Part shown: piece by piece, positions 1-64,000 of the stretch | Numbering within the stretch: position 1 is the first letter of the stretch | Layout of the letters: each line of letters begins with the position of its first letter | Assembly (NCBI GenBank): GCA_963758295.1 | Contig: CAVWUU010000002.1 | Location: 192,001 to 256,000 of the forward strand | DNA length: 64,000 nt | Direction of reading: 5' to 3' | Source: Candidatus Eremiobacteria bacterium | GTDB taxonomy: Bacteria > Vulcanimicrobiota > Vulcanimicrobiia > Vulcanimicrobiales > Vulcanimicrobiaceae | Made by a program: the position numbers and the translations under genes | The notes under the pieces: generated by a model | The model's database searches: none | Seen by the model: only the letters and a program-made list of their open reading frames with translations | Told to the model about the DNA's origin: nothing

Positions 1-46
1 AAAAATCGACGGACTCGCGCTCGTCCCGTAGGAGGGAACGAGTCGC

Positions 47-322
47 TTAGTCGTCGCCGTCCGAGATACGGCGGCCCGTCGCCTCAACCACCTTGCCGAG
101 CATCGTTACGGCTTCTGCGCGCGTTGCGTTGCTGAACATGTAACGCAAACGTTCGTCCGCGTCTTCAACGATCAGCACGGCGCGGCGTCCCGCACGAACC
201 GCGGCGACGAGCGACGTAAGATACGCTTCGTCTTCCGGGGCCAAGATGTTCGAATCGGCCGTTTCGACCGGGGCTTCGAGCAGACGCTTCAGCACTGCAT
301 CGATGTCGCTAGGAATCTCCAC
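47..322 (-). CDS. hypothetical protein (91 aa)
   Basis: GTG start preceded by GGAGG RBS; natural-looking composition; no family recognised. Confidence 0.65.
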   Translation of the reverse strand: MEIPSDIDAVLKRLLEAPVETADSNILAPEDEAYLTSLVAAVRAGRRAVLIVEDADERLRYMFSNATRAEAVTMLGKVVEATGRRISDGDD

Positions 323-386
323 TGTACCTCCATGGACAATGCGCCGAGGTGCTTAAAAGCAACGCGCCGTTTTGCCTGTGATACAT

Positions 387-944
387 CTATCGGCTAATTC
401 CCGGCACAAGTTCACTCCTCGGACCGCGCAACCAAAGCAAAGCAATCAACGTCTTGGCGTCGTCGATTTGGCCAGTACCCACAAGGCTTTGCGCCTCGTC
501 GAGCGTGAAGGAGCCAACCGTTATCCGCTCGTCTTCGTCGAGATCTTGCTCGCCGCCGGTGAGTGCGGAAGCATGGAAAAAGTGCAACGTCTCCGTGCAG
601 AAACCGGGCGTCATCAGCATCGATCCAAGCGGGCGAATGGAGGCTGCGGTAAAGCCCGTTTCTTCGCGCAGCTCGCGAAGAGCGCCGGCCTCGTGCTCCT
701 CGTTCGGCTCGGAAGACCCAGCCGGAATTTCCCACAGTTCGCGTCCCGCCGCGTGCCTGTATTGCCGGACGAGGACGATGCGGTCGTCGGCGGTCGTTGC
801 GACGATCGCATAGGAGCCCGGATGGTCGACGATGTCCAGGGCATGCGTTTTACCGTCGGGATAGCGCACGTCGTCCGTACGCACCGAAAAGACGCGGCCA
901 CGGTAGATCGCGCGCGACGAAACGACTTCGGGAATTTCGCTCAT
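387..944 (-). CDS. nudF: NUDIX hydrolase, ADP-ribose pyrophosphatase-like
   Basis: Nudix box GSSEPNEEHEAGALRELREETGF; RQYR..WEIPAG and IDDAKT motifs. Confidence 0.85.
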   Translation of the reverse strand: MSEIPEVVSSRAIYRGRVFSVRTDDVRYPDGKTHALDIVDHPGSYAIVATTADDRIVLVRQYRHAAGRELWEIPAGSSEPNEEHEAGALRELREETGFTAASIRPLGSMLMTPGFCTETLHFFHASALTGGEQDLDEDERITVGSFTLDEAQSLVGTGQIDDAKTLIALLWLRGPRSELVPGISR

Positions 945-992
945 GCCGTCTTCTTAACGGAATAGCGCTTCCGCGCCTCGTACCATACCGGC

Positions 993-1190
993 GTGCAACG
1001 CTCATCTGTGCTTGTCGAACTCGGCTGGCTCGCATATTTCTTTGTGCTCTTTGTGGTGCTGGTCTATGTCTTCAATATTTTCGTCGTCCCGCACCACTTC
1101 AACGATAAAGTCGCCGCAGTGCTCGCCGGAATCATCGCCGCCGTCGCCATGATTTTTACGCGCGCCTGGTACTCGCGGCGTACGCGTTAG
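993..1190 (+). CDS. small membrane protein (2 TM)
   Basis: Two hydrophobic stretches; fills the gap immediately upstream of the TrmH gene. Confidence 0.55.
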   Translation: MQRSSVLVELGWLAYFFVLFVVLVYVFNIFVVPHHFNDKVAAVLAGIIAAVAMIFTRAWYSRRTR

Positions 1191-1193
1191 CGC

Positions 1194-1974
1194 GTGCCGA
1201 TAAGAGCCGGCGCGCACGCCGACCGGGTGCAACGAGCGCGCGAATTGCTGACCAATAAAGGGCGGCGCGACCAAGCCCGTTTTGCCTTCGAAGGCCCTAC
1301 GCTGCTGAGCGAAGCGATCGCGAGCCGAGTCGACATCGAAGAAATCTTTGCAACGGAAACCGCGTACGAAGGCAATGCGGACCTAGTAGAACTCGAGCGA
1401 CGCGGCGTGCAAATCGCGATCGTCGACGACCGAACGGCGCGCAAGCTCTCGGATCTGGATACGCCGACCGGGCTGGTCGCCGTCGCACCGGTCCGCTTCG
1501 AGGCTCTCGCCGTTATTTTGGCTTCGCCGTTGAGCTTGGTTCTCGCGGATCTCAACGACCCCGGAAATGCCGGGACGCTCCTACGCTCCGCCGAGGCGTT
1601 CGGCGCCGGTGGCGCGATTTTCGGCCGTTTCGGCGTTGACCCATACCACCCGAAGGTTGTCCGGGGCGCCATGGGCGCAATCTTCCGGCTCCGGATCTGC
1701 GTAGCGGTCCCCGAGGCGGTTGCCGCCGCTGCAGGGGAGGCCGGCACGGGCCTTTACGGACTGACGGCGCAGGGAAGACCCCTCGTGGATATCCATATTA
1801 GGAATCCGGCCGCCGTCGTCGTCGGACACGAGCGTCACGGTCTGGGCACCTGGGATGAAATCTGCGCGCCAGCGCATCGCCATCCCCATGCTCGGGCCCA
1901 CCGAAAGCCTCAATGCGGCAGTGGCCGGATCTATCGCCCTGTACGAGGCCTCCCGCATGGTTCGAAGCGACTAA
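1194..1974 (+). CDS. TrmH/SpoU-family RNA methyltransferase (apparent +1 frameshift near 1868)
   Basis: DPGNAGTLLRSAEAFG and VVGHERHG motifs; the C-terminal motif IPMLGPTESLNAAVAGSIALYE continues in another frame to TAA 1972-1974. Confidence 0.85.
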
Positions 1975-2136
1975 CCGGCCGCAAATATCGGAGAAAAACC
2001 CTCTTTTTGAGGGATGTCAAGAGAGTATTCCGCGCCAAAAAGTCAAGACTACCGGCTCGAAAAGTCGCATGGTAAAATTGCGTCAGTCTAAAGGCGCGAG
2101 CCGGAAATCGACGGCTAGAAGGAGACCTAAGCAAGC

Positions 2137-2238
2137 ATGGCAACCTCCGACCTCTTCTGGAAACTTTTCGCCCAAACGGGCTCCATCAGTGCCTACATTG
2201 CGTATCGAACGGTCAATCCGTCGCCAAGCCGAACCTGA
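2137..2238 (+). CDS. YqzL-like small protein (33 aa, MATSDLFWKLFAQTGSISAYIAYRTVNPSPSRT); absent from ORF track
   Basis: AGAAGGAG RBS upstream; FWxLFxxTGxIxAY pattern typical of YqzL; position upstream of pheS. Confidence 0.7.
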   Translation: MATSDLFWKLFAQTGSISAYIAYRTVNPSPSRT

Positions 2239-2268
2239 CCCTCTCGAAGAAGTCAGAGACCAATCACG

Positions 2269-2316
2269 AAGCGCCCGGTATAGTAGAAACTCCGGGCGCT
2301 TTGCTTTTGCCCTTTT
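2269..2316 (+). terminator. hairpin plus U-rich tract between yqzL-like ORF and pheS (terminator or attenuator candidate)
   Basis: AAGCGCCCGG...CCGGGCGCTT 10-bp stem followed by TGCTTTTGCCCTTTT. Confidence 0.5.
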
Positions 2317-2322
2317 GTGAAG

Positions 2323-3357
2323 ATGAGCGAATTAGGCACCAAACTCGACGACCTCTACGGCCGCTTCTCGGCCGATCTCGAAACCGCGAGCGACGAACGC
2401 GCGCTCGACTCGGTGCGCGTTAGCTTCTTGGGACGCAGCGGCGAGGTGACGAACTTGCGCCGCGGCATCGGTCAACTGCCGGCTGCGGAACGTCCCGGCG
2501 CGGGAAAAGTTATCAACGAAGCGGTGCAGCGTATGGAGAACGCGTTGGAAGACGCGACCTCCGCGCTTGAGATGCGCGCTTTTGAAACGGAGCTTGCCGA
2601 GAAGATCGACGTGACGTTCCCTTCGATCCCCCCGGAGACCGGCACTATTCATCCGGTCCGCCGCGTGTTGCGCGATGCCTGCGCCTACTTCGAGCGCCAC
2701 GGGTTCGCGGTCGTGCTGGGGCCGGAAATTGAACCGGACACGTATGCATTCGATGCGTTGAACATCCCGGCGAGCCACCCGGCACGCGAGGGGTTTGATT
2801 CGTTCTGGATCAATGACACGCTGCTGCTTCGTCCGCATACGTCGCCGATGCAAGTACGCACGATGCAGGCGCACAAGCCGCCGATCGCGGTCGTCGCCCC
2901 GGGCAAATGTTACCGCCGCGACGCGGTGGACGCGCGCCATCTTTTTCAGTTCAACCAGATCGAAGGGTTGCTGGTTGCCGAAGGCATCCACTTCGGCCAT
3001 CTAAAGGGCATGCTTACCGGACTTTGCCGCGAGCTTTTCGGAGCCGACCAGCGGGTGCGTTTCCGTCCGTCGTTCTTCCCGTTCACCGAACCCAGCGCCG
3101 AAGTCGATACGACTTGTCCAAAATGTAAAGCCCAATCGACAAGCTGCAACATGTGCGGCGGATCGGGCTGGATCGAACTCGGCGGCGCCGGCATGGTTCA
3201 TCCGAACGTGTTATCAGAAGCCGGTTATGACCCCGAAGTGTATACGGGCTGGGCGTTCGGCTTCGGAATCGAGCGGCTGGGCCTCACGCGTTACGACATC
3301 GACGATATTCGCCGGTTCGTGGATAGCGATCTCGATTTTCTCCAACAACTCGCCTAA
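2323..3357 (+). CDS. pheS: phenylalanine--tRNA ligase alpha subunit
   Basis: HPAR, LLRPHTSP, FRPSFFPFTEPSAE, GAGMVHP, GFGIERL motifs; alternative GTG start at 2317. Confidence 0.98.
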   Translation: MSELGTKLDDLYGRFSADLETASDERALDSVRVSFLGRSGEVTNLRRGIGQLPAAERPGAGKVINEAVQRMENALEDATSALEMRAFETELAEKIDVTFPSIPPETGTIHPVRRVLRDACAYFERHGFAVVLGPEIEPDTYAFDALNIPASHPAREGFDSFWINDTLLLRPHTSPMQVRTMQAHKPPIAVVAPGKCYRRDAVDARHLFQFNQIEGLLVAEGIHFGHLKGMLTGLCRELFGADQRVRFRPSFFPFTEPSAEVDTTCPKCKAQSTSCNMCGGSGWIELGGAGMVHPNVLSEAGYDPEVYTGWAFGFGIERLGLTRYDIDDIRRFVDSDLDFLQQLA

Positions 3358-3381
3358 CGAAAGCGACTCCGTTTAAATCTC

Positions 3382-5750
3382 ATGCGCGTTCCGATTAGTT
3401 GGCTGCGTGAATACGTCGACTTGCCCGCCGAGTCCCAGACCATTGCCGATCGTTTGGCTTCGCTCGGATTTCCGGTCGAGTCCATCGACTCACGCCCGCA
3501 TATCAGCGGCGTCGTCGTTGGAAAAATCACGTCGATGGAAAAGCATCCGAATGCCGACCGGCTGCAGGTTTGCACCGTCGACGTAGGCGCCAACGAGCCC
3601 CTTACAATTGCCACGGCCGCTACGAACGTTGCCGTAGGCCAGGTCATTCCCGTCGCGGTGATCGGCGCGCAACTGCCACACATTAAAATCGAACGGCGCA
3701 AAATGCGCGGTGTTGAGTCGCAAGGCATGATGTGTTCGGCCGACGAGCTTGCGCTTACCCCGGAGTGGTTCGAAGACGGCATTATGCAGCTCGACGCGGA
3801 TACGCCGCTCGGCGCCGACGTCGTTCAGCTTTTCGGTTTGGGCGACGACGTGCTCGAAGTGGAAGTAACGAGCAACCGTGTCGACGCGATGGCGGTTCTC
3901 GGCCTCGCGCGCGAACTCGCCGCGTCATTCGAAACGCCTTTGCGTTTGCCGTCGTTCGAAAATCCCGGTCGCGATGAAGACCCGCCGAATGCAGCGCCTC
4001 GCGTTACGATAGAAACGCCGGCTTGCACGCGATTCGTCGCGCAGCTTTTCGATGGCGTCACCGTCGCACCCGCGCCGGCTTGGATGCGCATTCGCCTTGC
4101 CTTGGCGGGTCAACGTCCGATCAATAGTCTCGTCGACATTTCGAACTACGTGATGTTCGAGGTCGGCGAACCGCTGCATTTCTACGATGCCGACCGCGTT
4201 ACGAACCACCATCTGATCGTGCGCGACGCGCGTGCAAACGAGACGTTGACCACGCTTGATGGTGAAAAGCACGAGTTGCAGCCACAGTTCGTGACGATCG
4301 CCGACGAACGTGAAGCGCTGGGACTGGCGGGACTTATGGGCGGCGCGAGCAGCGAAGTCCGCGACGCGACGACCGCCATAATTCTCGAGGCGGCGAACTT
4401 TGAAGGCGCACGCATCCGCCGCGCCAGCATGCATCTGGCTTTCCGGACGGAAGCTTCGTCGCGTCACGAAAAGAATCTCGCGCCGGCGCTCAGCGACATG
4501 GCCGCTGCCCGCGCAGCGCAGCTGCTTGTGCAAATCGGCGCTCATGCCTATAGGCCGCATGAGTTCGGCGCTGCGCTCGCCCCGCAATCACCGATCGTGC
4601 TGCGCGTGCGAGACGTGGAACGCCTTTTGGGCCTTTCACTTGAGCCTCGGCGCATTGCCTCGCATTTGGAACGGCTCGGGTGCAGCGTCCGTATCGACGG
4701 CACAGAGATGGCCGTAACGCCGCCCGCATGGCGCCGGGATCTAACCATCGCTGCCGACCTCGTGGAAGAGGTGGCCCGAGTCGAAGGCTACGACAACATC
4801 GAGCCCGTGGAACCGGCGGTTCCGGCGCACGACATCAAAAGCGCGGAGTACGCGCTCGAAAATAACGGTCGCGGATACGCTGGCAGAGTTTGCGTTATAA
4901 CGAAGTGCTCACCTACTCGCTTCACGGCGCACAACTCTTCGAGAAGATCAAGCGTGGCGGCGTTACGCCCAGCCACGGATCGGTCGAAGTACGCAATCCG
5001 CTCTCGGAAGATCAGCGTTACTTGCGTTATGCGCTCGGACCGAGTTTGATCGAATACTTCGAGCGTGCCGGCCGCCCGTGCCGCGTATTTGAAATCGGTC
5101 ACGTGTTCTACAACGAAAACGGGCATATCGCCGAAACGCCGATGCTGACCTTCGGGTTCACTGCAGAACAGCCGGCCGGCGATGCGGCGTGGCACGACAC
5201 GAATTTCCTGCGCCTGAAAGGCGACTGTGAAACGCTGATCCGCCTCGTGTGCGGAATCGAAGTGAAAGCCGTGCCGGACACGCGCGCAGGCTTACATCCG
5301 GGAAAAACGGCAGTGCTTCTGCATGAGGGCCGGGAAATTGCGGCGCTCGGTAAAGTCGATCCGCGAATTGCGAAGTCGTTCGGCGTTGGCTTCCCGGCGT
5401 ATCTTTGCAACATCTACTTGGATAAATTTTGCGAATATAGAACGCCGGGATACAATCCGCCCTCGAAGTATCCCTCAACGTACCGCGACCTGGCCATGGT
5501 CGTCTCGCTCGACGTGACGGCTGAAAAGGTTTCCTCCATCGTTCAACACGCCGTCGGCGATCTTTGCCGAAGCGTGCGCGTCTTCGACGAGTATCGCGGG
5601 CCGCAAATCGGCGAAGACCGGAAGAGCCTTGCCGTTCGCATCGTGATGCAGCGCTTCGACGCTACGATCACCGACGCGGAGGCCGACGAGGCAATCGCGC
5701 GCGCTCTCTCGGAGCTACGCGCAGATGCCGGGGCGACGATTCGCGAATGA
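3382..5750 (+). CDS. pheT: phenylalanine--tRNA ligase beta subunit (frameshift about 4863-4890)
   Basis: HPNADRL, MRGVESQGM, DLVEEVARVEGY, VRNPLSED and C-terminal FDX-ACB domain split over ORFs 3382-5049 and 4890-5750. Confidence 0.95.
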
Positions 5751-6286
5751 GCGGCATCGCGTGGCCGGACATTCTCATCGCGGTGGTGCTGCTCATTGCC
5801 GCCTATAAAGGCTTCACGCGCGGTTTCGTCTCGGAGTTAGCGGGCGCCGTTGCCGTGGTAGCGGCGCTGATTACGCCTTGGTACTATAACGGCGTCTTCG
5901 ATGCGTGGCTGGAAAGCTCCATTCACGTTGGTCCGGGATCCGCGCACGTCATCGGCATGTTTCTTACCGGCTTCATCACCTACGCCATCGTGCTTGCAGC
6001 GTCTTGGGTGTTGAACCGGTTCGCAAAATTGCCGCTCATCAACATCGGCAATTCCCTCGGCGGCGCGATCGTCGGGTTCTTCAAAGGCGCGGTGCTGCTT
6101 TGGCTTGTGCTCTTCGTCGCCTTGTATTTTCCGCTTTCGCCCGACATTCGCAACGATCTGCACCGTTCTTATCTGGCCGGCCCGCTGGTCGCGCCCGACG
6201 CCAACATCGATCGCGCGATTCTCACGACGATTCCATGGTTCGCGCGCCCTTTCTTGAACCCGTATTTTCACCGGCACCACGTGTAA
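5747..6286 (+). CDS. cvpA: CvpA (colicin V production) family membrane protein
   Basis: DILI..YKGFTRGFVSE and LGGAIVGFFKG motifs; ATGA overlap with pheT stop. Confidence 0.85.
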   Translation: MSGIAWPDILIAVVLLIAAYKGFTRGFVSELAGAVAVVAALITPWYYNGVFDAWLESSIHVGPGSAHVIGMFLTGFITYAIVLAASWVLNRFAKLPLINIGNSLGGAIVGFFKGAVLLWLVLFVALYFPLSPDIRNDLHRSYLAGPLVAPDANIDRAILTTIPWFARPFLNPYFHRHHV

Positions 6287-6322
6287 GCGACGATCCCGAA
6301 GCCAATCGAGCTGCGGCGCCGG

Positions 6323-7065
6323 CTACTTGAACCATAGAAAGAGCCCGGCTACCGCCACGAGGCCGATCAACGTTGGACGCAGTACCGCGTGCAATCTCGG
6401 GCTGTTCAATTTCGCAAGAAGATGCGCACCGGCGTAAGCGCCGGCAGCGCTTCCCACCGCTAGTTCCACCGCAAGTTTCCAGTCGACGTCACCCGCGGCT
6501 GCATGCGTTATCGCGCCCGCCACGGCGATGCTCGTGAGTGCGAAGATCGAAGTGCCGATCACGCGCACGGATCGAGCCCAAGCGAAACAAGTCCGGTGAC
6601 GATCGGCGGCGAGCCGCTGATCCCGAATGCGCCGCTCGTTAAACCTCCGAGCAAACCGTAGCCGATACCCGTTGCTCGTTCGTGACGAATTCCTGCCGAC
6701 GGCCGCCGTTTACGAAACATGGCAATTGCCATTTGCACTCCTAGCAGCCCAAGAAACGCACTCAACAATTTCGTGGCAACCGCATTTTCGACGTAGCGAA
6801 TCGCAATAGTGCCGGCGATTGCGCCGAACGGTCCTGCAATCAACAGCGCCAGTCCTTTCGCAACGTCGATGTGCCCGTTTCGCCAGTGCCCGATGGAACC
6901 GAATATTGTTGTAGGAATCACCACCACCAGCGACGTTGCCGCCGCCACGCGTTCCGGGAGCGAAAACAACGCAACGAGCGCAACGACGAACAGCGCGCCG
7001 CCGCCCCCTCCGATCATCGACACTAACGTCCCAATGACGAAGCCGAGAAGAATCGCCGTGAGGAT
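6323..7065 (-). CDS. TauE/SafE (TSUP) family exporter (frameshift about 6567; start codon unclear)
   Basis: GGGGGALF, AAATSL, GAFGISG, VIGTS motifs across ORFs 6559-7179 and 6323-6568. Confidence 0.8.
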
Positions 7066-7069
7066 CGGC

Positions 7070-7699
7070 TTACCTGTTCGTTCCTGGCGCGCAATACGCG
7101 TTGGCCACGTGCAAGGCGCACCAATATTGCTTCGGGACCCCGTACTGGACCATATCGTCCGCGCCCAGTGCTCCGCCAACGCTGCGAATTAAACGCCAAC
7201 CGTGAGCGTTCCATCTGAACAGTGCCTGCCCGCCTCCGGCTCCGTACCAGTCCGCGAGCGCATACGGGCGAGCAACGGCGACATAAGGAACCAGTGGTCC
7301 TTGCATTTGCATTCGAATCGCATCTTGATCCGATATGAGCCCATTGCCGCTGCCGGCGTCGCGCGGGTCGCAATCGTTTGCCGATTTATCGGGCTGAGGC
7401 GCGGGCATTGCTTCCATTAACGCACGCCGGTCTTTAGGCGATGAAACATGAACGTCCAGACGACATCGGAAATCCAGCGACTCCAACGGTTGCCAGCCGA
7501 ACGCAAACTTCTCCAGCAGAATCGGCGCATGGGGCGGAGCTCCCTCGAGATAACCGCCACGAAATAGAACCGTCGCGAACTTTCCCCTTACGTTCACTCG
7601 GACTACATCGCGGGGTTTTGCAGCAACTGCCGCCATAGCCGCTTGTACCGGTGTTGCTGCATAAGACACGGTCGCGCCTAGCAGAAGCGCAGGCAACAC
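7070..7699 (-). CDS. hypothetical secreted protein with Cys-containing C-terminus
   Basis: Signal-peptide-like N-terminus; start overlaps the stop of the upstream aminotransferase. Confidence 0.65.
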   Translation of the reverse strand: MLPALLLGATVSYAATPVQAAMAAVAAKPRDVVRVNVRGKFATVLFRGGYLEGAPPHAPILLEKFAFGWQPLESLDFRCRLDVHVSSPKDRRALMEAMPAPQPDKSANDCDPRDAGSGNGLISDQDAIRMQMQGPLVPYVAVARPYALADWYGAGGGQALFRWNAHGWRLIRSVGGALGADDMVQYGVPKQYWCALHVANAYCAPGTNR

Positions 7700-8886
7700 T
7701 AACCGACGGTTGCCGGAACGGCATCGGCGAATTCGCGACTTGCCGCCGCGACGCCGGCGCCGAACGGAATCGAAACGCCGGTATCTGCAAGCGCCAATTC
7801 GATTGCGCCGATCGCGCCGAGAATGTCGTGCTCATGAATGTCGCCCATCGTACCCATGCGGACGATCTTTCCGGTGAGTTCGCCTTGACCGCCCGAAAGC
7901 ACGACGCCGTACCGTTCGCGCAAGCGCTTTAAAAAAGCGCCTGCATCGACACCGGCAGGCGGTGTAGCGGCGACGACGGTTACCGAGTGCGCGTTACTGC
8001 GCGAGAAGATCTCGAAACCGAGAGCCTCGAACGCACCGCGAATTGCCCGCGCGTTACGCGCGTGGCGTTCCATTTGCGCATCCATCCCGATCTCGTGATA
8101 CTGCGCGAGCGCAACGTCGAGCGCAAAAAAAACCGAAATCGGCGGCGTCCATGCGGTTTGACCCTTCTTGGCAAACTCTCGAGCCTTCAGTAAATCAAAA
8201 TAGAAACGCGGAGATTTGCACGTTTCGACTGCTTTCCAAGCGCGATCGCTAAGCGAAACCATCGCGATACCCGGAGGCGCTGAAAGCGCTTTTTGCGAGG
8301 CCGTGACGACTACGTCGTAGCCCCAGTTGTCCATCTCGAAGGGCGCTGCGCCAAGACCGCTTACCGAATCGACGATCGTAAGAGCGCCGTGATCGTGCAC
8401 GATCGACGCAATCGCCGCCATATCGTTCTGCGAACCGGTCGAAGTTTCGTTATGGGTTAGCAAGACGCCGCGAATCGTACGGCCGGTATCGGCCTTGAGG
8501 CGTTCGGCCAGCGCGGCCGGGTCCAATGCGGCGCCGAGCGGCGTATCGAGCACTTCGACGCTGCAGCCGAAGGTGCGCGCGATTTCGCCCAAGCGCTTTC
8601 CGAAGACGCCGATCGGGCACGAGAGCACGACGTCACCCGGCGAAAAGACGTTTGCGACGGCCGCTTCCAGACCGCCGGTGCCCGAGGCCCCCAGGAACAG
8701 CACGCCTTGACGCGTGCCAAAAATGGGCTGCATGCCGCGCTCTAAACGCGCCAAAAGCTCGGCGAATTCGGGACCGCGGTGATTGATCATGGGTCTCGCC
8801 ATGGCTTCGAGGACCGGCTGGGATACGGGAACGGGACCCGGGAGCAACAGCAGCGTCTTCTTCATGCGCGAGTGTTTCTGCGGCAT
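7699..8886 (-). CDS. class V PLP aminotransferase (alanine-glyoxylate/serine-pyruvate type)
   Basis: LLPGP, HNETSTG, VDSVS, TASQKALSAPPG (PLP Lys), RMGTMG. Confidence 0.92.
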   Translation of the reverse strand: MPQKHSRMKKTLLLLPGPVPVSQPVLEAMARPMINHRGPEFAELLARLERGMQPIFGTRQGVLFLGASGTGGLEAAVANVFSPGDVVLSCPIGVFGKRLGEIARTFGCSVEVLDTPLGAALDPAALAERLKADTGRTIRGVLLTHNETSTGSQNDMAAIASIVHDHGALTIVDSVSGLGAAPFEMDNWGYDVVVTASQKALSAPPGIAMVSLSDRAWKAVETCKSPRFYFDLLKAREFAKKGQTAWTPPISVFFALDVALAQYHEIGMDAQMERHARNARAIRGAFEALGFEIFSRSNAHSVTVVAATPPAGVDAGAFLKRLRERYGVVLSGGQGELTGKIVRMGTMGDIHEHDILGAIGAIELALADTGVSIPFGAGVAAASREFADAVPATVG

Positions 8887-8919
8887 GACCCGTGCGCCTC
8901 GTGTTGTATAGCGGAGAGG

Positions 8920-9957
8920 ATGGAATCAGAAACGCGCGTGCGCTTGACCGCACGTTCGTCGTGCGCCGGTTGAGCAAGTAAACTCGGCTCCGCCGAGCTG
9001 GCGCAGGTCTTGCGCCGCTTGCCCTCAACCGCGAACGACCGGGTCCTGGTCGGCTTCGATACGTCGGACGATGCCGGTGTGTTCATGCTGCGCGATGATT
9101 TGGCGCTGGTGCAAACCGTCGACTTCTTCACGCCGATTGTCGACGATCCGTTCGATTTTGGACGCATCGCCGCGGCAAACGCGCTCTCGGATGTTTATGC
9201 AATGGGCGGCACGCCTGCCTCGGCGCTCAACATCGTAGCATTTCCCGAAGATCTCGATCTTTCGATTCTCGAGCAAATTCTCGGCGGCGGCGCAACCATC
9301 GCACGTGAAGCGGGCGTTGCAATTATCGGCGGACACACGATCAAAGATCCGGAGCCCAAATACGGAATGGCGGTGACCGGAACGATCGATCCGCGCAACA
9401 TCATTACCAATGCCGGCGCGCAACCGGGCGACGTGCTCGTGCTTACGAAACCGCTTGGCACAGGTATCTTAGCTACTGCGCTCAAGCGCGATCGAATCGA
9501 TACGAACGATATGCAACACGCAATCAAGTGGATGACCACGCTGAACGATAAAGCGTCGCGGGCGATGCTCGCGGCCGGAGCACATGCCGCAACGGACATT
9601 ACCGGATTCGGATTGCTCGGACATGCAGGTGAAATCGCACGGGCTTCCGGCGTCCGCCTGCTCATCGATTCGGAAGCCGTTCCGGTAATGCCGTTGGTCG
9701 CTGACCTCATTCGCGAAGGAACGATTCCGGGCGGAACGCGCGACAACGAAGCACTTCACGCCGGGTTTACAACGTTCGATCGCTCCGTAAGCGCGCAGAC
9801 TCGGACGGTCCTTTCGGATGCGCAAACATCAGGCGGCTTGTTGATCGCCGTTCCGCGCGAAAATGCAGCGGCGTTGTTGCACACCCTGCGAGACGCGGGT
9901 GCGCTGGACGCCACGATAGGCGAAGTTCAGGAAGGCGCCGGCATTCTCGTCGCATGA
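8920..9957 (+). CDS. selD: selenide, water dikinase (selenophosphate synthetase), selenocysteine at codon 18 (TGA 8971-8973)
   Basis: GGAGAGG RBS then ATG 8920; MESETRVRLTARSSCAG-U-ASKLG is in frame with the 9010 ORF; SDDAG, QTVDFF, ANALSDVYAMGG, DITGFGLLGH, DAQTSGGLL motifs. Confidence 0.95.
8996..9019 (+). promoter_or_regulatory. SECIS-like hairpin of selD
   Basis: AGC-(bulged T)-GGCGCA GGTCT TGCGCC-GCT; loop begins about 32 nt after UGA; GCAGGTCT core matches the E. coli fdhF SECIS apex. Confidence 0.75.
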
Positions 9958-10940
9958 AGAACGAATTCGAAGCGCGGCGGCGAGCGCACGATCCGCTGTC
10001 TGCGCTTCCGTTCGATTTAGGTTCACAACTTGCCGCGGCCCTTCGCGATGCGTGCTCGCTGGAAATCCCCGACATCTTCGTGGACTTGGCTGCATGGGCA
10101 CAAAATGTGTTGCTCTTCCGCGGCTTTCCAGCCGCCGCAACGGCTCAAGCAATCGATACGATTCGCACGAACCTTTCTGCGTACGTGCCGGCTGCCGATG
10201 CGCGAACGGCGGCCCGCATCTTGGAAAAAGCGCATCGCCGGCTCTCGACTGCGCATTGGCGCGACGATCCAGGGATCAATGCGGATTCTCCGCATGGCCA
10301 AAGCGCACGACGATTTTTGGAAGCCGCCTTGCACGGCGATGAGGCGCGCGCCATGAAAGAAGCGTTGCTGTGCGTCGCCGCCGGAGCGCGGATCATCGAC
10401 ATCTACGAAACTCTTCTTACTCCCGCTTTGCGTGAAGCGGGACGCTTGTGGGAACGCGGCACGATCACGATTGCCCAAGAGCACATGGTCACGGCTTCAA
10501 CGGAACGCGTGATGGCGCAGCTGCTCGACCTGGAAGCACCTCACCCGCATAACGAGCTTTCGGTGGCGGTGCTTGCTCCCGGAAGCGCTCAACATCACGT
10601 GGGCGCGCGCATGGTGGCCGATGCTTTTGCGCTCTCCGGCTGGCACTCGTCCTTTCTGGGCGGCAACTTGCCGATTGAAGCGATTCTCGAATACGTCGAC
10701 AATGCGTCCGTAGACGTTCTCGCGCTTTCCGGAACGGTTGCCGCAGATGTCGCACCGATTCGTACGTTGATCGCGCAGTTGGACACGCGTCCCCTTTCGC
10801 CGGTGGTCATCGTTGGCGGCCGCGCGTTTTCTCTTCACCCGTCGCTGTGGCGGCAAGTCGGCGCCGACGGATACGCCGCAACCCCGTTGATGGCGGTCGC
10901 GCTAGCGAGCGAATTGGTTTGTCACTGCGAGCCGAAGTAA
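9954..10940 (+). CDS. cobalamin B12-binding domain protein (no HTH evident)
   Basis: W-x9-EH motif (WERGTITIAQEH), PGSAQHHVG (ExHxxG-like), LALSGT, IVGGRAF, VGADG. Confidence 0.85.
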   Translation: MKNEFEARRRAHDPLSALPFDLGSQLAAALRDACSLEIPDIFVDLAAWAQNVLLFRGFPAAATAQAIDTIRTNLSAYVPAADARTAARILEKAHRRLSTAHWRDDPGINADSPHGQSARRFLEAALHGDEARAMKEALLCVAAGARIIDIYETLLTPALREAGRLWERGTITIAQEHMVTASTERVMAQLLDLEAPHPHNELSVAVLAPGSAQHHVGARMVADAFALSGWHSSFLGGNLPIEAILEYVDNASVDVLALSGTVAADVAPIRTLIAQLDTRPLSPVVIVGGRAFSLHPSLWRQVGADGYAATPLMAVALASELVCHCEPK

Positions 10941-12307
10941 AAGCCCGAGTTCGCGGCGGCGAGCGGTATCAGTGGTACGCAATCGCCGTCATCATGCTGG
11001 GAAGCATGATGGGAACGCTCGACGCCTCCATCGCCAACGTTGCGATGCCCACAATTGCTCACGCCTACCGGCATTCGGTGGACGACGCAGAGTGGGTGTT
11101 GCTTTCATTCATGCTCGTTACGGCGTCGACGCTCGTGTTCTTCGGACGGCTCGGCGATATGTTTGGCCAGAAGCGCGTTTACCTTACCGGGTTCGCAGTG
11201 TTCGGCATCGGCTCGCTCGCATGTTCGTTCAGTCCGTCGCTCGGGTTTTTGATCGCCGCGCGTGTCTTACAGGCCTTCGGCGCATCGATGCTCGTTTCGT
11301 CGAATCAAGCGCTGATCGTCGACACGTTTCCGGCGAAGATGCGCGGACGCGCAATTGGTCTCAACGGCGCAGCGGTGGCACTGGGGCTTTCAGCGGGGCC
11401 CATCGTCGGAGGTGCAATCGTCACGTTCGCGCATTGGCAGTGGATCTTCTTGATCAACGTCCCGATCTCGATCGTGGCAATGATCGCGGCAGCGCTCGTT
11501 CTCAAACCAACGGCTCCACGCGGCAAAGGCTTCGACCCGCTCGGCGCGCTTCTGTCCATCGGCGGCCTCTTCTCGCTTTCGTTAACGCTGTCTCGCGCGC
11601 ATGTTTGGGGTTGGAGCTCGCCGTACACGATCGTCCTGTTCGTCGTCGCGGCGATTCTGATCGCGCTGTTCCTGCACGTGGAACGGCGCGTGCCGTATCC
11701 GACGCTCGATTTGCAGCTCTTTCAGAACCGGCTGTTCCGCTTCTCGGTTCTTGCGGCGTTCGTGTTTTTCGTCGCATTCTCCGGAATCGTCTTCATCGTT
11801 CCGCTCTCCGCGCAAACGGCGCTCGGCGCCACCGCGTTTCAAGCAGGCTTCTTGCTATTGCCAATTACGGTGATGAACATCGTCCTCGCACCACTAGCGG
11901 GAGCAATCTCCGATCGGGTGCCGGTTCGCTACATCTCGACGTTCGGCGCATGCGTCGTAGCAATCGGCGCGTTTATCTTGTCACGTTTACCACCGCACCC
12001 GCAAACGTGGCAAATCGTCGCTTCGTTGATGGTCGCCGGCTTCGGCACGGCGGTGTTCAGCCAGCCCAACAATAGCGCCATCATGGGATCGGCGCCCGAG
12101 AACCGGCGCGGCATCGCGGCGGGAACGCTCGCGACTGCGCGCACGACCGGGCAGCTGTTGGGCGTCGCCGCCGGCGGCGCCGTGTATTTCGCTCGCGCCC
12201 TGCAACTGGGCCCGCTTGGCCGCACCTTTATTCCGGCCACCACCTACTTTGCCGTTGTCGGAGCAATTATGGTGGTAGTAGCCGGCATTTCATGGATTCG
12301 GGAATAG
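10919..12307 (+). CDS. MFS transporter, DHA2/EmrB-QacA type
   Basis: LDASIANVAMP, GRLGDMFGQKR, WIFLINVP, FDPLG motifs; TTG start chosen by inference. Confidence 0.9.
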   Translation: MSLRAEVKARVRGGERYQWYAIAVIMLGSMMGTLDASIANVAMPTIAHAYRHSVDDAEWVLLSFMLVTASTLVFFGRLGDMFGQKRVYLTGFAVFGIGSLACSFSPSLGFLIAARVLQAFGASMLVSSNQALIVDTFPAKMRGRAIGLNGAAVALGLSAGPIVGGAIVTFAHWQWIFLINVPISIVAMIAAALVLKPTAPRGKGFDPLGALLSIGGLFSLSLTLSRAHVWGWSSPYTIVLFVVAAILIALFLHVERRVPYPTLDLQLFQNRLFRFSVLAAFVFFVAFSGIVFIVPLSAQTALGATAFQAGFLLLPITVMNIVLAPLAGAISDRVPVRYISTFGACVVAIGAFILSRLPPHPQTWQIVASLMVAGFGTAVFSQPNNSAIMGSAPENRRGIAAGTLATARTTGQLLGVAAGGAVYFARALQLGPLGRTFIPATTYFAVVGAIMVVVAGISWIRE

Positions 12308-13092
12308 GGTCATCACCACGGCGGTTTGATTTTACGGCCGCCTTCGCCATCGTCATGGTTACGTTCATTGCAATTGCGATGAGCCAGTTTTCTCGTGGCT
12401 GGAGCGATGCCGCACATGGGCTGATCATTTTCGAACGCGCGCAAAAAGATCTCTACGTCGATGCAGATCTCGTCTTGAAAGCCAACGGCGTTCGCGTCAG
12501 CGAGCCGCTGGCGCAACGCTTACGTGAACAAACCGTGCTCGTGGTTACGCGTACCGGCGGGCGGCACGAGATTGAAGGAACGGGGGTCATCGTCGGAGCG
12601 CGGCGGAACGAGCTGGCGATTCTCACGGCGCGTCACGTCGTGGAACATCCCGGTGCGCATTCGGTTTTCTTTGCGTCGCACTACGCAAGTGTCGTTCACC
12701 GCATCGTGCTTGACCGGCGCGACGATCTGGCGCTCTTATGGGTGCCTGCACTTCCCGGGAGTTATACGCGCACGACGATCGCATCGTCGGACTTCTCCAC
12801 CGGCGATCGTTTTGTCGTGATGGGACATCCCGGTAATCTCCAGTGGGCGGCGACGCCCGGCATCGCGGAACATCACTCGCATCTTACGCTGCTCTACTGT
12901 CCCGCATGCGATCGCGGCGACTCCGGCGCCGGCGCCTATGATATGCAGGGCCGGCTGCACGGAATCATAACGCGTAAGTTGATTATTACGGCGCTCTCGG
13001 CGCACGGCGACCGATACGTCTCGGTCACCGCGTTCTCGACGATACGTACCGATCGCATTCGCGCGTTTCTTACGCGCGCCGAAGTTTCTTAG
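12292..13092 (+). CDS. trypsin-like (S1) serine protease with N-terminal membrane anchor
   Basis: Catalytic triad motifs LTARHVV, DDLALL, GDSGAG. Confidence 0.8.
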   Translation: MDSGIGSSPRRFDFTAAFAIVMVTFIAIAMSQFSRGWSDAAHGLIIFERAQKDLYVDADLVLKANGVRVSEPLAQRLREQTVLVVTRTGGRHEIEGTGVIVGARRNELAILTARHVVEHPGAHSVFFASHYASVVHRIVLDRRDDLALLWVPALPGSYTRTTIASSDFSTGDRFVVMGHPGNLQWAATPGIAEHHSHLTLLYCPACDRGDSGAGAYDMQGRLHGIITRKLIITALSAHGDRYVSVTAFSTIRTDRIRAFLTRAEVS

Positions 13093-13727
13093 AGGAGGCC
13101 GAGTTTGATCGCGTGCACGGCAGCTTGGCTGCGTGCGTAGATGTTCAGCTTCGAGAAAATCCGGCTGATGTGATTCTTAATCGTCTTTTCCGAGAGATTA
13201 AGCCGGGCACTGATCATTTTGTTAGAAAGGCCTTCGGCGATGAGACGAATCACTTCGGCCTCGCGCGTCGAGAGCTCGTTGAGATCCCGGCGATTTCCGT
13301 TGGCGCGGCGGCGCATCAGGCCACCGGCAACGCGCGGGTCGACGTAATTCTCACCGGCAGCGATCAATCGGATCGCGCGGATAAGCTCGGCCGGCGTGAT
13401 GTCCTTGACGATGTAACCCTCAGCACCCGCCGTAAGCGAGCGCTGCAGCAATTCCGGGCCGGGACGCATGGTCAACGCGCAGATGCGGGCATTTGGAGCG
13501 GCAACGCGGCATGCTTCGAGCGCATCGCTGATCGCGCCGTTGATCGAATCGAGATCGAGAATGATCACGTTCGGGCGTGCGCGGCCGATGGCCGCGGCGT
13601 CGATGCCCTGGCCGTCGCCGGCGATTTGAATGTCGCGTTCCTGCGCGAACAATTCCGCCAGGGCCTTGGCAAAGAGCACTTGCCCTTCGATGATGTAGAG
13701 GCGAATCGTATCAAGACTGGTTAGCAC
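13089..13727 (-). CDS. NarL/LuxR-family response regulator
   Basis: Receiver domain (ILDLD, GYIVKD) plus HTH LSTREAEVIRLIAEGLSNK..LSEKTIKNH; AAAGGA RBS before GTG. Confidence 0.92.
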   Translation of the reverse strand: MLTSLDTIRLYIIEGQVLFAKALAELFAQERDIQIAGDGQGIDAAAIGRARPNVIILDLDSINGAISDALEACRVAAPNARICALTMRPGPELLQRSLTAGAEGYIVKDITPAELIRAIRLIAAGENYVDPRVAGGLMRRRANGNRRDLNELSTREAEVIRLIAEGLSNKMISARLNLSEKTIKNHISRIFSKLNIYARSQAAVHAIKLGLL

Positions 13728-13870
13728 AGGCGAGTCCTTTGAACAGCGGCATTGGTGACGACAAGATACCCCCACTTAGGCCGCTTGAACCTGTATTTTG
13801 CAAAAACCGTTCTTGTGTCCCATGTTTTGGCGCGCAAAGCACCCCAGAGGACCCAATGCGATGAAGTTCG

Positions 13871-14557
13871 TTAGGACCAGTGGACGCGTTTACGGGAGGA
13901 TATCGTTGCGACCGCGCCTTTGCGGACCTGAACGTAGAGTTTTTGTTTGGCGTTCAGTTGGACGAGCGCGGCGCCGATTGCGAACGAAAAGCATGCGAGC
14001 GGACCGAACGGCCGGACATGGGAGATCGTCAAGGAGACTGCGGAGAGAGCGATGAGGGCGACCGCGATCCAATGGGCACCTTGTCTTTGTACCGCAAATG
14101 CTGTCGCTCCAACGCCTACTAGCCAAGCTAGCGCACCGACCAAATAAACGATTCCGGTGATCGGTCCCCAGAATAACGCCTGAAGGCCCGATTCCATTGC
14201 AACTTGCGCTTCGGCGGTCAAAGAACCCGAATTCGACACCATAATGCCGCTTGCGACTCCCACTATCGCGTCGTACGCCGAATACGCGATTGCGAAGACC
14301 AACATCGCCCACCGCGCCGTCATCACCGTGCGCCCGCGCAGGTTCAAGGTGAGCAATACGACGCAGCCCGCCATCAACGCAAGCAGCGGCAACTGGACGA
14401 GATGCAACGCGGTCCACCACCGCACGACCGGAGCGATCGTTTCGTAGATTTCGGCGCCCGGCAGAAGCGGGGGGTGTCCAAGCTCTAGGATGCCGAGCAG
14501 CATCGGAATCGACACGATCAGCGTCGTGCTCACCCGCGACGAGCGAAAGACTCTCAT
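13871..14557 (-). CDS. hypothetical multi-TM membrane protein
   Basis: Several hydrophobic helices; GGGAG RBS before ATG 14557. Confidence 0.7.
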   Translation of the reverse strand: MRVFRSSRVSTTLIVSIPMLLGILELGHPPLLPGAEIYETIAPVVRWWTALHLVQLPLLALMAGCVVLLTLNLRGRTVMTARWAMLVFAIAYSAYDAIVGVASGIMVSNSGSLTAEAQVAMESGLQALFWGPITGIVYLVGALAWLVGVGATAFAVQRQGAHWIAVALIALSAVSLTISHVRPFGPLACFSFAIGAALVQLNAKQKLYVQVRKGAVATISSRKRVHWS

Positions 14558-14571
14558 AGCGCTCCCACATG

Positions 14572-14609
14572 AAAAAGAGGGCACCGCGGTATTTCGCGGT
14601 GCCCTCTTT
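14572..14609. terminator. intrinsic terminator downstream of lon
   Basis: AAAGAGGGCACCGCG-GTATTT-CGCGGTGCCCTCTTT perfect stem with T-tract on the minus strand. Confidence 0.85.
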
Positions 14610-14623
14610 GCTTTGCTGCGAGG

Positions 14624-17098
14624 CTAGCGCTTGCGCGTGCCCGACGTTCTCCGCCGGCGTTCCGGCGCGGGACGAGGCCGCTTCGCGACGCCGTTCCGGC
14701 GCATTGGCACGACGTTGTTCGCGCGCCCACTTTCCGAACCGAGCGGGACCGGCGCAATCACGCGTTTTCCGAGCGCGTGGTAGAGGACTTCGGAAATCTC
14801 TTCGACCGGCACGAATTCCATCGTGTCTCGCACTTCCTTCGGAATGTCGTCGAGATCCATCTCGTTGCGCTTCGGAAAGATAATCTTTGAAATACCGGCG
14901 CGTTTCGCCCCAAGCACTTTCTCTTTCAAACCACCGATCGGCAACACCTGACCGGTGAGCGTGATCTCGCCCGTCATCGCAAGATTCGGATCGACCTTCA
15001 GCCCCGTAAGCATCGATGCGATCGACGTCGCCATCGTGATCCCGGCCGACGGGCCGTCCTTGGGCGTTGCGCCGGCCGGCACGTGAATGTGCAGGTCGTG
15101 CTTCGCAAAGTAGTCGTCCGGAATTCCGAGTTCGCTGGTACGCGAGCGTAAGAACGATACCGCGGCCTGCGCGCTTTCTTTCATGACGTCGCCAAGCTGG
15201 CCCGTAAGGACAAGCTTCCCGGTACCGGGCATCGACTGCGTTTCGATGAAGACGATGTCGCCGCCCACCGAAGTCCACACCATTCCCGTTGCGACGCCGA
15301 TCGAAGCCACGCGTTTCTTCGCTTCGTTAAAGAACCGCGGCTTGCTCAGGTACTCAGAAACGCTTTCCGGCTTCACGCGAGCTTTGAAGCGCGCGTTCTC
15401 CGCGATCTTGCGCGCGACTTTGCGGAAGATCGTTCCGATCTCGCGTTCCAAATTTCTAACGCCCGCTTCGCGCGTGTAATCCGTGATCACCGAGCGAATC
15501 GCTTGATCGGAAATCTGCGCCTGCGTTTCCTTCAAGCCGTTGGCAAGGCGCTGCTTCTTCACAAGATACCGTTTGGCGATCTGCAGCTTCTCGAGTTCGG
15601 TGTAACCAGAGAGTTGAATGATCTCCATGCGGTCACGCAGCGGCGGCGAAATCGTATCGAGTGAGTTTGCCGTGCAGATGAATAGCACTTGGCTCAAATC
15701 GAACGGCAGGTCGAGGTAATGATCGCGGAACGACGAGTTTTGTTCGGGGTCGAGGACTTCGAGCAGCGCAGATTGCGGGTCGCCGCGGAAGTCCGCGCCA
15801 ACTTTGTCTATTTCGTCGATCATCATCACGGGATTCTTCGTGGCGGCATCGCGCATAGCGCGCACGATCGTCCCGGGCATTGCGCCGATGTACGTACGGC
15901 GATGTCCGCGAATTTCGGCTTCGTCTCGAACGCCGCCGACCGAAAGACGCACGAACTTGCGTCCCATCGCGCGGGCGATAGAGTGTCCGAGCGACGTTTT
16001 ACCCACGCCGGGCGGTCCAACGAAGCACAGAATCGGACCGGTCAGCTTCTTCTTTAATTTCCCGACGGCCAAGTACTCGATGATGCGATCTTTGATCTTC
16101 TCGAGATCGTAGTGATCCTCGTCGAGAATCTCGCGGGCTTTCTTGATGTCGATGTGATCGGCGGTCTCTTTATCCCACGGCAGCTGCACGAGCCAGTCCA
16201 GGTACGTGCGGATGACGCTGTACTCAGGGCTCGCCTGCGGCACCTTGGAAAGGCGATCCAGCTCGCGTTCCGCGGCTTTACGCACTTCTTCGGGCATCTG
16301 CGCTTCGTCGATCTTCGTACGCAGCTCGTTCGTTTCGGCTTGCTGCGGATCGACTTCGCCCAGTTCTTCCTGAATGGCGCGCAATTGCTGGCGCAGGTAA
16401 AACTCGCGCTGATTCTTTTCCATCTCGCGCTGGATGTCGCTCTGGATCTTGTGGCCCAGTTCGACCACTTCCAGTTCCTTTGTAAGCAGCATCGTGAGCT
16501 TGCGCATACGCTTGGCCGTGTTGCGTTCTTCCAAGAGCGCCTGGCGATCCGCCGGTTCCAAACGCATGGTCGACGCGACGAAATACGTCAGCACGTTCGG
16601 ATCGGTGATGTTCTGAACTTCCATTTCCATCTCGCGCGGAGCTTGCGGAAGGTAGGAAAGCAGTTTTTGAAAGAGGCTGCCGAGATTGCGCTGCATCGCA
16701 AGCAGTTCTTCATTTTCCACCGTTAGGTCGGGCAGTTCGGTGTACGACGCGACCATATATGGATCGGTTTGCGTAAACCGGTCGATTTTAAAGACTTGCT
16801 GTCCCGCGACGATACAGCGGATCGTGCCGTCGGGTACCTTCAGCATCTTCTGAATAACGCCGATCGTTCCGACGCGATGCACGTCTTCGGGACCGGGATT
16901 CTCGGTGTCCCGATCTTTGAGCACGGTCAAGCCGATCGGTTTTCCTTCGCGCAACGCCTCTTCGACGAGCTGGATGCCGGGTTTCTTCACCACCGCAAGC
17001 GGGATGACCGTATTCGGAAACAAGACCGCTTCTTGAAGCGGCAGCACTCCGATCGTACTGGCCGGCGTTACCGGCGTATCTTTTTTAGCAGCGGGCAT
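14624..17098 (-). CDS. lon: ATP-dependent protease La (Lon)
   Basis: Walker A GPPGVGKT, IDEIDK, GHRRTYIGA, catalytic PKDGPSAG, IGGLKEK. Confidence 0.98.
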   Translation of the reverse strand: MPAAKKDTPVTPASTIGVLPLQEAVLFPNTVIPLAVVKKPGIQLVEEALREGKPIGLTVLKDRDTENPGPEDVHRVGTIGVIQKMLKVPDGTIRCIVAGQQVFKIDRFTQTDPYMVASYTELPDLTVENEELLAMQRNLGSLFQKLLSYLPQAPREMEMEVQNITDPNVLTYFVASTMRLEPADRQALLEERNTAKRMRKLTMLLTKELEVVELGHKIQSDIQREMEKNQREFYLRQQLRAIQEELGEVDPQQAETNELRTKIDEAQMPEEVRKAAERELDRLSKVPQASPEYSVIRTYLDWLVQLPWDKETADHIDIKKAREILDEDHYDLEKIKDRIIEYLAVGKLKKKLTGPILCFVGPPGVGKTSLGHSIARAMGRKFVRLSVGGVRDEAEIRGHRRTYIGAMPGTIVRAMRDAATKNPVMMIDEIDKVGADFRGDPQSALLEVLDPEQNSSFRDHYLDLPFDLSQVLFICTANSLDTISPPLRDRMEIIQLSGYTELEKLQIAKRYLVKKQRLANGLKETQAQISDQAIRSVITDYTREAGVRNLEREIGTIFRKVARKIAENARFKARVKPESVSEYLSKPRFFNEAKKRVASIGVATGMVWTSVGGDIVFIETQSMPGTGKLVLTGQLGDVMKESAQAAVSFLRSRTSELGIPDDYFAKHDLHIHVPAGATPKDGPSAGITMATSIASMLTGLKVDPNLAMTGEITLTGQVLPIGGLKEKVLGAKRAGISKIIFPKRNEMDLDDIPKEVRDTMEFVPVEEISEVLYHALGKRVIAPVPLGSESGRANNVVPMRRNGVAKRPRPAPERRRRTSGTRKR

Positions 17099-17485
17099 CT
17101 AAGATAAGGTCCTTTTCACGATCATACGAATCTCGGTGCGCGCAGTTGGAAGATACGCGGTTGGCGAGACGGGAAGCGCGATTACGAGCACGCCGTCGGC
17201 GTACTGTGCAACGATGTCGCCGAAATCGACAGCGACGGGTAAGGCAATGCGTTTGGCAAACGCGCCGTAAGCAATTTCTTTTTGAATGAACGAGCCGCGG
17301 CGGAAGTTCACGACTTCTGCCCGCCGTCCGGCAATAGTCAGATACCGGTCATCGATGCTGACGCGCAAGCTTTCGGGATCGGCGCCGGCCACCTCGACCG
17401 CTACGACGACCTGACCTCGCTCTTCATCCACGAAAACGTCGGCGTTTGGCTCGAACCCCAGCCGGGGCCGTAACACAAAATCCAT
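17099..17485 (-). CDS. Hsp20/alpha-crystallin family protein
   Basis: PNADVF, EIAYGAFAKRIALP, AQYADGVLVIALP; directly upstream of lon. Confidence 0.88.
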   Translation of the reverse strand: MDFVLRPRLGFEPNADVFVDEERGQVVVAVEVAGADPESLRVSIDDRYLTIAGRRAEVVNFRRGSFIQKEIAYGAFAKRIALPVAVDFGDIVAQYADGVLVIALPVSPTAYLPTARTEIRMIVKRTLS

Positions 17486-17506
17486 CTTACGCTCTAACCC
17501 GCAGTC

Positions 17507-17533
17507 TTAGCACTCGGATGCGCCGTCTGCTAA
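17507..17533. promoter_or_regulatory. CIRCE element (HrcA operator) upstream of hsp20-lon
   Basis: TTAGCACTC-N9-GTCTGCTAA versus consensus TTAGCACTC-N9-GAGTGCTAA. Confidence 0.85.
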
Positions 17534-17571
17534 TTTGGCGGTCGACGGCGCGCTCCTGGTAGACTCGTACC

Positions 17572-18108
17572 CTACATCTTCGGGTCGGGCAAGGCTCGGC
17601 CGCTCGGCCAAGCGACGCATGGGACGATCTGCATCATGAGGCCCTCATACGCGGCCTGGGGGATGCTTACTTTAAAGAACTGTTGATACTTGGTTGCCAC
17701 GCCGTAACGCATCGTCGGAGGGAATTGCTCGGTCTTATCGCCCGGCACATGGGTAGAGGCCAGGATCTGGTTCATCTGGCGGGAGCCGGCGGCGGACATG
17801 TAGTCGGGACTCCGTTGGCCTAGCCAATTAGACCCATCTTGAAGAGTATACAAATAGCCGATTACTTCATTGGAGAGCAAAGACGAGGTGGAGACCACCT
17901 TGTCGATGCGAACGATCTGCATCGACCGTACTGCGGGAGGCTGCAGCACCAACGGCACGGCACGGGGCGAGTCCATACACGCTCCGTTGTTTAGCGTGTC
18001 GGCCGGTGCAGGCAGCGTCGTCTGGGGGACGGCTGATGCGGGTGGAACCTGCGCCACGAGATTCGTGACGCTCACAATCGCGGAAAGGACTGAAGCAAAT
18101 AGCAACAT
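17572..18108 (-). CDS. hypothetical secreted protein
   Basis: Signal-peptide-like MLLFASVLSAIV, Pro-rich linker, two Cys. Confidence 0.65.
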   Translation of the reverse strand: MLLFASVLSAIVSVTNLVAQVPPASAVPQTTLPAPADTLNNGACMDSPRAVPLVLQPPAVRSMQIVRIDKVVSTSSLLSNEVIGYLYTLQDGSNWLGQRSPDYMSAAGSRQMNQILASTHVPGDKTEQFPPTMRYGVATKYQQFFKVSIPQAAYEGLMMQIVPCVAWPSGRALPDPKM

Positions 18109-18153
18109 GAGTCGCGCATTCGCACCTTCGCTTCCGTATTCCGTGCGCCGCCG

Positions 18154-19212
18154 ATGAAGTTGAACGTCGCTGTCCTCGACGATCAAGAAGCGTCGCTTGC
18201 CGGTTTCACCCAGATTCTACGCCGTGTTGCTGCCGTGGAACCCGTGTGCTTCAAAAAAGCATCCGACGGGCTCCATTGGCTCGCTGCCATGACGCCTGTC
18301 TTCATCGTGGTGAATCAAACGCTGGCCGACATCAATGGGCTCGATTTCATTCGTCGTATGCGGCTCGTCCCCGGACGTGAAGCGACGCCCGTGATCTTTA
18401 CGACGTCGTCGAAGTCCGATCGCGATCTGAGGCGCGCGGCATTCGATCTCGACATCTTCGCGTACCTCGAGAAGCCGATCAATCCGTCGGAATTTCTCGT
18501 GCATGCAATGCATATAGTGGATATCACGCGCGAGCGCGAGGAGCTAAAGAGGCGCCTCGAGCAGGCTGGAAATCTCCACACTACGACAAGCGCGCCGACG
18601 GGCGACGCCGACGCGGTTTCGCTCGAGATCGATGCGATGCAAGACGTCGCCGCGCTCCACGATCCGTCTCTAGTGACGCATTTGAATCTCGCAGCCCAGC
18701 TGGCCGTTGCCATCGCCCGTGAAGCAAAGTTGACCCCCGATGAAATCGGCACTCTTGGGCAAGCCGCGCGAATTTACGATATCGGGAAGGTCGCGATTCC
18801 GCAACGCATTCTGGAATCTCGGGTTCCGGTGGGCCAAGCCGACCGCGTCACGATTGAGGCGCACGCCCACGCCGGAGCGAAGGTTCTCGCAGTGCGCCAA
18901 TCACCTGTAATGCGCGCGGCGACATTGCTCGCTCAAACGCACCACGAGAAATACGACGGCACGGGGTACCCCCGCAAAATGCGCGGTTCCCAAATTCCGA
19001 TCGCCGGCCGCATCGTCGCCGTCGCCGATTCCTTTGCGGCATTGATTCAGATGCGGCCCCACCGGCCGGCGCACACGCTTTCTAAAGCTCTCGAAATCGT
19101 GGAGGCGCAATCCGGCGGAGCCTTCGATCCGGCGATCGTACAAGCGTTACGCGCTGCGCTGCCCGAAATCTCACGCTTCGTCCACGAGCAATTTGGACGC
19201 GCCGCTAGCTAG
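18154..19212 (+). CDS. receiver domain plus degenerate HD-GYP domain protein (RpfG-like)
   Basis: HHEKYDGTGYP and RIVAVADSF present; HD replaced by YD (IYDIGK); phosphoacceptor Asp appears to be Asn (IVVNQT). Confidence 0.85.
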   Translation: MKLNVAVLDDQEASLAGFTQILRRVAAVEPVCFKKASDGLHWLAAMTPVFIVVNQTLADINGLDFIRRMRLVPGREATPVIFTTSSKSDRDLRRAAFDLDIFAYLEKPINPSEFLVHAMHIVDITREREELKRRLEQAGNLHTTTSAPTGDADAVSLEIDAMQDVAALHDPSLVTHLNLAAQLAVAIAREAKLTPDEIGTLGQAARIYDIGKVAIPQRILESRVPVGQADRVTIEAHAHAGAKVLAVRQSPVMRAATLLAQTHHEKYDGTGYPRKMRGSQIPIAGRIVAVADSFAALIQMRPHRPAHTLSKALEIVEAQSGGAFDPAIVQALRAALPEISRFVHEQFGRAAS

Positions 19213-19622
19213 GCGCTAGCGCGCATCGTCGCATACGCTAACCCGAGCACTACGGCGTCTTCCACGACGCCGATTGCTTGCTGTGGAACGTTGAGCCGCT
19301 TCGCGAGCGCGCTGCGCGCTTTTTGCGCGAGGAAAGCCGACGCGACGGCCGCTCCTGCAGCAACCGCCATTGCGGCGATGGTCGGCTGCTTATTGCCCGC
19401 ACGCGCAGCGTACGCCGCCGCGCTCATGCGTCCCAAGAGCGGACCTATCCGCGTGCGGTTTCCGATAAACGGCAGCTTATCCGCAACCATTTCACTTCCG
19501 AGTGCCATTGCGGCACCCGTGGGTAAAGTACCCGACGCGCTCCACGCAGCGGCGAACGGACCGGCACTCGTGCGCAGGCCGCTCGTTGCGCCGAGCAGCG
19601 CGGATTTCACGTACACGTTCAT
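19209..19622 (-). CDS. small membrane protein, DUF4126-like
   Basis: GATSGLR, EMVADKLP, GVVED motifs. Confidence 0.65.
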   Translation of the reverse strand: MNVYVKSALLGATSGLRTSAGPFAAAWSASGTLPTGAAMALGSEMVADKLPFIGNRTRIGPLLGRMSAAAYAARAGNKQPTIAAMAVAAGAAVASAFLAQKARSALAKRLNVPQQAIGVVEDAVVLGLAYATMRASA

Positions 19623-19637
19623 GAAGCGTAGGTTCCC

Positions 19638-20678
19638 ATGAAAGCTACCGTCTATCACGGCGTCCGCGACGTACGCCTGGAAAATGTTGCGGATCCGGTT
19701 ATCAAAGACTCCCGCGATGCCATCGTCCGCGTTGTGCGAGCGGCGATTTGCGGCTCGGATCTCTGGTTCTACCGGGGCGTCACGCAGTGGGAACCGGGCG
19801 AACGCACCGGACACGAATTCATTGGGATCGTCGAGGAGACGGGCAGCGACGTGCGCGGCGTGAAGCGCGGCGACTACGTCATTGCACCGTTCGTCTCCAG
19901 TGACGGGACGTGCGAATACTGCCGGCGCGGTCTGCAATCGTCCTGCGTGCATATGACGAATTTTGGCGACGACGCGAACGGCGGACAAGCCGAGGCCGTG
20001 CGCGTTCCTTACGCGGACGGAACGCTGGTGAAAATGGCTGAAGGCCTTGCCGACGATCCGCGTAAGCTCGCTTCGGCAGCAACGCTGAGCGACGTCATGA
20101 GCACGGGCCATCACGGTGTCGTCACGGCAGGCGGCCAACGCGGCGGGACGGTCGTTATCGTGGGCGACGGAGCGGTTGGTTTGTGCGGCGTTCTTTCCGC
20201 AGCGAAAGTTCTTGGAGCGGAACGCGTCATTGCCGTCGGCCACAACGATTCACGGTTGAAGCTCGCGCGTGAATTCGGCGCGACGCATACCTTTAATTCT
20301 CATGACCCCGGCGTCGGCGCGGAGATTCTGGAACTCACCCGAGGTGGTTCGCTTTCGGTAGTCGAGGCTGTCGGAAATCAAGCCAGTATGGATTTGTCGA
20401 TCGAAGTCGCGCGTCCGGGCGGCACCGTGAGCTTCGTGGGCGTTCCGCATAACGTCAAAGAGCTGCCGCTGCGCCCGCTTTTCCTAAAGAACGTGTCGCT
20501 GCATGGGGCTCTTGCACCCGCCCGCGCGTACATCGAACCGCTCATGGAAGCAGTAGTTACTGGGTCTATCGACCCATCGCGCGTGTTCGATCTCGAGCTT
20601 CCGCTCGAAGAAGTCGGCAGCGGCTATGCCGCAATGGACGAACGGCGCGCAATTAAAGTGCTGCTAAACGTGGAATAA
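19638..20678 (+). CDS. zinc-dependent alcohol dehydrogenase (MDR family)
   Basis: ICGSDL, GHE, CEYCRRGLQSSC, GDGAVG. Confidence 0.92.
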   Translation: MKATVYHGVRDVRLENVADPVIKDSRDAIVRVVRAAICGSDLWFYRGVTQWEPGERTGHEFIGIVEETGSDVRGVKRGDYVIAPFVSSDGTCEYCRRGLQSSCVHMTNFGDDANGGQAEAVRVPYADGTLVKMAEGLADDPRKLASAATLSDVMSTGHHGVVTAGGQRGGTVVIVGDGAVGLCGVLSAAKVLGAERVIAVGHNDSRLKLAREFGATHTFNSHDPGVGAEILELTRGGSLSVVEAVGNQASMDLSIEVARPGGTVSFVGVPHNVKELPLRPLFLKNVSLHGALAPARAYIEPLMEAVVTGSIDPSRVFDLELPLEEVGSGYAAMDERRAIKVLLNVE

Positions 20679-20688
20679 CCATCATGTA

Positions 20689-21453
20689 ATGCAATTCGAG
20701 CACGCGTACACTACGTACGGCGATCCGGCAAACCCGCCGGTCGTGCTCGTGCATGGCATCCGCCTTGGCCGGCAGATGTGGGAGCCGCATGCGCGCGTGC
20801 TCGCTTCGCAATATCACGTCGTTACGGTCGATCTCCCGGGACACGGGGCCCTCTACGGCATGCCGTTCAGTGCGGAGACGACCGACGCGGTCTTGAACGA
20901 AGTGTGTACGCAAATCTGCGGGGAGCCGCCGCTGCTCGCCGGCTATTCGCTTGGCGGCTACTCCTCGATGGAGTTCGCCGAACGCCATCCGGCCGGCTCG
21001 CGCGCATTGATGCTCACCGGATGTACGCTGGATTTCGAAAGCTGGAAGTACTTGCCGTATGAGCTGAGCGCGCGATTCACGCAAATGCTTCCGGGCCCCA
21101 TCTTCGAGCGGTTCATGTGGCTTTCGCTGCATATGACGCTGCCGCGCGAATGGGCCGATCTCGTTGCGACGATCCCCTTCGATCGCGCCGTCCTCGATTC
21201 AACGACGAATATCGCGCGCATGAGTTCGCGCTTCAGCGCAAAGCTGGCGAAGTATCGGGAGCCGGTGCTCTTCGTAAACGGCGAGCGCGATTTTATCTTC
21301 CGCTCCGATGAGCGACGCTTTCTTCATCGCGTGCCGCAAGCGCGTTTGAAGATCATTCCTAACGTCGACCACGCCGCGCCCCTTCGCAAAGCTGCAGATT
21401 TTATCGGGATCGTCCGCGAATTCGCAGGACGTGTCTTCCGACTCGCCGCCTGA
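20689..21453 (+). CDS. alpha/beta hydrolase
   Basis: LVHG, DLPGHG, GYSLGG nucleophile elbow, GERD, His near C-terminus. Confidence 0.9.
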   Translation: MQFEHAYTTYGDPANPPVVLVHGIRLGRQMWEPHARVLASQYHVVTVDLPGHGALYGMPFSAETTDAVLNEVCTQICGEPPLLAGYSLGGYSSMEFAERHPAGSRALMLTGCTLDFESWKYLPYELSARFTQMLPGPIFERFMWLSLHMTLPREWADLVATIPFDRAVLDSTTNIARMSSRFSAKLAKYREPVLFVNGERDFIFRSDERRFLHRVPQARLKIIPNVDHAAPLRKAADFIGIVREFAGRVFRLAA

Positions 21454-22774
21454 TCGGCCCGCGCTGCTTCGGCGCCTCACGCTTGCCGACCTTACGTTAA
21501 TCAGTATCGGCGCGATCATCGGTTCGGGAATCTTTCGAAACCCCTCCGTTGTCGCGCAGCGCGCTCATGTCACGCCGGTCATTCTGGGAAGCTGGATTGC
21601 CGGCGGCCTCATTGCGCTGCTCGGCGCGTTTATCTTCGCCGAGCTCGGTGAGAGGCGTCCCGAAACCGGCGGTCTCTACGTCTTTCTTCGCGACGCATTT
21701 CATCCGGCGGTCGCGTTTACGTTTGGATGGACGACGCTGCTCATCGCCGATACCAGCGGATCGGCGGCCGCCGCGGTAACGTTTGCCGGATATATCGCTC
21801 CAACGCTGAGTGACAAGCCCATCGCCGTGGGGGCGATTATGGCCGTTACGCTGATTAACTGCCTTGGTGTGCGACAAGGCGGAACGTGGCAAAACGTCCT
21901 CGTCGTGCTGAAAGTTTTGGCGATTGCCGGCGTTATCGCTGCCGGGCTCCTGGCGCCGTCGCTCGGCGTGGCGTCGCACAACGCCGCGGCCTTCGCCTCA
22001 CCGGCCGCGCTCATCACCGCGTTCGGCGTAGCGATGATTCCGGTGCTATTCGCCTACAACGGCTTTCAGAGCGTAAGCTATATCGCGGGCGAGACGCACG
22101 ACGCGGCGCGAACGCTGCCGCGAGGCTTGCTGCTAGGGGTCAGCACCGTTATCGCCGTTTACGTTCTGGTGAATATCGGCTGCCTGCGTATTCTGGGACC
22201 CGCCGGACTTGCCGCGACGACGATGCCCGCCTCAGACGTGATGCAGCACGCGATGGGAAGCATCGGCGCAAAGCTCATTACCGTCGCCGTGGCCCTTTCG
22301 ACGCTCGGCTTTATGAGCACCAAGATGTTGCTCACGCCGCGCGTCTACTTTCGAATGGCAGCCGACGGGACGTTTTTCAAACAGGTGGCGTGGGTCCATC
22401 CGAAAAGCCGCGTGCCGGTGGTCGCTATCGTGCTGCAGGGCCTCTTCGCCGCCCTCATTGCGATGTTTGCGAAGTCTTTCGACCAGATTCTCAACTGGTC
22501 TATCATCGAATATCTCTTCGTGCTGCTCGCGGCGGTCGCGCTCTTCGTCTTTCGTTCGCAAGACCGCGCGAAACCGCGGCCGTCCTTTCGCGTTCCGGGC
22601 CACCCTTGGTCAACGCTGCTGTTCATTCTGGCGATCGCCTACGTCTTTGTTTCCGAAGCGCTGGCGTTTCCACGTGACATTCTCGTCGGCGCAGGAATCG
22701 CGCTGACGGGTGCGCTGGTTTATTTCGCGCGCGCCGCGTTCACGCAGGCAAGGCCTTCGGCCTCTAGGAACTAA
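21431..22774 (+). CDS. APC-family amino acid permease
   Basis: GAIIGSGIF, FAELG..P..GG, FAYNG, FRVPGHP. Confidence 0.92.
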   Translation: MSSDSPPDRPALLRRLTLADLTLISIGAIIGSGIFRNPSVVAQRAHVTPVILGSWIAGGLIALLGAFIFAELGERRPETGGLYVFLRDAFHPAVAFTFGWTTLLIADTSGSAAAAVTFAGYIAPTLSDKPIAVGAIMAVTLINCLGVRQGGTWQNVLVVLKVLAIAGVIAAGLLAPSLGVASHNAAAFASPAALITAFGVAMIPVLFAYNGFQSVSYIAGETHDAARTLPRGLLLGVSTVIAVYVLVNIGCLRILGPAGLAATTMPASDVMQHAMGSIGAKLITVAVALSTLGFMSTKMLLTPRVYFRMAADGTFFKQVAWVHPKSRVPVVAIVLQGLFAALIAMFAKSFDQILNWSIIEYLFVLLAAVALFVFRSQDRAKPRPSFRVPGHPWSTLLFILAIAYVFVSEALAFPRDILVGAGIALTGALVYFARAAFTQARPSASRN

Positions 22775-22780
22775 CGAGCG

Positions 22781-24136
22781 ATGACGAACGACGCACCTGA
22801 ACAAGGGCGCCTCCTTCGGCGATTAGGCGTACGCGATGCGGCGTTAATCGTGATGGGCGGCATCATCGGCTCGGGCATCTTTATGAACCCGTCTGTCGTT
22901 GCAAAACAATTGCATACGGCGCCGCTGATCCTGCTCGCGTGGTGTATAGGCGGAGTCATTGCACTGCTCGGCGCGGCTCTCTTTGCTGAACTCGCTGGCC
23001 GGCGGCCAGAAAACGGCGGCCTTTACGCCTACATGCGCGATGCTTATCATCCGGTAATTGCGTTTATGTACGGATGGACGCTACTGCTCGTTTCGCAGAG
23101 CGGCGGCGCCGCCGCCTCGGCCGTTACCTTCGCTGCATATTTTGGCGCACTCACGCATCTCACGGTCGATCCACGCTTCCTCGCGGCGCTGATCATCGCC
23201 ATTTTTACGCTCATCAACTGCTTCGGCGTACGAAGCGGTGCGAATACGCAAAACGCTTTCATGATCGTGAAGATTGCTGCGATTTTAGGAGTGATCCTCG
23301 TCGGCCTTACCGTCACGCATCCGGCAATGGCCGCCCACGCGGCGGCACCTCCGAACGTGATGGGCGCGCTTGGACTCGCGCTCGTGCCGGTCATTTTCGC
23401 TTACAGCGGCTGGCAAACGTCCAGCTTCATGAGCGGCGAGCTGCGTAATCCGGCAAAGACGCTCGCGCGCGGGATGCTCTTTGGGGTCGCGGGCGTGCTC
23501 GTACTTTATTTATTGGTAAACGCCGTGCTCGTGCGCGCGCTCGGTGAAACCGCACTCGCCGCAACGAATACGCCGGCCTCCGCCGTCGTGCAAGCCGCCT
23601 TCGGCCCGGTGGGTGGACAGATCATGGCCGCCGTTGTTGCGATCTCGACGCTTGGCTTCATCAGCAATCAAATCCTCACTTCGCCGCGCGTCTACTACCA
23701 GATGGCCGCCGATGGAACGTTCTTCAAAGCGCTCGCAAAAGTCAATGCGCGCACGCACGTCCCCGTCTTGGCTATTGCGTTGCAAGGCGCGGTTGCGATG
23801 GTGATAGCGTTTTCCGGCCGGTACGATGCCATTCAAAACTACGTTACGAGTGTCGACTGGGTGTTCTTCGGTCTCTCGGCGCTTGCGCTGATAATCTTCC
23901 GTACGCGCGATCGCGAAAGTGGCGTGCCGGCTCCCGCCTTCAGAATGCCCGGACACCCGTGGAGCACCGTGCTGTTCTTGATCGTCGCTTGGTCGATGGT
24001 CGTCGACGTTTTTATGCGTTCACCGATCGATGCACTGGTCGGGCTCGGCATTCTCCTCTCGGGCGTGCCCGTCTACTACTTGTTTACGTTTCGTTCGCGC
24101 CGCTTGGAACGGGAACGCGCGCAAAGCACTCCCTAA
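22781..24136 (+). CDS. APC-family amino acid permease (tandem paralog)
   Basis: GGIIGSGIF, FAYSGW, FRMPGHP. Confidence 0.92.
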   Translation: MTNDAPEQGRLLRRLGVRDAALIVMGGIIGSGIFMNPSVVAKQLHTAPLILLAWCIGGVIALLGAALFAELAGRRPENGGLYAYMRDAYHPVIAFMYGWTLLLVSQSGGAAASAVTFAAYFGALTHLTVDPRFLAALIIAIFTLINCFGVRSGANTQNAFMIVKIAAILGVILVGLTVTHPAMAAHAAAPPNVMGALGLALVPVIFAYSGWQTSSFMSGELRNPAKTLARGMLFGVAGVLVLYLLVNAVLVRALGETALAATNTPASAVVQAAFGPVGGQIMAAVVAISTLGFISNQILTSPRVYYQMAADGTFFKALAKVNARTHVPVLAIALQGAVAMVIAFSGRYDAIQNYVTSVDWVFFGLSALALIIFRTRDRESGVPAPAFRMPGHPWSTVLFLIVAWSMVVDVFMRSPIDALVGLGILLSGVPVYYLFTFRSRRLERERAQSTP

Positions 24137-24153
24137 AGAAGGGGAAGGGGCGG

Positions 24154-24705
24154 CTAAGTTTGCCGCCCCTGGATTCCCTGCATCGCGTTCTTCGCGACTT
24201 CTTGCCCATGTTGCATTGCCGACTGTTGCGCGGCGTCGGTCGCCGCGTCAAGAGTTTCTTTCATTACGGCCCTGCCTTGCTGTAGCAGTTGCCCGCCTGT
24301 AGCTTGCGCGGTTTGCTTTAGCTGATCGCTCATTTCGCCAAGCCGCTCGTTTTCGATATCGGTCGAAGGCAACAACGACCCGATCAGAAAGCCGATGGCG
24401 GCCGCCCCGAAGAATACGCCGATCGGATTCTCGCGTACGGCGCCTAGGGCGTTCATCGTCATTGCTTGCATGTCGCCGCCATCCGGCATTGAATCGCCGA
24501 CGCGGTCGCGCATATCGCTCACCCGGTCGCGCACGCTGCCGATCGTTCCGGTGATGGACGACTTCACGGCATCGACCCTATCGTTCATCGCATCCTGCAT
24601 GCGATTCGGCACGTCGGCTTTGTAAGCAATTGCGTCTACGGTGTCGCTCATGCGGCCGCGCGTCTCTTCTATCTCCTCACGGATTTCGTCTGGGTCTTTG
24701 CCCAT
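24154..24705 (-). CDS. DUF3618-domain protein
   Basis: N-terminal DPDEIREEIEETRGRMSDTVDAIAYKADVP; ENPIG..hydrophobic..LLPST segment. Confidence 0.8.
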   Translation of the reverse strand: MGKDPDEIREEIEETRGRMSDTVDAIAYKADVPNRMQDAMNDRVDAVKSSITGTIGSVRDRVSDMRDRVGDSMPDGGDMQAMTMNALGAVRENPIGVFFGAAAIGFLIGSLLPSTDIENERLGEMSDQLKQTAQATGGQLLQQGRAVMKETLDAATDAAQQSAMQHGQEVAKNAMQGIQGRQT

Positions 24706-25106
24706 TCCACATCCTCCTTCACGGTTTCAATCGTTTGTGTTGGTACCGGCGGCGTAACGTCCTCAATCTTGCGCTTTCCGCTGACCGCGAGGATCGCAGC
24801 CGCCACACCGTAGGCGACGGTCACGATGAGTGCCGCAACCCACGCCGGCATGACAAGCGCCAGGACCAAGATCACCGTTGCCGTTAAAGTTGCGAGCGCC
24901 ATGAGTCCGGCAACGGCGGCGCCGCTCAGCATGCCCGCGCCTTCGCCTACGCGCTTGCCGGCACGGACCGTCTTCTCGGTCATCTCCGTGCGGAAGAGTT
25001 CGAACTCTTGGCGCATGAGCAGCGAGATATCGCCGCTCAGCCGCTTGAACAGCTCGCCTATTGACGCATCGCGGAGATCGTTTCCGTCACCGAACGAATT
25101 CGCCAC
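24669..25106 (-). CDS. phage holin family (holin-X/YqjE-like) membrane protein
   Basis: SIGELF..LMRQEFEL, two TM helices, PTQTIETVKEDVEW. Confidence 0.8.
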   Translation of the reverse strand: MANSFGDGNDLRDASIGELFKRLSGDISLLMRQEFELFRTEMTEKTVRAGKRVGEGAGMLSGAAVAGLMALATLTATVILVLALVMPAWVAALIVTVAYGVAAAILAVSGKRKIEDVTPPVPTQTIETVKEDVEWAKTQTKSVRR

Positions 25107-25566
25107 TGTTCTCCTCGCTTAGCGCACTTCCAAGACCCGACGTATCGTCGTAGTCGACGGAAGAGTCGTACATACGGCCGTACGACGACGTGGTTCCGGT
25201 CGTGGTGCTTGCCGAGCGGTAGCGTTCCGTAGCGCTCGCTTTGAGCAAGCGCGCCGCTAACAATCCGCCCATGAAGCCGACCGCTGCGGTTACCATCGGC
25301 TGCTTGCGTGCCGCGGACTCGAGGTCGCTCACTATGCGATCGCCGTCGTTTTGCGTTAGATAATTCGATAGTCCGTCTAACCGGTCGGCTGCGAGCCGGA
25401 CAAGATTTGCCGTGGCCGTCTGGCCTTGATCGCGCAAATTGTCGCTCATTGACCGGAGATTCGTCACGTGCTCGCCGACCGTGTTGCCGACGTCCGTCGT
25501 GCGGCGATCGATTTGGTCCATGATTACGCCGCGTGCCTGGTTCTTGATTTGATCAACGTTCGTCAC
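25087..25566 (-). CDS. hypothetical protein (first gene of holin-X/DUF3618 trio)
   Basis: GGAGG RBS; helical protein with ARKQP..GGLLAARLLK segment. Confidence 0.75.
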   Translation of the reverse strand: MTNVDQIKNQARGVIMDQIDRRTTDVGNTVGEHVTNLRSMSDNLRDQGQTATANLVRLAADRLDGLSNYLTQNDGDRIVSDLESAARKQPMVTAAVGFMGGLLAARLLKASATERYRSASTTTGTTSSYGRMYDSSVDYDDTSGLGSALSEENSGEFVR

Positions 25567-25675
25567 GAAATATGCTCTCCTCCGGGAGCGAGCTTACCCA
25601 TCTTTTACATTGCCGTTGCGATCAATTTTCAAGATGCTAAGGAAACGAAGCATGCGGTCGTGCGATGCTTCATGC

Positions 25676-26659
25676 ATGAAGCGCGTGTTGATCGTCGACG
25701 ATTACGAGCCGAATTTGCGTTTGTACGCAGCCGTCGTAAAGCGTGTCACCGGGGAAGAGCCGCTTGCTTACGAGGAACCTAGGCAAGCACTAGAGCGGCT
25801 ACGTACGACGACCGTCGATCTCATCATCCTCGACTACCAAATGCCGGAACTGAACGGGATCGATCTCGTTCGCGCCGTTCGAGAGCTACCCGAACACGTG
25901 GACACGCCGGTCATTTTTGTCACGTCGGACAGCGACCCAAGTTTGCCCGCTCGAGCGCTGTCGTCGGGCGCTACGGTATTTCTGGAAAAGCCGGTTGCGC
26001 TTCGAGATTTTATGGCGCACATCCGGCGCTTCGTACCGGCGCCGGTGAAGGACGAAATCCCGCTCGATGGAACTTCGGGCGATCGCGACGCCATCGTGCG
26101 GCTTCATCGGGCACTGCAAGCTCGCGATGCAAACCTTGCAGAGCGAATTCGCCGTGCGCGTGATCTAGCGGTAGCGCTGGCTCACGACCTGGATGTTTCA
26201 AGTGAGGAAATCGAACGGCTGACGATCGCCGCGCTCGTCTACGACATCGGCATGATCGCCGTGCCCGACAAGGCGCTGGAAGCGCCGTGGGAGCTGAACG
26301 CACGTTGGACCAACATCGTACGCGAACACGCCGGCGCCGGGTCCGTGATCCTTTCGGGCGGTAATTCGCCGCTGATGGAAATGGCCGAAATGCTGGCGCG
26401 TCTGCATCACGAGCGTTTTGACGGCGAGGGGTATCCCGAGCGCCGCAAGGGTGAACAGATTCCGCTTCTCGCGCGAATTATCGCCGTCGCCGATGCCTTT
26501 ACGGCAATGACGTCGGAGCGGCCGTACCGCGTAGAAATGGCTACCGCCGACGCAATTGCCGCAATAAAAGCCGAAAGCAGCGGCGCGTTCGACCCATTGA
26601 TTGTTGGCGCGCTTGCATCGATGCGCGATCCCCTCGTCCCGGCGCTACGCACCGCATAA
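25676..26659 (+). CDS. response regulator with degenerate HD-GYP domain
   Basis: Intact receiver (IVDD, ILDYQMP, LEKP); LVYDIGM (HD to YD), HHERFDGEGYP, RIIAVADAF. Confidence 0.88.
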   Translation: MKRVLIVDDYEPNLRLYAAVVKRVTGEEPLAYEEPRQALERLRTTTVDLIILDYQMPELNGIDLVRAVRELPEHVDTPVIFVTSDSDPSLPARALSSGATVFLEKPVALRDFMAHIRRFVPAPVKDEIPLDGTSGDRDAIVRLHRALQARDANLAERIRRARDLAVALAHDLDVSSEEIERLTIAALVYDIGMIAVPDKALEAPWELNARWTNIVREHAGAGSVILSGGNSPLMEMAEMLARLHHERFDGEGYPERRKGEQIPLLARIIAVADAFTAMTSERPYRVEMATADAIAAIKAESSGAFDPLIVGALASMRDPLVPALRTA

Positions 26660-26661
26660 AG

Positions 26662-26690
26662 AAAAACGCCTCCGCATAGCGGAAGCGTTT
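26662..26690 (-). terminator. intrinsic terminator between convergent genes
   Basis: Minus strand AAACGCTTCCGC-TAT-GCGGAGGCGTTTTT. Confidence 0.7.
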
Positions 26691-26713
26691 CTTCTAACGA
26701 GCGCGACTAGCGC

Positions 26714-27151
26714 TTAGATGTCGCCGCAGGAAACGTATTTCTTGAGATTTGCGGCACTCTCGTGCACGTTGACCGCGTAATGGGCTTTCTTGAGTTGCGC
26801 GATCGTGACGCCTTGCAGCGTGGTGGTCGACTTTCCGTGCACGACGTTGCTCAACGGCTTCCACGGTGCGGGATTGAGCTTCGCGCACGTGCCTTCGTGG
26901 ATGTGCGCCGGTTCGCTCGCGCTTGCCGGTTCATTCATCACCGATACGACGACTTGCACGCCGCCCGAAACGGCCTTGATGGAAGCCGTGCCGTTCTGCT
27001 TGGAACCGTTTTGTTCGCCCATGTTGATATTGAGCGTGCTTTTCGCCATGGCGTTATGCATGTTGTGCATGGAGTTCGGCGTTGCGAGTGCCGGCAACGC
27101 AATGACGGCGGCCGAAAGAGCAAGCACGGCCGGTTTTAGGAAGTACTTCAT
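26714..27151 (-). CDS. secreted CHRD-like/His-Cys motif protein
   Basis: AAAGGAGG RBS; signal peptide; PAHIHEGTC and AVNVH..VSCGDI motifs. Confidence 0.7.
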   Translation of the reverse strand: MKYFLKPAVLALSAAVIALPALATPNSMHNMHNAMAKSTLNINMGEQNGSKQNGTASIKAVSGGVQVVVSVMNEPASASEPAHIHEGTCAKLNPAPWKPLSNVVHGKSTTTLQGVTIAQLKKAHYAVNVHESAANLKKYVSCGDI

Positions 27152-27209
27152 GAAGACTGCCTCCTTTGGCAAATGGTACGTAAGCCAAACGATTGGGACT
27201 TCTCAGGAA

Positions 27210-27235
27210 GTTCCCAGGCGCGCCGTCCGGCAAAC
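27210..27235 (-). promoter_or_regulatory. putative SigB/SigF-type promoter
   Basis: Minus strand GTTTGC-N14-GGGAAC. Confidence 0.4.
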
Positions 27236-27248
27236 GTGCGTTCTCCGC

Positions 27249-28262
27249 CTATTCGAACAAGCGGCTCCAATCGTCACGGCTGATGCGTAGCTGTTCTTCC
27301 CTTAGGTCTTTGAGCGGCGCTTTCACCATGCGTTCGCGCTCGCACAGATCCGGTTGGCGGGGATCGATGAACAGTAAGCCCGTCACGAATTCCCCATTGT
27401 CGCGCGACTTGTGAATCGTCTCGAGCGCGCCGATTCGATTGGTCGCGTCGTAGTCGCGCTCTAGCTTACGAAGCAGTACGTGCGAACCATCTTCGAGTTC
27501 GATATCCTGAACGGTACCTGGCTCGTAGTCGACGACGACTTCTTCGCTGCCGCGGATGAAGTCGGGGGAATTGAGCATGAAGTCGTGTTCCTTGACGTAC
27601 GCGTAGCTCTTCGTCGATCCGACGTGATCGTTGAACGTGACGCACGGGCTAATGATGTCGAGCACGGCCGTGCCGCGGTGAGACATGGCCGCCTGCAGCA
27701 ATGGCACGAGCTGCTTGCCGTCACCCGAGAACGAGCGCGCGACGAATGTTGCACCGACTTCGATCGCGAGACCGCAAACGTCGATCGTACTGTACTCGTT
27801 CGGCGTCCCGCCTTTCATCGTCGAGCCGACGTCAGCCGTTGCGGAAAACTGTCCCTTCGTAAGTCCGTAGACGCCGTTGTTCTCGACGAGATACACCGCG
27901 TCGAGATTCCGGCGAATCATGTGGACGAATTGACCGAGGCCGATGCTAGCGGTGTCGCCGTCGCCACTGATGCCGAGTACCAGCAAGTCGCGATTCGCGA
28001 GCTTCGCGCCGGTCGCGGCCGACGGCATGCGTCCGTGCACGCCGTTGAATCCATGCGCTTGTTCTACGAAGTATGCAGGCGTCTTCGAAGAACAGCCGAT
28101 GCCGCTCATCTTCGCGAGCTTGTGCGGCTCAACGCCGTATTCGTATAGCGCCTTGATGAGATGATTGGTGATCGAATTGTGGCCGCACCCTGCGCATAGC
28201 GTGGTCGGCAAACCTTTGTAGATGTCTCGCGAGAGGCCGATGAGGTTGATATTCGCAGTCAT
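27249..28262 (-). CDS. korB: 2-oxoacid:ferredoxin oxidoreductase beta subunit
   Basis: LCAGCGH, SGIGCS, HGR, GDGD TPP motif, NNGVYGLTKGQ. Confidence 0.93.
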   Translation of the reverse strand: MTANINLIGLSRDIYKGLPTTLCAGCGHNSITNHLIKALYEYGVEPHKLAKMSGIGCSSKTPAYFVEQAHGFNGVHGRMPSAATGAKLANRDLLVLGISGDGDTASIGLGQFVHMIRRNLDAVYLVENNGVYGLTKGQFSATADVGSTMKGGTPNEYSTIDVCGLAIEVGATFVARSFSGDGKQLVPLLQAAMSHRGTAVLDIISPCVTFNDHVGSTKSYAYVKEHDFMLNSPDFIRGSEEVVVDYEPGTVQDIELEDGSHVLLRKLERDYDATNRIGALETIHKSRDNGEFVTGLLFIDPRQPDLCERERMVKAPLKDLREEQLRISRDDWSRLFE

Positions 28263-28265
28263 GAA

Positions 28266-30080
28266 TTACTCCGCAACGACAGCCGGGGTCCGCTCGGCTT
28301 GGAGAAGCGGATCCACGATAGCGTGGGCGTCGATCGGAACGCCGTTGTAGTGTCGAATCGATAGAAGCCGTCCGATAAGATGCGTCGGCAGCTCCGCACG
28401 AAGCAGCCCGTAGAGCTGCCCGTCTCGATTCTGTTCGATCACATAGACGCGCTCGTGCCTTGCGATGAACGCCGCCACTTCAGGCGAGAACGGCAACGCG
28501 CGCACGCGCATGTAGTCGACTCCGATGTCGCTATCCGTGAGGATGTCGCGCGCTTCGACCACGGCGTGATGCGTAGTTCCGTACGCCAAAATGGCGATAC
28601 TCTGGCCCTTTTCGTCGATTAGCGGCTGCGGCGCGGAGGTGCGCGCCGTATCGTGCTTGCGTGACAGGCGGTCGAGATTGCGCTGCCAGACTTCGGGCTG
28701 CTCGGAGTAGCGCGCTTCTTCGTCGTGGCCGGTGCCGCGCGTGAAAAATCCAGCGTTAGGATGCTCGGTACCCGGAAGCGTGCGATACGGAATGCCGTCG
28801 CGATCGACGTCGCGATAGCGGCCCCACGAGTCGACCTTACTCAAATCCGCCGCGTTTAACACCTTTCCGCGATCGAACGGTTTGTCGGGATACGACAACG
28901 GCTTCGTCATCCACGAATTCATGCCGAGGTCGAGATCGGAAAGCACGAAGACCGGCGTTTGGAAACGGTCGGCGAGATCGAAGGCATCCATTGCAAACTC
29001 GTACGCTTCGGACACCGTGCCCGGCAACAACACGAGGTGTTTTGTGTCGCCGTGCGAGAGCTGATAGGCAAATGAAACGTCGGCTTGCATCGTACGCGTG
29101 GGCAAACCCGTCGACGGGCCGGCGCGTTGCACGTCGAAAATAACGCCCGGCACCTCGGCGTAATAGCCGTAGCCGGCCCATTCCGCCATCAGCGAAAGTC
29201 CGGGCCCCGACGTCGACGTCATTGCGCGCGCTCCGGCCCAGCCTGCGCCGAGCACCATACCAATTGCGGCAAGCTCGTCCTCGGCTTGCACGATCGCCAC
29301 GCTTTTCTCACCGGTTTGCGGATCAACGCGATACCGCTCCGCGAGCGCGATGAAGTTTTCGCACAGCGACGACGACGGCGTGATGGGATACCACGCAGCA
29401 ACGGTGCAACCGCCCATGATGCAACCGAATGCCGCAGCACGATTTCCATCCATGAACATGAGGCCGTCGGTCGGACCGCGCATGCCCTCGAGCATGAAGG
29501 GATCGGCTTTGGGTAATTCGCGCGCATGCGCAAAGCCCAAGCGCACGGCTTCCATGTTGGTTGCGACGGCAGCAGGCTTTTTTTTGAACTGCCCGGTAAC
29601 GGCCGCTTCGATCGTGGATTCGTCGAGCCCAAGCAATTGCGCAAGGACCCCGACGTAAATCATGTTCAGAAGATATTTGCGCAGCGCGCCGTCTTTGAAC
29701 GCCTCTTTTGCCAACGCATTGAACGGCACCGAATAGTAGATTACGTCGTCGCGCTTGGTTTCGCCCGAAACCGGATACGTCGCTTCGTGAATGACGACGC
29801 CGCCGGGCTTCACGCCGGCCACGTCGCTTCTCCACGTGGCGGCATTCAATGCGACGACAATGTCGATATCGCGCGAACGGCATTGATAGCCCTTCGGACT
29901 GACGCGGACGTCGAACCACGTGGGCAGTCCCTCGATGTTTGACGGAAAGACATTTTTTGGTGCGACGGGGATTCCCAGGCGAAAGATCGCGTTGGTAAGG
30001 ACGAGATTGGACGATTGACTTCCCGACCCGTTAACCGTGGCAACCCGGATCGTGAAATCGTTGATTACGCGTTGGTGCAT
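28266..30080 (-). CDS. korA: 2-oxoacid:acceptor oxidoreductase alpha subunit
   Basis: YPITP, QAEDE, TSGPG, QRAGPSTGLPT. Confidence 0.93.
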   Translation of the reverse strand: MHQRVINDFTIRVATVNGSGSQSSNLVLTNAIFRLGIPVAPKNVFPSNIEGLPTWFDVRVSPKGYQCRSRDIDIVVALNAATWRSDVAGVKPGGVVIHEATYPVSGETKRDDVIYYSVPFNALAKEAFKDGALRKYLLNMIYVGVLAQLLGLDESTIEAAVTGQFKKKPAAVATNMEAVRLGFAHARELPKADPFMLEGMRGPTDGLMFMDGNRAAAFGCIMGGCTVAAWYPITPSSSLCENFIALAERYRVDPQTGEKSVAIVQAEDELAAIGMVLGAGWAGARAMTSTSGPGLSLMAEWAGYGYYAEVPGVIFDVQRAGPSTGLPTRTMQADVSFAYQLSHGDTKHLVLLPGTVSEAYEFAMDAFDLADRFQTPVFVLSDLDLGMNSWMTKPLSYPDKPFDRGKVLNAADLSKVDSWGRYRDVDRDGIPYRTLPGTEHPNAGFFTRGTGHDEEARYSEQPEVWQRNLDRLSRKHDTARTSAPQPLIDEKGQSIAILAYGTTHHAVVEARDILTDSDIGVDYMRVRALPFSPEVAAFIARHERVYVIEQNRDGQLYGLLRAELPTHLIGRLLSIRHYNGVPIDAHAIVDPLLQAERTPAVVAE

Positions 30081-30126
30081 CTGGCGTTCCCTTCACCTAG
30101 GGGCTTAGCGAACGCGAGTAGCGTTC

Positions 30127-31584
30127 CTATCGCGGAACAGCGGTTGCAGCTGCGACTGAAGTCGTTTGCTGGCCGTGAAAAGCAGCCTTGCCCATCGGAA
30201 TAACGTGGCGCTTCGGCGCAACCGGGGTTGAAACGATGCCGAACGCGCACGTAAAGGCCGTAAGTAGGGCGAAGGCCTCCGAAATCGTGAAGGCCCACGT
30301 AAGGCCGTACGCCGTGGATAGCGCGGCGGCGATCGCAACGCCGGCGCTGATCCCCGCCTGCATGCTCGTGTTGATCATCCCCGAGCCTGCGCCCTGATCT
30401 TCAGTGCTTACTTTCGAGAGCCCGCCGATAAAGCCGACCTGGTACGCAAACATTGCGCCGAGCCCAATGAGGATCGTGCCCGGCAGCAGCGAGATCCATG
30501 CTGATTCGTGCGGCTTCATCGCAATCAATAGCAGCGCGCCGACGGCCATAATGCAGCCTCCGAGCGTCCCGAGCGTGCGCAAACCGATTCGCTTGATCAA
30601 CGGCGCCGAGAGTGGACCGGCGATCAGCGTGATTACGAGCGACGACGGTAAGAATGCAAGCCCCGTTGCGAGCGGCGTCCAGTGATTGATTCGCTGGTAG
30701 AAAATCGAGGCGAAGACGAAGGCACTCACGTACGCTGCCGCTTGCAACGCGACGTCGATGCTTCCCGGAACCATGTTTTCATAACGCAAAAGCCGCGCGG
30801 GGATAAGGGGCGCTTTGGCGCGTCGTTCGGCGAAAACGAACGCCACAAGCAAGGCGATCGCGACGGCGAGTTCCACCCACGTATCCCAATCGATCTTGCG
30901 GTCGGCAATCGATTCAATGGCAAAAATCGCCAGCACCAGCCCAGCCGTCAGCAAGAACGCGCCAAGTACGTCCAGCTGTTGCGGCGTTCTCGTGCGGGTA
31001 TCTTTCGGAATGATGAACGGCGTGAGAATCAAGATGATGATTCCAACCGGAACGTTTACGAAAAATACCGCGCGCCATCCGAGAAATTGCGTCAGGATCC
31101 CGCCGACCAAGACTCCGGCTGCGAGGCCGGCACTCCCAATGGTGTTCCACATCCCGAGAACGCGTTGGCGTTCGTCTTCACCAGCGTAGATTTCCATCAA
31201 AATCGCCATCGCAGACGGCGTAACGATCGCCGCCCCAATGCCTTGAATCGCGCGCACGACGATCAACACGATGGGCGTTGGCGCGAAGCCGCCGAGGAGC
31301 GACGCGACCGTGAACAGCGCCAGACCCGCCATAAAAATCGTTCGCCGGTTGTACAGATCGGAACAGCGCCCGGCAAGCATGAGAAAGCCGGCGAGTGCGA
31401 TAGCGTAGGTGCTAATCACCCACTGCGCTTCCGATTGCGGCATGCCGAGGCCGCTTTCCATCGCGGGCAGCGCGACGTTGACGATTGAGAAATCCAGGAG
31501 GAGCATGAAGAAGGTGATGCTCAGGACCACGAACGAGCGCCATCGCATGCAAGGGCGATTCGCCGGTCTTGTGCTATCCTTCAT
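30127..31584 (-). CDS. MFS transporter, DHA2 type
   Basis: LDFSIVNVALP, GRCSDLYNRR, WRAVFFVNVP, LDVLG. Confidence 0.9.
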   Translation of the reverse strand: MKDSTRPANRPCMRWRSFVVLSITFFMLLLDFSIVNVALPAMESGLGMPQSEAQWVISTYAIALAGFLMLAGRCSDLYNRRTIFMAGLALFTVASLLGGFAPTPIVLIVVRAIQGIGAAIVTPSAMAILMEIYAGEDERQRVLGMWNTIGSAGLAAGVLVGGILTQFLGWRAVFFVNVPVGIIILILTPFIIPKDTRTRTPQQLDVLGAFLLTAGLVLAIFAIESIADRKIDWDTWVELAVAIALLVAFVFAERRAKAPLIPARLLRYENMVPGSIDVALQAAAYVSAFVFASIFYQRINHWTPLATGLAFLPSSLVITLIAGPLSAPLIKRIGLRTLGTLGGCIMAVGALLLIAMKPHESAWISLLPGTILIGLGAMFAYQVGFIGGLSKVSTEDQGAGSGMINTSMQAGISAGVAIAAALSTAYGLTWAFTISEAFALLTAFTCAFGIVSTPVAPKRHVIPMGKAAFHGQQTTSVAAATAVPR

Positions 31585-31613
31585 TCCAAGCTAGGAAGAA
31601 AGGACCACACTAC

Positions 31614-32240
31614 GTGATTCGATCCATCGCAGCCGTGGGGATGGCGACGGTATTCGCCCTGTCGCTTGCGGCGTGCAGCAAGAATTCAAACGTTTCCACG
31701 CAGAGCGCCGGCTCGTCGGCACAAACAGCGGCGGGCACCGGCGCCACGCTAGTGAAAGCGGGCACCGTGTTCAACGGCCGGCTGCAGCAAGAGATTAGCT
31801 CGAAATCGAGCCACACCGGCGACATCTTCGTGCTGGCCGAAACGGATTCGATGTTCCACAAAGATCCGACCCTTCACGGGTCGGTCATCGATGGCCATTT
31901 GGAAAATGTCACGCCGGCCGGCATGGGTCGCAAGCCGGGCATGACGGTGGTCTTCGACGACATCAAATTCCCAGACGGAACCAAGGCGCCGGTCAACGTG
32001 ACGCTGCTTTCTATGAACGAGTTCAATGCGAAGTCGCATAAGATGCGGACGCTCGGCTTGATGGCCGGCGGCGCCGTGGCGGGCCACATGGCCGGACACG
32101 CGGCGGGTAAGAAGCATGGCGGGCTGCTCGGTGCGGCCGGCGGATACGCCCTTTCGCAAGAGATGAAGACCGACATCGACGTGAAGCCGGGAACCCTGAT
32201 CAGAGTCAAATTCAATAGCGACGCGAACGCGCAGCAATAA
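31614..32240 (+). CDS. lipoprotein with glycine-zipper segment
   Basis: Lipobox LAAC; AAAGGA RBS; GGAVAGHMAG..GGLLGAAGG repeat. Confidence 0.75.
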   Translation: MIRSIAAVGMATVFALSLAACSKNSNVSTQSAGSSAQTAAGTGATLVKAGTVFNGRLQQEISSKSSHTGDIFVLAETDSMFHKDPTLHGSVIDGHLENVTPAGMGRKPGMTVVFDDIKFPDGTKAPVNVTLLSMNEFNAKSHKMRTLGLMAGGAVAGHMAGHAAGKKHGGLLGAAGGYALSQEMKTDIDVKPGTLIRVKFNSDANAQQ

Positions 32241-32260
32241 GCCGGCGCCAACGCCAATAG

Positions 32261-32293
32261 AGAAGCCGCCCGAGGGGGCGGCTTCTTTATTTT
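32261..32293 (+). terminator. intrinsic terminator
   Basis: AGAAGCCGCCC-GAGG-GGGCGGCTTCT followed by TTATTTT. Confidence 0.8.
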
Positions 32294-32795
32294 ACCGGGA
32301 GTTCGCTTTTCGTGTCGTCTTTTTCCGACCGCCGGTCTTACCCGCTGCCGTCTTGCGGGTCGCGGTCTTGCGCGCGGTGGATTTGCGGGCGGGGGTTTTG
32401 CGGCCCGCTGCCTTGCGCGCCGTCGTCTTACGCGTTCCCGATTTACCGCCGGTTGCTTTGCGCGTCGCTTTTTTGGGACCGCCGGTTTTACGGCGTCCCG
32501 ACGCACCGTTTGCCGAATCGCCGTTGCCTGCGGCATTTTGCGAGCCGCCGTTCACCATCCGGTCGACGACCACGGCGCCCGTCTCAATCGCCGCACCGAC
32601 GATCTCTAGGGCTGCACCCACGCCGCGAGCCCGCTTCGTGGCGTTCTTTATCGCGGGAACGGCCTTTTTCGCCGCACTACGCGTGCTTTTCACCGCACCG
32701 CTCGCGCCGCGCGCGGCTTTCTTTGCGGTCCCGGTCGCGGCTTTCGCGACACGTTTCACGGGATTTTTACCAGCCGTTTTCTTACGAGCCGCCAT
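32292..32795 (-). CDS. histone H1-like basic low-complexity protein (167 aa)
   Basis: GAGGAGG RBS; K/R/A/T-rich tails with repeated RKTTA/RKTPA/RKTAA pentamers. Confidence 0.75.
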   Translation of the reverse strand: MAARKKTAGKNPVKRVAKAATGTAKKAARGASGAVKSTRSAAKKAVPAIKNATKRARGVGAALEIVGAAIETGAVVVDRMVNGGSQNAAGNGDSANGASGRRKTGGPKKATRKATGGKSGTRKTTARKAAGRKTPARKSTARKTATRKTAAGKTGGRKKTTRKANSR

Positions 32796-32846
32796 GTATT
32801 TTTTTGTCCTCCTCGCCGGCGTTTCCCCGGCTGCTTGATAAAACAC

Positions 32847-32877
32847 ATTCCCGTGCGTTTAAATGTTAAACGCACGG
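32847..32877 (-). promoter_or_regulatory. SigB-like promoter embedded in a perfect 12-bp inverted repeat
   Basis: Minus strand GTTTAA-N13-GGGAAT; CCGTGCGTTTAA-ATG-TTAAACGCACGG palindrome at 32851-32877. Confidence 0.6.
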
Positions 32878-32896
32878 CTGCGTATCGGACGCACCG

Positions 32897-32985
32897 CGTC
32901 AGCGTCAGCTCGCCGAAGGGCAGGCGCATTTCACTTCGCTGACATGCACCCCCGTCACCCTGAGTTCGTCGAAGGGCAGGCGCAT
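32897..32985 (+). repeat. two tandem CGTC-tagged REP-like units (32897-32929, 32953-32985; 56-bp period)
   Basis: CGTCAGCGTCAGCTCGCCGAAGGGCAGGCGCAT versus CGTCACCCTGAGTTCGTCGAAGGGCAGGCGCAT (28/33 identical). Confidence 0.7.
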
Positions 32986-33020
32986 CTAATCGCTGCTCAT
33001 CAACCAGCCAACACCCGCCG

Positions 33021-33072
33021 GTTCGATTGACGTAGAACTAATGCCGGTGCTATAGTTCGATAAGACTCGAAC
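33021..33072 (+). promoter_or_regulatory. sigma70 promoter overlapped by two GTTCGA-N6-TCGAAC operators
   Basis: TTGACG (33027) N18 TATAGT (33051) with extended TG; operators at 33021-33038 (1 mismatch) and 33055-33072 (perfect). Confidence 0.75.
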
Positions 33073-33075
33073 CAT

Positions 33076-33399
33076 ATGCCACGTATTTTTCAGCCGGATA
33101 GAAAGCAGATCCAGCTCGCGGAAGTCCTTTCCGCGCTAAGTGATCCCGTGCGGCTGCAAATGGTCAGCAGAATGCATGCGAGCGGTCCCGCCGCATGTAC
33201 CGCGTTTGCGCCGGATCTCCCAAAGTCCACACGCTCGCATCACCTGAAGGTGCTGCGCGAAGCCGGCGTCACCTGGACAGAAGTCATCGGCGTTGAGCGC
33301 TACGTTAAATTGCGCTACGATTGTTTGAACGAGCGTTTTCCCGGCTTACTCGAATCCGTCCTGAGCGCTGCGGCGCCGAGAAAGAATCGTAAGAAATGA
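33076..33399 (+). CDS. ArsR/SmtB-family transcriptional regulator
   Basis: ALSDPVRL, KSTRSHHLKVLREAG, RFPGLL. Confidence 0.9.
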   Translation: MPRIFQPDRKQIQLAEVLSALSDPVRLQMVSRMHASGPAACTAFAPDLPKSTRSHHLKVLREAGVTWTEVIGVERYVKLRYDCLNERFPGLLESVLSAAAPRKNRKK

Positions 33400-33707
33400 A
33401 GATCGCGCGAGCTCGCGAGTTCACTGCCGAACGCGCGTGGGGCGCGGAGAAACTTGCCGAGTTCGACGGCGTCACCGTTCGCATGCATTGGACGGACAAA
33501 CCGTATGACTGGCATGTGAACGACGGCTCGGAAGTGTTCACGGTCCTCGACGGCATCGTCGACATGCATTACCGGATCGCCGGTACGGAAAGAATTGCGC
33601 GCCTTCACGCCGCGGATTCGTTTGTGGTTGAAGATGGTGACGAGCACATCGCGCGTCCGATCGGCGAAGCCCGTGTGCTCGTTGTTGAACGCGAAGGTAG
33701 TGCGTAA
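33396..33707 (+). CDS. cupin-domain protein
   Basis: WHVNDGSEVF and GDEH cupin motifs; ATGA overlap with arsR. Confidence 0.85.
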   Translation: MKIARAREFTAERAWGAEKLAEFDGVTVRMHWTDKPYDWHVNDGSEVFTVLDGIVDMHYRIAGTERIARLHAADSFVVEDGDEHIARPIGEARVLVVEREGSA

Positions 33708-33709
33708 TT

Positions 33710-33976
33710 ATGGCGGTCGACGTGGAAACGCTCGGAAACGATCGTACGATCGAGCTGTACATCAGCCCAACATGCCCGTATTGCCGTCAAGCGATGGACC
33801 ACTATGATGGGCACGGCGTTTCGTACGTCGTTCACGATGCTCAGAATGACGCCGCCGCCCGCAAGCGGATGTTCGAATACGCCGCCAACGATCCGACGGT
33901 GCCGGCGATCGTCGTTGACGGCGACTACGTACAATCGGGTTGGGGTCGGCCGCCTCGAGGCTGAACGGTGTACTAG
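33710..33976 (+). CDS. glutaredoxin-like protein with probable C-terminal selenocysteine (...GWGRPPRG-U-TVY*)
   Basis: CPYC active site, TVPAI cis-Pro motif; TGA 33962-33964 followed by ACG GTG TAC TAG and a SECIS-like hairpin. Confidence 0.75.
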
Positions 33977-33994
33977 CGATCCGGTCGGATCGCT
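33975..33994 (+). promoter_or_regulatory. SECIS-like hairpin
   Basis: AGCGATCC-GGTC-GGATCGCT perfect 8-bp stem; loop starts 18 nt after the UGA. Confidence 0.7.
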
Positions 33995-34009
33995 CCGACG
34001 TTGTAATAG

Positions 34010-34951
34010 GTGTCCGAAAGCGAGGCTGCAGTGCACGGATCACCGGTCCCCTCGAAAATTCACGACTTCAGCCTGAAGCAACTCGATGAGTTGAAGTTCG
34101 TCTGTTCGCCCGAACTGTCGGCGATGTACAAGTTGAGCCCGTTCGTCTGGTATGACGATGGCCGCTACAAGCTACTCCTTCGCGTCGTGAACTTCTCGCT
34201 TAAGGCTTCAGATAAAGTCGCGCGCATTCACTATGGCGAGTCCGCCGACGGCGTAACATTCGACCTCGACGAAGCGCCCGTTATCGTACCCGGCGCCGAC
34301 CCTAGCGCCTTGGACAACGGCGGCTGCGAAGATCCCACGCTTGCCAAAGTGCGCAATGAATATTTTGTCTATTACAGCGGGTGGAACGAACGCGCCAAGC
34401 GCGGCGAACTGCTTCTAACAGCCGGCAGCGACATGCGTCATTTGAAGAAACGCGGCATCGCATTACCGTCTTCCGATCTCGCGCGCAACCCCAAAGAGGC
34501 CGAGATCACACGCGTTGCCGATGGCACATGGCGCCTATTCTTCGAATACGCGCACGACAACAAATCCAAAATCGGCATCGCGCGATCCGCGAACGTCGAC
34601 GGCCCGTGGGAGGTGCTCGCACCGCTCTTCGAAGCCCGGCCGGACCGCTGGGACTCTTGGCATTTGAGCACCGGTCCCATACTAATCTCGAATCCCGAAT
34701 TTCCGGTGATGTTCTACAACGGCGCCACACGCGACGCGCACTGGCGGATCGGTTGGGTCGTTTTCGATGCAACCTACACTCGCGTACTCGCCCGCTGCGA
34801 AGCACCGATCGTGCTTCCGCACATTAAACGCAACACGGACGACACGGACATCGCTTTCGCCGCTTCGGCTTTAGAAGCCGATAGCGCAATCCACTTATAC
34901 TATTCCGTCGCCGATCAGTACTGCTGCCGCGCCGTTATCGAGCGGGTTTGA
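34010..34951 (+). CDS. GH130-like/five-bladed beta-propeller glycosidase
   Basis: GCEDP, NPKEA, MFYNGA, IAFA..LYYSVAD motifs. Confidence 0.75.
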   Translation: MSESEAAVHGSPVPSKIHDFSLKQLDELKFVCSPELSAMYKLSPFVWYDDGRYKLLLRVVNFSLKASDKVARIHYGESADGVTFDLDEAPVIVPGADPSALDNGGCEDPTLAKVRNEYFVYYSGWNERAKRGELLLTAGSDMRHLKKRGIALPSSDLARNPKEAEITRVADGTWRLFFEYAHDNKSKIGIARSANVDGPWEVLAPLFEARPDRWDSWHLSTGPILISNPEFPVMFYNGATRDAHWRIGWVVFDATYTRVLARCEAPIVLPHIKRNTDDTDIAFAASALEADSAIHLYYSVADQYCCRAVIERV

Positions 34952-34975
34952 GCGTAACGAAAAATAGTACCGTTC

Positions 34976-35317
34976 TTATTTTTTTCGCTGCTTCTCTTCT
35001 CCGCGCACTCCCTCTCGGACATCCCATAGCGTTTGTCCGAGCGCTCCCGCGAATATGCCGGCCAGTAACGCCGATGTCAATAACGTATACGGCTGGTTGC
35101 GGTCGATGCCCACGGCAAAGAATGCATCTAGGGACGCGGCCAGGCCGGTAGCGGTCAGAATCAACGATACGAGCGTCGCATTCCAGCTCCAGAGAAACCC
35201 GAAGCGGACCATGAGGTTGGCCAGAATCGCCAATGCGTAGCGTCCTTCGAGAATGCCAACTACAAAGATAAACAACGCGAACACCGTGATATCCGACACG
35301 ACCGCAGCGTTCGTCAA
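34976..35317 (-). CDS. hypothetical membrane protein
   Basis: Hydrophobic 113-aa ORF downstream of groEL terminator. Confidence 0.5.
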   Translation of the reverse strand: MTNAAVVSDITVFALFIFVVGILEGRYALAILANLMVRFGFLWSWNATLVSLILTATGLAASLDAFFAVGIDRNQPYTLLTSALLAGIFAGALGQTLWDVREGVRGEEKQRKK

Positions 35318-35345
35318 ATCGAACAGCTGACCTTGATGTCGCTGT

Positions 35346-35368
35346 CGTTCGACAAGCTCACGATGACG
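35346..35368 (-). repeat. CGTC-tagged REP-like unit
   Basis: Minus strand CGTCATCGTGAGCTTGTCGAACG; same architecture as the 32953 copy with compensated stem. Confidence 0.7.
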
Positions 35369-35373
35369 AAATG

Positions 35374-35405
35374 AAAAAGAGCCCCGCCGTTAAGCGGAGC
35401 TCTTT
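35374..35405 (-). terminator. groEL terminator
   Basis: Minus strand AAAGAGCTCCGC-TTAACG-GCGGGGCTCTTTTT. Confidence 0.85.
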
Positions 35406-35428
35406 CTCTATGCATTCCCGTGAGGGAA

Positions 35429-37102
<1,674 letters not shown>

Positions 37103-37118
37103 TTAGTTCTATAACTCC

Positions 37119-37425
37119 TTAAACGCCGGCCGGAACTTTGTCGACAACGGCGAGAACGTCTTTTTCGGAAACGATGAGGTATTCGTTGCCGTCGATCTTG
37201 ATCTCCGCTGCCCGAATACTTCGAATAGATGACGCGATCGCCGACTTTGACGGTCATGGGGAGCGTCGTGCCATTGTCGGTCACGCGGCCGGTGCCGACT
37301 GCGCGGACGACGCCCTCTTGCGGCTTCTCTTTTGCGGTGTCGGGCAGGAAGATGCCGCCCGTGGTCTTCTCGTTCTGCTCGACGTGCTCGACGACCACGC
37401 GATCGCCCAAAGGCTTGAGATTCAC
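37119..37425 (-). CDS. groS: co-chaperonin GroES (apparent +1 frameshift about 37205)
   Basis: [50 protein letters not shown] continues in another frame; GGAGG RBS. Confidence 0.93.
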
Positions 37426-37458
37426 TGAAAAACCTCCAAAACGCAATTGAATCTTGAG

Positions 37459-37522
37459 TTGGCACTCACAGCAGTAGAGTGCCAGCCGTGAAATCTTAGC
37501 AGACTCGTGCGGCGAGTGCAAG
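37459..37522 (-). promoter_or_regulatory. two tandem CIRCE elements plus sigma70 promoter of groES-groEL
   Basis: TTGGCACTC-N9-GAGTGCCAG (37459-37485) and TTAGCAGAC-N9-GAGTGCAAG (37496-37522); minus strand TTGCAC-N17-TAAGAT. Confidence 0.9.
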
Positions 37523-37597
37523 CGCCCTTCGAGGCGTGCTTCGACCGGGTTTCAGCGGATCGACGGCCCGGCCGCTGAGGCCGGAAAGCAGCCCAGA

Positions 37598-37891
37598 CTA
37601 GGGGCTGATCGTCGAGAAAATGCCGCTGCCGAGAAAGAACGCCATAACGAGCGTCACCGCAAACACTAACAGGAAGAGCCGGCCCGCGGGTTTCGTGGAC
37701 GCGAAGGCAAGGCAGCCCGTTCCTACGCTGAAGCTGCTGACCGCGGCGGTGAGGACGGCGTGCTCGGAAGTGCGGTGCAACTCCGACCAGAGGGTGAAGG
37801 CGACCCCTGTCGCCACGACGATCGCGAGCAGCGCAGTAGCCGCAAAAATGATCGCATCGGCCGGCTCTCTTGCCGGTTGCTCTCCCATCAT
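37598..37891 (-). CDS. small membrane protein (3 TM)
   Basis: Three hydrophobic segments. Confidence 0.6.
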   Translation of the reverse strand: MMGEQPAREPADAIIFAATALLAIVVATGVAFTLWSELHRTSEHAVLTAAVSSFSVGTGCLAFASTKPAGRLFLLVFAVTLVMAFFLGSGIFSTISP

Positions 37892-37983
37892 AGGAACGAT
37901 GGTAACGTTTACTTCTGAATTTTTGCTTAGCGGCTGGTTAGGGCTTGCTGGGCCTCTGATTAACGGTGCCTAATGTCGCAAGG

Positions 37984-40152
37984 CTACGTTCCGGTTTGGC
38001 CGCCGACGTGGAAGACGTACTTTACGATGACGCGATTGAGCGTGCTGATTGCCGCGGGCGTACCGTAGTCGACGTAGAGTTCGTCGAGGTTCTTGAACCG
38101 CTCGTGATAAGAAATTGCAAGATTCGTACCCGGTAACGCGTAGCCGCCGTTGCCGTTGATGGAACGCAATCCGATCGCAAGACTCGCGTTCTTGCCGAAG
38201 GCACGCGTAAGTGATGCGCTGCGCAGCCACTGGGAATCGATCAGGGGCGCAAGCGATCCTGGGACCGCGTGTTCGAGCGCACCGTTGTACGCAAACGACA
38301 CGCCCCAGACGCCGCGAAGCACCGACGTTGATACACTCATTTGCTGCAGAAAGACCGGTTGCAACTCGTTATTTGCAAACGGGCCCCACGAATACGAGGC
38401 GTCGACGGGCGACGGCGTGCCGTCGCGGAAGCCGAACGCTACCGTTTGGCTGTTGAACGGCATCACTTGAGCGCCCGTATAGAGCGGATAGGCGTTGGCG
38501 TAAAAGCGTAGGTTGCTCGTCGTTTGCCCGTACTGCAATGTCACAAGGTCTTTGAATGTCAGGCTCGCGTTGGTGAAGATGTCACTTTGGTGCGCCGCTC
38601 CGCTGCGGTCCATGTAACGGTCGGCACCGAACAAAAGCTGATACGACTTTAGCACGCCGTCTTTTGGACCGTTACCGCTGTATTGATAGAAAAACTGTGG
38701 GCCGCGCAGATCGTTCTCTTGAATGTAGCCGTCGAGCGGGTTGTATTCCGGCCCGATGTCGGCGTATTTCAGAATCGCGAGCGTGTGCGCGTTTTGGACG
38801 CCGCCGCCGAACTGGAGATCCTCCGCCTGGCCAGGGGCATCGACGTCGGTGCCGCGATCCATGGTGATCTTCGCCAAGCCGAACACGCCGTTACGCGGGT
38901 TCGTGGTCGCTACGCCGTAGCCGAACGTGTTGTCGCGAATGCCGGTATGATTGGCATTCACGCCGTCTACGGCTAGAGTAAGCGAATTATCCGATTTATT
39001 CCAGGCGTAACCAAACGCCGTGTCGTCGAACCCGTCGCCGATCACGTTGAGCAAGCCGACTTGACCGAGGCCTTGCGTTCCCTCGAGCTTCAGACCGCGA
39101 TTGAACACGCCGATGCGCGGCGAGTAGAACTGCAAGTCATTCGAATTGATGTTAATCCCCGGCAGGGCATTGATGTAGTTGGCACCCTGCGCGAAGAACG
39201 GACGGTACTCATTGTACTGGCGCTGGAACTCTTGCGGAGCGATCGTCGTCTGATCTTGCTCGACATTCGAGAAATCCGGATTCAACGTTCCCACGAACGC
39301 CATCGTATTCGTCACCGGCACCGTCAAATCGATGCCGTACGGCCGCGCCTTCATCGGCTCGAATTGGCCGATCCCATTTTGGAAGACGCCGCGGTCGAGG
39401 CCACCGGACCCCAAGGCGTAGAGGTCGGCGTGCGGTTTCGGACGCGAGGCGTTCTTCGGAATTTGAAGCCCGACCATGTGCGGCCAGTACTGCGAGGAGC
39501 CTACGGCCTGCATCGTCGAGTCGTATGCCCAGGTGTACTCGTCGTTGGTAGCCGCGACGAAGCGGACGATGTCGATCTGCCAATTTTGCTTGTCGCCGCC
39601 TTGCGCGCGAATGACACGCAGCGGAATAACCATGACGAGATTCCAGTCGCCGTTCGGAAGGATCGACGTGGTGCTCTGCCAGTCGGGCGCGTACCGCGAG
39701 TTTTCGCTTGAATACTCATCGTGGACGCCACGCGGATTGGCGCGGAACTGATACACGCGCGCGCCGCTTCCCGAGGTTTCCAGATTCAGCGAAACGTGAT
39801 CGTCGGTTGCGACGCCGGCATGGTCAACGTTCTGCGTTGCGGTAATCGGCGTCCCGGCCTGTTGACAATGCACGGCAACATACAGGTTCGTATCGTCGTA
39901 GAGGACGTACGCAACCGTGTTCTGCTTGGCGGGTTGGTGGTTCGTGAAGTCGTAGAAGCGATCGAAGACCAGACCCTTTTGCCACGTCGGATCGGACAGC
40001 GACGCGTCGAGTTTCGGCGGCGTCGCCGTCTTCACCGCATCGACGTTCGCGGTATGGGGAACCCAAGCGAACGCCGGTGATGCCATTACCATCATGGGAA
40101 GGGATAATGCCACTGCACCGAGCGCTAAGCGCCGGATGATCGAACGGTTCAT
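37984..40152 (-). CDS. secreted CBM9-like/DUF5916-type protein
   Basis: Signal peptide; PKLDASLSDPTW, YDDTNLYVA, TLNPDFSNVEQD, EYRPFF motifs; beta-rich C-terminus. Confidence 0.75.
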   Translation of the reverse strand: MNRSIIRRLALGAVALSLPMMVMASPAFAWVPHTANVDAVKTATPPKLDASLSDPTWQKGLVFDRFYDFTNHQPAKQNTVAYVLYDDTNLYVAVHCQQAGTPITATQNVDHAGVATDDHVSLNLETSGSGARVYQFRANPRGVHDEYSSENSRYAPDWQSTTSILPNGDWNLVMVIPLRVIRAQGGDKQNWQIDIVRFVAATNDEYTWAYDSTMQAVGSSQYWPHMVGLQIPKNASRPKPHADLYALGSGGLDRGVFQNGIGQFEPMKARPYGIDLTVPVTNTMAFVGTLNPDFSNVEQDQTTIAPQEFQRQYNEYRPFFAQGANYINALPGININSNDLQFYSPRIGVFNRGLKLEGTQGLGQVGLLNVIGDGFDDTAFGYAWNKSDNSLTLAVDGVNANHTGIRDNTFGYGVATTNPRNGVFGLAKITMDRGTDVDAPGQAEDLQFGGGVQNAHTLAILKYADIGPEYNPLDGYIQENDLRGPQFFYQYSGNGPKDGVLKSYQLLFGADRYMDRSGAAHQSDIFTNASLTFKDLVTLQYGQTTSNLRFYANAYPLYTGAQVMPFNSQTVAFGFRDGTPSPVDASYSWGPFANNELQPVFLQQMSVSTSVLRGVWGVSFAYNGALEHAVPGSLAPLIDSQWLRSASLTRAFGKNASLAIGLRSINGNGGYALPGTNLAISYHERFKNLDELYVDYGTPAAISTLNRVIVKYVFHVGGQTGT

Positions 40153-40305
40153 TTGCCTTTACTTACGGAATTAGGAGATAGATGTTTCAAGCCGCTTGCG
40201 ATATAAATCGCGGCTGCTATCTATTGATATAGCCGCTAATAACGTCGCGTGCCGAACGAGGACGTTCCCCCTAGGTAGCTCGCTGCCTCGGCAGAAGCTT
40301 TAAGT

Positions 40306-40788
40306 ATGGCAACCGTACAACGCGTAAATTGGGGCAGCGTCTTTAAAGAAGCTGTCGCCGCCGGCATCGCCGGTGCAATTCTGATCGAACTCTATCTCGT
40401 GCTAACCACCGTGCTGCCGCAACACGGCAGTATAATGGGCATGTTGCAGTGGACCGCATCGACGGTGATCGGCAAAGTAGCCTTCACCGGCGCAGCGTAC
40501 GCGTGGCTTGGGCTCTTAATCCATTTTTGCGTGAGCATCGCTTGGGCCGGCGGCTACGCGTATCTCGCATCGCAACAGAAATTCATGAACCACCGCTGGG
40601 CGATCTCCGGGCTTGTGTACGGGCTGGTCGTTTACGGCTTCATGCAACTGATTTTGCTGGGCGACAACAACTTGAAGCCGCCCCCGACACCCAACGACTT
40701 CATCAATGCGCTGATCGCACACGCCGTGTTCTTCGGCTTGCCGGTTGCATTCGTCGTGTCGCGTTTCAATCGCACATTCTCGCGATAA
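40306..40788 (+). CDS. hypothetical membrane protein (4 TM, intramembrane His)
   Basis: GLLIHF and AHAVFFGLP segments. Confidence 0.7.
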   Translation: MATVQRVNWGSVFKEAVAAGIAGAILIELYLVLTTVLPQHGSIMGMLQWTASTVIGKVAFTGAAYAWLGLLIHFCVSIAWAGGYAYLASQQKFMNHRWAISGLVYGLVVYGFMQLILLGDNNLKPPPTPNDFINALIAHAVFFGLPVAFVVSRFNRTFSR

Positions 40789-41554
40789 ACTCTTTTGCGA
40801 ACTTTGCAGCGACCGTTGCGGTGATGCCGCCGATGTCTTGATCCGGATTGTATTCCACGACGTCCGCGCCGACTACGTCGCCCGGGATTCGTTTGACGAT
40901 CTCGAGCACGTCGCGTACGGAAAGACCACCCGGTTCACGATGCGACACGCCTGGCGCAAACGCGGGATCGAGGCCGTCAAGATCGAGCGATACGTAAACC
41001 GGACCGGACGGCAACGCCGCACCCGCCGCCTCTATTTCCCAAGCGCCGAAAACTTTTACGCCAAAGCCTTCGGCGATTGCTTTTTGCGGCGGGCTCATCG
41101 TTCGAATGCCGATCTGCACCAATGCGCTTACCGGCGTGTCTTCCAAAATCCGCGCGAACGGAGACGCATGTGAGAAGCGATTGCCCTGGAAGCTCGGATA
41201 CATGTCGGGATGCGCATCGAAATGAACGATGCTCAAATTCGGATAGCGCCGTGCATACGCGCGCACGATCGGGTACGTGATCGAGTGGTCGCCGCCGAGC
41301 GATAGCACTCGGTTGCCTCGCGCCAGTTCGGCCGCGACGGCAAATTCGATCGTCGCCCGGTCGCTCTCGTCTTCTTGCAGCGCGACGTCACCGCCGTCCG
41401 ACATAACGCCCGGAGCCCGCAAGTTGACGCCCGACTCAGCGTACGGATTTTGCGCGTCGGTTAGGAACTCGGCGCGGATCGCGGCGGGGGCCTTCGCCGG
41501 GCCGCGCAGATGCGAGGAGTTCGAGTCGGTCGGAAACCCGAGCATCGTTACCAT
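40766..41554 (-). CDS. agmatinase/arginase family ureohydrolase
   Basis: GGDHS, DAHPD, SHAS, DLDGLDPAFAPG, VEYNP. Confidence 0.92.
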   Translation of the reverse strand: MVTMLGFPTDSNSSHLRGPAKAPAAIRAEFLTDAQNPYAESGVNLRAPGVMSDGGDVALQEDESDRATIEFAVAAELARGNRVLSLGGDHSITYPIVRAYARRYPNLSIVHFDAHPDMYPSFQGNRFSHASPFARILEDTPVSALVQIGIRTMSPPQKAIAEGFGVKVFGAWEIEAAGAALPSGPVYVSLDLDGLDPAFAPGVSHREPGGLSVRDVLEIVKRIPGDVVGADVVEYNPDQDIGGITATVAAKFAKEFIARMCD

Positions 41555-41613
41555 TACCGGCCCTTCCCGGGCGCTCCACCGGAACCCGCTGCACGTTGAG
41601 CGAAGGTTTGCGC

Positions 41614-42748
41614 GTGATCGGCCGGTTGTGCATTTCGCTGGGAGCGCTTAAACGAAACGCCGAAGCCCTGCGCGCGCTCGTCGCCCCCAAACGGGCGGCA
41701 TTCGTCGTGAAGGGCAACGCATACGGACACGGGCTGCTCGAATGCGCCCTCGCAGCCGAGCCGTTTGCCGCAAAGCTGTGCGTATATTCCGTTGACGAAG
41801 CGGTCGTCTTACGCGACGGCGGCGTCACTGCGCCGATTCTCGTCCTCGGGCCGGTGGAACCCGTAGAACTGGATGTGGTTGCGGCGTTTGAGCTAGAAGT
41901 CGCGCTTTGGGATACAAGTGCGTTCGTCGCCCAACTCGCGGCGAGCCGCGCGTAAGCACCACACGCGCATCAAGGCGCACGTGAAGCTGAACACCGGCTT
42001 GAATCGCCTCGGCTTGGAGCCCGACGAACTAGCCGACGCAGTGGAAGACTTTTTGCACATTGCGGACCTCGAAATTGCCGGCATCTTTTCGCACCTCGCC
42101 TCCGCCGAGGAAATTGATTCGCCCTACACGATGCAGCAACTCGATCGCTTCCGCCACGCATACACGCATGCGGAACCCATCCTCGCGTCGCATGGCGTAG
42201 CGCCGGTCCAGCACATCGCGGCGTCCGCTGCCGCAATGCTCTGGCCGCAAACGCGTTTGGACATGTCACGGTTCGGGATCGCGCTCTATGGGCTGTGGCC
42301 ATCGCCGCAAACTCGCGAAGCGATGAACGGCGGCCGGCTGCCGCTCGAACCGGTCATGCGTTACGAAACCGCGCTAACCGTTGTGCGAACGGTCGCCGCC
42401 GGATCGCCCATCGGATACGGCACGAGCTTCCACGCACCGCGCGAACTGCGCGTCGGCATTGTTCCGCTGGGCTATGCGGACGGCATTCCGCGCGCGCTCT
42501 CCAATCGCGGCGCGGTCCTCATTGATGGCGCCCGCTGCCCCATTATCGGACGCGTGGCGATGAACATGTGCTACGTGGATGTCACTCATGCGCCGCACGC
42601 GCAGCCCGGCGCAAAGACGACGCTGCTCGGCCGCGACGGCGACGCTGAAATCACCGCTGATGACTGGGCGCAATGGGCCGACACGATCAATTACGAAATC
42701 ATAACCCGCATGCCCGCGCACTTGCGACGTGACTTTATCGATGATTGA
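41614..42748 (+). CDS. alr: alanine racemase (apparent +1 frameshift about 41943)
   Basis: VVKGNAYGHG (PLP Lys), KLNTGLNRLG, IGYG, GYADG, TINYE. Confidence 0.92.
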
Positions 42749-42763
42749 AGCGTTAATAGGAAT

Positions 42764-43699
42764 ATGATTGGCACGCCGGCCGCCGTTGTCGTTGCCGCGG
42801 TAAACAACCGCCCGCCCGCCGTGGTCGCGGCGCCGCAGCCTATCGCCACCATTGCGCCGCCGGACGGCAGCAGAGAGTCAACGGCATTCCCCACGATCGC
42901 CGCAAACGTGAAAGCGCCGTTCGGTGTGAGGATTGCGAAACTCCGGATGCTACTCGATACGATCGACGTAACGCACGACGTCTCGTTCGGCGGAACGTCA
43001 ATCACGTACATACCGCGCCAGGGATTGCTTGTCGGCACGCATACGGTACAAATCGCCGGGTCGCTTTCGAACGGTCAGGCATTCGCGCAATCGTGGGCGT
43101 TCGAAACCACGCAACCCGCTTTGCAAAGTATCGGTCCGCCAAGCAGTTCGTTCAATTCATACGGATCGCTCACATTGAGCGTTTCCGGGTCCGTCTTCGG
43201 TCCGAATCAGATCATGCCGGTGCAACTCGTGGCTCCGCCCGGCGGCCAAGCCTACGCGTTCGTTTGCAATTCGCCGTGGCAGTATCCGATGTACGCATCG
43301 CCGTCGTCGCCGTTTTATTCCGTTACGCTGCAAGCACCGTGGGGCCGGCAACTTTCGCAATGTCCGGTCACGGCAATGTACATTGGCCCGAACGGTGAAG
43401 TGCTCTACGCACCTTTCCCCGTGTTCGTAACGTTTGCGCCGGTGGCACCCTATCAAACGCCCGCGCCACGTCAGCAAACTCCCACGCCGTCACCGCTTCC
43501 CATGTCCCCATCGCCTGCAGTATCGTCACCACCGCGTCACATCCGTCCGATTCCCGTGGTGACACGAACGCCGCAAACGCCCGGGCCCGTTACGCAAACG
43601 CCTGCGCCGGAATCGCATCCGATAGCCCGTCCGCCCGTGCGCGTAACGCCGCGGCCGTTACCTATTCGTACGAAAGCGCCGGATTCTCGTAGCGCTTAG
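42764..43699 (+). CDS. Pro-rich exported protein with Ig-like segment
   Basis: P/T-rich C-terminus; an out-of-frame ATG at 42741 (MIEALIGI) may be the true start via a 1-nt deletion. Confidence 0.6.
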   Translation: MIGTPAAVVVAAVNNRPPAVVAAPQPIATIAPPDGSRESTAFPTIAANVKAPFGVRIAKLRMLLDTIDVTHDVSFGGTSITYIPRQGLLVGTHTVQIAGSLSNGQAFAQSWAFETTQPALQSIGPPSSSFNSYGSLTLSVSGSVFGPNQIMPVQLVAPPGGQAYAFVCNSPWQYPMYASPSSPFYSVTLQAPWGRQLSQCPVTAMYIGPNGEVLYAPFPVFVTFAPVAPYQTPAPRQQTPTPSPLPMSPSPAVSSPPRHIRPIPVVTRTPQTPGPVTQTPAPESHPIARPPVRVTPRPLPIRTKAPDSRSA

Positions 43700-44898
43700 G
43701 CGCCGTCCCACAACACGACGACCGGTACGTCGATTCCCAGAGCGCTCTTGTCGCGATCCACGACAATGCGTTTGGACGTTTTCGGAATTCCACGCAACAT
43801 CGCGTGCACGTCCGAAATGCGCCGGCCGGTCACGGGCGTTCCGTCGATCGAAACTAACTGCGAACCGATAAGTTTCGAACGCAGTCCGCTGTATGCCGGA
43901 TCGTCCAAGACCTGAGCAATGGCATACGTCCCATCGTCGTTCGGCGTTACCGTCAGCGCAACGATCGCAAGCGGATGCATGGGTTCGCCGGGCGTGGCGA
44001 AGTCCAAAAACAACTTGGCATTCGGATAATCCAGGGTGACGTTAAAACGGCGCAGCACATTTCCGGCCAACGCGCCGACGATCGGCCCCGTTGTCAACGA
44101 ACTCATCCAGCGTTCGAATGTGCCTTCGGGACGTGAAACAGTCGCTACGTTTTCCACCGTCGTGCCGCCAAGTTGTAATGCCGGCAAGAATAGTTCTTGC
44201 GCGTTTGCTTCAAAAGAACCGCCGAGCATATTGGCATCGTCGTATGCGCCGCGCACGATGCGCCAGCCCGGATGTTTTGCACGTAAATCGCCGATTACCG
44301 CTTGCGAAAGCATGGTGCACGAAGCGCCGCTATCAAGCAACACGTACAACCGCTGATCCCCAATGGTCACCGGAACGCGAGCGAATCCCGAACGCGGCGC
44401 GATCTCTACGGCGAGCGGCGTCCCTTGCGGCGGATCGACGTCGATCCCAAATCGATGCGCGGGATAGTCGAACGTTACGGCGTGATCGCGAAGCAAACGC
44501 ACCGGAAACATGACGTCGGCCTCGACGCCGGAGGTCATGCGATCGGAATCAAGCATCATCACGTCGCTTGGCGCGAGCGGTACTCTCACGTCCGAAGCCA
44601 TGACGTGGGGTGGGTCGACCGGAACGAGACGTTCGCCGTTTTCCGTAACGGCTTTGCCGCTTTCGCGCAGGCCAAGCTCTCGCGCGAAATCACGCCGCAG
44701 AACCAGCTGTCCGCCGCCGGTATCCAGCCAGCAAATGCCGGTACGAGATCTTCCGCTCGGTCCCATAAACTCGAGGGCGACGAATGCGCGACTCATCCCT
44801 ACGTTCATTGGCAGCCACGTCGCCTTCGACGTCGCTACAGCCGACGGCGCGGCGGCAAATGCTGAAACGAGCGAAAGAAAAGTCGCGCGATCCAGAAT
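43696..44898 (-). CDS. two-domain retropepsin-like aspartyl protease with C-terminal PDZ-like domain (start uncertain)
   Basis: LDTGG and LDSGA catalytic motifs; GALAGNVL; SIDG PDZ-like segment; Tat-like LDRATFL N-terminus. Confidence 0.75.
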   Translation of the reverse strand: MLDRATFLSLVSAFAAAPSAVATSKATWLPMNVGMSRAFVALEFMGPSGRSRTGICWLDTGGGQLVLRRDFARELGLRESGKAVTENGERLVPVDPPHVMASDVRVPLAPSDVMMLDSDRMTSGVEADVMFPVRLLRDHAVTFDYPAHRFGIDVDPPQGTPLAVEIAPRSGFARVPVTIGDQRLYVLLDSGASCTMLSQAVIGDLRAKHPGWRIVRGAYDDANMLGGSFEANAQELFLPALQLGGTTVENVATVSRPEGTFERWMSSLTTGPIVGALAGNVLRRFNVTLDYPNAKLFLDFATPGEPMHPLAIVALTVTPNDDGTYAIAQVLDDPAYSGLRSKLIGSQLVSIDGTPVTGRRISDVHAMLRGIPKTSKRIVVDRDKSALGIDVPVVVLWDGA

Positions 44899-46079
44899 TA
44901 GGTCCCCGTTGCGACCGCTCCGCCGGTGCGTTGTTCCACCGGAACGTACGGTCCGGCCGGCGGGCCGACGTAGGAAGCTTGCGGACGAATCAAGCGATTG
45001 TCGCGCAGTTGTTCGAGGACGTGCGCGCTCCAGCCGGCTATGCGGCCGCAGGCAAACAAGCACGTGAATTCATCACCGGGAATGCCGAGATCGGCGAGAA
45101 CCGGCGCGGTGTAAAAGTCGACGTTCGCGTAGATCTTACGATCGGGCTTTGCTTCTTGAAGCACCTTGTTGCTGGCTTCTTCGAGCTCACGCGCAATGGC
45201 GTACCATTGCGTGTCGCCACGGTACTCAGAGAGCTTCTTGGCAATTGCATCGAGATGCTTGGCACGCGGATCGCGCACGCGATACTCGCGGTGGCCCATG
45301 CCCATGATGCGGTGGCCCTTGGAAAGTTCGTCGCGAGCGAACTTCTCCGCGTTCTCGGGACGGCCGATCGAAACAAGGTTCGTATACGAAGCACTCGCTG
45401 CACCGCCGTGAAGGTCGCCGGTGAGCGTTGCAAGTGCGGCCGTAATAGCCGCGTAGATATCGGCGCGCGTCGACGCCGTTACGCGTGCGCTGAACGTGGA
45501 GGCATTGTACGAGTGGTCCGCCAGAAGCACGAGGTACGTATCGACGGCGTCTTCCTCGATGGCCACCGGCACTTTTCCGGTTCGCATGTACAGAAAGTTC
45601 GCCGCATGCGACAGGTCGCCACGCGGTTCGATCGGATCGAGACCGCGGCGAATGCGATCCCACGCGGCAAGAATCGTCGTCATCTTCGCGATTAGCTCGA
45701 TCGCGCTGTGAACGTCGGAAACGTGTTCGCCCTTTCCGTTCACCGGCGAAAAGAGCGCAAGTCCGCTCACGATGGTGCGCATCACGTCCATCGGCCACGC
45801 CGTTTTCGGCACGCTCTGCATGGCGCCGATCAGCGGTTGCGGCAGCGCCGCGCGCGACGAAAGCTCGCGCTTGAGCGATTCCAGCTCGTCGGCGGTCGGA
45901 AGATGGCCGTAGAGCAACAGATGGATGACTTCTTCGAACGATGCATTCGGTGCGAGATCATCGATGTCGTAACCGCGGTAGGTTAAGCGACCGATCTGGC
46001 CTTCGACGTTACTAAGCACCGTGGATCCGACGACAACACCCTCGAGCCCGCGATCGACGACCGTACCAGTGGTAGACAA
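44898..46079 (-). CDS. citrate synthase (citrate/2-methylcitrate synthase family)
   Basis: GLEGV, LTYRGY, DHSYNAST, LHGGA, GMGHR, NVDFY; GGAGG RBS before TTG 46079. Confidence 0.95.
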   Translation of the reverse strand: MSTTGTVVDRGLEGVVVGSTVLSNVEGQIGRLTYRGYDIDDLAPNASFEEVIHLLLYGHLPTADELESLKRELSSRAALPQPLIGAMQSVPKTAWPMDVMRTIVSGLALFSPVNGKGEHVSDVHSAIELIAKMTTILAAWDRIRRGLDPIEPRGDLSHAANFLYMRTGKVPVAIEEDAVDTYLVLLADHSYNASTFSARVTASTRADIYAAITAALATLTGDLHGGAASASYTNLVSIGRPENAEKFARDELSKGHRIMGMGHREYRVRDPRAKHLDAIAKKLSEYRGDTQWYAIARELEEASNKVLQEAKPDRKIYANVDFYTAPVLADLGIPGDEFTCLFACGRIAGWSAHVLEQLRDNRLIRPQASYVGPPAGPYVPVEQRTGGAVATGT

Positions 46080-46085
46080 GTGTTC

Positions 46086-46221
46086 CTCCAACGAAAACCC
46101 GCCCGGTTGCGGACGGGTAGCCAAAGAGAGTTAAAGAGTTGCCGGGGACGCGCCTCCCTGCGACTTTTCAGTCACTGGAAGGCGAGCTCCCGCTCGCTGA
46201 AGCTGCAGCTCGAGGTTGGAG
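46086..46221 (-). ncRNA. candidate structured cis-regulatory 5' leader of citrate synthase
   Basis: Two GNRA-capped hairpins, a terminator-like hairpin plus UUUU, and a 5' CUCCAAC complementary to the SD-containing GUUGGAG. Confidence 0.5.
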
Positions 46222-46231
46222 TGCGACAGCT

Positions 46232-46420
46232 TTACACAAAAACCGCCGGATCGAGCCGCTTGCCGCCGAGCATGAGCAGGGACGGGCTCTTTTTCATTAC
46301 CGAGATATCCCGCAGTGGATCGCCGTTGAACGCCACGATGTCGTCCAACTTGCCCGGCGCTAACGATCCTCGATCGGTTACGCCGATTAGCGCGGCGGCG
46401 TTGTGCGTTGCGGCACGCAG
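46232..46420 (-). pseudogene. C-terminal fragment of a metal-dependent amidohydrolase
   Basis: LRAATHNAAALIG..RGSLAPGKLDDIVAFNGDPLRDI..LMLGGK; no N-terminal part (ddl ends 45 nt upstream). Confidence 0.75.
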
Positions 46421-46464
46421 GCGCCATTCGTTGCAACGCGCGGTTCTACTTGCGCCCGCGAGCC

Positions 46465-47403
46465 TTAAGCGACGTTGGCAACTTCGGCGCGCGAAAGTGC
46501 GTAGCCGATAAGGCGATCCACCAACGCTTCGTACGAAATGCCGACCGAGGCGCATGCGTCGGGAATCAAACTGGTTGGCGTCAATCCCGGAAGCGTATTG
46601 ACTTCCAAAATTTGCGGGCGGCCTTCCTTGCTCACGATGAAATCGGTCCGTGAGTAATCGCGCAAGCCGAGCAAACGATGCGTGGAAAGCGCCAACATTT
46701 GCAAGCGCGCAGCGAGATCTTCATCAATTTTCGCCGGCACGATGTGCGTGCTTCCGCCCGGTGCATATTTTGCATCGAACGTATAAAACTCGTCTTGGTT
46801 CGGCACCACTTCGATCACGGGGAGTGCTTCTTCGCCAAGCACGCCGCACGTAAACTCGCGGCCTTCAATAAACTCTTCAGCCATGATTTGGGCGTAAGAC
46901 TTTGCCGCGTTAATCATTGCCGACGTCCACTGCTCGTGCGTCTTCACGATGATGACGCCTTGCGAAGAACCTTCGAAGCGCGGTTTGATGACAAGCGGAA
47001 GATCGAGCGATCCCGGCAGCAACGGCAGCGTGCCGCCCGAGAGATCGAACAAGTCCCAAGCTGCGGTAGGCAACCCTTCCGCCGCAACAAGCTTCTTCGT
47101 TAGATGCTTGTCCATAGCAAGCGCCGAGGCTTCAACGCCGCTACCCGTATACGGGATGCCGAGATAATCGAGAATCGCCTGCGCGTGGCCGTCTTCACCA
47201 CCCGGTCCGTGCAGCGCGTTGAACACTACGTCGGGCGCGACTTCGCGAATGGCGTCGACGAAGCGCCGGTCGTAATCCAGCGACTGCGTGTCGTAGCCAA
47301 GCGACTGTAACGCGCGCATAACTCCCGATCCGGTTTGGATCGAGATCTCGCGTTCGGCGCTGCTTCCGCCCATAACGACGGCTACTTTAGCTTTTCTATT
47401 CAT
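46465..47403 (-). CDS. ddl: D-alanine--D-alanine ligase
   Basis: GGSSAEREIS, LHGPGGEDG, MDK, EGSS, AKY, LEVNTLPG. Confidence 0.97.
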   Translation of the reverse strand: MNRKAKVAVVMGGSSAEREISIQTGSGVMRALQSLGYDTQSLDYDRRFVDAIREVAPDVVFNALHGPGGEDGHAQAILDYLGIPYTGSGVEASALAMDKHLTKKLVAAEGLPTAAWDLFDLSGGTLPLLPGSLDLPLVIKPRFEGSSQGVIIVKTHEQWTSAMINAAKSYAQIMAEEFIEGREFTCGVLGEEALPVIEVVPNQDEFYTFDAKYAPGGSTHIVPAKIDEDLAARLQMLALSTHRLLGLRDYSRTDFIVSKEGRPQILEVNTLPGLTPTSLIPDACASVGISYEALVDRLIGYALSRAEVANVA

Positions 47404-47405
47404 TA

Positions 47406-48368
47406 TCACGCTTGCGCTTCATCGATAAAAACACCGACTAGATGCACTTCCAGCTGCAGTTCTACACCGAATTGTTCGCGAACGGCGCGGCGGACGCGTG
47501 CAAGAAGCGACGCGACGTCACGCGCACTCGCTCCACCGGTATTATTGATGAAGTTGGCGTGCAGGTGGGACACTTCCGCGCCGCCTACCCGCCATCCCTT
47601 AGCGCCGGCCGCTTCGATGAGCCGGGCCGCCTTGTCGCCCTCGGGATTGCGGAAACAAGATCCGGCGTTCGGAAGGGCGATGGGCTGCGTGCTCTTGCGG
47701 CGCACGAGGCGCGTCTGCATTTCACCGCGCACCTGCTTAGGGTCGCCTCGTTCGAACGAAAGCGTCACCCGAGAAACAACCGCGTCGCGCGCCAGCGTGG
47801 TGTGGCGATAGTAATACTGAACCGTAATGGGATGCGGATCCGGCTTCGCGGGCGACTGGACCCAAACTTCACGGACGAAATCGCCCATCTCGCGGTCCGT
47901 CCCGGCGTTCATGCGAAGCGAGCCGCCTACGGTCCCCGGAATACCCGAAAGGGAGCCGATGCCGATCGCGCCCAGGCTCGCCGCTTTGGCCGTGACGAGT
48001 GCCATGTTGGCAGCCGCCCCGGCTTCTACGATCACACGATCGCCCTCAATGCGCGCGTCGATCGCGGTGAACCCGACTCCCAGGCGCGCAACGATGCCAC
48101 GCATGCCGCCGTCGCCGATCAGCACGTTGCTGCCCGCACCTAAAACGAACCACGGGAGGCGGCGCTTGAAGCAGAGGCGCATCGCGGCTGCAAGTTCGGC
48201 TTCACTTTCCACCAGGAGCAACGCATCGGCCGGACCACCGACTTTCCACGAGGTGTACGGGCCCAACGGCGCATCGAAAGCCGCGCGCCCGGTAAAGATC
48301 TCGCGCAGCTGCGCGCGGTCGTCGTCGTTGAGGAGCGATTCGCAGGCCTGCGCCGTGGTGAGGCTCAC
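47406..48368 (-). CDS. murB: UDP-N-acetylmuramate dehydrogenase
   Basis: GAGSNVL, GIPGTVGG..MNAG, NAGSCFRNP, HANF, LEV. Confidence 0.97.
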   Translation of the reverse strand: MSLTTAQACESLLNDDDRAQLREIFTGRAAFDAPLGPYTSWKVGGPADALLLVESEAELAAAMRLCFKRRLPWFVLGAGSNVLIGDGGMRGIVARLGVGFTAIDARIEGDRVIVEAGAAANMALVTAKAASLGAIGIGSLSGIPGTVGGSLRMNAGTDREMGDFVREVWVQSPAKPDPHPITVQYYYRHTTLARDAVVSRVTLSFERGDPKQVRGEMQTRLVRRKSTQPIALPNAGSCFRNPEGDKAARLIEAAGAKGWRVGGAEVSHLHANFINNTGGASARDVASLLARVRRAVREQFGVELQLEVHLVGVFIDEAQA

Positions 48369-49741
48369 GCCCGGATGCCCGCCTCTTCCACTCGGTGCGC
48401 CAGCTTTGCGGCGATGTCGGTGATGTTTCCGGCGCCGAGCATGAGCACCAGCGATCCGCGCGGTGCTTCGTCGAAAATGCGTTCTTCCAAATCGTCGACG
48501 CGCGGCACGTACGTCACCCGCGTTCCGGCATTTGAAAGCGGTTCGCCGATAGAACGTTCGCTCACCCCGGGAATCGGCGTCTCCGACGCAGCATAAACGG
48601 GCGCAAGATACACTCGATCGCCGCCGCGCAGCGCGTCGGCAAAATCACGCGCCAGATACGCGGTGCGCGAGTAACGGTGCGGCTGGAACGCCACGATCAC
48701 CGGTCCTTGATGGTATTGACGCGCCGCAGCAATCGTCGCGCGGACAGCGGTTGGATGGTGCGCGTAATCGTCAACGACGATAAGCCGGTCGTTGCGCGTC
48801 AAGATGTCGAAGCGGCGGCGCACCCCGCGAAACGCGCGCAACCCATCGACGATTTGAGGGAACGGCACTTCGAGCTGCCGAGCCACGGCAATCGCTGCCA
48901 GCGCGTTCTGCACGTTGATCGCTCCGGGCACGGCAAGCTCGACCGTTCCGAGGCATACGTCCCCCACGATCGCATCAAACCGCATTCCTAATCCTTCGAA
49001 ATGCATGTTCGCAGCGCGAACGTCGGAACGAGGCCCGAAACCGAACGTTATCGTAGGTGCGCGGCGCGCGCGTTCGATGAGCGACGCAGCGAGCGGGTCG
49101 TCAACGCCGACGATGGCTGCACCGTCTTCGGGAAGTTTCGCGAGAAATTCACTAAACGCGTTGACGAGTTGCGGCAGTTCGTCGTCGCTCTGAAGATGAT
49201 CGTTTTCGATGTTCGTGACGATCGCGATTGCCGGATCGAGCAACGCAAACGACCCATCCGATTCGTCGGCTTCGGTGACGAACCACGGCGAGCTTCCGTC
49301 GTGAGCGTTCGTTCCTAATGCGCCGTCGATGCCGCCAAGCACGAGGCTCGCGTCCACTTTACCGGCGCGCAGCACACTGTGGACCATCGCGGTGGTTGTC
49401 GTTTTTCCGTGCGTTCCGCAAATCGCGATCCCGCGACGTTCGCGGACGAGTTTTGCCAGAAGTTCGCCGCGATGCAGCATCTGGACGCCGAGCCGCTGGG
49501 CAGCCACGTACTCGGGATTGCGCCGGTCGATAGCGGAGCTTACCACCACGGTCGCCGTGCCGTCGACATTTGCAGCGTCGTGACCGATCGCGATCTGAAC
49601 GCCTTCTTTTCGCAGCCGTTCGATCAGCGGGGTTGCGCGCACGTCTGAACCCGACACCGCATCGCCGCGAAGCAGCAGAATGCGCGCGATTGCGCTCATT
49701 CCAATGCCACCGACTCCCACGAAATGCCAGCTCTGTGCCAT
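48365..49741 (-). CDS. murC: UDP-N-acetylmuramate--L-alanine ligase
   Basis: GVGGIGMS, GTHGKTTT, EADESD, DDYAHHP, FQPHRY. Confidence 0.98.
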   Translation of the reverse strand: MAQSWHFVGVGGIGMSAIARILLLRGDAVSGSDVRATPLIERLRKEGVQIAIGHDAANVDGTATVVVSSAIDRRNPEYVAAQRLGVQMLHRGELLAKLVRERRGIAICGTHGKTTTTAMVHSVLRAGKVDASLVLGGIDGALGTNAHDGSSPWFVTEADESDGSFALLDPAIAIVTNIENDHLQSDDELPQLVNAFSEFLAKLPEDGAAIVGVDDPLAASLIERARRAPTITFGFGPRSDVRAANMHFEGLGMRFDAIVGDVCLGTVELAVPGAINVQNALAAIAVARQLEVPFPQIVDGLRAFRGVRRRFDILTRNDRLIVVDDYAHHPTAVRATIAAARQYHQGPVIVAFQPHRYSRTAYLARDFADALRGGDRVYLAPVYAASETPIPGVSERSIGEPLSNAGTRVTYVPRVDDLEERIFDEAPRGSLVLMLGAGNITDIAAKLAHRVEEAGIRA

Positions 49742-50859
49742 TACGCGCCGGTCTTTCGCGCCGTCATGGCCGCAATCCGGGCGAGAATTGTCGCAATGGG
49801 ATCGATCTCTTGGAGCCTCTGCGCAGCGCTTTGCATCTTGGCCAACCGTTCGCTTGCGGTGACATCAGCGAGGATTCCGCGCAGCTTGCCGGCTTGCAAT
49901 TCGCGATCGTTTACCACGACGGCGGCGCCTGTTTCGGCCAAGCGTTCAGCGTTGGCGCGTTGATGATCGTCCGCTGCATGCGGATACGGTATGAGAATCG
50001 ACGGTTTTCCGGTTGCGGCCAGTTCGCCGAGCGTCGATGCGCCGGCCCGCGCCAGTACGAGATCGCTTGCCGCGAAGGCATCCGAAAGATCGTGCAGGTA
50101 CGGACGAACGCCGCCGGATTCGGTATCTTTCCCCAGCGCGGAACGCACGCGATCGTATTCGCGCTCGCCCGTAACGTGAATCAATTGCCAGCCGTCCGGC
50201 AGCCCGTCGCTTTTCACAATCGACGTCAACGCATCGTTGATGGAGCGCGCACCCTGGCTTCCGCCCATCGCGAGCAACGTGCGTCGTTTCAACGAAAGCC
50301 CTAGACGCTCAAGCGCCCTTTCACGCTCGGGCAGCGCACGAAGCGACGCGCGCACCGGGATCCCCGTGTGCACGTACTTTCGCGCGAAACGTTCGTCGGC
50401 TTGCGGGAACGCACCCCACACTTCGTCGACGAGCGGCGCTAAGAGCCGGTTCGTCAATCCGGGATGGGCGTTGGGCTCGAGCAGCACGATCGGTGCGATG
50501 ATTCGCTTAAATGCACGAAGCAAACGCGCTGCCAGCACGACCGGAAAGCAGACGTATCCGCCGGTCGCAATGACAAGCGACGGTTTGATGCGCGAAAGAA
50601 TCGCAATGCTTTGCAGCGTTCCGCGCATGTTCGCGGAAAACGTCCTGATAAGTTCGAGCGACGGTTTGCGCGTGAGCGGCCGGCTGGAAACGGTCCGCAG
50701 CGGATACCCGGCTTTCGGCACGATGGTCGCCTCGAGCCGGTCGGCCGTCCCGACGAAGGTTACCGCAACTTGCGGGTCATTCAGCTTGAGCGCATCCGCA
50801 ATCGCAATCGCCGGATAGAGGTGCCCACCCGTTCCTCCGCCGGTGAATACGACGTTCAT
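49741..50859 (-). CDS. murG: lipid I N-acetylglucosaminyltransferase
   Basis: GGGTGGH, GGSQGA, RAGAST, HQRANA. Confidence 0.97.
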   Translation of the reverse strand: MNVVFTGGGTGGHLYPAIAIADALKLNDPQVAVTFVGTADRLEATIVPKAGYPLRTVSSRPLTRKPSLELIRTFSANMRGTLQSIAILSRIKPSLVIATGGYVCFPVVLAARLLRAFKRIIAPIVLLEPNAHPGLTNRLLAPLVDEVWGAFPQADERFARKYVHTGIPVRASLRALPERERALERLGLSLKRRTLLAMGGSQGARSINDALTSIVKSDGLPDGWQLIHVTGEREYDRVRSALGKDTESGGVRPYLHDLSDAFAASDLVLARAGASTLGELAATGKPSILIPYPHAADDHQRANAERLAETGAAVVVNDRELQAGKLRGILADVTASERLAKMQSAAQRLQEIDPIATILARIAAMTARKTGA

Positions 50860-50860
50860 G

Positions 50861-52034
50861 TTACTTTGCGCCGACGCGACGATACCGGCCGACGTTTACG
50901 ATGAGCGCAACGGCCACCAAGTTGACGATCAGCGAACTGCCGCCGAAGGAGATGAATGGCAGCGGCACGCCGGTAACGGGCCACGACGACGTCACGACGC
51001 CGATGTTGATGAAGGCTTGAATCATGATCAACGCAGTGCATCCGAGCGCAAGGAAAAACCCGAAGCGGTCCGGCGCCCCAATGGCAATTTTCACGGCACG
51101 GTACGCGAAGAGCACGAAGAGCGCGAGCACCGCAACGGTTCCCATCAAGCCCAGCTCTTCGCCGAGAACGGAGAAGATGAAGTCGGTGTACTGCTCGGGG
51201 AGATAAAAGAACTTCGCACGCGAAGCGCCGAGGCCCATGCCGAAGAGGCCGCCGCTTCCCAACGCAAGCAGCGACTGCACGATGTGGAAGCCGGTGTTCT
51301 GGGCGTCGCGCCACGGATCGATGAAGGCGAAGATGCGCGCGCGCTTATAAGGGCTCGCGATAATCGTCAAGATCACCGGCGGCACCGTCGCCGCAAGGAT
51401 CCAAACGAGATGCATTACTCGTGCGCCGGCCGCAAAGAACATCGTGAATGCCGTCATCGCGAGCAAACTCGCGGTGCCCATATCCGGCTCGGCGAGCACG
51501 AGCACCGCCATAAGAAAGACGGGCAGGCATAAGGGAAACAAGCCCGTTCGGCAAAGACGTGATACGCTCACCACGCTGCGAAAGCTTCGCGCTCAAGTAG
51601 ACGATGAGCGCAAGCTTCGCAAATTCGGATGGCTGAAAGCTTACGGACGACGCGCCGATCCAACGGCGAGCGCCGTTGACCACGATGCCCAGGTGCGGAA
51701 CAAGCACCATCAGCAACGTGACGATGGACGCGACCAATAGATACGGCGCCGCCTTTTTCAATTTGTGGTAGTCGATGCGATACGCGCCGTAGGCGCATAT
51801 GCCGCCGGCGATTAGCCACACGAACTGACGCTTGGCGTAAAATGCCGTGTCGTGATGTTCGGAGTACGCCGTCGCGCTCGATGCCGAGTAGATCATCACG
51901 AGGCCAATGCCGACGAGCGCGGCGACCGCCGCAAACAACAGCGTATCGGGCGGCGTCGAAATGTAGGAACGCAGGCCCGAGCTCTCCCGAGGCTCGTACC
52001 GCGGCCGTTCGGCAATGCTTCGCGCGTTACGCAC
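50861..52034 (-). CDS. ftsW: SEDS peptidoglycan polymerase FtsW (apparent +1 frameshift about 51540)
   Basis: MIYSAS, GARRWI, FQPSEFAK, EPDMGT, LPEQYTDFIF, GVPLPFISFGGS. Confidence 0.95.
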
Positions 52035-53428
52035 CGGCAGGTTCCCGCAATGCGGCTACGGCCGCGACGAATTTTTCGCCCCGGTCTTCGGCCGAACGGA
52101 ACATGTCGAACGAGGCGCATCCCGGCGAAAGCACCACCACGTCGCCGTGTTTCGCGAGTTCCCTCGCTTTGCGAACGGCATCGTCCATAGATGCGGCCTG
52201 AAGCGTCTTCACGCCGTTTGCCGCTTGGGAAATTTCGCCGGCTGCTTCGCCGATCGCAATCAACGCTTTCGCGCGTTGCTTGATCGCGACGCCAAGCTCG
52301 ATGAAGTCCGTGCCCTTCGAGCGGCCACCGGCGATCAACACGACGGGACGATCGTACGAGTGAAGCGCCGCGATCACCGAACCCGGATTCGTCGACTTCG
52401 AGTCGTCAACGTAGAGCACGCCGTCGATTTCGCCGACCGGTTCGAGCCGGTGCGGCATCGGCCGGAACGATGCGAGCGCATCGCGCAGCTGAACGGGATC
52501 GCATCCAACGGCGAGCGCGGCAAGCATCGCCGCCATGACGTTTTGCACGTTATGTTCGCCGGCAAGCGGAATATCCGAGCGGCGCAGCAGCCGCACCGGC
52601 CGCGGGTCGCCCACAATAGGCGCATACGTAAGCGTCCTCGCCGTGCAAATACATCGTCGCATTGTCGTAACGGTCGTGCAGCGTGAACCACAGCTGTCGC
52701 GAACGCATGCGCGGTTCGCCCAGCGCTACGTCCAGTGAAGCTACGCGCGCATCATCGAGGTTTCCAACGAAAAAATCGCCGGCCGATTGATTGGCGAAAA
52801 TGCGATACTTCGCTTCCGCGTATTCGTCCATCGAGTGGTAGCGGTCGAGATGGTCGGGCGCCACATTGAGCAGGACAGCCACGCGCGGCTTGAACGAGCG
52901 AATGGTCTCGAGTTGGAACGACGAGACTTCGGCGACAACCCAATCTTCCGGTCGGGCGCCGAGCACTTCGTTGATGAGCGGATTGCCGATGTTTCCGCCT
53001 ACGTAAACGGTGCGCCCACACTCCCGCAACAGATGCCCGATGAGCGCCGTCGTCGTCGACTTGCCTTTGGTACCCGTCACCGCAACGATGGGCGCCTTGC
53101 AGAGGCGGTAGGCGATTTCGATCTCACCGAATACGGGAACGTTGTGCTGTTGAACGACACGAACGACCGGCGACGTCAACGGAACCCCAGGCGATAGCAC
53201 TGCCGAGGTAAGCCTTTCGACGATCGAAGAAAGTTCGGACGGCTCGATGAACGTCGCGCCGCATGACTCGACCGTAGCGATCGCGTCTTCGAGCTCAGCG
53301 GGAGGCTTCTCGTCGGTTGCAAACACGGTTACGCCGCGGGAACGCAGGACTTGCGCCGAGGCAAGTCCACTCTTCCCAAGGCCGATCACGAGCATCGTTT
53401 GTTCTGCGTCGAACGTGCCGAGATTCAT
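52027..53428 (-). CDS. murD: UDP-MurNAc-L-Ala--D-glutamate ligase (apparent +1 frameshift about 52637)
   Basis: GLGKSG, SPGVP, GTKGKSTT, EVSSFQL, DHLDRY, HRLE, DDSKSTN, SPGCASFD. Confidence 0.95.
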
Positions 53429-54387
53429 CGAACGAGTACCCATCCCAGGAGCGAACAAAAGAGCGATGCGAACCAAAACCGCGCGGTGACTTTCGTTTCG
53501 GGCCAACCGCCGAGTTCAAAGTGATGGTGCAGGGGCGACATGCGGAAGATTCGCTTTCCGCGCGTCGCTTTGAAATACCCGACTTGCAGAATGACCGAGA
53601 GCGCTTCGGCCACGAAGACGGCGCCGATCAATATCAGCAGCAGCATCTCGCCTTCGAGAATCGCAACGCCCGAGAGCAATGCGCCGAGCGCGAGCGATCC
53701 CGTATCGCCCATGAACATTCTCGCCGGGTGGCGATTGTAGATGAGAAATCCGAGACACGCGCCGATGCCGAGCAACGAGGCGATACCGGCTGCCGGCATG
53801 GTAAGCTCAAACGCGATGGCGGCAAGCACCGCGAGCGGTGGAAGCATCGTTCCCGTCGCGAGTCCGTCCAAGCCGTCGGTCAGGTTTACCGCGTGGATCG
53901 TCCCGGTTACCGCGATGATGCCCAGCACGAGCCAAAGCCAGTGCGGCGCCACAAGCGCGTACGTTCCGGCGTGAAACAGCACGTCGCGCGGAAAGAGATT
54001 GTACGAATCGCCAAGCGCGCGCAAGAAAATAATGGCAAGCAGCGCCGTCGCAAGATATTTCGTGCGCGCGCTGAGTCCGAGATTACGGCCGCGACGGATC
54101 GCCAGATAATCGTCGATACATCCAACCGCACCACAACCGAGCACCAGCACCGCGAGCGCCGGCGCAAAAGGCGTATGCCACATCGCAGCCAGCGGCAACA
54201 TCGCAAGTCCGAAGAGGATACCGCCCATTGTCGGCGTGCCGGTCTTCTTCTGATGGGTTTCAGGCGCGTCTTCATAGGCGTGCTGGCGGAACTGCATGCG
54301 GCGCAGAAGCGGCAACAGTACTGCACCGCCCGCAACCGCAATGGCGAAGCCGATGACGAGGGCTAAAGCCATGGTCGAAAGCGTCAT
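53425..54387 (-). CDS. mraY: phospho-N-acetylmuramoyl-pentapeptide transferase
   Basis: KTGTPTMGG, VNLTDGLDGL, FMGDTGS, MSPLHHHFE. Confidence 0.98.
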   Translation of the reverse strand: MTLSTMALALVIGFAIAVAGGAVLLPLLRRMQFRQHAYEDAPETHQKKTGTPTMGGILFGLAMLPLAAMWHTPFAPALAVLVLGCGAVGCIDDYLAIRRGRNLGLSARTKYLATALLAIIFLRALGDSYNLFPRDVLFHAGTYALVAPHWLWLVLGIIAVTGTIHAVNLTDGLDGLATGTMLPPLAVLAAIAFELTMPAAGIASLLGIGACLGFLIYNRHPARMFMGDTGSLALGALLSGVAILEGEMLLLILIGAVFVAEALSVILQVGYFKATRGKRIFRMSPLHHHFELGGWPETKVTARFWFASLFCSLLGWVLVR

Positions 54388-55097
54388 GCGGCTGCGCCCT
54401 CTTCACGCAAGAGCGGGTTGCGGCCGCTTGCGCGCCACTTCAAGACGACGATCGGCGTTTGCTCGTCGCCATTGCCGTGCGGATTATCCAGCAGGGCGCG
54501 TTCCACGGTTTCACGATCCACGCCGGTGGATGCGCCGAGCACTTTCGCCTTCTCCAAATCGTTCGCGTCGACGACGACGCATGCAACGCCCGTTCGTTCG
54601 AACACCGCCTGCGAAAACGCATCGGGCTCCCGGGGCGCAAACACGATCGCGCGTTCGTACGGCGGCAACGTTCCGGTGTACCCGTCGAGCGCCGTAATCG
54701 CTTCGCCCATCACTTCGTAAAATACGCCACGCCGGCCGCGCAGACGTCCCAGTACGTGCATCACGGCGGCATACACGACCTTCGCCGGGCCGACTTCGTC
54801 GATGACGAGTTGCAGCGATTCCGGTTGATTGACTGTGGCCAGCGCCCCCGCACGGCGCGACAGCGCATAGGCGAGTTTGGAAGGGCGCACGTACTCGGCG
54901 GGAACGAACTCGCCTTGCGCGATGGCGACGGCTGTTTCCGAAATGGCGATCGCGTCGCCGGGACGCGCGATACCGTTCACGGCATCCGAAACGATGGAAA
55001 GCAAATCATCGCCCGGACGAACCAAACGCGTACGAACCGGAATTGCGACGAGTCCTGGCGGGACTTCGGGACGGGTAACGGCAAGCGTGCGGCTCAT
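54384..55097 (-). CDS. CofE-like (coenzyme F420-0:L-glutamate ligase family) amide ligase inside the dcw operon
   Basis: IPVRTRLVRPGDDL, GDAIAISETAVAIAQG, VVDAND and DNPHGNGDEQTPIVV match the CofE/F420-ligase pattern; ATGA overlaps with murF and mraY. Confidence 0.75.
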   Translation of the reverse strand: MSRTLAVTRPEVPPGLVAIPVRTRLVRPGDDLLSIVSDAVNGIARPGDAIAISETAVAIAQGEFVPAEYVRPSKLAYALSRRAGALATVNQPESLQLVIDEVGPAKVVYAAVMHVLGRLRGRRGVFYEVMGEAITALDGYTGTLPPYERAIVFAPREPDAFSQAVFERTGVACVVVDANDLEKAKVLGASTGVDRETVERALLDNPHGNGDEQTPIVVLKWRASGRNPLLREEGAAA

Positions 55098-56470
55098 CCG
55101 CGGAACTCCTCGACGATTTCTTCTAATTTGTATTTTCGGGAGCCCTTAAGCAAAACCGCATCACCCCGACAAGCATTTACGCGCAGCCACTGCGCCGCTT
55201 CGCTATTCGAGCCAAATCGGAAAATGCGCTCCGAGGCAAGCCCTGCATTATGCGCGCCGAGCGCAAGCTCGTCTGCGAAGTCGCCGCCGAATAGCGCGAC
55301 GTCGACGTGTATCGCCGCGGTATGCGCGCCGACGCGGCGATGCAGTTGTGCCGCTTCGTCCCCAAGCTCGGCCATACTGGAGAGCAAAGCAATACGCCGT
55401 CTCGCCGGCTCGGCAGCAAAGGCATCGAGCGCTGCAATCGTACCGCTTGCATTGGCGTTATACGCGTCGTAGATCAGCCGGATACCGTCCACGTCGATCG
55501 CTTCGTAACGCCCTTTCGGCAGCTCGATCGTTTCCATTGCGTGCGCAACCTCTCCAAAGTCCGCACCGAGTTCCAACGCTGCAGCGGCGGCTGCCGCCAA
55601 GTTGGAACGGTTGTGATCGCCTGGAACGGTAAGGTTTACCGCGCACTCGCGAACGACGCCGTCGAAGCGGTGCACGAACCAATCGCGGCCCAACAGGGCG
55701 GTGAGTCTCGAACGTAACGGCATGGTCGCGCCCGGCGCGCCGGCCAAAAACCAGTGCGGCGCTTCCGGCAACGTCGACGCGCGCGCGCGCGATGCTCGAT
55801 CGCATTCATTGACGATCGCACGTGCGCCCGTTTCAAAGATCGACCACTTCGTCGTTTCGAGCCGCTCGCGCGAGCCCATGATTTCCAAGTGCGCGTCACC
55901 GACATTCGTGAGGACCGCAACATCCGGTTTCGCAATTTCGGTAAGGACGGCGATGTCGCCGTAGTGGCGCGCGCCCATCTCCACGACGAGTACGTCGTGA
56001 TCTTCGTTCGACGCGTTCAGCAATAATTTGCTTACGCCGATTTCATTGTTTTCGTTCGCCGGCGCGGCCAAAACCCGATCGCCGTAACGCGTGGCGAGCA
56101 GTTGCGCGGTGAAAAACTTCGTCGTCGTCTTGCCGGCGCTGCCGGTGATTGCGACGACCCGGCCGGTGAAACGGTCACGCGCCAAACCTGCAAGCGTCAT
56201 GTACGCTCTCAACGTATCTTTAACTAGCAGCGCCGTTGCACTGGGCGGCAGCACCGACGCATCGTCGACAACGAATGCAGCTGCACCCTTCTCCGCCGCT
56301 TCCGCAACGAAGGCATGACCGTCAAAGTGTTCGCCTCGGAGCGCCAAAAACGTATCGCCGGGTTGCAACGAACGCGTGTCCGTCGTAATACGAAGCAACG
56401 CCGGTGCGCGATCGGCGTTGATGACGGAGGCACCCGCTGAAGCACGCGCATCTTCGAACGCCAGCTTCAC
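55094..56470 (-). CDS. murF: UDP-MurNAc-tripeptide--D-Ala-D-Ala ligase
   Basis: TDTR, FDGH, GSAGKTTTK, NNEIG, EMGA, DAYNAN, MAELG, KGSR. Confidence 0.97.
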   Translation of the reverse strand: MKLAFEDARASAGASVINADRAPALLRITTDTRSLQPGDTFLALRGEHFDGHAFVAEAAEKGAAAFVVDDASVLPPSATALLVKDTLRAYMTLAGLARDRFTGRVVAITGSAGKTTTKFFTAQLLATRYGDRVLAAPANENNEIGVSKLLLNASNEDHDVLVVEMGARHYGDIAVLTEIAKPDVAVLTNVGDAHLEIMGSRERLETTKWSIFETGARAIVNECDRASRARASTLPEAPHWFLAGAPGATMPLRSRLTALLGRDWFVHRFDGVVRECAVNLTVPGDHNRSNLAAAAAAALELGADFGEVAHAMETIELPKGRYEAIDVDGIRLIYDAYNANASGTIAALDAFAAEPARRRIALLSSMAELGDEAAQLHRRVGAHTAAIHVDVALFGGDFADELALGAHNAGLASERIFRFGSNSEAAQWLRVNACRGDAVLLKGSRKYKLEEIVEEFRG

Positions 56471-57924
56471 GCGTGGGTCTCCCGCCGAATCAACGCGCGC
56501 CGCGCCACCGCGACGTCATCGAACGGCAGCGTTTCAGCACCGACGATCTGGTACGTCTCATGCCCTTTGCCGGCGATCAGCACAACGTCACCGGGGTGTG
56601 CTTCAAGAATGGCGCGTTCGATTGCTGCACGACGATCGGGTTCAACCGTATGGGCGCGACGGCCCAAACCGCCTTCGATTTCGTGGATGATCGTCAACGG
56701 GTCTTCACTGCGCGGATTGTCGTTGGTCAAATAGATACGATCGGCCGTAGCGGCTGCGACCCGTCCCATTTCGGGGCGCTTTCCGCGATCGCGATCGCCG
56801 CCGCAGCCGAACACGACCGAGAGATGATGCGGATGCGCCTCGCGCAAAGCCTTAAGCGCATGCTCTAATGCATCGGGCGTGTGCGCGTAGTCGACGACGA
56901 CGTCGACGTCCGCCACCCCAACGTGTTCCATACGCCCCGGGACGCGTTCCAACGTCGCAAGCCCATGCGCGCTGCTCTTGTCTTCGATGCCCAGCGTGCG
57001 CGCTACGGCGATAGCCGCGAGCGCGTTACTTATGTTGAAGCGGCCGGGCATCGCAATTGAAAACTTCGTTCTGTCCAGATCGAAGCGGCTGCCGCTCGTC
57101 GTGGCTTCGACTTGCGACGGGACCAAATCCGCACCTAGACGCAGCCCATATGTCGTCACCGGAATGCGTCCGCGCAGTTGGGCCGCCCATCGTTCACCGT
57201 ACGGATCGTCGGCATTCAATACGGCGGCTTCGGTCATCGCGAAGAGCCGGTGCTTTGCTGCGGCATAGGCTTCGACCGTCTCGTGAAAGTCGAGATGGTC
57301 CCGCGTAACGTTCGTTAGCGCGGCAACGCGGAAGCGAATATCTTCAACGCGATCGAGCGCCAGCGCATGCGAGCTTACTTCCATTGCAACGCCTTGCGCG
57401 CCCGCGTCGCGCATCTGTGCCAAGAGCGAATGAAGTTCCGGCGGCAGCGGCGTCGTATTCGCGAGGGGCCAGGTTCGCTCGCCCAATTCCGCGCCGACCG
57501 TTCCGATAACGCCGCACGGACGTCCCGCGGCGTTACAGATCGCCGCAATCATCCGCGTTACCGTCGTCTTGCCGTTGGTTCCCGTCACGCCCGCTACATC
57601 AAGTACGTGCGAAGGATCGCCGTAAAACGCGGCCGCGATCGTAGATAACGCGCGGCGCGTATCGGGAACGTAGACGACCGTTGCATCGCCTGGGGGTACG
57701 GCGCGGCCTTGCTTTACAACGATAGCCGATGCGCCATTCGCAATGGCTTGCGCTACGAAGGCGTGGCCGTCGGCGTGCTCGCCGGCAATCGCAACAAAGA
57801 GCGACCCGGGACGAACTTCGCGCGAATCGAGCGTCACGGCTTCAATCTTGATTGAGGTATCACCGGCAAATTCCGTTGCCGCCGGTAAACGGCCCACGAG
57901 CGCTTGGAGTTCTACCGCGCTCAC
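56467..57924 (-). CDS. murE: UDP-MurNAc-dipeptide--meso-diaminopimelate ligase
   Basis: GTNGKTT, MEVSSH, DHLDFH, VDYAHTPD, GCGGDRD, DNPR (meso-DAP signature), AGKGHE. Confidence 0.97.
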   Translation of the reverse strand: MSAVELQALVGRLPAATEFAGDTSIKIEAVTLDSREVRPGSLFVAIAGEHADGHAFVAQAIANGASAIVVKQGRAVPPGDATVVYVPDTRRALSTIAAAFYGDPSHVLDVAGVTGTNGKTTVTRMIAAICNAAGRPCGVIGTVGAELGERTWPLANTTPLPPELHSLLAQMRDAGAQGVAMEVSSHALALDRVEDIRFRVAALTNVTRDHLDFHETVEAYAAAKHRLFAMTEAAVLNADDPYGERWAAQLRGRIPVTTYGLRLGADLVPSQVEATTSGSRFDLDRTKFSIAMPGRFNISNALAAIAVARTLGIEDKSSAHGLATLERVPGRMEHVGVADVDVVVDYAHTPDALEHALKALREAHPHHLSVVFGCGGDRDRGKRPEMGRVAAATADRIYLTNDNPRSEDPLTIIHEIEGGLGRRAHTVEPDRRAAIERAILEAHPGDVVLIAGKGHETYQIVGAETLPFDDVAVARRALIRRETHA

Positions 57925-59672
57925 GGATGCTTAGCCGCCATTTTGGGAACGGGCGACGGCGCGGGCAGAACGCCGCTGTGCAACATGGCCGCACGCGCAA
58001 TCTTCGTAAACGCGGGCGCCGCCACGATGCCGCCGTAGTAGGCGCCGACCGGCCGTTCCACTTTTACGTAAACCACGTAACGCGGATGCTCCGCGGGAAT
58101 CATTCCAATGAACGACGCGGCGTAGGCGCCCGGTTCGTAACGGCCATCTACCACCATCTGCGCGGTACCGGTCTTTCCGGCGGTTGTGTAGCCGGGAATT
58201 TGCGCGGACGGATTTCCCGTGCCCGCGACCACGACTTGACGCAAATACTGGCGCAGAATTGCCGCGGTCTTTTCCGAAAACACGCGCCGCTCGACTTCGC
58301 GCGGATATTGGTAAATCGTCTTGCCTTGCTGATCGTCAATAGCGCGCAAGATGTGCGGCCGCAGCAAAATGCCGCCGTTCGCAATCGCGCAATAGAAGCG
58401 TGCCATCGCAACCGGCGTAACCGAAACGCCTTGACCGAACGACATCGTCGCAAGCGACGAGTCGCTCCAATCGGCCGGCGCCGGAACGATGCCCGGATTC
58501 TCGCCTGGAAGACCAACCTCCGTCGGCGTGCCGAATCCGGCTCTGCGCTCCATCTCGTAGAATTTCTGCGAACCAACGTACATGCCGACTTCCGCGGCGC
58601 CGACGTTGTGCGAATATTGAATGATCTGTCCGAGCGTTTCGGTGGGGCCGGTATCCGGCATGTCGTCGTCGGCATTGTGAATGACGTTGCCGCCGACGAG
58701 CAACGTCTCACGTGCCGGAAAACGCATCGAGGGCGTCACTTTGCCGGAGTCGAGCGCGACCGCCGCGGTGAGAAGCTTGAACGTGGATCCCGGTTCGTAC
58801 GCGTCCATAACGGCGCGATCGCGGCGCGCGGAGTCGCTGAACTTCCAGAAGCGATTTGGATCGAACTTCGGCATGTTCGACATGGCGAGAATTTCGCCAC
58901 TCCACGGATCCATCACGATGGCGGTTCCGTCGAGCGCGTGAAACTTCGTTACTTGCTCCGCGAGCGCCGACTCGGTGACGTACTGCAGATACGAATCGAG
59001 CGTCAGCTGTAGATTCAATCCGGGCTGGGCCGCTTTCACGACGGTTTCGTGACCGAACGGAATCGGGCGCCCAAATTCGTCGGTTTCAAGCGTGACGCGT
59101 CCGGACGTGCCTTTCAGCAGGTTGTCGAACTCGTACTCGAGGCCGTCCAGTCCATTTTCGTCGGTACCCACAAAGCCGAGAAGCGTGGACGCCGTGTCAC
59201 CGACCATGTCGATGCGGCGGCCGGTGTCTTCTTCTTTCAGTTGCACGCCGGCGAGGTCGAGCGCGCGAACCTTGTCGGCAACGTCGCTTGGAACCTTGCG
59301 AGCGATCCACACGAACCACCGGGAGCGATCGTGCATGGCACTCACAACAGTTGGATCGAGCTTCCCGAAGAAGCCTTGGAGTTTCTGAACTGCTGCGTCG
59401 GGGTCTAAGAGGTCGTGCGGAACGACGTAGACGCTTTCGGAGGGGAGCGATCGCACCAGCACTGAGCCGTCGCGATCAGTGATGTTTCCGCGGCGCGCAA
59501 AAACTTCAACCGTGTCCGAACGTTGCGCGAGAGCCTCGCGTGCGTAGACCGGCCCCTTGAAGACCTGCACGAAATAGAGCTTTGCCGTTAAGAAAAGCCC
59601 AATTGCCAAGCACACATAGAAAAACACTTTCGCGCGCGTCGGGGCGACGCGCGCGAAGGTCCGTTGATGCAT
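57921..59672 (-). CDS. ftsI: class B penicillin-binding protein (FtsI/SpoVD-like)
   Basis: RGNITDRDG, EPGSTFK (SxxK), SHN, KTGTAQ. Confidence 0.92.
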   Translation of the reverse strand: MHQRTFARVAPTRAKVFFYVCLAIGLFLTAKLYFVQVFKGPVYAREALAQRSDTVEVFARRGNITDRDGSVLVRSLPSESVYVVPHDLLDPDAAVQKLQGFFGKLDPTVVSAMHDRSRWFVWIARKVPSDVADKVRALDLAGVQLKEEDTGRRIDMVGDTASTLLGFVGTDENGLDGLEYEFDNLLKGTSGRVTLETDEFGRPIPFGHETVVKAAQPGLNLQLTLDSYLQYVTESALAEQVTKFHALDGTAIVMDPWSGEILAMSNMPKFDPNRFWKFSDSARRDRAVMDAYEPGSTFKLLTAAVALDSGKVTPSMRFPARETLLVGGNVIHNADDDMPDTGPTETLGQIIQYSHNVGAAEVGMYVGSQKFYEMERRAGFGTPTEVGLPGENPGIVPAPADWSDSSLATMSFGQGVSVTPVAMARFYCAIANGGILLRPHILRAIDDQQGKTIYQYPREVERRVFSEKTAAILRQYLRQVVVAGTGNPSAQIPGYTTAGKTGTAQMVVDGRYEPGAYAASFIGMIPAEHPRYVVYVKVERPVGAYYGGIVAAPAFTKIARAAMLHSGVLPAPSPVPKMAAKHP

Positions 59673-59699
59673 CAGGACGCGACCCGTGATACCGCTCCG

Positions 59700-60152
59700 C
59701 TACCGCGCTCGCACGCGTGGAACGCCGCCGCCGCCGAACCAGCCGGCAACCGACAACCAGGGTGCAAAACGATCGTTCGTAACGGTGGGCAAGCCGAGCT
59801 TGACGACGGCAAACTGTTGCGCTTCGTGCATGCCAAGCTTCGAGGCGACACGGGCGAGGCGTTCGTCGGAACGCAGCACCGCGATGCGGTCGTCGAAACG
59901 CGCGGTTTCTTCTTGGAGATCGTCGCGCTGTTGATGCGCTTTAGCAACGGCATAACTGAGGCTGGTTACATTCGACGTGAGCATCACATACCCAAGCAGA
60001 GAAACGAGCACCACGCCGAGCACGGCGCATACGCGAAAGATTCCATTGTAGCGGGCGCGCGAATTGCGAACGATACGCACGCTGGTTGCGGTGCGCGCGC
60101 TTCGTGGGTTCTTGATGCGGGGTTGTGACTCAATAAGTTGTGGCTGGATCAT
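59700..60152 (-). CDS. ftsL: cell division protein FtsL-like
   Basis: Single TM plus coiled coil ending ERLARVASKLGM; position between rsmH and ftsI. Confidence 0.7.
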   Translation of the reverse strand: MIQPQLIESQPRIKNPRSARTATSVRIVRNSRARYNGIFRVCAVLGVVLVSLLGYVMLTSNVTSLSYAVAKAHQQRDDLQEETARFDDRIAVLRSDERLARVASKLGMHEAQQFAVVKLGLPTVTNDRFAPWLSVAGWFGGGGVPRVRAR

Positions 60153-60159
60153 CCTTGTC

Positions 60160-61033
60160 CTAACTGGCCTTCCGTTGCGCCGCGCGCATCTTTGCACTCC
60201 GTGCGCGCGGATTGTTCGCCATTTCTTGATCGCTGGGAAGTAGCGGCTTCTTGGTGAGAACGTTCAGCCGCTCGTCGCCGCGAAAGGTTTGCTTCACGAT
60301 GCGATCCTCAAGCGAGTGAAAGCTTATGACCACCACGCGCCCCGCGCCTCGAAGCTGATCGATGGCCGAGGTGAGCCCTTCGCGCAGAACGTCTAGCTCG
60401 TCGTTCACGGCTATGCGCAACGCCTGGAAGACGCGCGTCGCCGGATGAATACGCTCGCGCTTGCCCGGACGGTGGACGATGCCGGCCACCATCTGCGCGA
60501 ATTCCGTCGTGGTCGTCGGCAAGCGGCCCCGAGTTGCGCCGTTCCACGATGGCGTGCGCAATCCGACGCGCGGCGCGCTCTTCACCGTAGTAATAGAAGA
60601 TGTCCGCGAGCTCGCTCTCGCTCGCCGTGTTCAGGACTTCGTAAGCACTCTGCCCCTTATGCGGATCCATTCGCATGTCGAGCGGAGCAGACTCACGGAA
60701 AGAAAAGCCTCGGCTTGCATCATCCAGCTGCATCGACGAAACCCCCAAATCGAAAAGCACTCCGTCCACGAACTCCACGCCGCACTCGTCGAGGACGCGA
60801 CGAAGCTCCGAGAAGTTGGCTTGAACGAAGGTGAACGACGGATGCTCGATTGCCCGTGCGCGATCCACCGCGTGCGGATCCGCATCGATGGCGATGAGGC
60901 GTCCCGTATCCAAGCGGTCCAAGATCGCTCGCGTGTGCCCGCCCGCACCAAACGTCGCATCGACGTAAATCCCATCCGGCCGGATCGCCAGATACTCCAG
61001 CGCCGGCTCCAATAGCACCGAAACGTGATTCAT
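60160..61033 (-). CDS. rsmH: 16S rRNA m4C1402 methyltransferase (apparent +1 frameshift about 60528)
   Basis: HVSVL, DATFGAGGH, DLGVSSMQLD, HPATRVFQALRI, SFHSLEDR, NPRARSAK. Confidence 0.96.
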
Positions 61034-61045
61034 GCACACATACCA

Positions 61046-61489
61046 TTAGTAGATGCCGAGGTCGGCCATGAACTCGGCCACCTCGCCCTCCGGCGCGGCA
61101 TGTTCCGCGTAGCGTTCTTTGGCCCAAATCTCCACGCGCGTCAGAGTGCCGACCGAGACGACCTCCCGGTCGATGCCGGCATACGCCCGCAAAGCGGCGG
61201 GTATCAGAAGGCGGCCCTGGGCGTCGCACGCGACTTCCTCGGTGTTGGCGAAGATGTGGCGGACGAGCTGACGATACCGCTGGTCTTTACGCGGCGCTTC
61301 CTCTAAACGTGCGCAAACCTGACCCCAAGTAATGCTCGGGTAGAGAGCAAGGCATGGGTCCGGCTCGGCGATCGTGATAAAGAAGCCCGCACCAAGCCGC
61401 TCGCGGAAACGCGCAGGAACGATAAGCCGGCCTTTATCATCTAAGGCATGCTCGACCGAACCCGTAAAGCGCGGGAGATCCGCGTGCAC
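61046..61489 (-). CDS. mraZ: division/cell wall cluster transcriptional repressor MraZ
   Basis: DDKGRLIVP and DAQGRLLIP repeats, RVEIW. Confidence 0.96.
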   Translation of the reverse strand: MHADLPRFTGSVEHALDDKGRLIVPARFRERLGAGFFITIAEPDPCLALYPSITWGQVCARLEEAPRKDQRYRQLVRHIFANTEEVACDAQGRLLIPAALRAYAGIDREVVSVGTLTRVEIWAKERYAEHAAPEGEVAEFMADLGIY

Positions 61490-61506
61490 AATTCCCCTCC
61501 CTGCGA

Positions 61507-61559
61507 CACCACCTTACACCACTTTGCACCACTATACGCCCTCAGGTAGGGGAAGGCAA
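61507..61559 (-). promoter_or_regulatory. dcw promoter with three MraZ-binding direct repeats
   Basis: Minus strand TTGCCT-N17-TATAGT followed by GTGGTG x3 at exact 10-bp period (61527-32, 61517-22, 61507-12). Confidence 0.85.
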
Positions 61560-61694
61560 GGGCGATTTCCTTACGCCGACCGGCGAAATATCTAATTTTG
61601 GAAGTCGATGTCCCAGGCTGGAAAAGGCTCTTTTGCGACAGTGGATGTCTGAATCTATGAAGGCGCAGCGGGACACCCCGCCGCTGGCCCTGGG

Positions 61695-61719
61695 TGGTAT
61701 ACTGACTAGACGAACTAGT
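61695..61719 (+). promoter_or_regulatory. putative TA promoter (extended -10) and operator palindrome
   Basis: TGGTATACT then ACTAG-ACGAA-CTAGT. Confidence 0.5.
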
Positions 61720-61731
61720 TAGGGGGCCAGC

Positions 61732-62088
61732 ATGGCGGAACGTAGGACTCTTCGTATGGCGGCCGGCGTCAGACTCATCAAATCCCTCACCGGGTTCACG
61801 AGCGTTCGCTCAAAATTGTGGCAAGCTGTCGCAAACGCCACTGATCGCTGGCAGCTGCAAGACGCCAAAGCACAATTTAGCGAGGTCGTGCAGCGCGCGC
61901 TCGACGGCAAACCGCAGTGCGTAACGAAACACGGACGAGACGCGGTACTCGTTATTGCGTACGACACTCTCGTCGACGCGGTTCGCCCAAAGCAGAACCT
62001 TTTCGACTTCTTCCAATCGTCACCATTGGTCGCGGTTGATCTCGATTTGGATCGCTTACCTGGCGACGTTCGCGAGATCGACCTTTGA
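61732..62088 (+). CDS. Phd/YefM-family antitoxin (start uncertain)
   Basis: WQLQDAKAQFSEVV..GKPQCVTKHG motif. Confidence 0.85.
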   Translation: MAERRTLRMAAGVRLIKSLTGFTSVRSKLWQAVANATDRWQLQDAKAQFSEVVQRALDGKPQCVTKHGRDAVLVIAYDTLVDAVRPKQNLFDFFQSSPLVAVDLDLDRLPGDVREIDL

Positions 62089-62513
62089 GCGGGTTCCTCG
62101 TGGATACGTGCGCTGTTTCCGAAGCGATTAAACCACGTCCGGATCAAGGCTTAGCGGCATGGCTTCGCGGCGTAGATCCTGAGCAGGTTTACATCAGTGT
62201 AGTTACACTTGGGGAGATTCGCAAAAGGATCGAGTGTAGCACGGATGGCGCTAAAAAGGCGCCACTCGAAGCATGGCTTACAAACGACATCGCGCAGCAG
62301 TTTGCCGGTCGAGTTCTTTCGTTTAATGCTGATGTTGCCGATCGATGGGGCCGTTTAGTCGCAACACTGAAGCAAAGCGGCATAAGGCCGGCTGCGATCG
62401 ATTCGCTGATCGCTGCGACTGCGCTGCAGCACAACTTGAGCATCATTACCCGGAACGAAAAAGACTTCAAGACGATGGGTGTAGGCGTGACGAACCCCTG
62501 GTCGACGACGTAA
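62085..62513 (+). CDS. vapC: VapC PIN-domain toxin
   Basis: FLVDTCAVSE, TLGEI, DSLIAATA, TRNEKDF, NPW. Confidence 0.92.
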   Translation: MSGFLVDTCAVSEAIKPRPDQGLAAWLRGVDPEQVYISVVTLGEIRKRIECSTDGAKKAPLEAWLTNDIAQQFAGRVLSFNADVADRWGRLVATLKQSGIRPAAIDSLIAATALQHNLSIITRNEKDFKTMGVGVTNPWSTT

Positions 62514-62706
62514 CGAAAAGCCAACGTCTGCAGCTTCGATTTTCAAGAGCGGCGCGGATTGCAGCGGACCTCTACTTTAAACGCTGGGCTCCTGAATCTA
62601 CAGTGTCGGCACAATGAAGTTGTTGACAAGCCTACCTGCCAGTCAGCTTCCACGCCTGAACAAACGAAGCCACCTCCTGGGATGACGCCGAAGGCCTCGC
62701 CTAATG

Positions 62707-63912
62707 TGTGTAAACCGAGATTTCGTCTGACAGTTGGCGCATGATCGCGTCGCTGAGTGTCAGATGGTTCCAATGGCGCTAAACTCAGGCTGCAAATAGC
62801 TTCTCCTTGGCGAGTTCCAAGCTGTCGAAAAATGTCTGCATCGGCGTCTTGCCGTAACACCAGCGCCCTTGATGCGTACGTTCTATGTTGTACTCGCGCA
62901 TCCATGCATCGAGATCGGCTTGCAGCTCGTCGACCGTATGGTAAATCTTCTTGCGGAATGCCACGCGGTAGAATTCGTTAAGCATTGTCTTATGAAGGCG
63001 TTCAACGATGCCGTTTGTTTGGCGGCTCTTTGCCTTGGTGCGCGTGTGATCGATGTCTTCGATTGCGAGGTACAACTCGTAAGGATGTTTCTGGACGTCT
63101 CCGCAGTACTCGGTTCCACGATCGGTGAGGATTCGGCTCACGCGAATATCGTGCTCTTCGAAGAATGGAATGACCCGATCATTGAGCAGATCTACTGCAG
63201 TGATTGGCGTCTTTTGCTGGTACAGCTTCGCGAATCCAACTTTGCTATACGTGTCGACGAAGGTCTGCTGATATACACGGCCAACACCTTTGAGCGTGCC
63301 GACGTAGAACGTGTCTTGTGCGCCGCAATAACCGGGGCATTCACTCTCGAACTCGCCGTGCGCGTCCTTCTCGTTCTGCGCCTTCTCAAGTGCTGCGAGC
63401 TGCGCTTCGGTCAGAACCAAACCTTCCTGTGCGCTTTTTGCTTCTAGTGCTTTCAATCGTTTCTTCATCGTCTCAAGATCGTGCCGCTGCCAAACGCAGC
63501 GCACGCCGGCGGGAGAAACGGTCATTGCACGTTTTTTGAGTTCATTGGCGACGCGCACTTGGCCGAACGCCGGCTGTTCTATTGCGAGCGTCACGATCGC
63601 ATCTTCGATCGTTGGATCGATTCGGTTCTTCAGGATCGGTTTTCGGCGGGAGATTTCCGCGAGCGCTGCCTCACCGCCGGTTTCATAGAGCTCTTGGAAG
63701 CGATAGAAACTATCGCGACTAAACCCCATCATCTTGCAAGCCTGCTGCACGTTCCCCAACTGCTTTGCAAGGTTGAGCAGGCCGACTTTGGCACGAATGA
63801 CTTTGCGTTCGGTGGTCAAGATCGTCTCCTTCGTCGCCGACGTCACGCTCAGTGACGCGGCAGGATGCGATGCGACCTTCGCCAACTGTCCGATTAAGTC
63901 TTAGCTAATACA
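62707..63912 (-). mobile_element. IS481-family insertion sequence (about 1.2 kb) with CCTAATG target-site duplication
   Basis: TGT...ACA ends; imperfect terminal IRs sharing GACAGTTGGCG; CCTAATG at 62700-62706 and 63913-63919. Confidence 0.9.
62785..63819 (-). CDS. IS481-family DDE transposase
   Basis: HTH N-terminus; [40 protein letters not shown] before TTG 63819. Confidence 0.95.
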
Positions 63913-63919
63913 CCTAATG

Positions 63920-64000
63920 TTGAGTGAGCAATCGTCTGCAACCGTGCTCCGGGTGCGCTTGAGCAACTTCCGTCAGCCTTGTCGCGACGCGGGCATCTTG
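63920..64000 (-). pseudogene. probable IS3-family OrfB remnant running off the window edge
   Basis: QDARVATRLTEVAQAHPEHGCRRL resembles the IS3 OrfB 'L..LA..HPRYGYRRL' segment; a stop falls at the IS481 target site. Confidence 0.45.

Follow-up and report, generated by a model that had tools for sequence, protein, structure and literature searches.

A probable glutaredoxin-fold selenoprotein of Vulcanimicrobiota with a C-terminal selenocysteine tail missing from database sequences

The window, that is, the whole stretch of 64,000 nucleotides analysed here, contains a short redoxin gene whose in-frame TGA is very likely read as selenocysteine (Sec), judging from the codon and its surroundings in orthologs; the protein would then go on through the Sec, before which the databases end it, and for three residues more. 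We regard it as about 80% probable that the product is an 88-residue selenoprotein of the glutaredoxin fold, in which Sec85 (U85) is inserted by means of a SECIS element and the Sec-containing tail folds into the protein's own active-site groove to exchange electrons with the CPYC motif.

Reading frame and conservation of the TGA codon

The open reading frame begins at the ATG at position 33710 of the forward strand, on which all features of the gene lie, and standard translation stops at the TGA at 33962-33964, giving 84 amino acids. When this TGA is read as Sec, the protein has 88 residues and ends G-U-T-V-Y. The tail codons ACG GTG TAC (Thr-Val-Tyr) occupy 33965-33973, and the true stop TAG lies at 33974-33976. 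The original prediction had described exactly this geometry, from the CPYC motif to the C-terminal G-U-T-V-Y. The full coding sequence (33710-33976) was assigned to the glutaredoxin/NrdH-like fold on the basis of its match to PF00462 (E 3e-14) and of the fold matches given below. The CPYC motif (residues 22-25, with Cys22 and Cys25) is found at 33773-33784 in the translation and in the ortholog alignment. Its first Cys, Pro and Tyr are invariant in 64 of 64 aligned orthologs, and its second Cys is kept in at least 90%. T63-V64-P65 (33896-33904) takes the position of the cis-proline loop of thioredoxin-fold proteins; the proline is invariant, T-V is in a beta-bridge state in the structural models, and the cis geometry of P65 is assumed from homology. 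A possible weak ribosome-binding site, GAAGGT, is located at 33693-33698, 11 nt 5' of the ATG.

The codon was examined in a pool of 109 ortholog loci, drawn from related genomes and from genome and metagenome loci (for the metagenomes, the best 80 of 543 matches); removal of 8 duplicates left 101 distinct loci. All counts exclude loci L046-L071, which lack the tail and are either ordinary glutaredoxins or chance hits, as well as the 12 paralog loci L024-L035. The loci share kinship, and the counts are therefore not independent. Some entries are marked as unpublished, namely three of the 101 loci (L012, L016 and L020), paralog L035 and up to seven of the genomes tallied; the conclusions hold without them.

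The codon at the position in question is TGA at 100 of the 101 loci and TGC at one. TAA or TAG, which the original prediction had named as the finding that would speak against Sec, occurs at none. The next residue is Thr at all 101 loci, with all four Thr codons in use. The true stop after the tail is TGA at 40 loci, TAG at 34 and TAA at 25; two loci have no stop within six codons, one being cut by a contig end and the other being the Cys ortholog described below. Among the 65 loci with a three-residue tail, codon positions 1 and 2 are nearly fixed and the third positions vary, and conservation drops past the true stop. The last tail residue at these loci is His in 58 and Tyr in 7, the gene studied here belonging to the latter. 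That the TGA arose through faulty assembly was ruled out, since 100 loci retain it, though the assembly does have indels (see trxB below).

The predicted Cys counterpart was also found. Locus L118, the only Cys ortholog among the 101 loci (54% identity), has TGC at this position within a full ORF of 85 amino acids, and it keeps G-C-T-I in a longer tail. A close ortholog is present in 18 of 61 related genomes, the own genome being one of them, and each of these orthologs ends G-U-T-V-[HY]-stop. When the whole phylum was searched, the gene turned up in 101 of 251 genomes, always with a single in-frame TGA; nearly all of these matches come from the own family, where the gene is present in 99 of the 160 genomes searched.

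It is worth considering the reading in which the TGA is a real stop and the hairpin behind it is a terminator or an RNA-stability element. Of the 305 database homologs, all 120 that were listed, among them the own protein, have as last residue the Gly that precedes the TGA. This agrees with such a stop, as does the fact that the hairpin taken by itself is only modestly better than shuffled sequences. A plain stop, however, would be expected to drift to TAA or TAG, as the downstream stop has done at 59 of the 101 loci, and no such change was seen. In addition, the three later codons vary like coding sequence, and a Cys ortholog exists. We consider a real stop very improbable, and the uniform ending of the 120 proteins is the truncation by standard annotation that had been anticipated. 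A terminator was ruled out: no U-tract follows the hairpin, and it is absent from the terminator scan.

At the TGA-equivalent site, 10 of the 12 distant paralog loci encode Cys and 2 have TGA. The Cys-only paralogs (L024-L029, L031-L033 and L035; for example, L025:1501-1734) mostly carry C-P-Y-T or C-x-x-C and end G-R-G-C-x, and L025 passes the NCBIfam model NF041212. Their neighbours are presumably a sugar-isomerase-type gene and hypF, in which case they would sit in a hydrogenase maturation cluster. The other two, L030 and L034, represent a second Sec-type paralog from a neighbouring family; they end G-G-G-U-[AT]-I-H-stop and have no P-P-R linker.

The SECIS-like hairpin and the selenocysteine machinery

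A SECIS-like hairpin, AGCGATCC-GGTC-GGATCGCT, with 8 Watson-Crick pairs lies at 33975-33994, almost wholly 3' of the coding sequence. Its GGUC loop (33983-33986) starts 18 nt past the UGA. The perfect stem and the spacing of the loop were thus as predicted. The placement of the stem stood in part: it is at the stop, but it overlaps the last two bases of TAG instead of following them. Similarly, the proposed likeness to the selD hairpin holds for the loop sequence and not for the spacing. The selD gene of the window (match 8941-9864) has its in-frame TGA at 8971-8973 and a GGUC-loop hairpin at 9006, where the loop lies 32 nt after the UGA and behind a second hairpin (all within 8971-9030). The 18-nt counterpart is fdhA on contig C1, which has one in-frame TGA and a GGUC-loop hairpin at 18 nt.

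The stability of the hairpin relative to shuffled sequences is modest, with z values of -2.0 for 33962-34010 (9 of 200 shuffles equally good), -2.7 for the hairpin alone and -0.6 for two longer segments. The combination of a GGTC loop and a stem of at least 7 pairs at 16-25 nt is found at only 10 of 68,008 TGA triplets genome-wide. According to the accessible part of PMC13188914, the bSECIS model comprises a loop of 3-9 nt that starts with G, a stem of 4-16 bp, a spacing of 16-37 nt and an MFE of -7.5 or lower; the hairpin of the redoxin gene fits this consensus on every point. The decisive evidence for Sec is the conservation across orthologs.

For the orthologs, a SECIS-like hairpin was defined in our own script, not bSECISearch, as a G-led loop of 3-6 nt at 16-25 nt with at least five uninterrupted pairs. 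It is present at 92 of 99 TGA loci, and both features expected downstream, conserved residues and a conserved hairpin, were found in homologs. In 500 shuffles the number was 7.0 +/- 2.5 loci (maximum 15), and other TGAs have such a hairpin in 290 of 4691 cases in the same loci and in 4153 of 68,008 cases in the genome (about 6%). In most of the seven TGA loci without such a hairpin the stem is short or interrupted; the Cys ortholog L118 does not pass either. When 63 loci were anchored on the GGTC loop, the first five pairs formed in 54, 59, 55, 53 and 53 of them, and slid registers gave 0-47. Stem positions stay paired through CG, GC, UA and AU swaps, for example with GC 33, CG 9, UA 5 and AU 5 in a table pre-selected for stems of at least 4 pairs. 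A second branch, with the tail T-V-H-D, has C-G-[U/G]-G-N loops (27 loci); this branch appears to be acidobacterial from its similarity to proteins placed in Acidobacteriota by NCBI.

At one locus (L076:3267-3305), the true stop and the GGUC hairpin are separated by an additional, perfect hairpin of 18 bp, with the TGA and the tail retained. This insertion moves the GGUC loop to about 58 nt from the UGA, far beyond 37 nt; the locus may be a copy in decay, or it may offer a way to probe how far a SECIS can stand from its UGA. Elsewhere the hairpin is under no coding constraint, since it lies beyond the stop, and the natural variants, about 90 in number, are therefore informative on the needs of SelB, which would be a G-led loop at 16-25 nt and a stem of changeable sequence.

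The machinery named in the original prediction, selA, selB and tRNA-Sec, is complete in the genome of this member of Vulcanimicrobiota (Eremiobacterota), of which 82% was recovered: selC is present, and selA, selB and selD score above cut-offs. The 18 carrier genomes among the 61 searched all have selA or selB, and 16 have both. Since selA is present in 58 of the 61 relatives (selB in 56), its co-occurrence with the gene is weak evidence. We consider it highly probable that SelB binds the hairpin and that Sec is inserted at U85.

Predicted position of the tail and its possible role

The closest solved structures are cGrx1 (7c10), BC3987 (3zij), E. coli NrdH (1h75) and Mrx1 (2lqq), with Z scores of 9.6-8.7 and rmsd values of 2.3-3.2 Å over 68-73 residues; Foldseek gave E values of 4e-4 to 1e-3 for 7c10 and 3zij/3zit. 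The matches span residues 11-82. The alignments with all four proteins end at residue 82, and these proteins have no counterpart of the Sec tail. The AlphaFold model of the studied protein, in turn, has no final helix after the last strand. Two models were made (mean pLDDT 93.8 and 93.6): one shows the studied protein with Cys in place of Sec, and the other, built on an alignment of 64 rows, shows the natural Cys ortholog. Both show a bridge state at T63-V64, W78, R83 and residues 85-86 (U/C85-T86). By elimination, residues 85-86 would pair with 63-64, and R83 with W78. This pattern suggests that the Sec tail occupies the substrate groove of the protein itself and would there be placed beside Cys22, like a substrate on a tether. 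In thioredoxin-fold enzymes, the residue before the cis-Pro clamps the substrate cysteine through backbone hydrogen bonds (PMC13269488, accessible part), and M88 and A106 of barley Trx clamp the substrate likewise (PMC3659290, accessible part). By analogy, W78 may be the counterpart of A106.

On the basis of these models, U85 would dock at the cis-Pro loop in the manner of glutathione or of a substrate cysteine. A Cys22-Sec85 selenenylsulfide would then form, and Cys25 would resolve the bond. We give this docking together with its resolution by Cys25 even odds. Cys25 is Ser in L021, L044 and P0123, and the resolving step would therefore not be universal. The freed selenolate arm could reduce an outside substrate, such as a disulfide, a peroxide or a metalloid species, and thioredoxin reductase would re-reduce the CPYC pair without glutathione. 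NrdH-type redoxins are re-reduced by thioredoxin reductase. Provided that Sec is inserted, the relay from thioredoxin reductase through CPYC and the Sec arm to the substrate is the reading that we favour, as a balanced call, ahead of metal binding and of a plug or sensor.

The thiol context of the relatives was also searched. With controls detected, gshB was found in 0 of 61 related genomes. The gene bshC was not found in the 26 genomes searched, and trxB is present in 59 of 61. Since gshB was not found in the 61 relatives, the tail, being tethered to the protein, may take over the part of glutathione. We tentatively propose, with less confidence than for the relay itself, that in a redoxin clade of Vulcanimicrobiota and Acidobacteriota glutathione has been replaced by a built-in, proline-hinged Sec arm in place of the last Grx helix, forming a three-centre Cys-Cys-Sec relay. 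In the trxB of the own genome (G000:C6:52620-53513), a base is missing at one point and a base is in excess about 40 nt away, and two in-frame TGAs fall in the interval. This frameshift is likely an assembly error, not Sec, in an assembly that has indels. A seleno-thioredoxin reductase in the own genome was ruled out, since the TGAs are flanked by indels and the other 58 trxB matches have no stop.

Alternatively, Sec could be inserted and, together with Cys22, Cys25 and the terminal His or Tyr, bind a metal or metalloid for sensing, chaperoning or detoxification, with no electron shuttling. The accessible part of PMC13188914 names metal ligation as a possible role of the Sec residue of UXX-star proteins, and the modelled position of the tail would suit a metal site equally. 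His, moreover, ends 58 of the 65 three-residue tails; the other 7, including that of the studied gene, nevertheless end in Tyr. An ArsR-like gene lies two genes upstream in the window, but ArsR and cupin neighbours are common to only one other locus examined. Furthermore, CPYC with T-V-P is the usual signature of an oxidoreductase. We consider metal binding unlikely.

The neighbourhood itself consists, at 33027-34951 on one strand, of a sigma-70-like site followed by closely spaced ArsR-like, cupin, redoxin and GH130-family genes, and the cluster is possibly an operon. The ArsR, cupin and GH130 neighbours recur in only one or two other loci examined. A long, unassigned ORF precedes the gene at 49 of the 101 loci, and rsmI is nearby at 42. 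In L099, an ORF of this type (950-2995) is long and hydrophobic, has no NCBIfam match and ends just 5' of the gene. No conserved redox or selenium operon and no conserved redox partner gene were found around the ortholog loci, and the neighbours offer no clue to function.

It is also conceivable that Sec is inserted and that the tail is regulatory, either as a plug that blocks the groove until it is reduced or as a selenium carrier, with the ratio of the 84- and 88-residue forms reporting the selenium supply. A tail modelled in the substrate groove would compete with substrates, termination at the UGA would leave a nearly complete fold (the matches cover residues 11-82), and 18 acidobacterial-type loci have a rhodanese-like gene upstream. 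The Cys ortholog L118, however, retains G-C-T-I without a UGA switch, and the gene is not adjacent to the sel genes of the window, selD being 25 kb away. We therefore consider a regulatory tail improbable, and the redox relay remains our preferred reading.

Relation to known Uxx-star families

The link to the glutaredoxin-like Uxx-star selenoproteins drawn in the original prediction was right. The best NCBIfam match is NF041212 (Uxx-star family glutaredoxin-like (seleno)protein), and the family is thus already catalogued. With 55.1 bits, the studied protein stays below the cut-off of 66. All 64 aligned orthologs match the model, and four acidobacterial-type orthologs and L118, the five whose scores were obtained, pass it with 71.6-75.5 bits. 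The protein would work in the manner of an Uxx-star selenoprotein; by score, it forms a branch under the cut-off of NF041212 within a clade of which the other members reach it. One Pyrinomonadaceae ortholog, HEX6717839.1, is named Uxx-star by NCBI, and its sequence also ends at the Gly before the TGA position.

Our literature search found no paper joining Eremiobacterota with selenocysteine, and PMC13188914 was the only paper found that covers Uxx-star and selenoprotein together. The accessible main text of BSepDB (PMC13326102) has no passage on the family or the phylum; its database or supplements may list these genes. The accessible part of PMC2398784 contributed nothing further. The clade may already be described in Haft and Tolstoy 2025 or Haft and Gwadz 2023. 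The same search, which drew on some sources in part, found no biochemical test of any Uxx-star protein; the studied protein is small, bears CPYC and has a natural Cys ortholog that can serve as control, and it lends itself well to such a test. The analysis corrects a systematic truncation, by which 120 of 120 listed homologs are without the likely catalytic residue, in a gene present in 99 of the 160 genomes searched in its family, and it extends the selenoproteome of Vulcanimicrobiota.

The UXX-star families 1, 2 and 3 (NF041114, NF041211 and NF047338) and the HUGP/GUXX-star fusion (NF045501) share the fold and the C-terminal G-U with the studied protein. None of their curated cut-offs was reached: the scores are 35.9 bits against 72 for family 1, 23.1 against 100 for family 2 and 33.2 against 325 for the HUGP fusion, and family 3 was unmatched. 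Families 1 and 2 and the HUGP fusion are given as predicted selenoproteins in Table 1 of PMC13188914, as far as accessible, where family 1 appears with UxxT and two Sec, in contrast to the CPYC and single Sec of the studied clade.

The likeness to NF041212 is closer, consisting of a small Grx fold of about 70-90 amino acids, an N-terminal CxxC and a Gly-Sec near the C-terminus. The name of that family, from which the number was read, implies two residues between Sec and the stop, whereas three follow in the studied protein and four in the acidobacterial-type branch; among the orthologs, L099 has exactly two and others have four or more. The studied protein further differs from NF041212 in its G-W-G-x-P-P-R-G linker and in an N-terminal extension of 12 residues. 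The Uxx-star family is known, and the studied protein belongs to an unannotated branch of it, with a probable Sec tail that is missing from the listed database homologs.

Follow-up and report, generated by a model that had tools for sequence, protein, structure and literature searches.

Gene X, which lies between murF and mraY in the dcw cluster of a member of the Eremiobacteria, encodes a protein that has the CofE fold without being a true CofE, and it is independent of F420. Because it sits between wall-precursor genes and its relatives are fused to wall enzymes, X probably performs an undescribed step of peptidoglycan wall building. We propose, with a probability of about one half, that it is a peptidoglycan-precursor enzyme which works at the MurF/MraY step together with MurF, most likely as an NTP-dependent amide ligase acting on a carboxylate of the precursor. 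Between MurA and MraY, the cytoplasmic route to peptidoglycan is considered fully described, and many antibiotics are aimed at it; if our proposal is true, X adds to it a conserved enzyme step at the MurF/MraY junction, constrained more tightly than MurF and MraY themselves.

Genomic context and conservation

The window, i.e. the whole stretch of 64,000 nucleotides that was analysed, contains a dcw cluster in which a Pfam scan gave the order mraZ-rsmH-(ftsL)-PBP-murE-murF-X-mraY-murD-ftsW-murG-murC-murB-ddl (Table 1), the ftsL position being occupied by a small ORF. X starts with ATG and, as the sequence-only reading had described, overlaps each neighbour by an ATGA: the minus strand reads ...cgcggATGAgcc... 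at the murF stop/X start and ...gccgcATGAcgc... at the X stop/mraY start. Sequence and Pfam domains agree on this arrangement, and the gene between murF and mraY is real. In this assembly, murD, ftsW and rsmH are each split into two frames.

Table 1. Position of gene X and of associated features in the window
Feature	Position	Strand	Description	Basis
X	54384..55097	-	CofE-fold protein, 237 aa (P0001), uncurated PF01996 subfamily	ORF call, Pfam, AF2, VIA, hhalign
murF	55094..56470	-	UDP-MurNAc-tripeptide:D-Ala-D-Ala ligase	Pfam Mur_ligase + Mur_ligase_M + Mur_ligase_C
mraY	53425..54387	-	phospho-MurNAc-pentapeptide translocase	Pfam Glycos_transf_4 + MraY_sig1
murF stop/X start	55094..55097	-	ATGA overlap (translational coupling)	sequence
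X stop/mraY start	54384..54387	-	ATGA overlap (translational coupling)	sequence
dcw cluster containing X	46465..61489	-		Pfam scan

The Eremiobacteria, host lineage of X, belong to a soil bacterial phylum. The dcw location proved to be conserved in relatives, since X was found inside the cluster at all 113 X-holding loci of the class. The end of murF lies at most 250 bp upstream in 103 of them and mraY follows directly in 109; the exceptions are all contig ends or partial HSPs, and no counterexample to the order murF-X-mraY was found among the 113. X is carried by 198 of 201 genomes and is under very strong purifying selection. Its mean identity to the window protein is 71.0%, against 55.8% for MurF and 63.3% for MraY, and it is more conserved than MurF in 98 and than MraY in 96 of 99 loci.

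A scan of genome contigs with a second X alignment (A2) returned 80 loci, all of Eremiobacteria type. Five of these are labelled Dormiibacterota, Limnocylindria, Binatus, Acidiferrales and Rhodospirillales; their genomes hold X-type matches like those of the remaining loci, and they opened no way into other phyla.

Relationship to CofE and to the F420 pathway

PF01996 (F420_ligase) is the only Pfam match of X, which has neither a Mur_ligase_M nor a Mur_ligase_C domain. The match reaches 50.5 bits (cut-off 25) and covers only profile positions 2-112 of 218. With the CofE equivalog models TIGR01916 and NF009809, X scores 28.1 and 28.2 bits over residues 23-102 only, far from the respective cut-offs of 180.65 and 274 bits, and NCBIfam holds no model covering the X family. 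The AF2 model (pLDDT 92.8) was aligned by VIA with the CofE structure 2phn_A at Z 14.9 (rmsd 3.2, 185 residues), the next match having a Z of 4.3, and by Foldseek with CofE at E 1.6e-9 and TM 0.57; CofE was the only structural match with either program. Profile comparison by hhalign with true CofE gave a probability of 98% (E 2.4e-13). A homodimer prediction for X (two copies, 48-sequence alignment) scored 0.00 and was given no weight for or against a dimer.

X is therefore homologous to CofE and to FbiB's N-terminal domain (A. fulgidus CofE; PDB 2PHN, 2G9I, 7ULD; PF01996, TIGR01916) and shares the core motifs GD, (E/Q)G and AG, the Pro before a helix and the Asp-bearing strand. It differs from CofE by an identity of only 19-23%, by an all-helical insert (residues 74-135) and by the absence of a match to the C-terminal ~20 residues of CofE, the structural alignment ending at CofE residue 226 of 248. 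The conserved basic residues are also gone: where true CofE has T.K..SKAEGR, X reads S-E-T-A-V-A-I-A-Q-G-E, so that neither Lys is kept and, in the window protein, a Glu stands in place of the 'EGR' arginine; the arginines of FGRPWR have no counterpart. The sequence-only reading had placed 'SET' at the CofE 'SK' position. That register was wrong, as HMMER and hhalign agree in aligning 'SK' with A58-I59 ('VAIAQG') and not with S53-E54-T55, but the claim holds in substance because the lysine is lost. Since these lysines and arginines are lost, nucleotide binding as in CofE is not assured for X. D177, N179 and D180 align with the 'TDTN'/'SDSF' strand, in a register that differs between HMMER and hhalign; the Asp of this strand is a metal ligand in CofE.

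The family has motifs of its own, PVxT, GD, ISExxVAIxQG, GxFY, IDG/D, VDANDL and DNPxGNxDEQTP, which were defined from two alignments (A1 with 48 sequences; A3 with 20, among them plant and cyanobacterial ones) and are all present in the window protein. In the alignments, the polar or acidic residues T23, D48, E54, Q61, D138, D177, N179 and N205 are invariant from plants to Eremiobacteria.

The lack of F420 genes noted for the window extends to the genome. No CofD (TIGR01819), CofC (PF01983) or FO synthase was found anywhere in the assembly (3.03 Mb, 82% complete), where two genes resembling CofH turned out to be MqnE and MqnC and the single PF01996 match is X itself. The same holds for the class as regards CofD, which was found in 0/113, 0/3 and 0/15 genomes of its three families (0/131), whereas X is near-universal in them (112/113, 3/3 and 15/15). 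In sister-class genomes, where the pathway exists, true CofE (247-266 bits) is a separate paralog adjoining CofD in 5/5 cases; in the one of these five whose X-type copy also matched the CofE model (G058), that copy scored 21.6 bits. In contrast to CofE, X belongs to a dcw cluster in a genome without an F420 pathway.

Domain fusions and distribution

The X family reaches far beyond the phylum and includes fusions with wall enzymes as well as a membrane-anchored form. Among 77 long homologues, 20 are MurF-X and 25 are AsnB-X fusion proteins, and the reading frame of a MurF-X fusion was confirmed to be continuous at locus L036. A scan of 25 proteins added five Amidase_3-X proteins, whose amidase part has CwlD as nearest model, and one X-TM-Polysacc_deac_1 protein (PgdA-type deacetylase), so that fusions of the family recur with four other wall enzymes. 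The fused MurNAc-L-Ala amidases have no obvious signal peptide. These domain fusions are independent ones in other lineages, and they link the X family to peptidoglycan metabolism. Several gene calls joining X to MraY (P0297, P0317 and others) were not counted, being probably artefacts that frameshifts or read-through produced at the ATGA overlap; an X domain at the N-terminus of MraY would also clash with topology, because this terminus is periplasmic. A metagenome scan with AsnB-X fusions drew on AsnB motifs: 79 of its 80 loci are plain AsnB, and the sole AsnB-X locus (L152) adjoins dnaE and gives no lead.

Members of the family were found in Sporomusa (Negativicutes) and in one Limnochordales MAG. 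A long form, in which a membrane helix and a beta-sandwich are added N-terminally to the same catalytic domain, occurs in the sister Eremiobacterota classes, in cyanobacteria and in non-angiosperm streptophytes (liverworts, mosses, a lycophyte, ferns, a gymnosperm and streptophyte algae); for most of the members from cyanobacteria and plants there is no precomputed Pfam match. The beta-sandwich offers no functional lead, since its structural matches are generic (Ig-like/LEA-2-like, Z <=9). The neighbourhoods of the long form at 13 sister-class loci are variable and without cell-wall genes.

No angiosperm was present among the best 120 of the 3181 homologues. Loss in angiosperms is also seen for other traits, e.g. 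the dark-operative protochlorophyllide reductase. The full peptidoglycan gene set is itself described as absent from most angiosperms (PMC10784329). Since the X domain occurs in cyanobacteria and in just those plants whose plastids retain a set of peptidoglycan genes, the question can be approached in genetic models such as cyanobacteria, Marchantia and mosses; if our proposal is true, it would also bear on plastid-wall chemistry. Within CC-licensed PMC and bioRxiv papers, we found nothing linking the X family to peptidoglycan, plastids or Negativicutes.

Proposed function

The non-F420 status of X, its conserved dcw position and the wall-enzyme fusions make it plausible that X acts at the MurF/MraY stage. 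X would be a cytoplasmic CofE-fold enzyme recruited into peptidoglycan precursor synthesis, physically coupled to MurF and placed beside MraY, acting on the stem-peptide precursor as UDP-MurNAc-pentapeptide or as lipid I/II at the membrane face. Following the chemistry of CofE, it would most likely use a nucleotide triphosphate to activate one of the precursor's free carboxylates and then form an amide with an amine, the candidate carboxylates being, in order of preference, the D-Glu alpha-COOH, the mDAP epsilon-COOH and the MurNAc lactyl-COOH. That X is a ligase, and which nucleotide, carboxylate and amine it would use, we infer by analogy. In Eremiobacteria, a link to MurF by coupling or fusion appears to have taken the place of the membrane anchor, which the form of the other Eremiobacterota classes, cyanobacteria and streptophyte plastids carries. 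Nucleotide precursors of moss are reported to be canonical UDP-MurNAc-DAP-pentapeptide (PMC9434261), so that in plastids the modification would come later or be absent. The original suggestion of an undescribed precursor-modifying enzyme is supported in part, by the non-F420 status, the dcw position and the fusions, while the replaced CofE lysines count against the ligase reading.

Known systems provide partial parallels. In Enterococcus and Lactococcus, the D-Asp ligase Aslfm acts on UDP-MurNAc-pentapeptide and is paired with AsnH, an AsnB-family amidotransferase, to which the AsnB-X fusions are analogous; unlike the precursor ligase proposed here, Aslfm is an ATP-grasp enzyme that activates the carboxylate of the free amino acid and not that of the precursor. 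The staphylococcal MurT/GatD pair is described as converting, after MurF, the D-Glu carboxylate of lipid II to an amide via a phosphorylated intermediate (PMC3266927). The step proposed for X would likewise be an accessory post-MurF conversion of a stem-peptide carboxylate to an amide. However, MurT has a Mur-ligase fold and a glutaminase partner, whereas X has no Mur-ligase domain and, within the window, no glutaminase neighbour, although X proteins of other phyla are fused to an AsnB-type glutamine amidotransferase.

Attachment of diamines or polyamines to peptidoglycan D-Glu is documented for Selenomonas and Veillonella and, with N-acetylputrescine, for the cyanelles of Cyanophora (PMC10628300, PMC9434261). 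It resembles the step proposed for X, an amide on the D-Glu alpha-carboxylate at the precursor stage, and the X family occurs in Sporomusa, a Limnochordales MAG and cyanobacteria. No gene for this attachment was named in the papers found among CC-licensed PMC and bioRxiv. The family could be the sought ligase, i.e. a widely conserved unrecognised precursor step in which UDP-MurNAc-pentapeptide or lipid I/II receives an amine, bound as an amide, on its D-Glu alpha-carboxylate in Eremiobacterota, cyanobacteria, several Firmicutes including diderm ones (Sporomusa, Limnochordales) and non-angiosperm streptophyte plastids; we regard this broad reading as distinctly doubtful. Candidates for the amine are putrescine, cadaverine, N-acetylputrescine and amino acids. 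The outer-membrane tether that had been evoked together with polyamines found no phyletic support in the class: SLH domains were found in 29 of 61 genomes, whereas X is in nearly all, no co-variation of the two was found in this set, and no SLH domain was found in the genome of the window. With family members in Sporomusa and the Limnochordales MAG, such a tether is nevertheless conceivable.

Alternative explanations

X might serve peptidoglycan synthesis without being a ligase, either as a hydrolase trimming the stem peptide or as a non-catalytic adaptor or regulator that passes UDP-MurNAc-pentapeptide from MurF to MraY. This would account for the loss of the CofE lysines and arginines, for the MurF fusions (20/77 long homologues) and the coupling to mraY, for the long form's membrane anchor, which suits a localisation role, and for a conservation above that of the neighbours, as expected with several binding partners. 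We nevertheless consider it unlikely, as the many acidic and amide residues invariant across plants, cyanobacteria and Eremiobacteria resemble an active site rather than a docking surface, and the partners AsnB, amidase and deacetylase are all enzymes that have wall components as their targets. A recycling ligase with an Mpl-like function, which would put a recovered stem peptide or an amino acid back on UDP-MurNAc at its lactyl carboxylate, appears quite improbable. A lactyl group bears the first carboxylate used by CofE in F420-0 (PMC10861534, PMC8498797) and the fused amidases, without obvious signal peptide, cut exactly the bond concerned, but presence in 198 of 201 genomes and a conservation above MurF and MraY are not what one expects of salvage, and both position and fusion indicate the product of MurF and not UDP-MurNAc as substrate.

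CofE relatives have been repurposed before. Chlamydia trachomatis CT611 (FolC2, COG1478), which we compared by description only, is presented as a CofE-family protein of an organism without cof genes, with a role predicted by gene clustering, and it complements E. coli folC (PMC1971073). That X likewise acts as a gamma-glutamyl ligase on folate or some other cofactor would agree with the presence of folD directly downstream of the long form at 3 of the 13 sister-class loci and of a MTHFR/homocysteine methyltransferase gene at one more. This explanation is weak because FolC2 takes the place of an absent FolC and lies in clusters of folate genes, whereas the genome of the window has a canonical FolC on contig 4 (TIGR01499, 345.6 bits, cut-off 162.65); the location of X is the dcw cluster at 113/113 loci and its fusion partners are wall enzymes, none of them folate enzymes, so that we judge it very improbable. 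Finally, a genuine F420-0:L-glutamate ligase is effectively refuted in spite of the PF01996 match above cut-off, by scores of about 28 bits where the equivalog models demand 180-274, by the missing CofC, CofD and FO synthase, by the separate true CofE beside CofD and by the incomplete structural alignment. Public records name X homologues 'coenzyme F420-0:L-glutamate ligase', and the present analysis corrects this widespread misannotation in organisms without F420.

Gene X and its place in the dcw cluster

The 237-aa open reading frame between murF and mraY (X hereafter), together with its overlaps on both sides, was confirmed in the minus-strand sequence: the murF stop and X start share four bases (...cggATGAgcc...), as do the X stop and mraY start (...cgcATGAcgc...). 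A Pfam scan of the neighbours revealed a complete minus-strand dcw cluster in the order MraZ, RsmH, a small ORF in the ftsL position, class-B PBP, MurE, MurF, X, MraY, MurD, FtsW, MurG, MurC, MurB and Ddl. X has no signal peptide. Its nearest relatives (best 120 of 1764 matches) are 77-92% identical over the full length, and the named ones come from Eremiobacterota/Vulcanimicrobiota MAGs (Aquilonibacter, Baltobacteraceae, Vulcanimicrobiaceae), an affiliation with which the named contigs of a genome-contig scan agree.

This position is conserved in relatives. We searched 113 X-bearing loci of the class Eremiobacteria (33 from genome searches and 80 from the genome-contig scan) by tblastn with the window's MurF, X and MraY. 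A same-strand murF end lies at most 250 bp upstream of X in 103 loci and mraY starts directly downstream in 109; at the remaining loci either the contig ends or the top HSP spans only part of the neighbour, and the murF-X-mraY order has no counterexample among the 113. X is moreover better conserved than its essential neighbours, with a mean identity to the window of 71.0% versus 55.8% for MurF and 63.3% for MraY; it exceeds MurF in 98 of 99 loci and MraY in 96 of 99. X is a real, strongly constrained gene. The other classes of the phylum (sister classes) differ, since no dcw gene occurs within about 6 kb of the X homologue (38-42% identical) in 15 loci and nothing X-like lies upstream of mraY in the five genomes checked there, three of which have murF directly abutting mraY. 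Insertion of X into the dcw cluster thus characterises the class Eremiobacteria.

Several genes of the window (murD, ftsW, rsmH and the alanine racemase gene) are each split over two overlapping frames; X itself is intact. As murD is a single frame in the related locus L036 and the assembly (3.03 Mb, 6 contigs) is 82% complete, these splits look like long-read indel errors rather than pseudogenes. A transposase-like ORF lies 1.3 kb upstream of mraZ.

Coordinates of the features discussed (positions in the window unless another location is given)
Feature	Location	Strand	Details
X	54384-55097	-	ATG start, 237 aa
murD, two frames	52550-53506 / 52027-62		within 50861-53506
ftsW, two frames	51345-52034 / 50861-51574		within 50861-53506
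rsmH, two frames	59700-61229
Alanine racemase, two frames	41596-42748
Agmatinase (TIGR01230)	40766-41554	-	175.6 bits, cut-off 174.3
Transposase-like ORF	62785-63885	-	HTH_29 and rve_3 integrase core
Response-regulator/HD-GYP-type pair	18154-19212; 25610-26659	+	HD_5
Adjacent MqnE-like and MqnC-like radical-SAM genes (L002, L003)	window's genome (G000), contig 1, 842809-845760		futalosine pathway
MurF-X fusion gene	L036, 4650-6776	+	one open frame, linker about 55 residues, 2.37-Mb contig
MurF-X proteins	P0298-P0316		700-771 aa, low-complexity linker of about 55 residues, Eremiobacteraceae-type family
folD beside long-form homologue	L039:3958-4752; L040:7204-8070; L042, just downstream		three loci, two GTDB families
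Long-form examples	loci L039-L053		proteins P0131, P0135, P0156, P0397 and others

Relation to CofE and the F420 pathway

The assignment of X to the F420_ligase family holds in part: it passes the PF01996 cut-off (50.5 bits versus 25), but the match covers only profile positions 2-112 of 218. Against the curated CofE (F420-0:L-glutamate ligase) equivalog models X reaches 28 bits, over residues 23-102 only, with cut-offs of 180.65 and 274, and no NCBIfam model covering the X family was found. The lack of F420 genes noted in the window extends to the whole assembly (82% complete), where neither CofD (TIGR01819) nor CofC (PF01983) was found and X is the sole PF01996 match. For the two CofH-like radical-SAM genes of the assembly the best-scoring models are MqnE (418.9 bits) and MqnC (448 bits, above its cut-off), enzymes of the futalosine menaquinone pathway; such genes are readily confused with the FO synthase CofH. 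In line with them, MK-9 is reported for a cultured relative (PMC9758169).

Profiling against CofD likewise showed X to be independent of F420. Across the phylum, X-like matches occur in 198 of 201 sampled genomes (169 of 170 high-quality ones; counts include one unpublished genome, G128, on which no conclusion depends by itself) and CofD in 38, with none in the three GTDB families of the class (0/113, 0/3 and 0/15 genomes). In all five sister-class genomes tested that have an F420 pathway, the neighbour of CofD is a distinct, true CofE (247-266 bits); the X-type copy matched the CofE model in only one of them (G058), at 21.6 bits. X is not an F420 ligase, and the label 'coenzyme F420-0:L-glutamate ligase', widely carried by family members in public records, plants included, though their hosts have no F420 pathway, is a propagated misannotation.

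The likeness to CofE is nevertheless borne out by structure prediction. Foldseek of the confident AlphaFold2 model (pLDDT 92.8, pTM 0.89, from a 48-sequence alignment) against the PDB retrieved Archaeoglobus fulgidus CofE only (2PHN, 7ULD, 2G9I; E about 2e-9, TM 0.57, 19% identity), all other matches having E >1. An independent search of 48,161 chains placed residues 15-232 of the model on residues 2-226 of 2phn_A (Z 14.9, rmsd 3.2 Å, 185 residues aligned), the runner-up reaching Z 4.3. Profile-profile comparison with the five true CofE gave a probability of 98% (E 2.4e-13, 150 columns).

X shares with CofE the GD motif, the (E/Q)G of 'AEGR' and the Pro/Ala after it, the Gly of 'HG', 'AG', the 'LLP' proline and an Asp-bearing strand. 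In contrast, the FGRPWR arginines and both lysines of the invariant T.K..SKAEGR motif are gone. Because X reads S-E-T-A-V-A-I-A-Q-G-E across that motif, CofE 'SK' lies opposite A58-I59 and not S53-E54-T55, so the sequence-only reading was right about the lost lysine and wrong about its SET partner. At the arginine of 'EGR' the window's X has Glu, whereas the family consensus keeps Arg. The original CofE structure paper is said to give an Asp a role in metal binding; its partner in X is D177 by HMMER and N179 by hhalign. Both belong to the residues of the X domain invariant from plants to Eremiobacteria (T23, D48, E54, Q61, G103, G124, F126, Y127, G131, D138, P146, P155, D177, N179, N205, P206 and G208), a set that reads like an active site. 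Within the CofE superfamily, X represents a divergent and uncurated branch.

Domain architectures and distribution

Searching 1.84 billion representatives exhaustively with HMMER yielded 738 relatives at E <=0.001, many of them longer proteins that carry the X domain C-terminally. Architectures were taken from a Pfam scan of 25 relatives and from precomputed domains of 77 long matches. MurF-X fusions of the Eremiobacteraceae-type family account for 20 of the 77; the L036 gene was read through in the DNA, and in L038, from another genus of that family, murF and X are in different frames. AsnB-type glutamine amidotransferase/asparagine synthase-X proteins (860-934 aa) account for 25, the named ones from Firmicutes and Dormibacterota MAGs. 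Among the 25 scanned, five are Amidase_3-X (named ones: one Spirochaetia and one Bacillota MAG) and one is X-transmembrane-Polysacc_deac_1, named a PgdA/CDA1-family deacetylase. The amidase part matches CwlD best (92 bits, below its cut-off), and two such fusions inspected have no obvious signal peptide. A TPR-X architecture also exists; four joined X-MraY gene calls, probable artefacts of the ATGA overlap, were set aside. AsnB-family enzymes (AsnB1, LtsA, AsnH) amidate stem-peptide carboxylates in several Gram-positives, and MurNAc-L-Ala amidases and PgdA-type deacetylases act on peptidoglycan. These four independent wall-enzyme fusions, with the dcw position, form our strongest argument that the family is tied to peptidoglycan metabolism, as had been proposed; the phyletic pattern points the same way. 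The fusions and the cyanobacterial/streptophyte form described below are additions of the present analysis, as are the SLH and FolC2 tests and the comparison with true CofE paralogues.

The commonest architecture (about 390-460 aa) is a long form in which a hydrophobic helix at the N-terminus is followed by a domain of ~140 residues, then by a disordered linker and finally by the X domain. The model of a 404-aa Xenobia-type protein (pLDDT 88.4) has a helix (2-24), a beta-sandwich (30-168) with generic Ig-like or LEA-2-like structural matches only (Z <=9), a low-confidence linker and the CofE-like domain. This is the form of the sister classes and of many cyanobacteria (Planktothrix, Oscillatoria, Leptolyngbyaceae, Trichocoleus, Thermostichus). 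Among the best 120 of 3181 matches to the Marchantia protein, whose nearest Atlas clusters are cyanobacterial, streptophyte homologues are 52-80% identical and come from liverworts (Marchantia, two Riccia species, Calypogeia), mosses (Ceratodon, Sphagnum), a lycophyte (Diphasiastrum), ferns (Adiantum, Ceratopteris), a gymnosperm (Cryptomeria) and streptophyte algae (Mesostigma, Chlorokybus, Klebsormidium, Mesotaenium, five Closterium records). Plant proteins have an N-terminal extension in place of the helix, and most cyanobacterial and plant members in this set are without any Pfam hit. No angiosperm or chlorophyte was seen in it, where cyanobacterial proteins reach down to 49% identity. Since other traits, such as DPOR, follow the same non-angiosperm pattern, this distribution is supportive of the wall link and not decisive. 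The full plastid peptidoglycan gene set is reported to be distributed likewise, most angiosperms keeping only MurE, MurG, MraY and DDL (PMC10784329).

Possible reaction and alternative functions

CofE is described as using GTP to convert a lactyl or gamma-glutamyl carboxylate into an acyl-phosphate, which the amine of glutamate then attacks (PMC10861534, PMC8498797). By analogy with this fold and its precedent, X would most likely catalyse NTP-dependent amide formation on a precursor carboxylate; the lost lysines and arginines are a real caveat for predicted nucleotide binding. Candidate carboxylates would be the D-Glu alpha-carboxylate (where amidation and substitution by glycine or polyamines usually occur), the mDAP epsilon-carboxylate, or the MurNAc lactyl carboxylate, chemically nearest to CofE's own first substrate, in which case the amidase fusions would make sense as a recycling module. 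X is coupled in translation to murF and mraY, and one family has it fused to MurF. With helix and sandwich lost in Eremiobacteria and X moved into the murF-mraY junction, one localisation mode (membrane anchoring) may have been swapped for another (attachment to MurF beside MraY). In mosses the nucleotide precursors are reportedly of the canonical kind (PMC9434261), which would push any plastid modification to the lipid stage, consistent with the membrane anchor of the plastid form.

A polyamine substituent, one of the options in the sequence-only reading and known from outer-membrane tethering, has low probability. Negativicutes are documented to have peptidoglycan with polyamines, and the cyanelles of Cyanophora to bear N-acetylputrescine on residue 2 (PMC10628300, PMC9434261); named family members include Sporomusa (Negativicutes), one Limnochordales MAG and Thermodesulfobium. 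However, a search for SLH domains found none in the window's genome (82% complete). Of 61 genomes of the class 29 have them, whereas nearly all have X, so there is no co-variation; most SLH matches fall in open frames 500-1100 aa long, which differ from OmpM porins. A folate role for X as a FolC2-type enzyme would have a precedent in Chlamydia CT611, a CofE-family protein reported to replace FolC (PMC1971073), and in 3 of 13 sister-class loci the gene immediately after the long form is folD, whose overlap with it in L039 joins start and stop codons; at L044 the gene after the homologue encodes an MTHFR/homocysteine methyltransferase. Either a folate link or simply a housekeeping neighbourhood may account for this. 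Against a folate role for X, the window's genome has a canonical FolC, and such a role fits neither the dcw position nor the fusions that favour peptidoglycan.

Two further observations concern the window. The agmatinase, a putrescine-forming enzyme of interest only in light of the polyamine hypothesis, is encoded some 5 kb past the end of the dcw cluster that carries ddl, divergently from the alanine racemase gene. The paralogous response-regulator/HD-GYP-type pair, 6 kb apart, flanks amino-acid permease genes.
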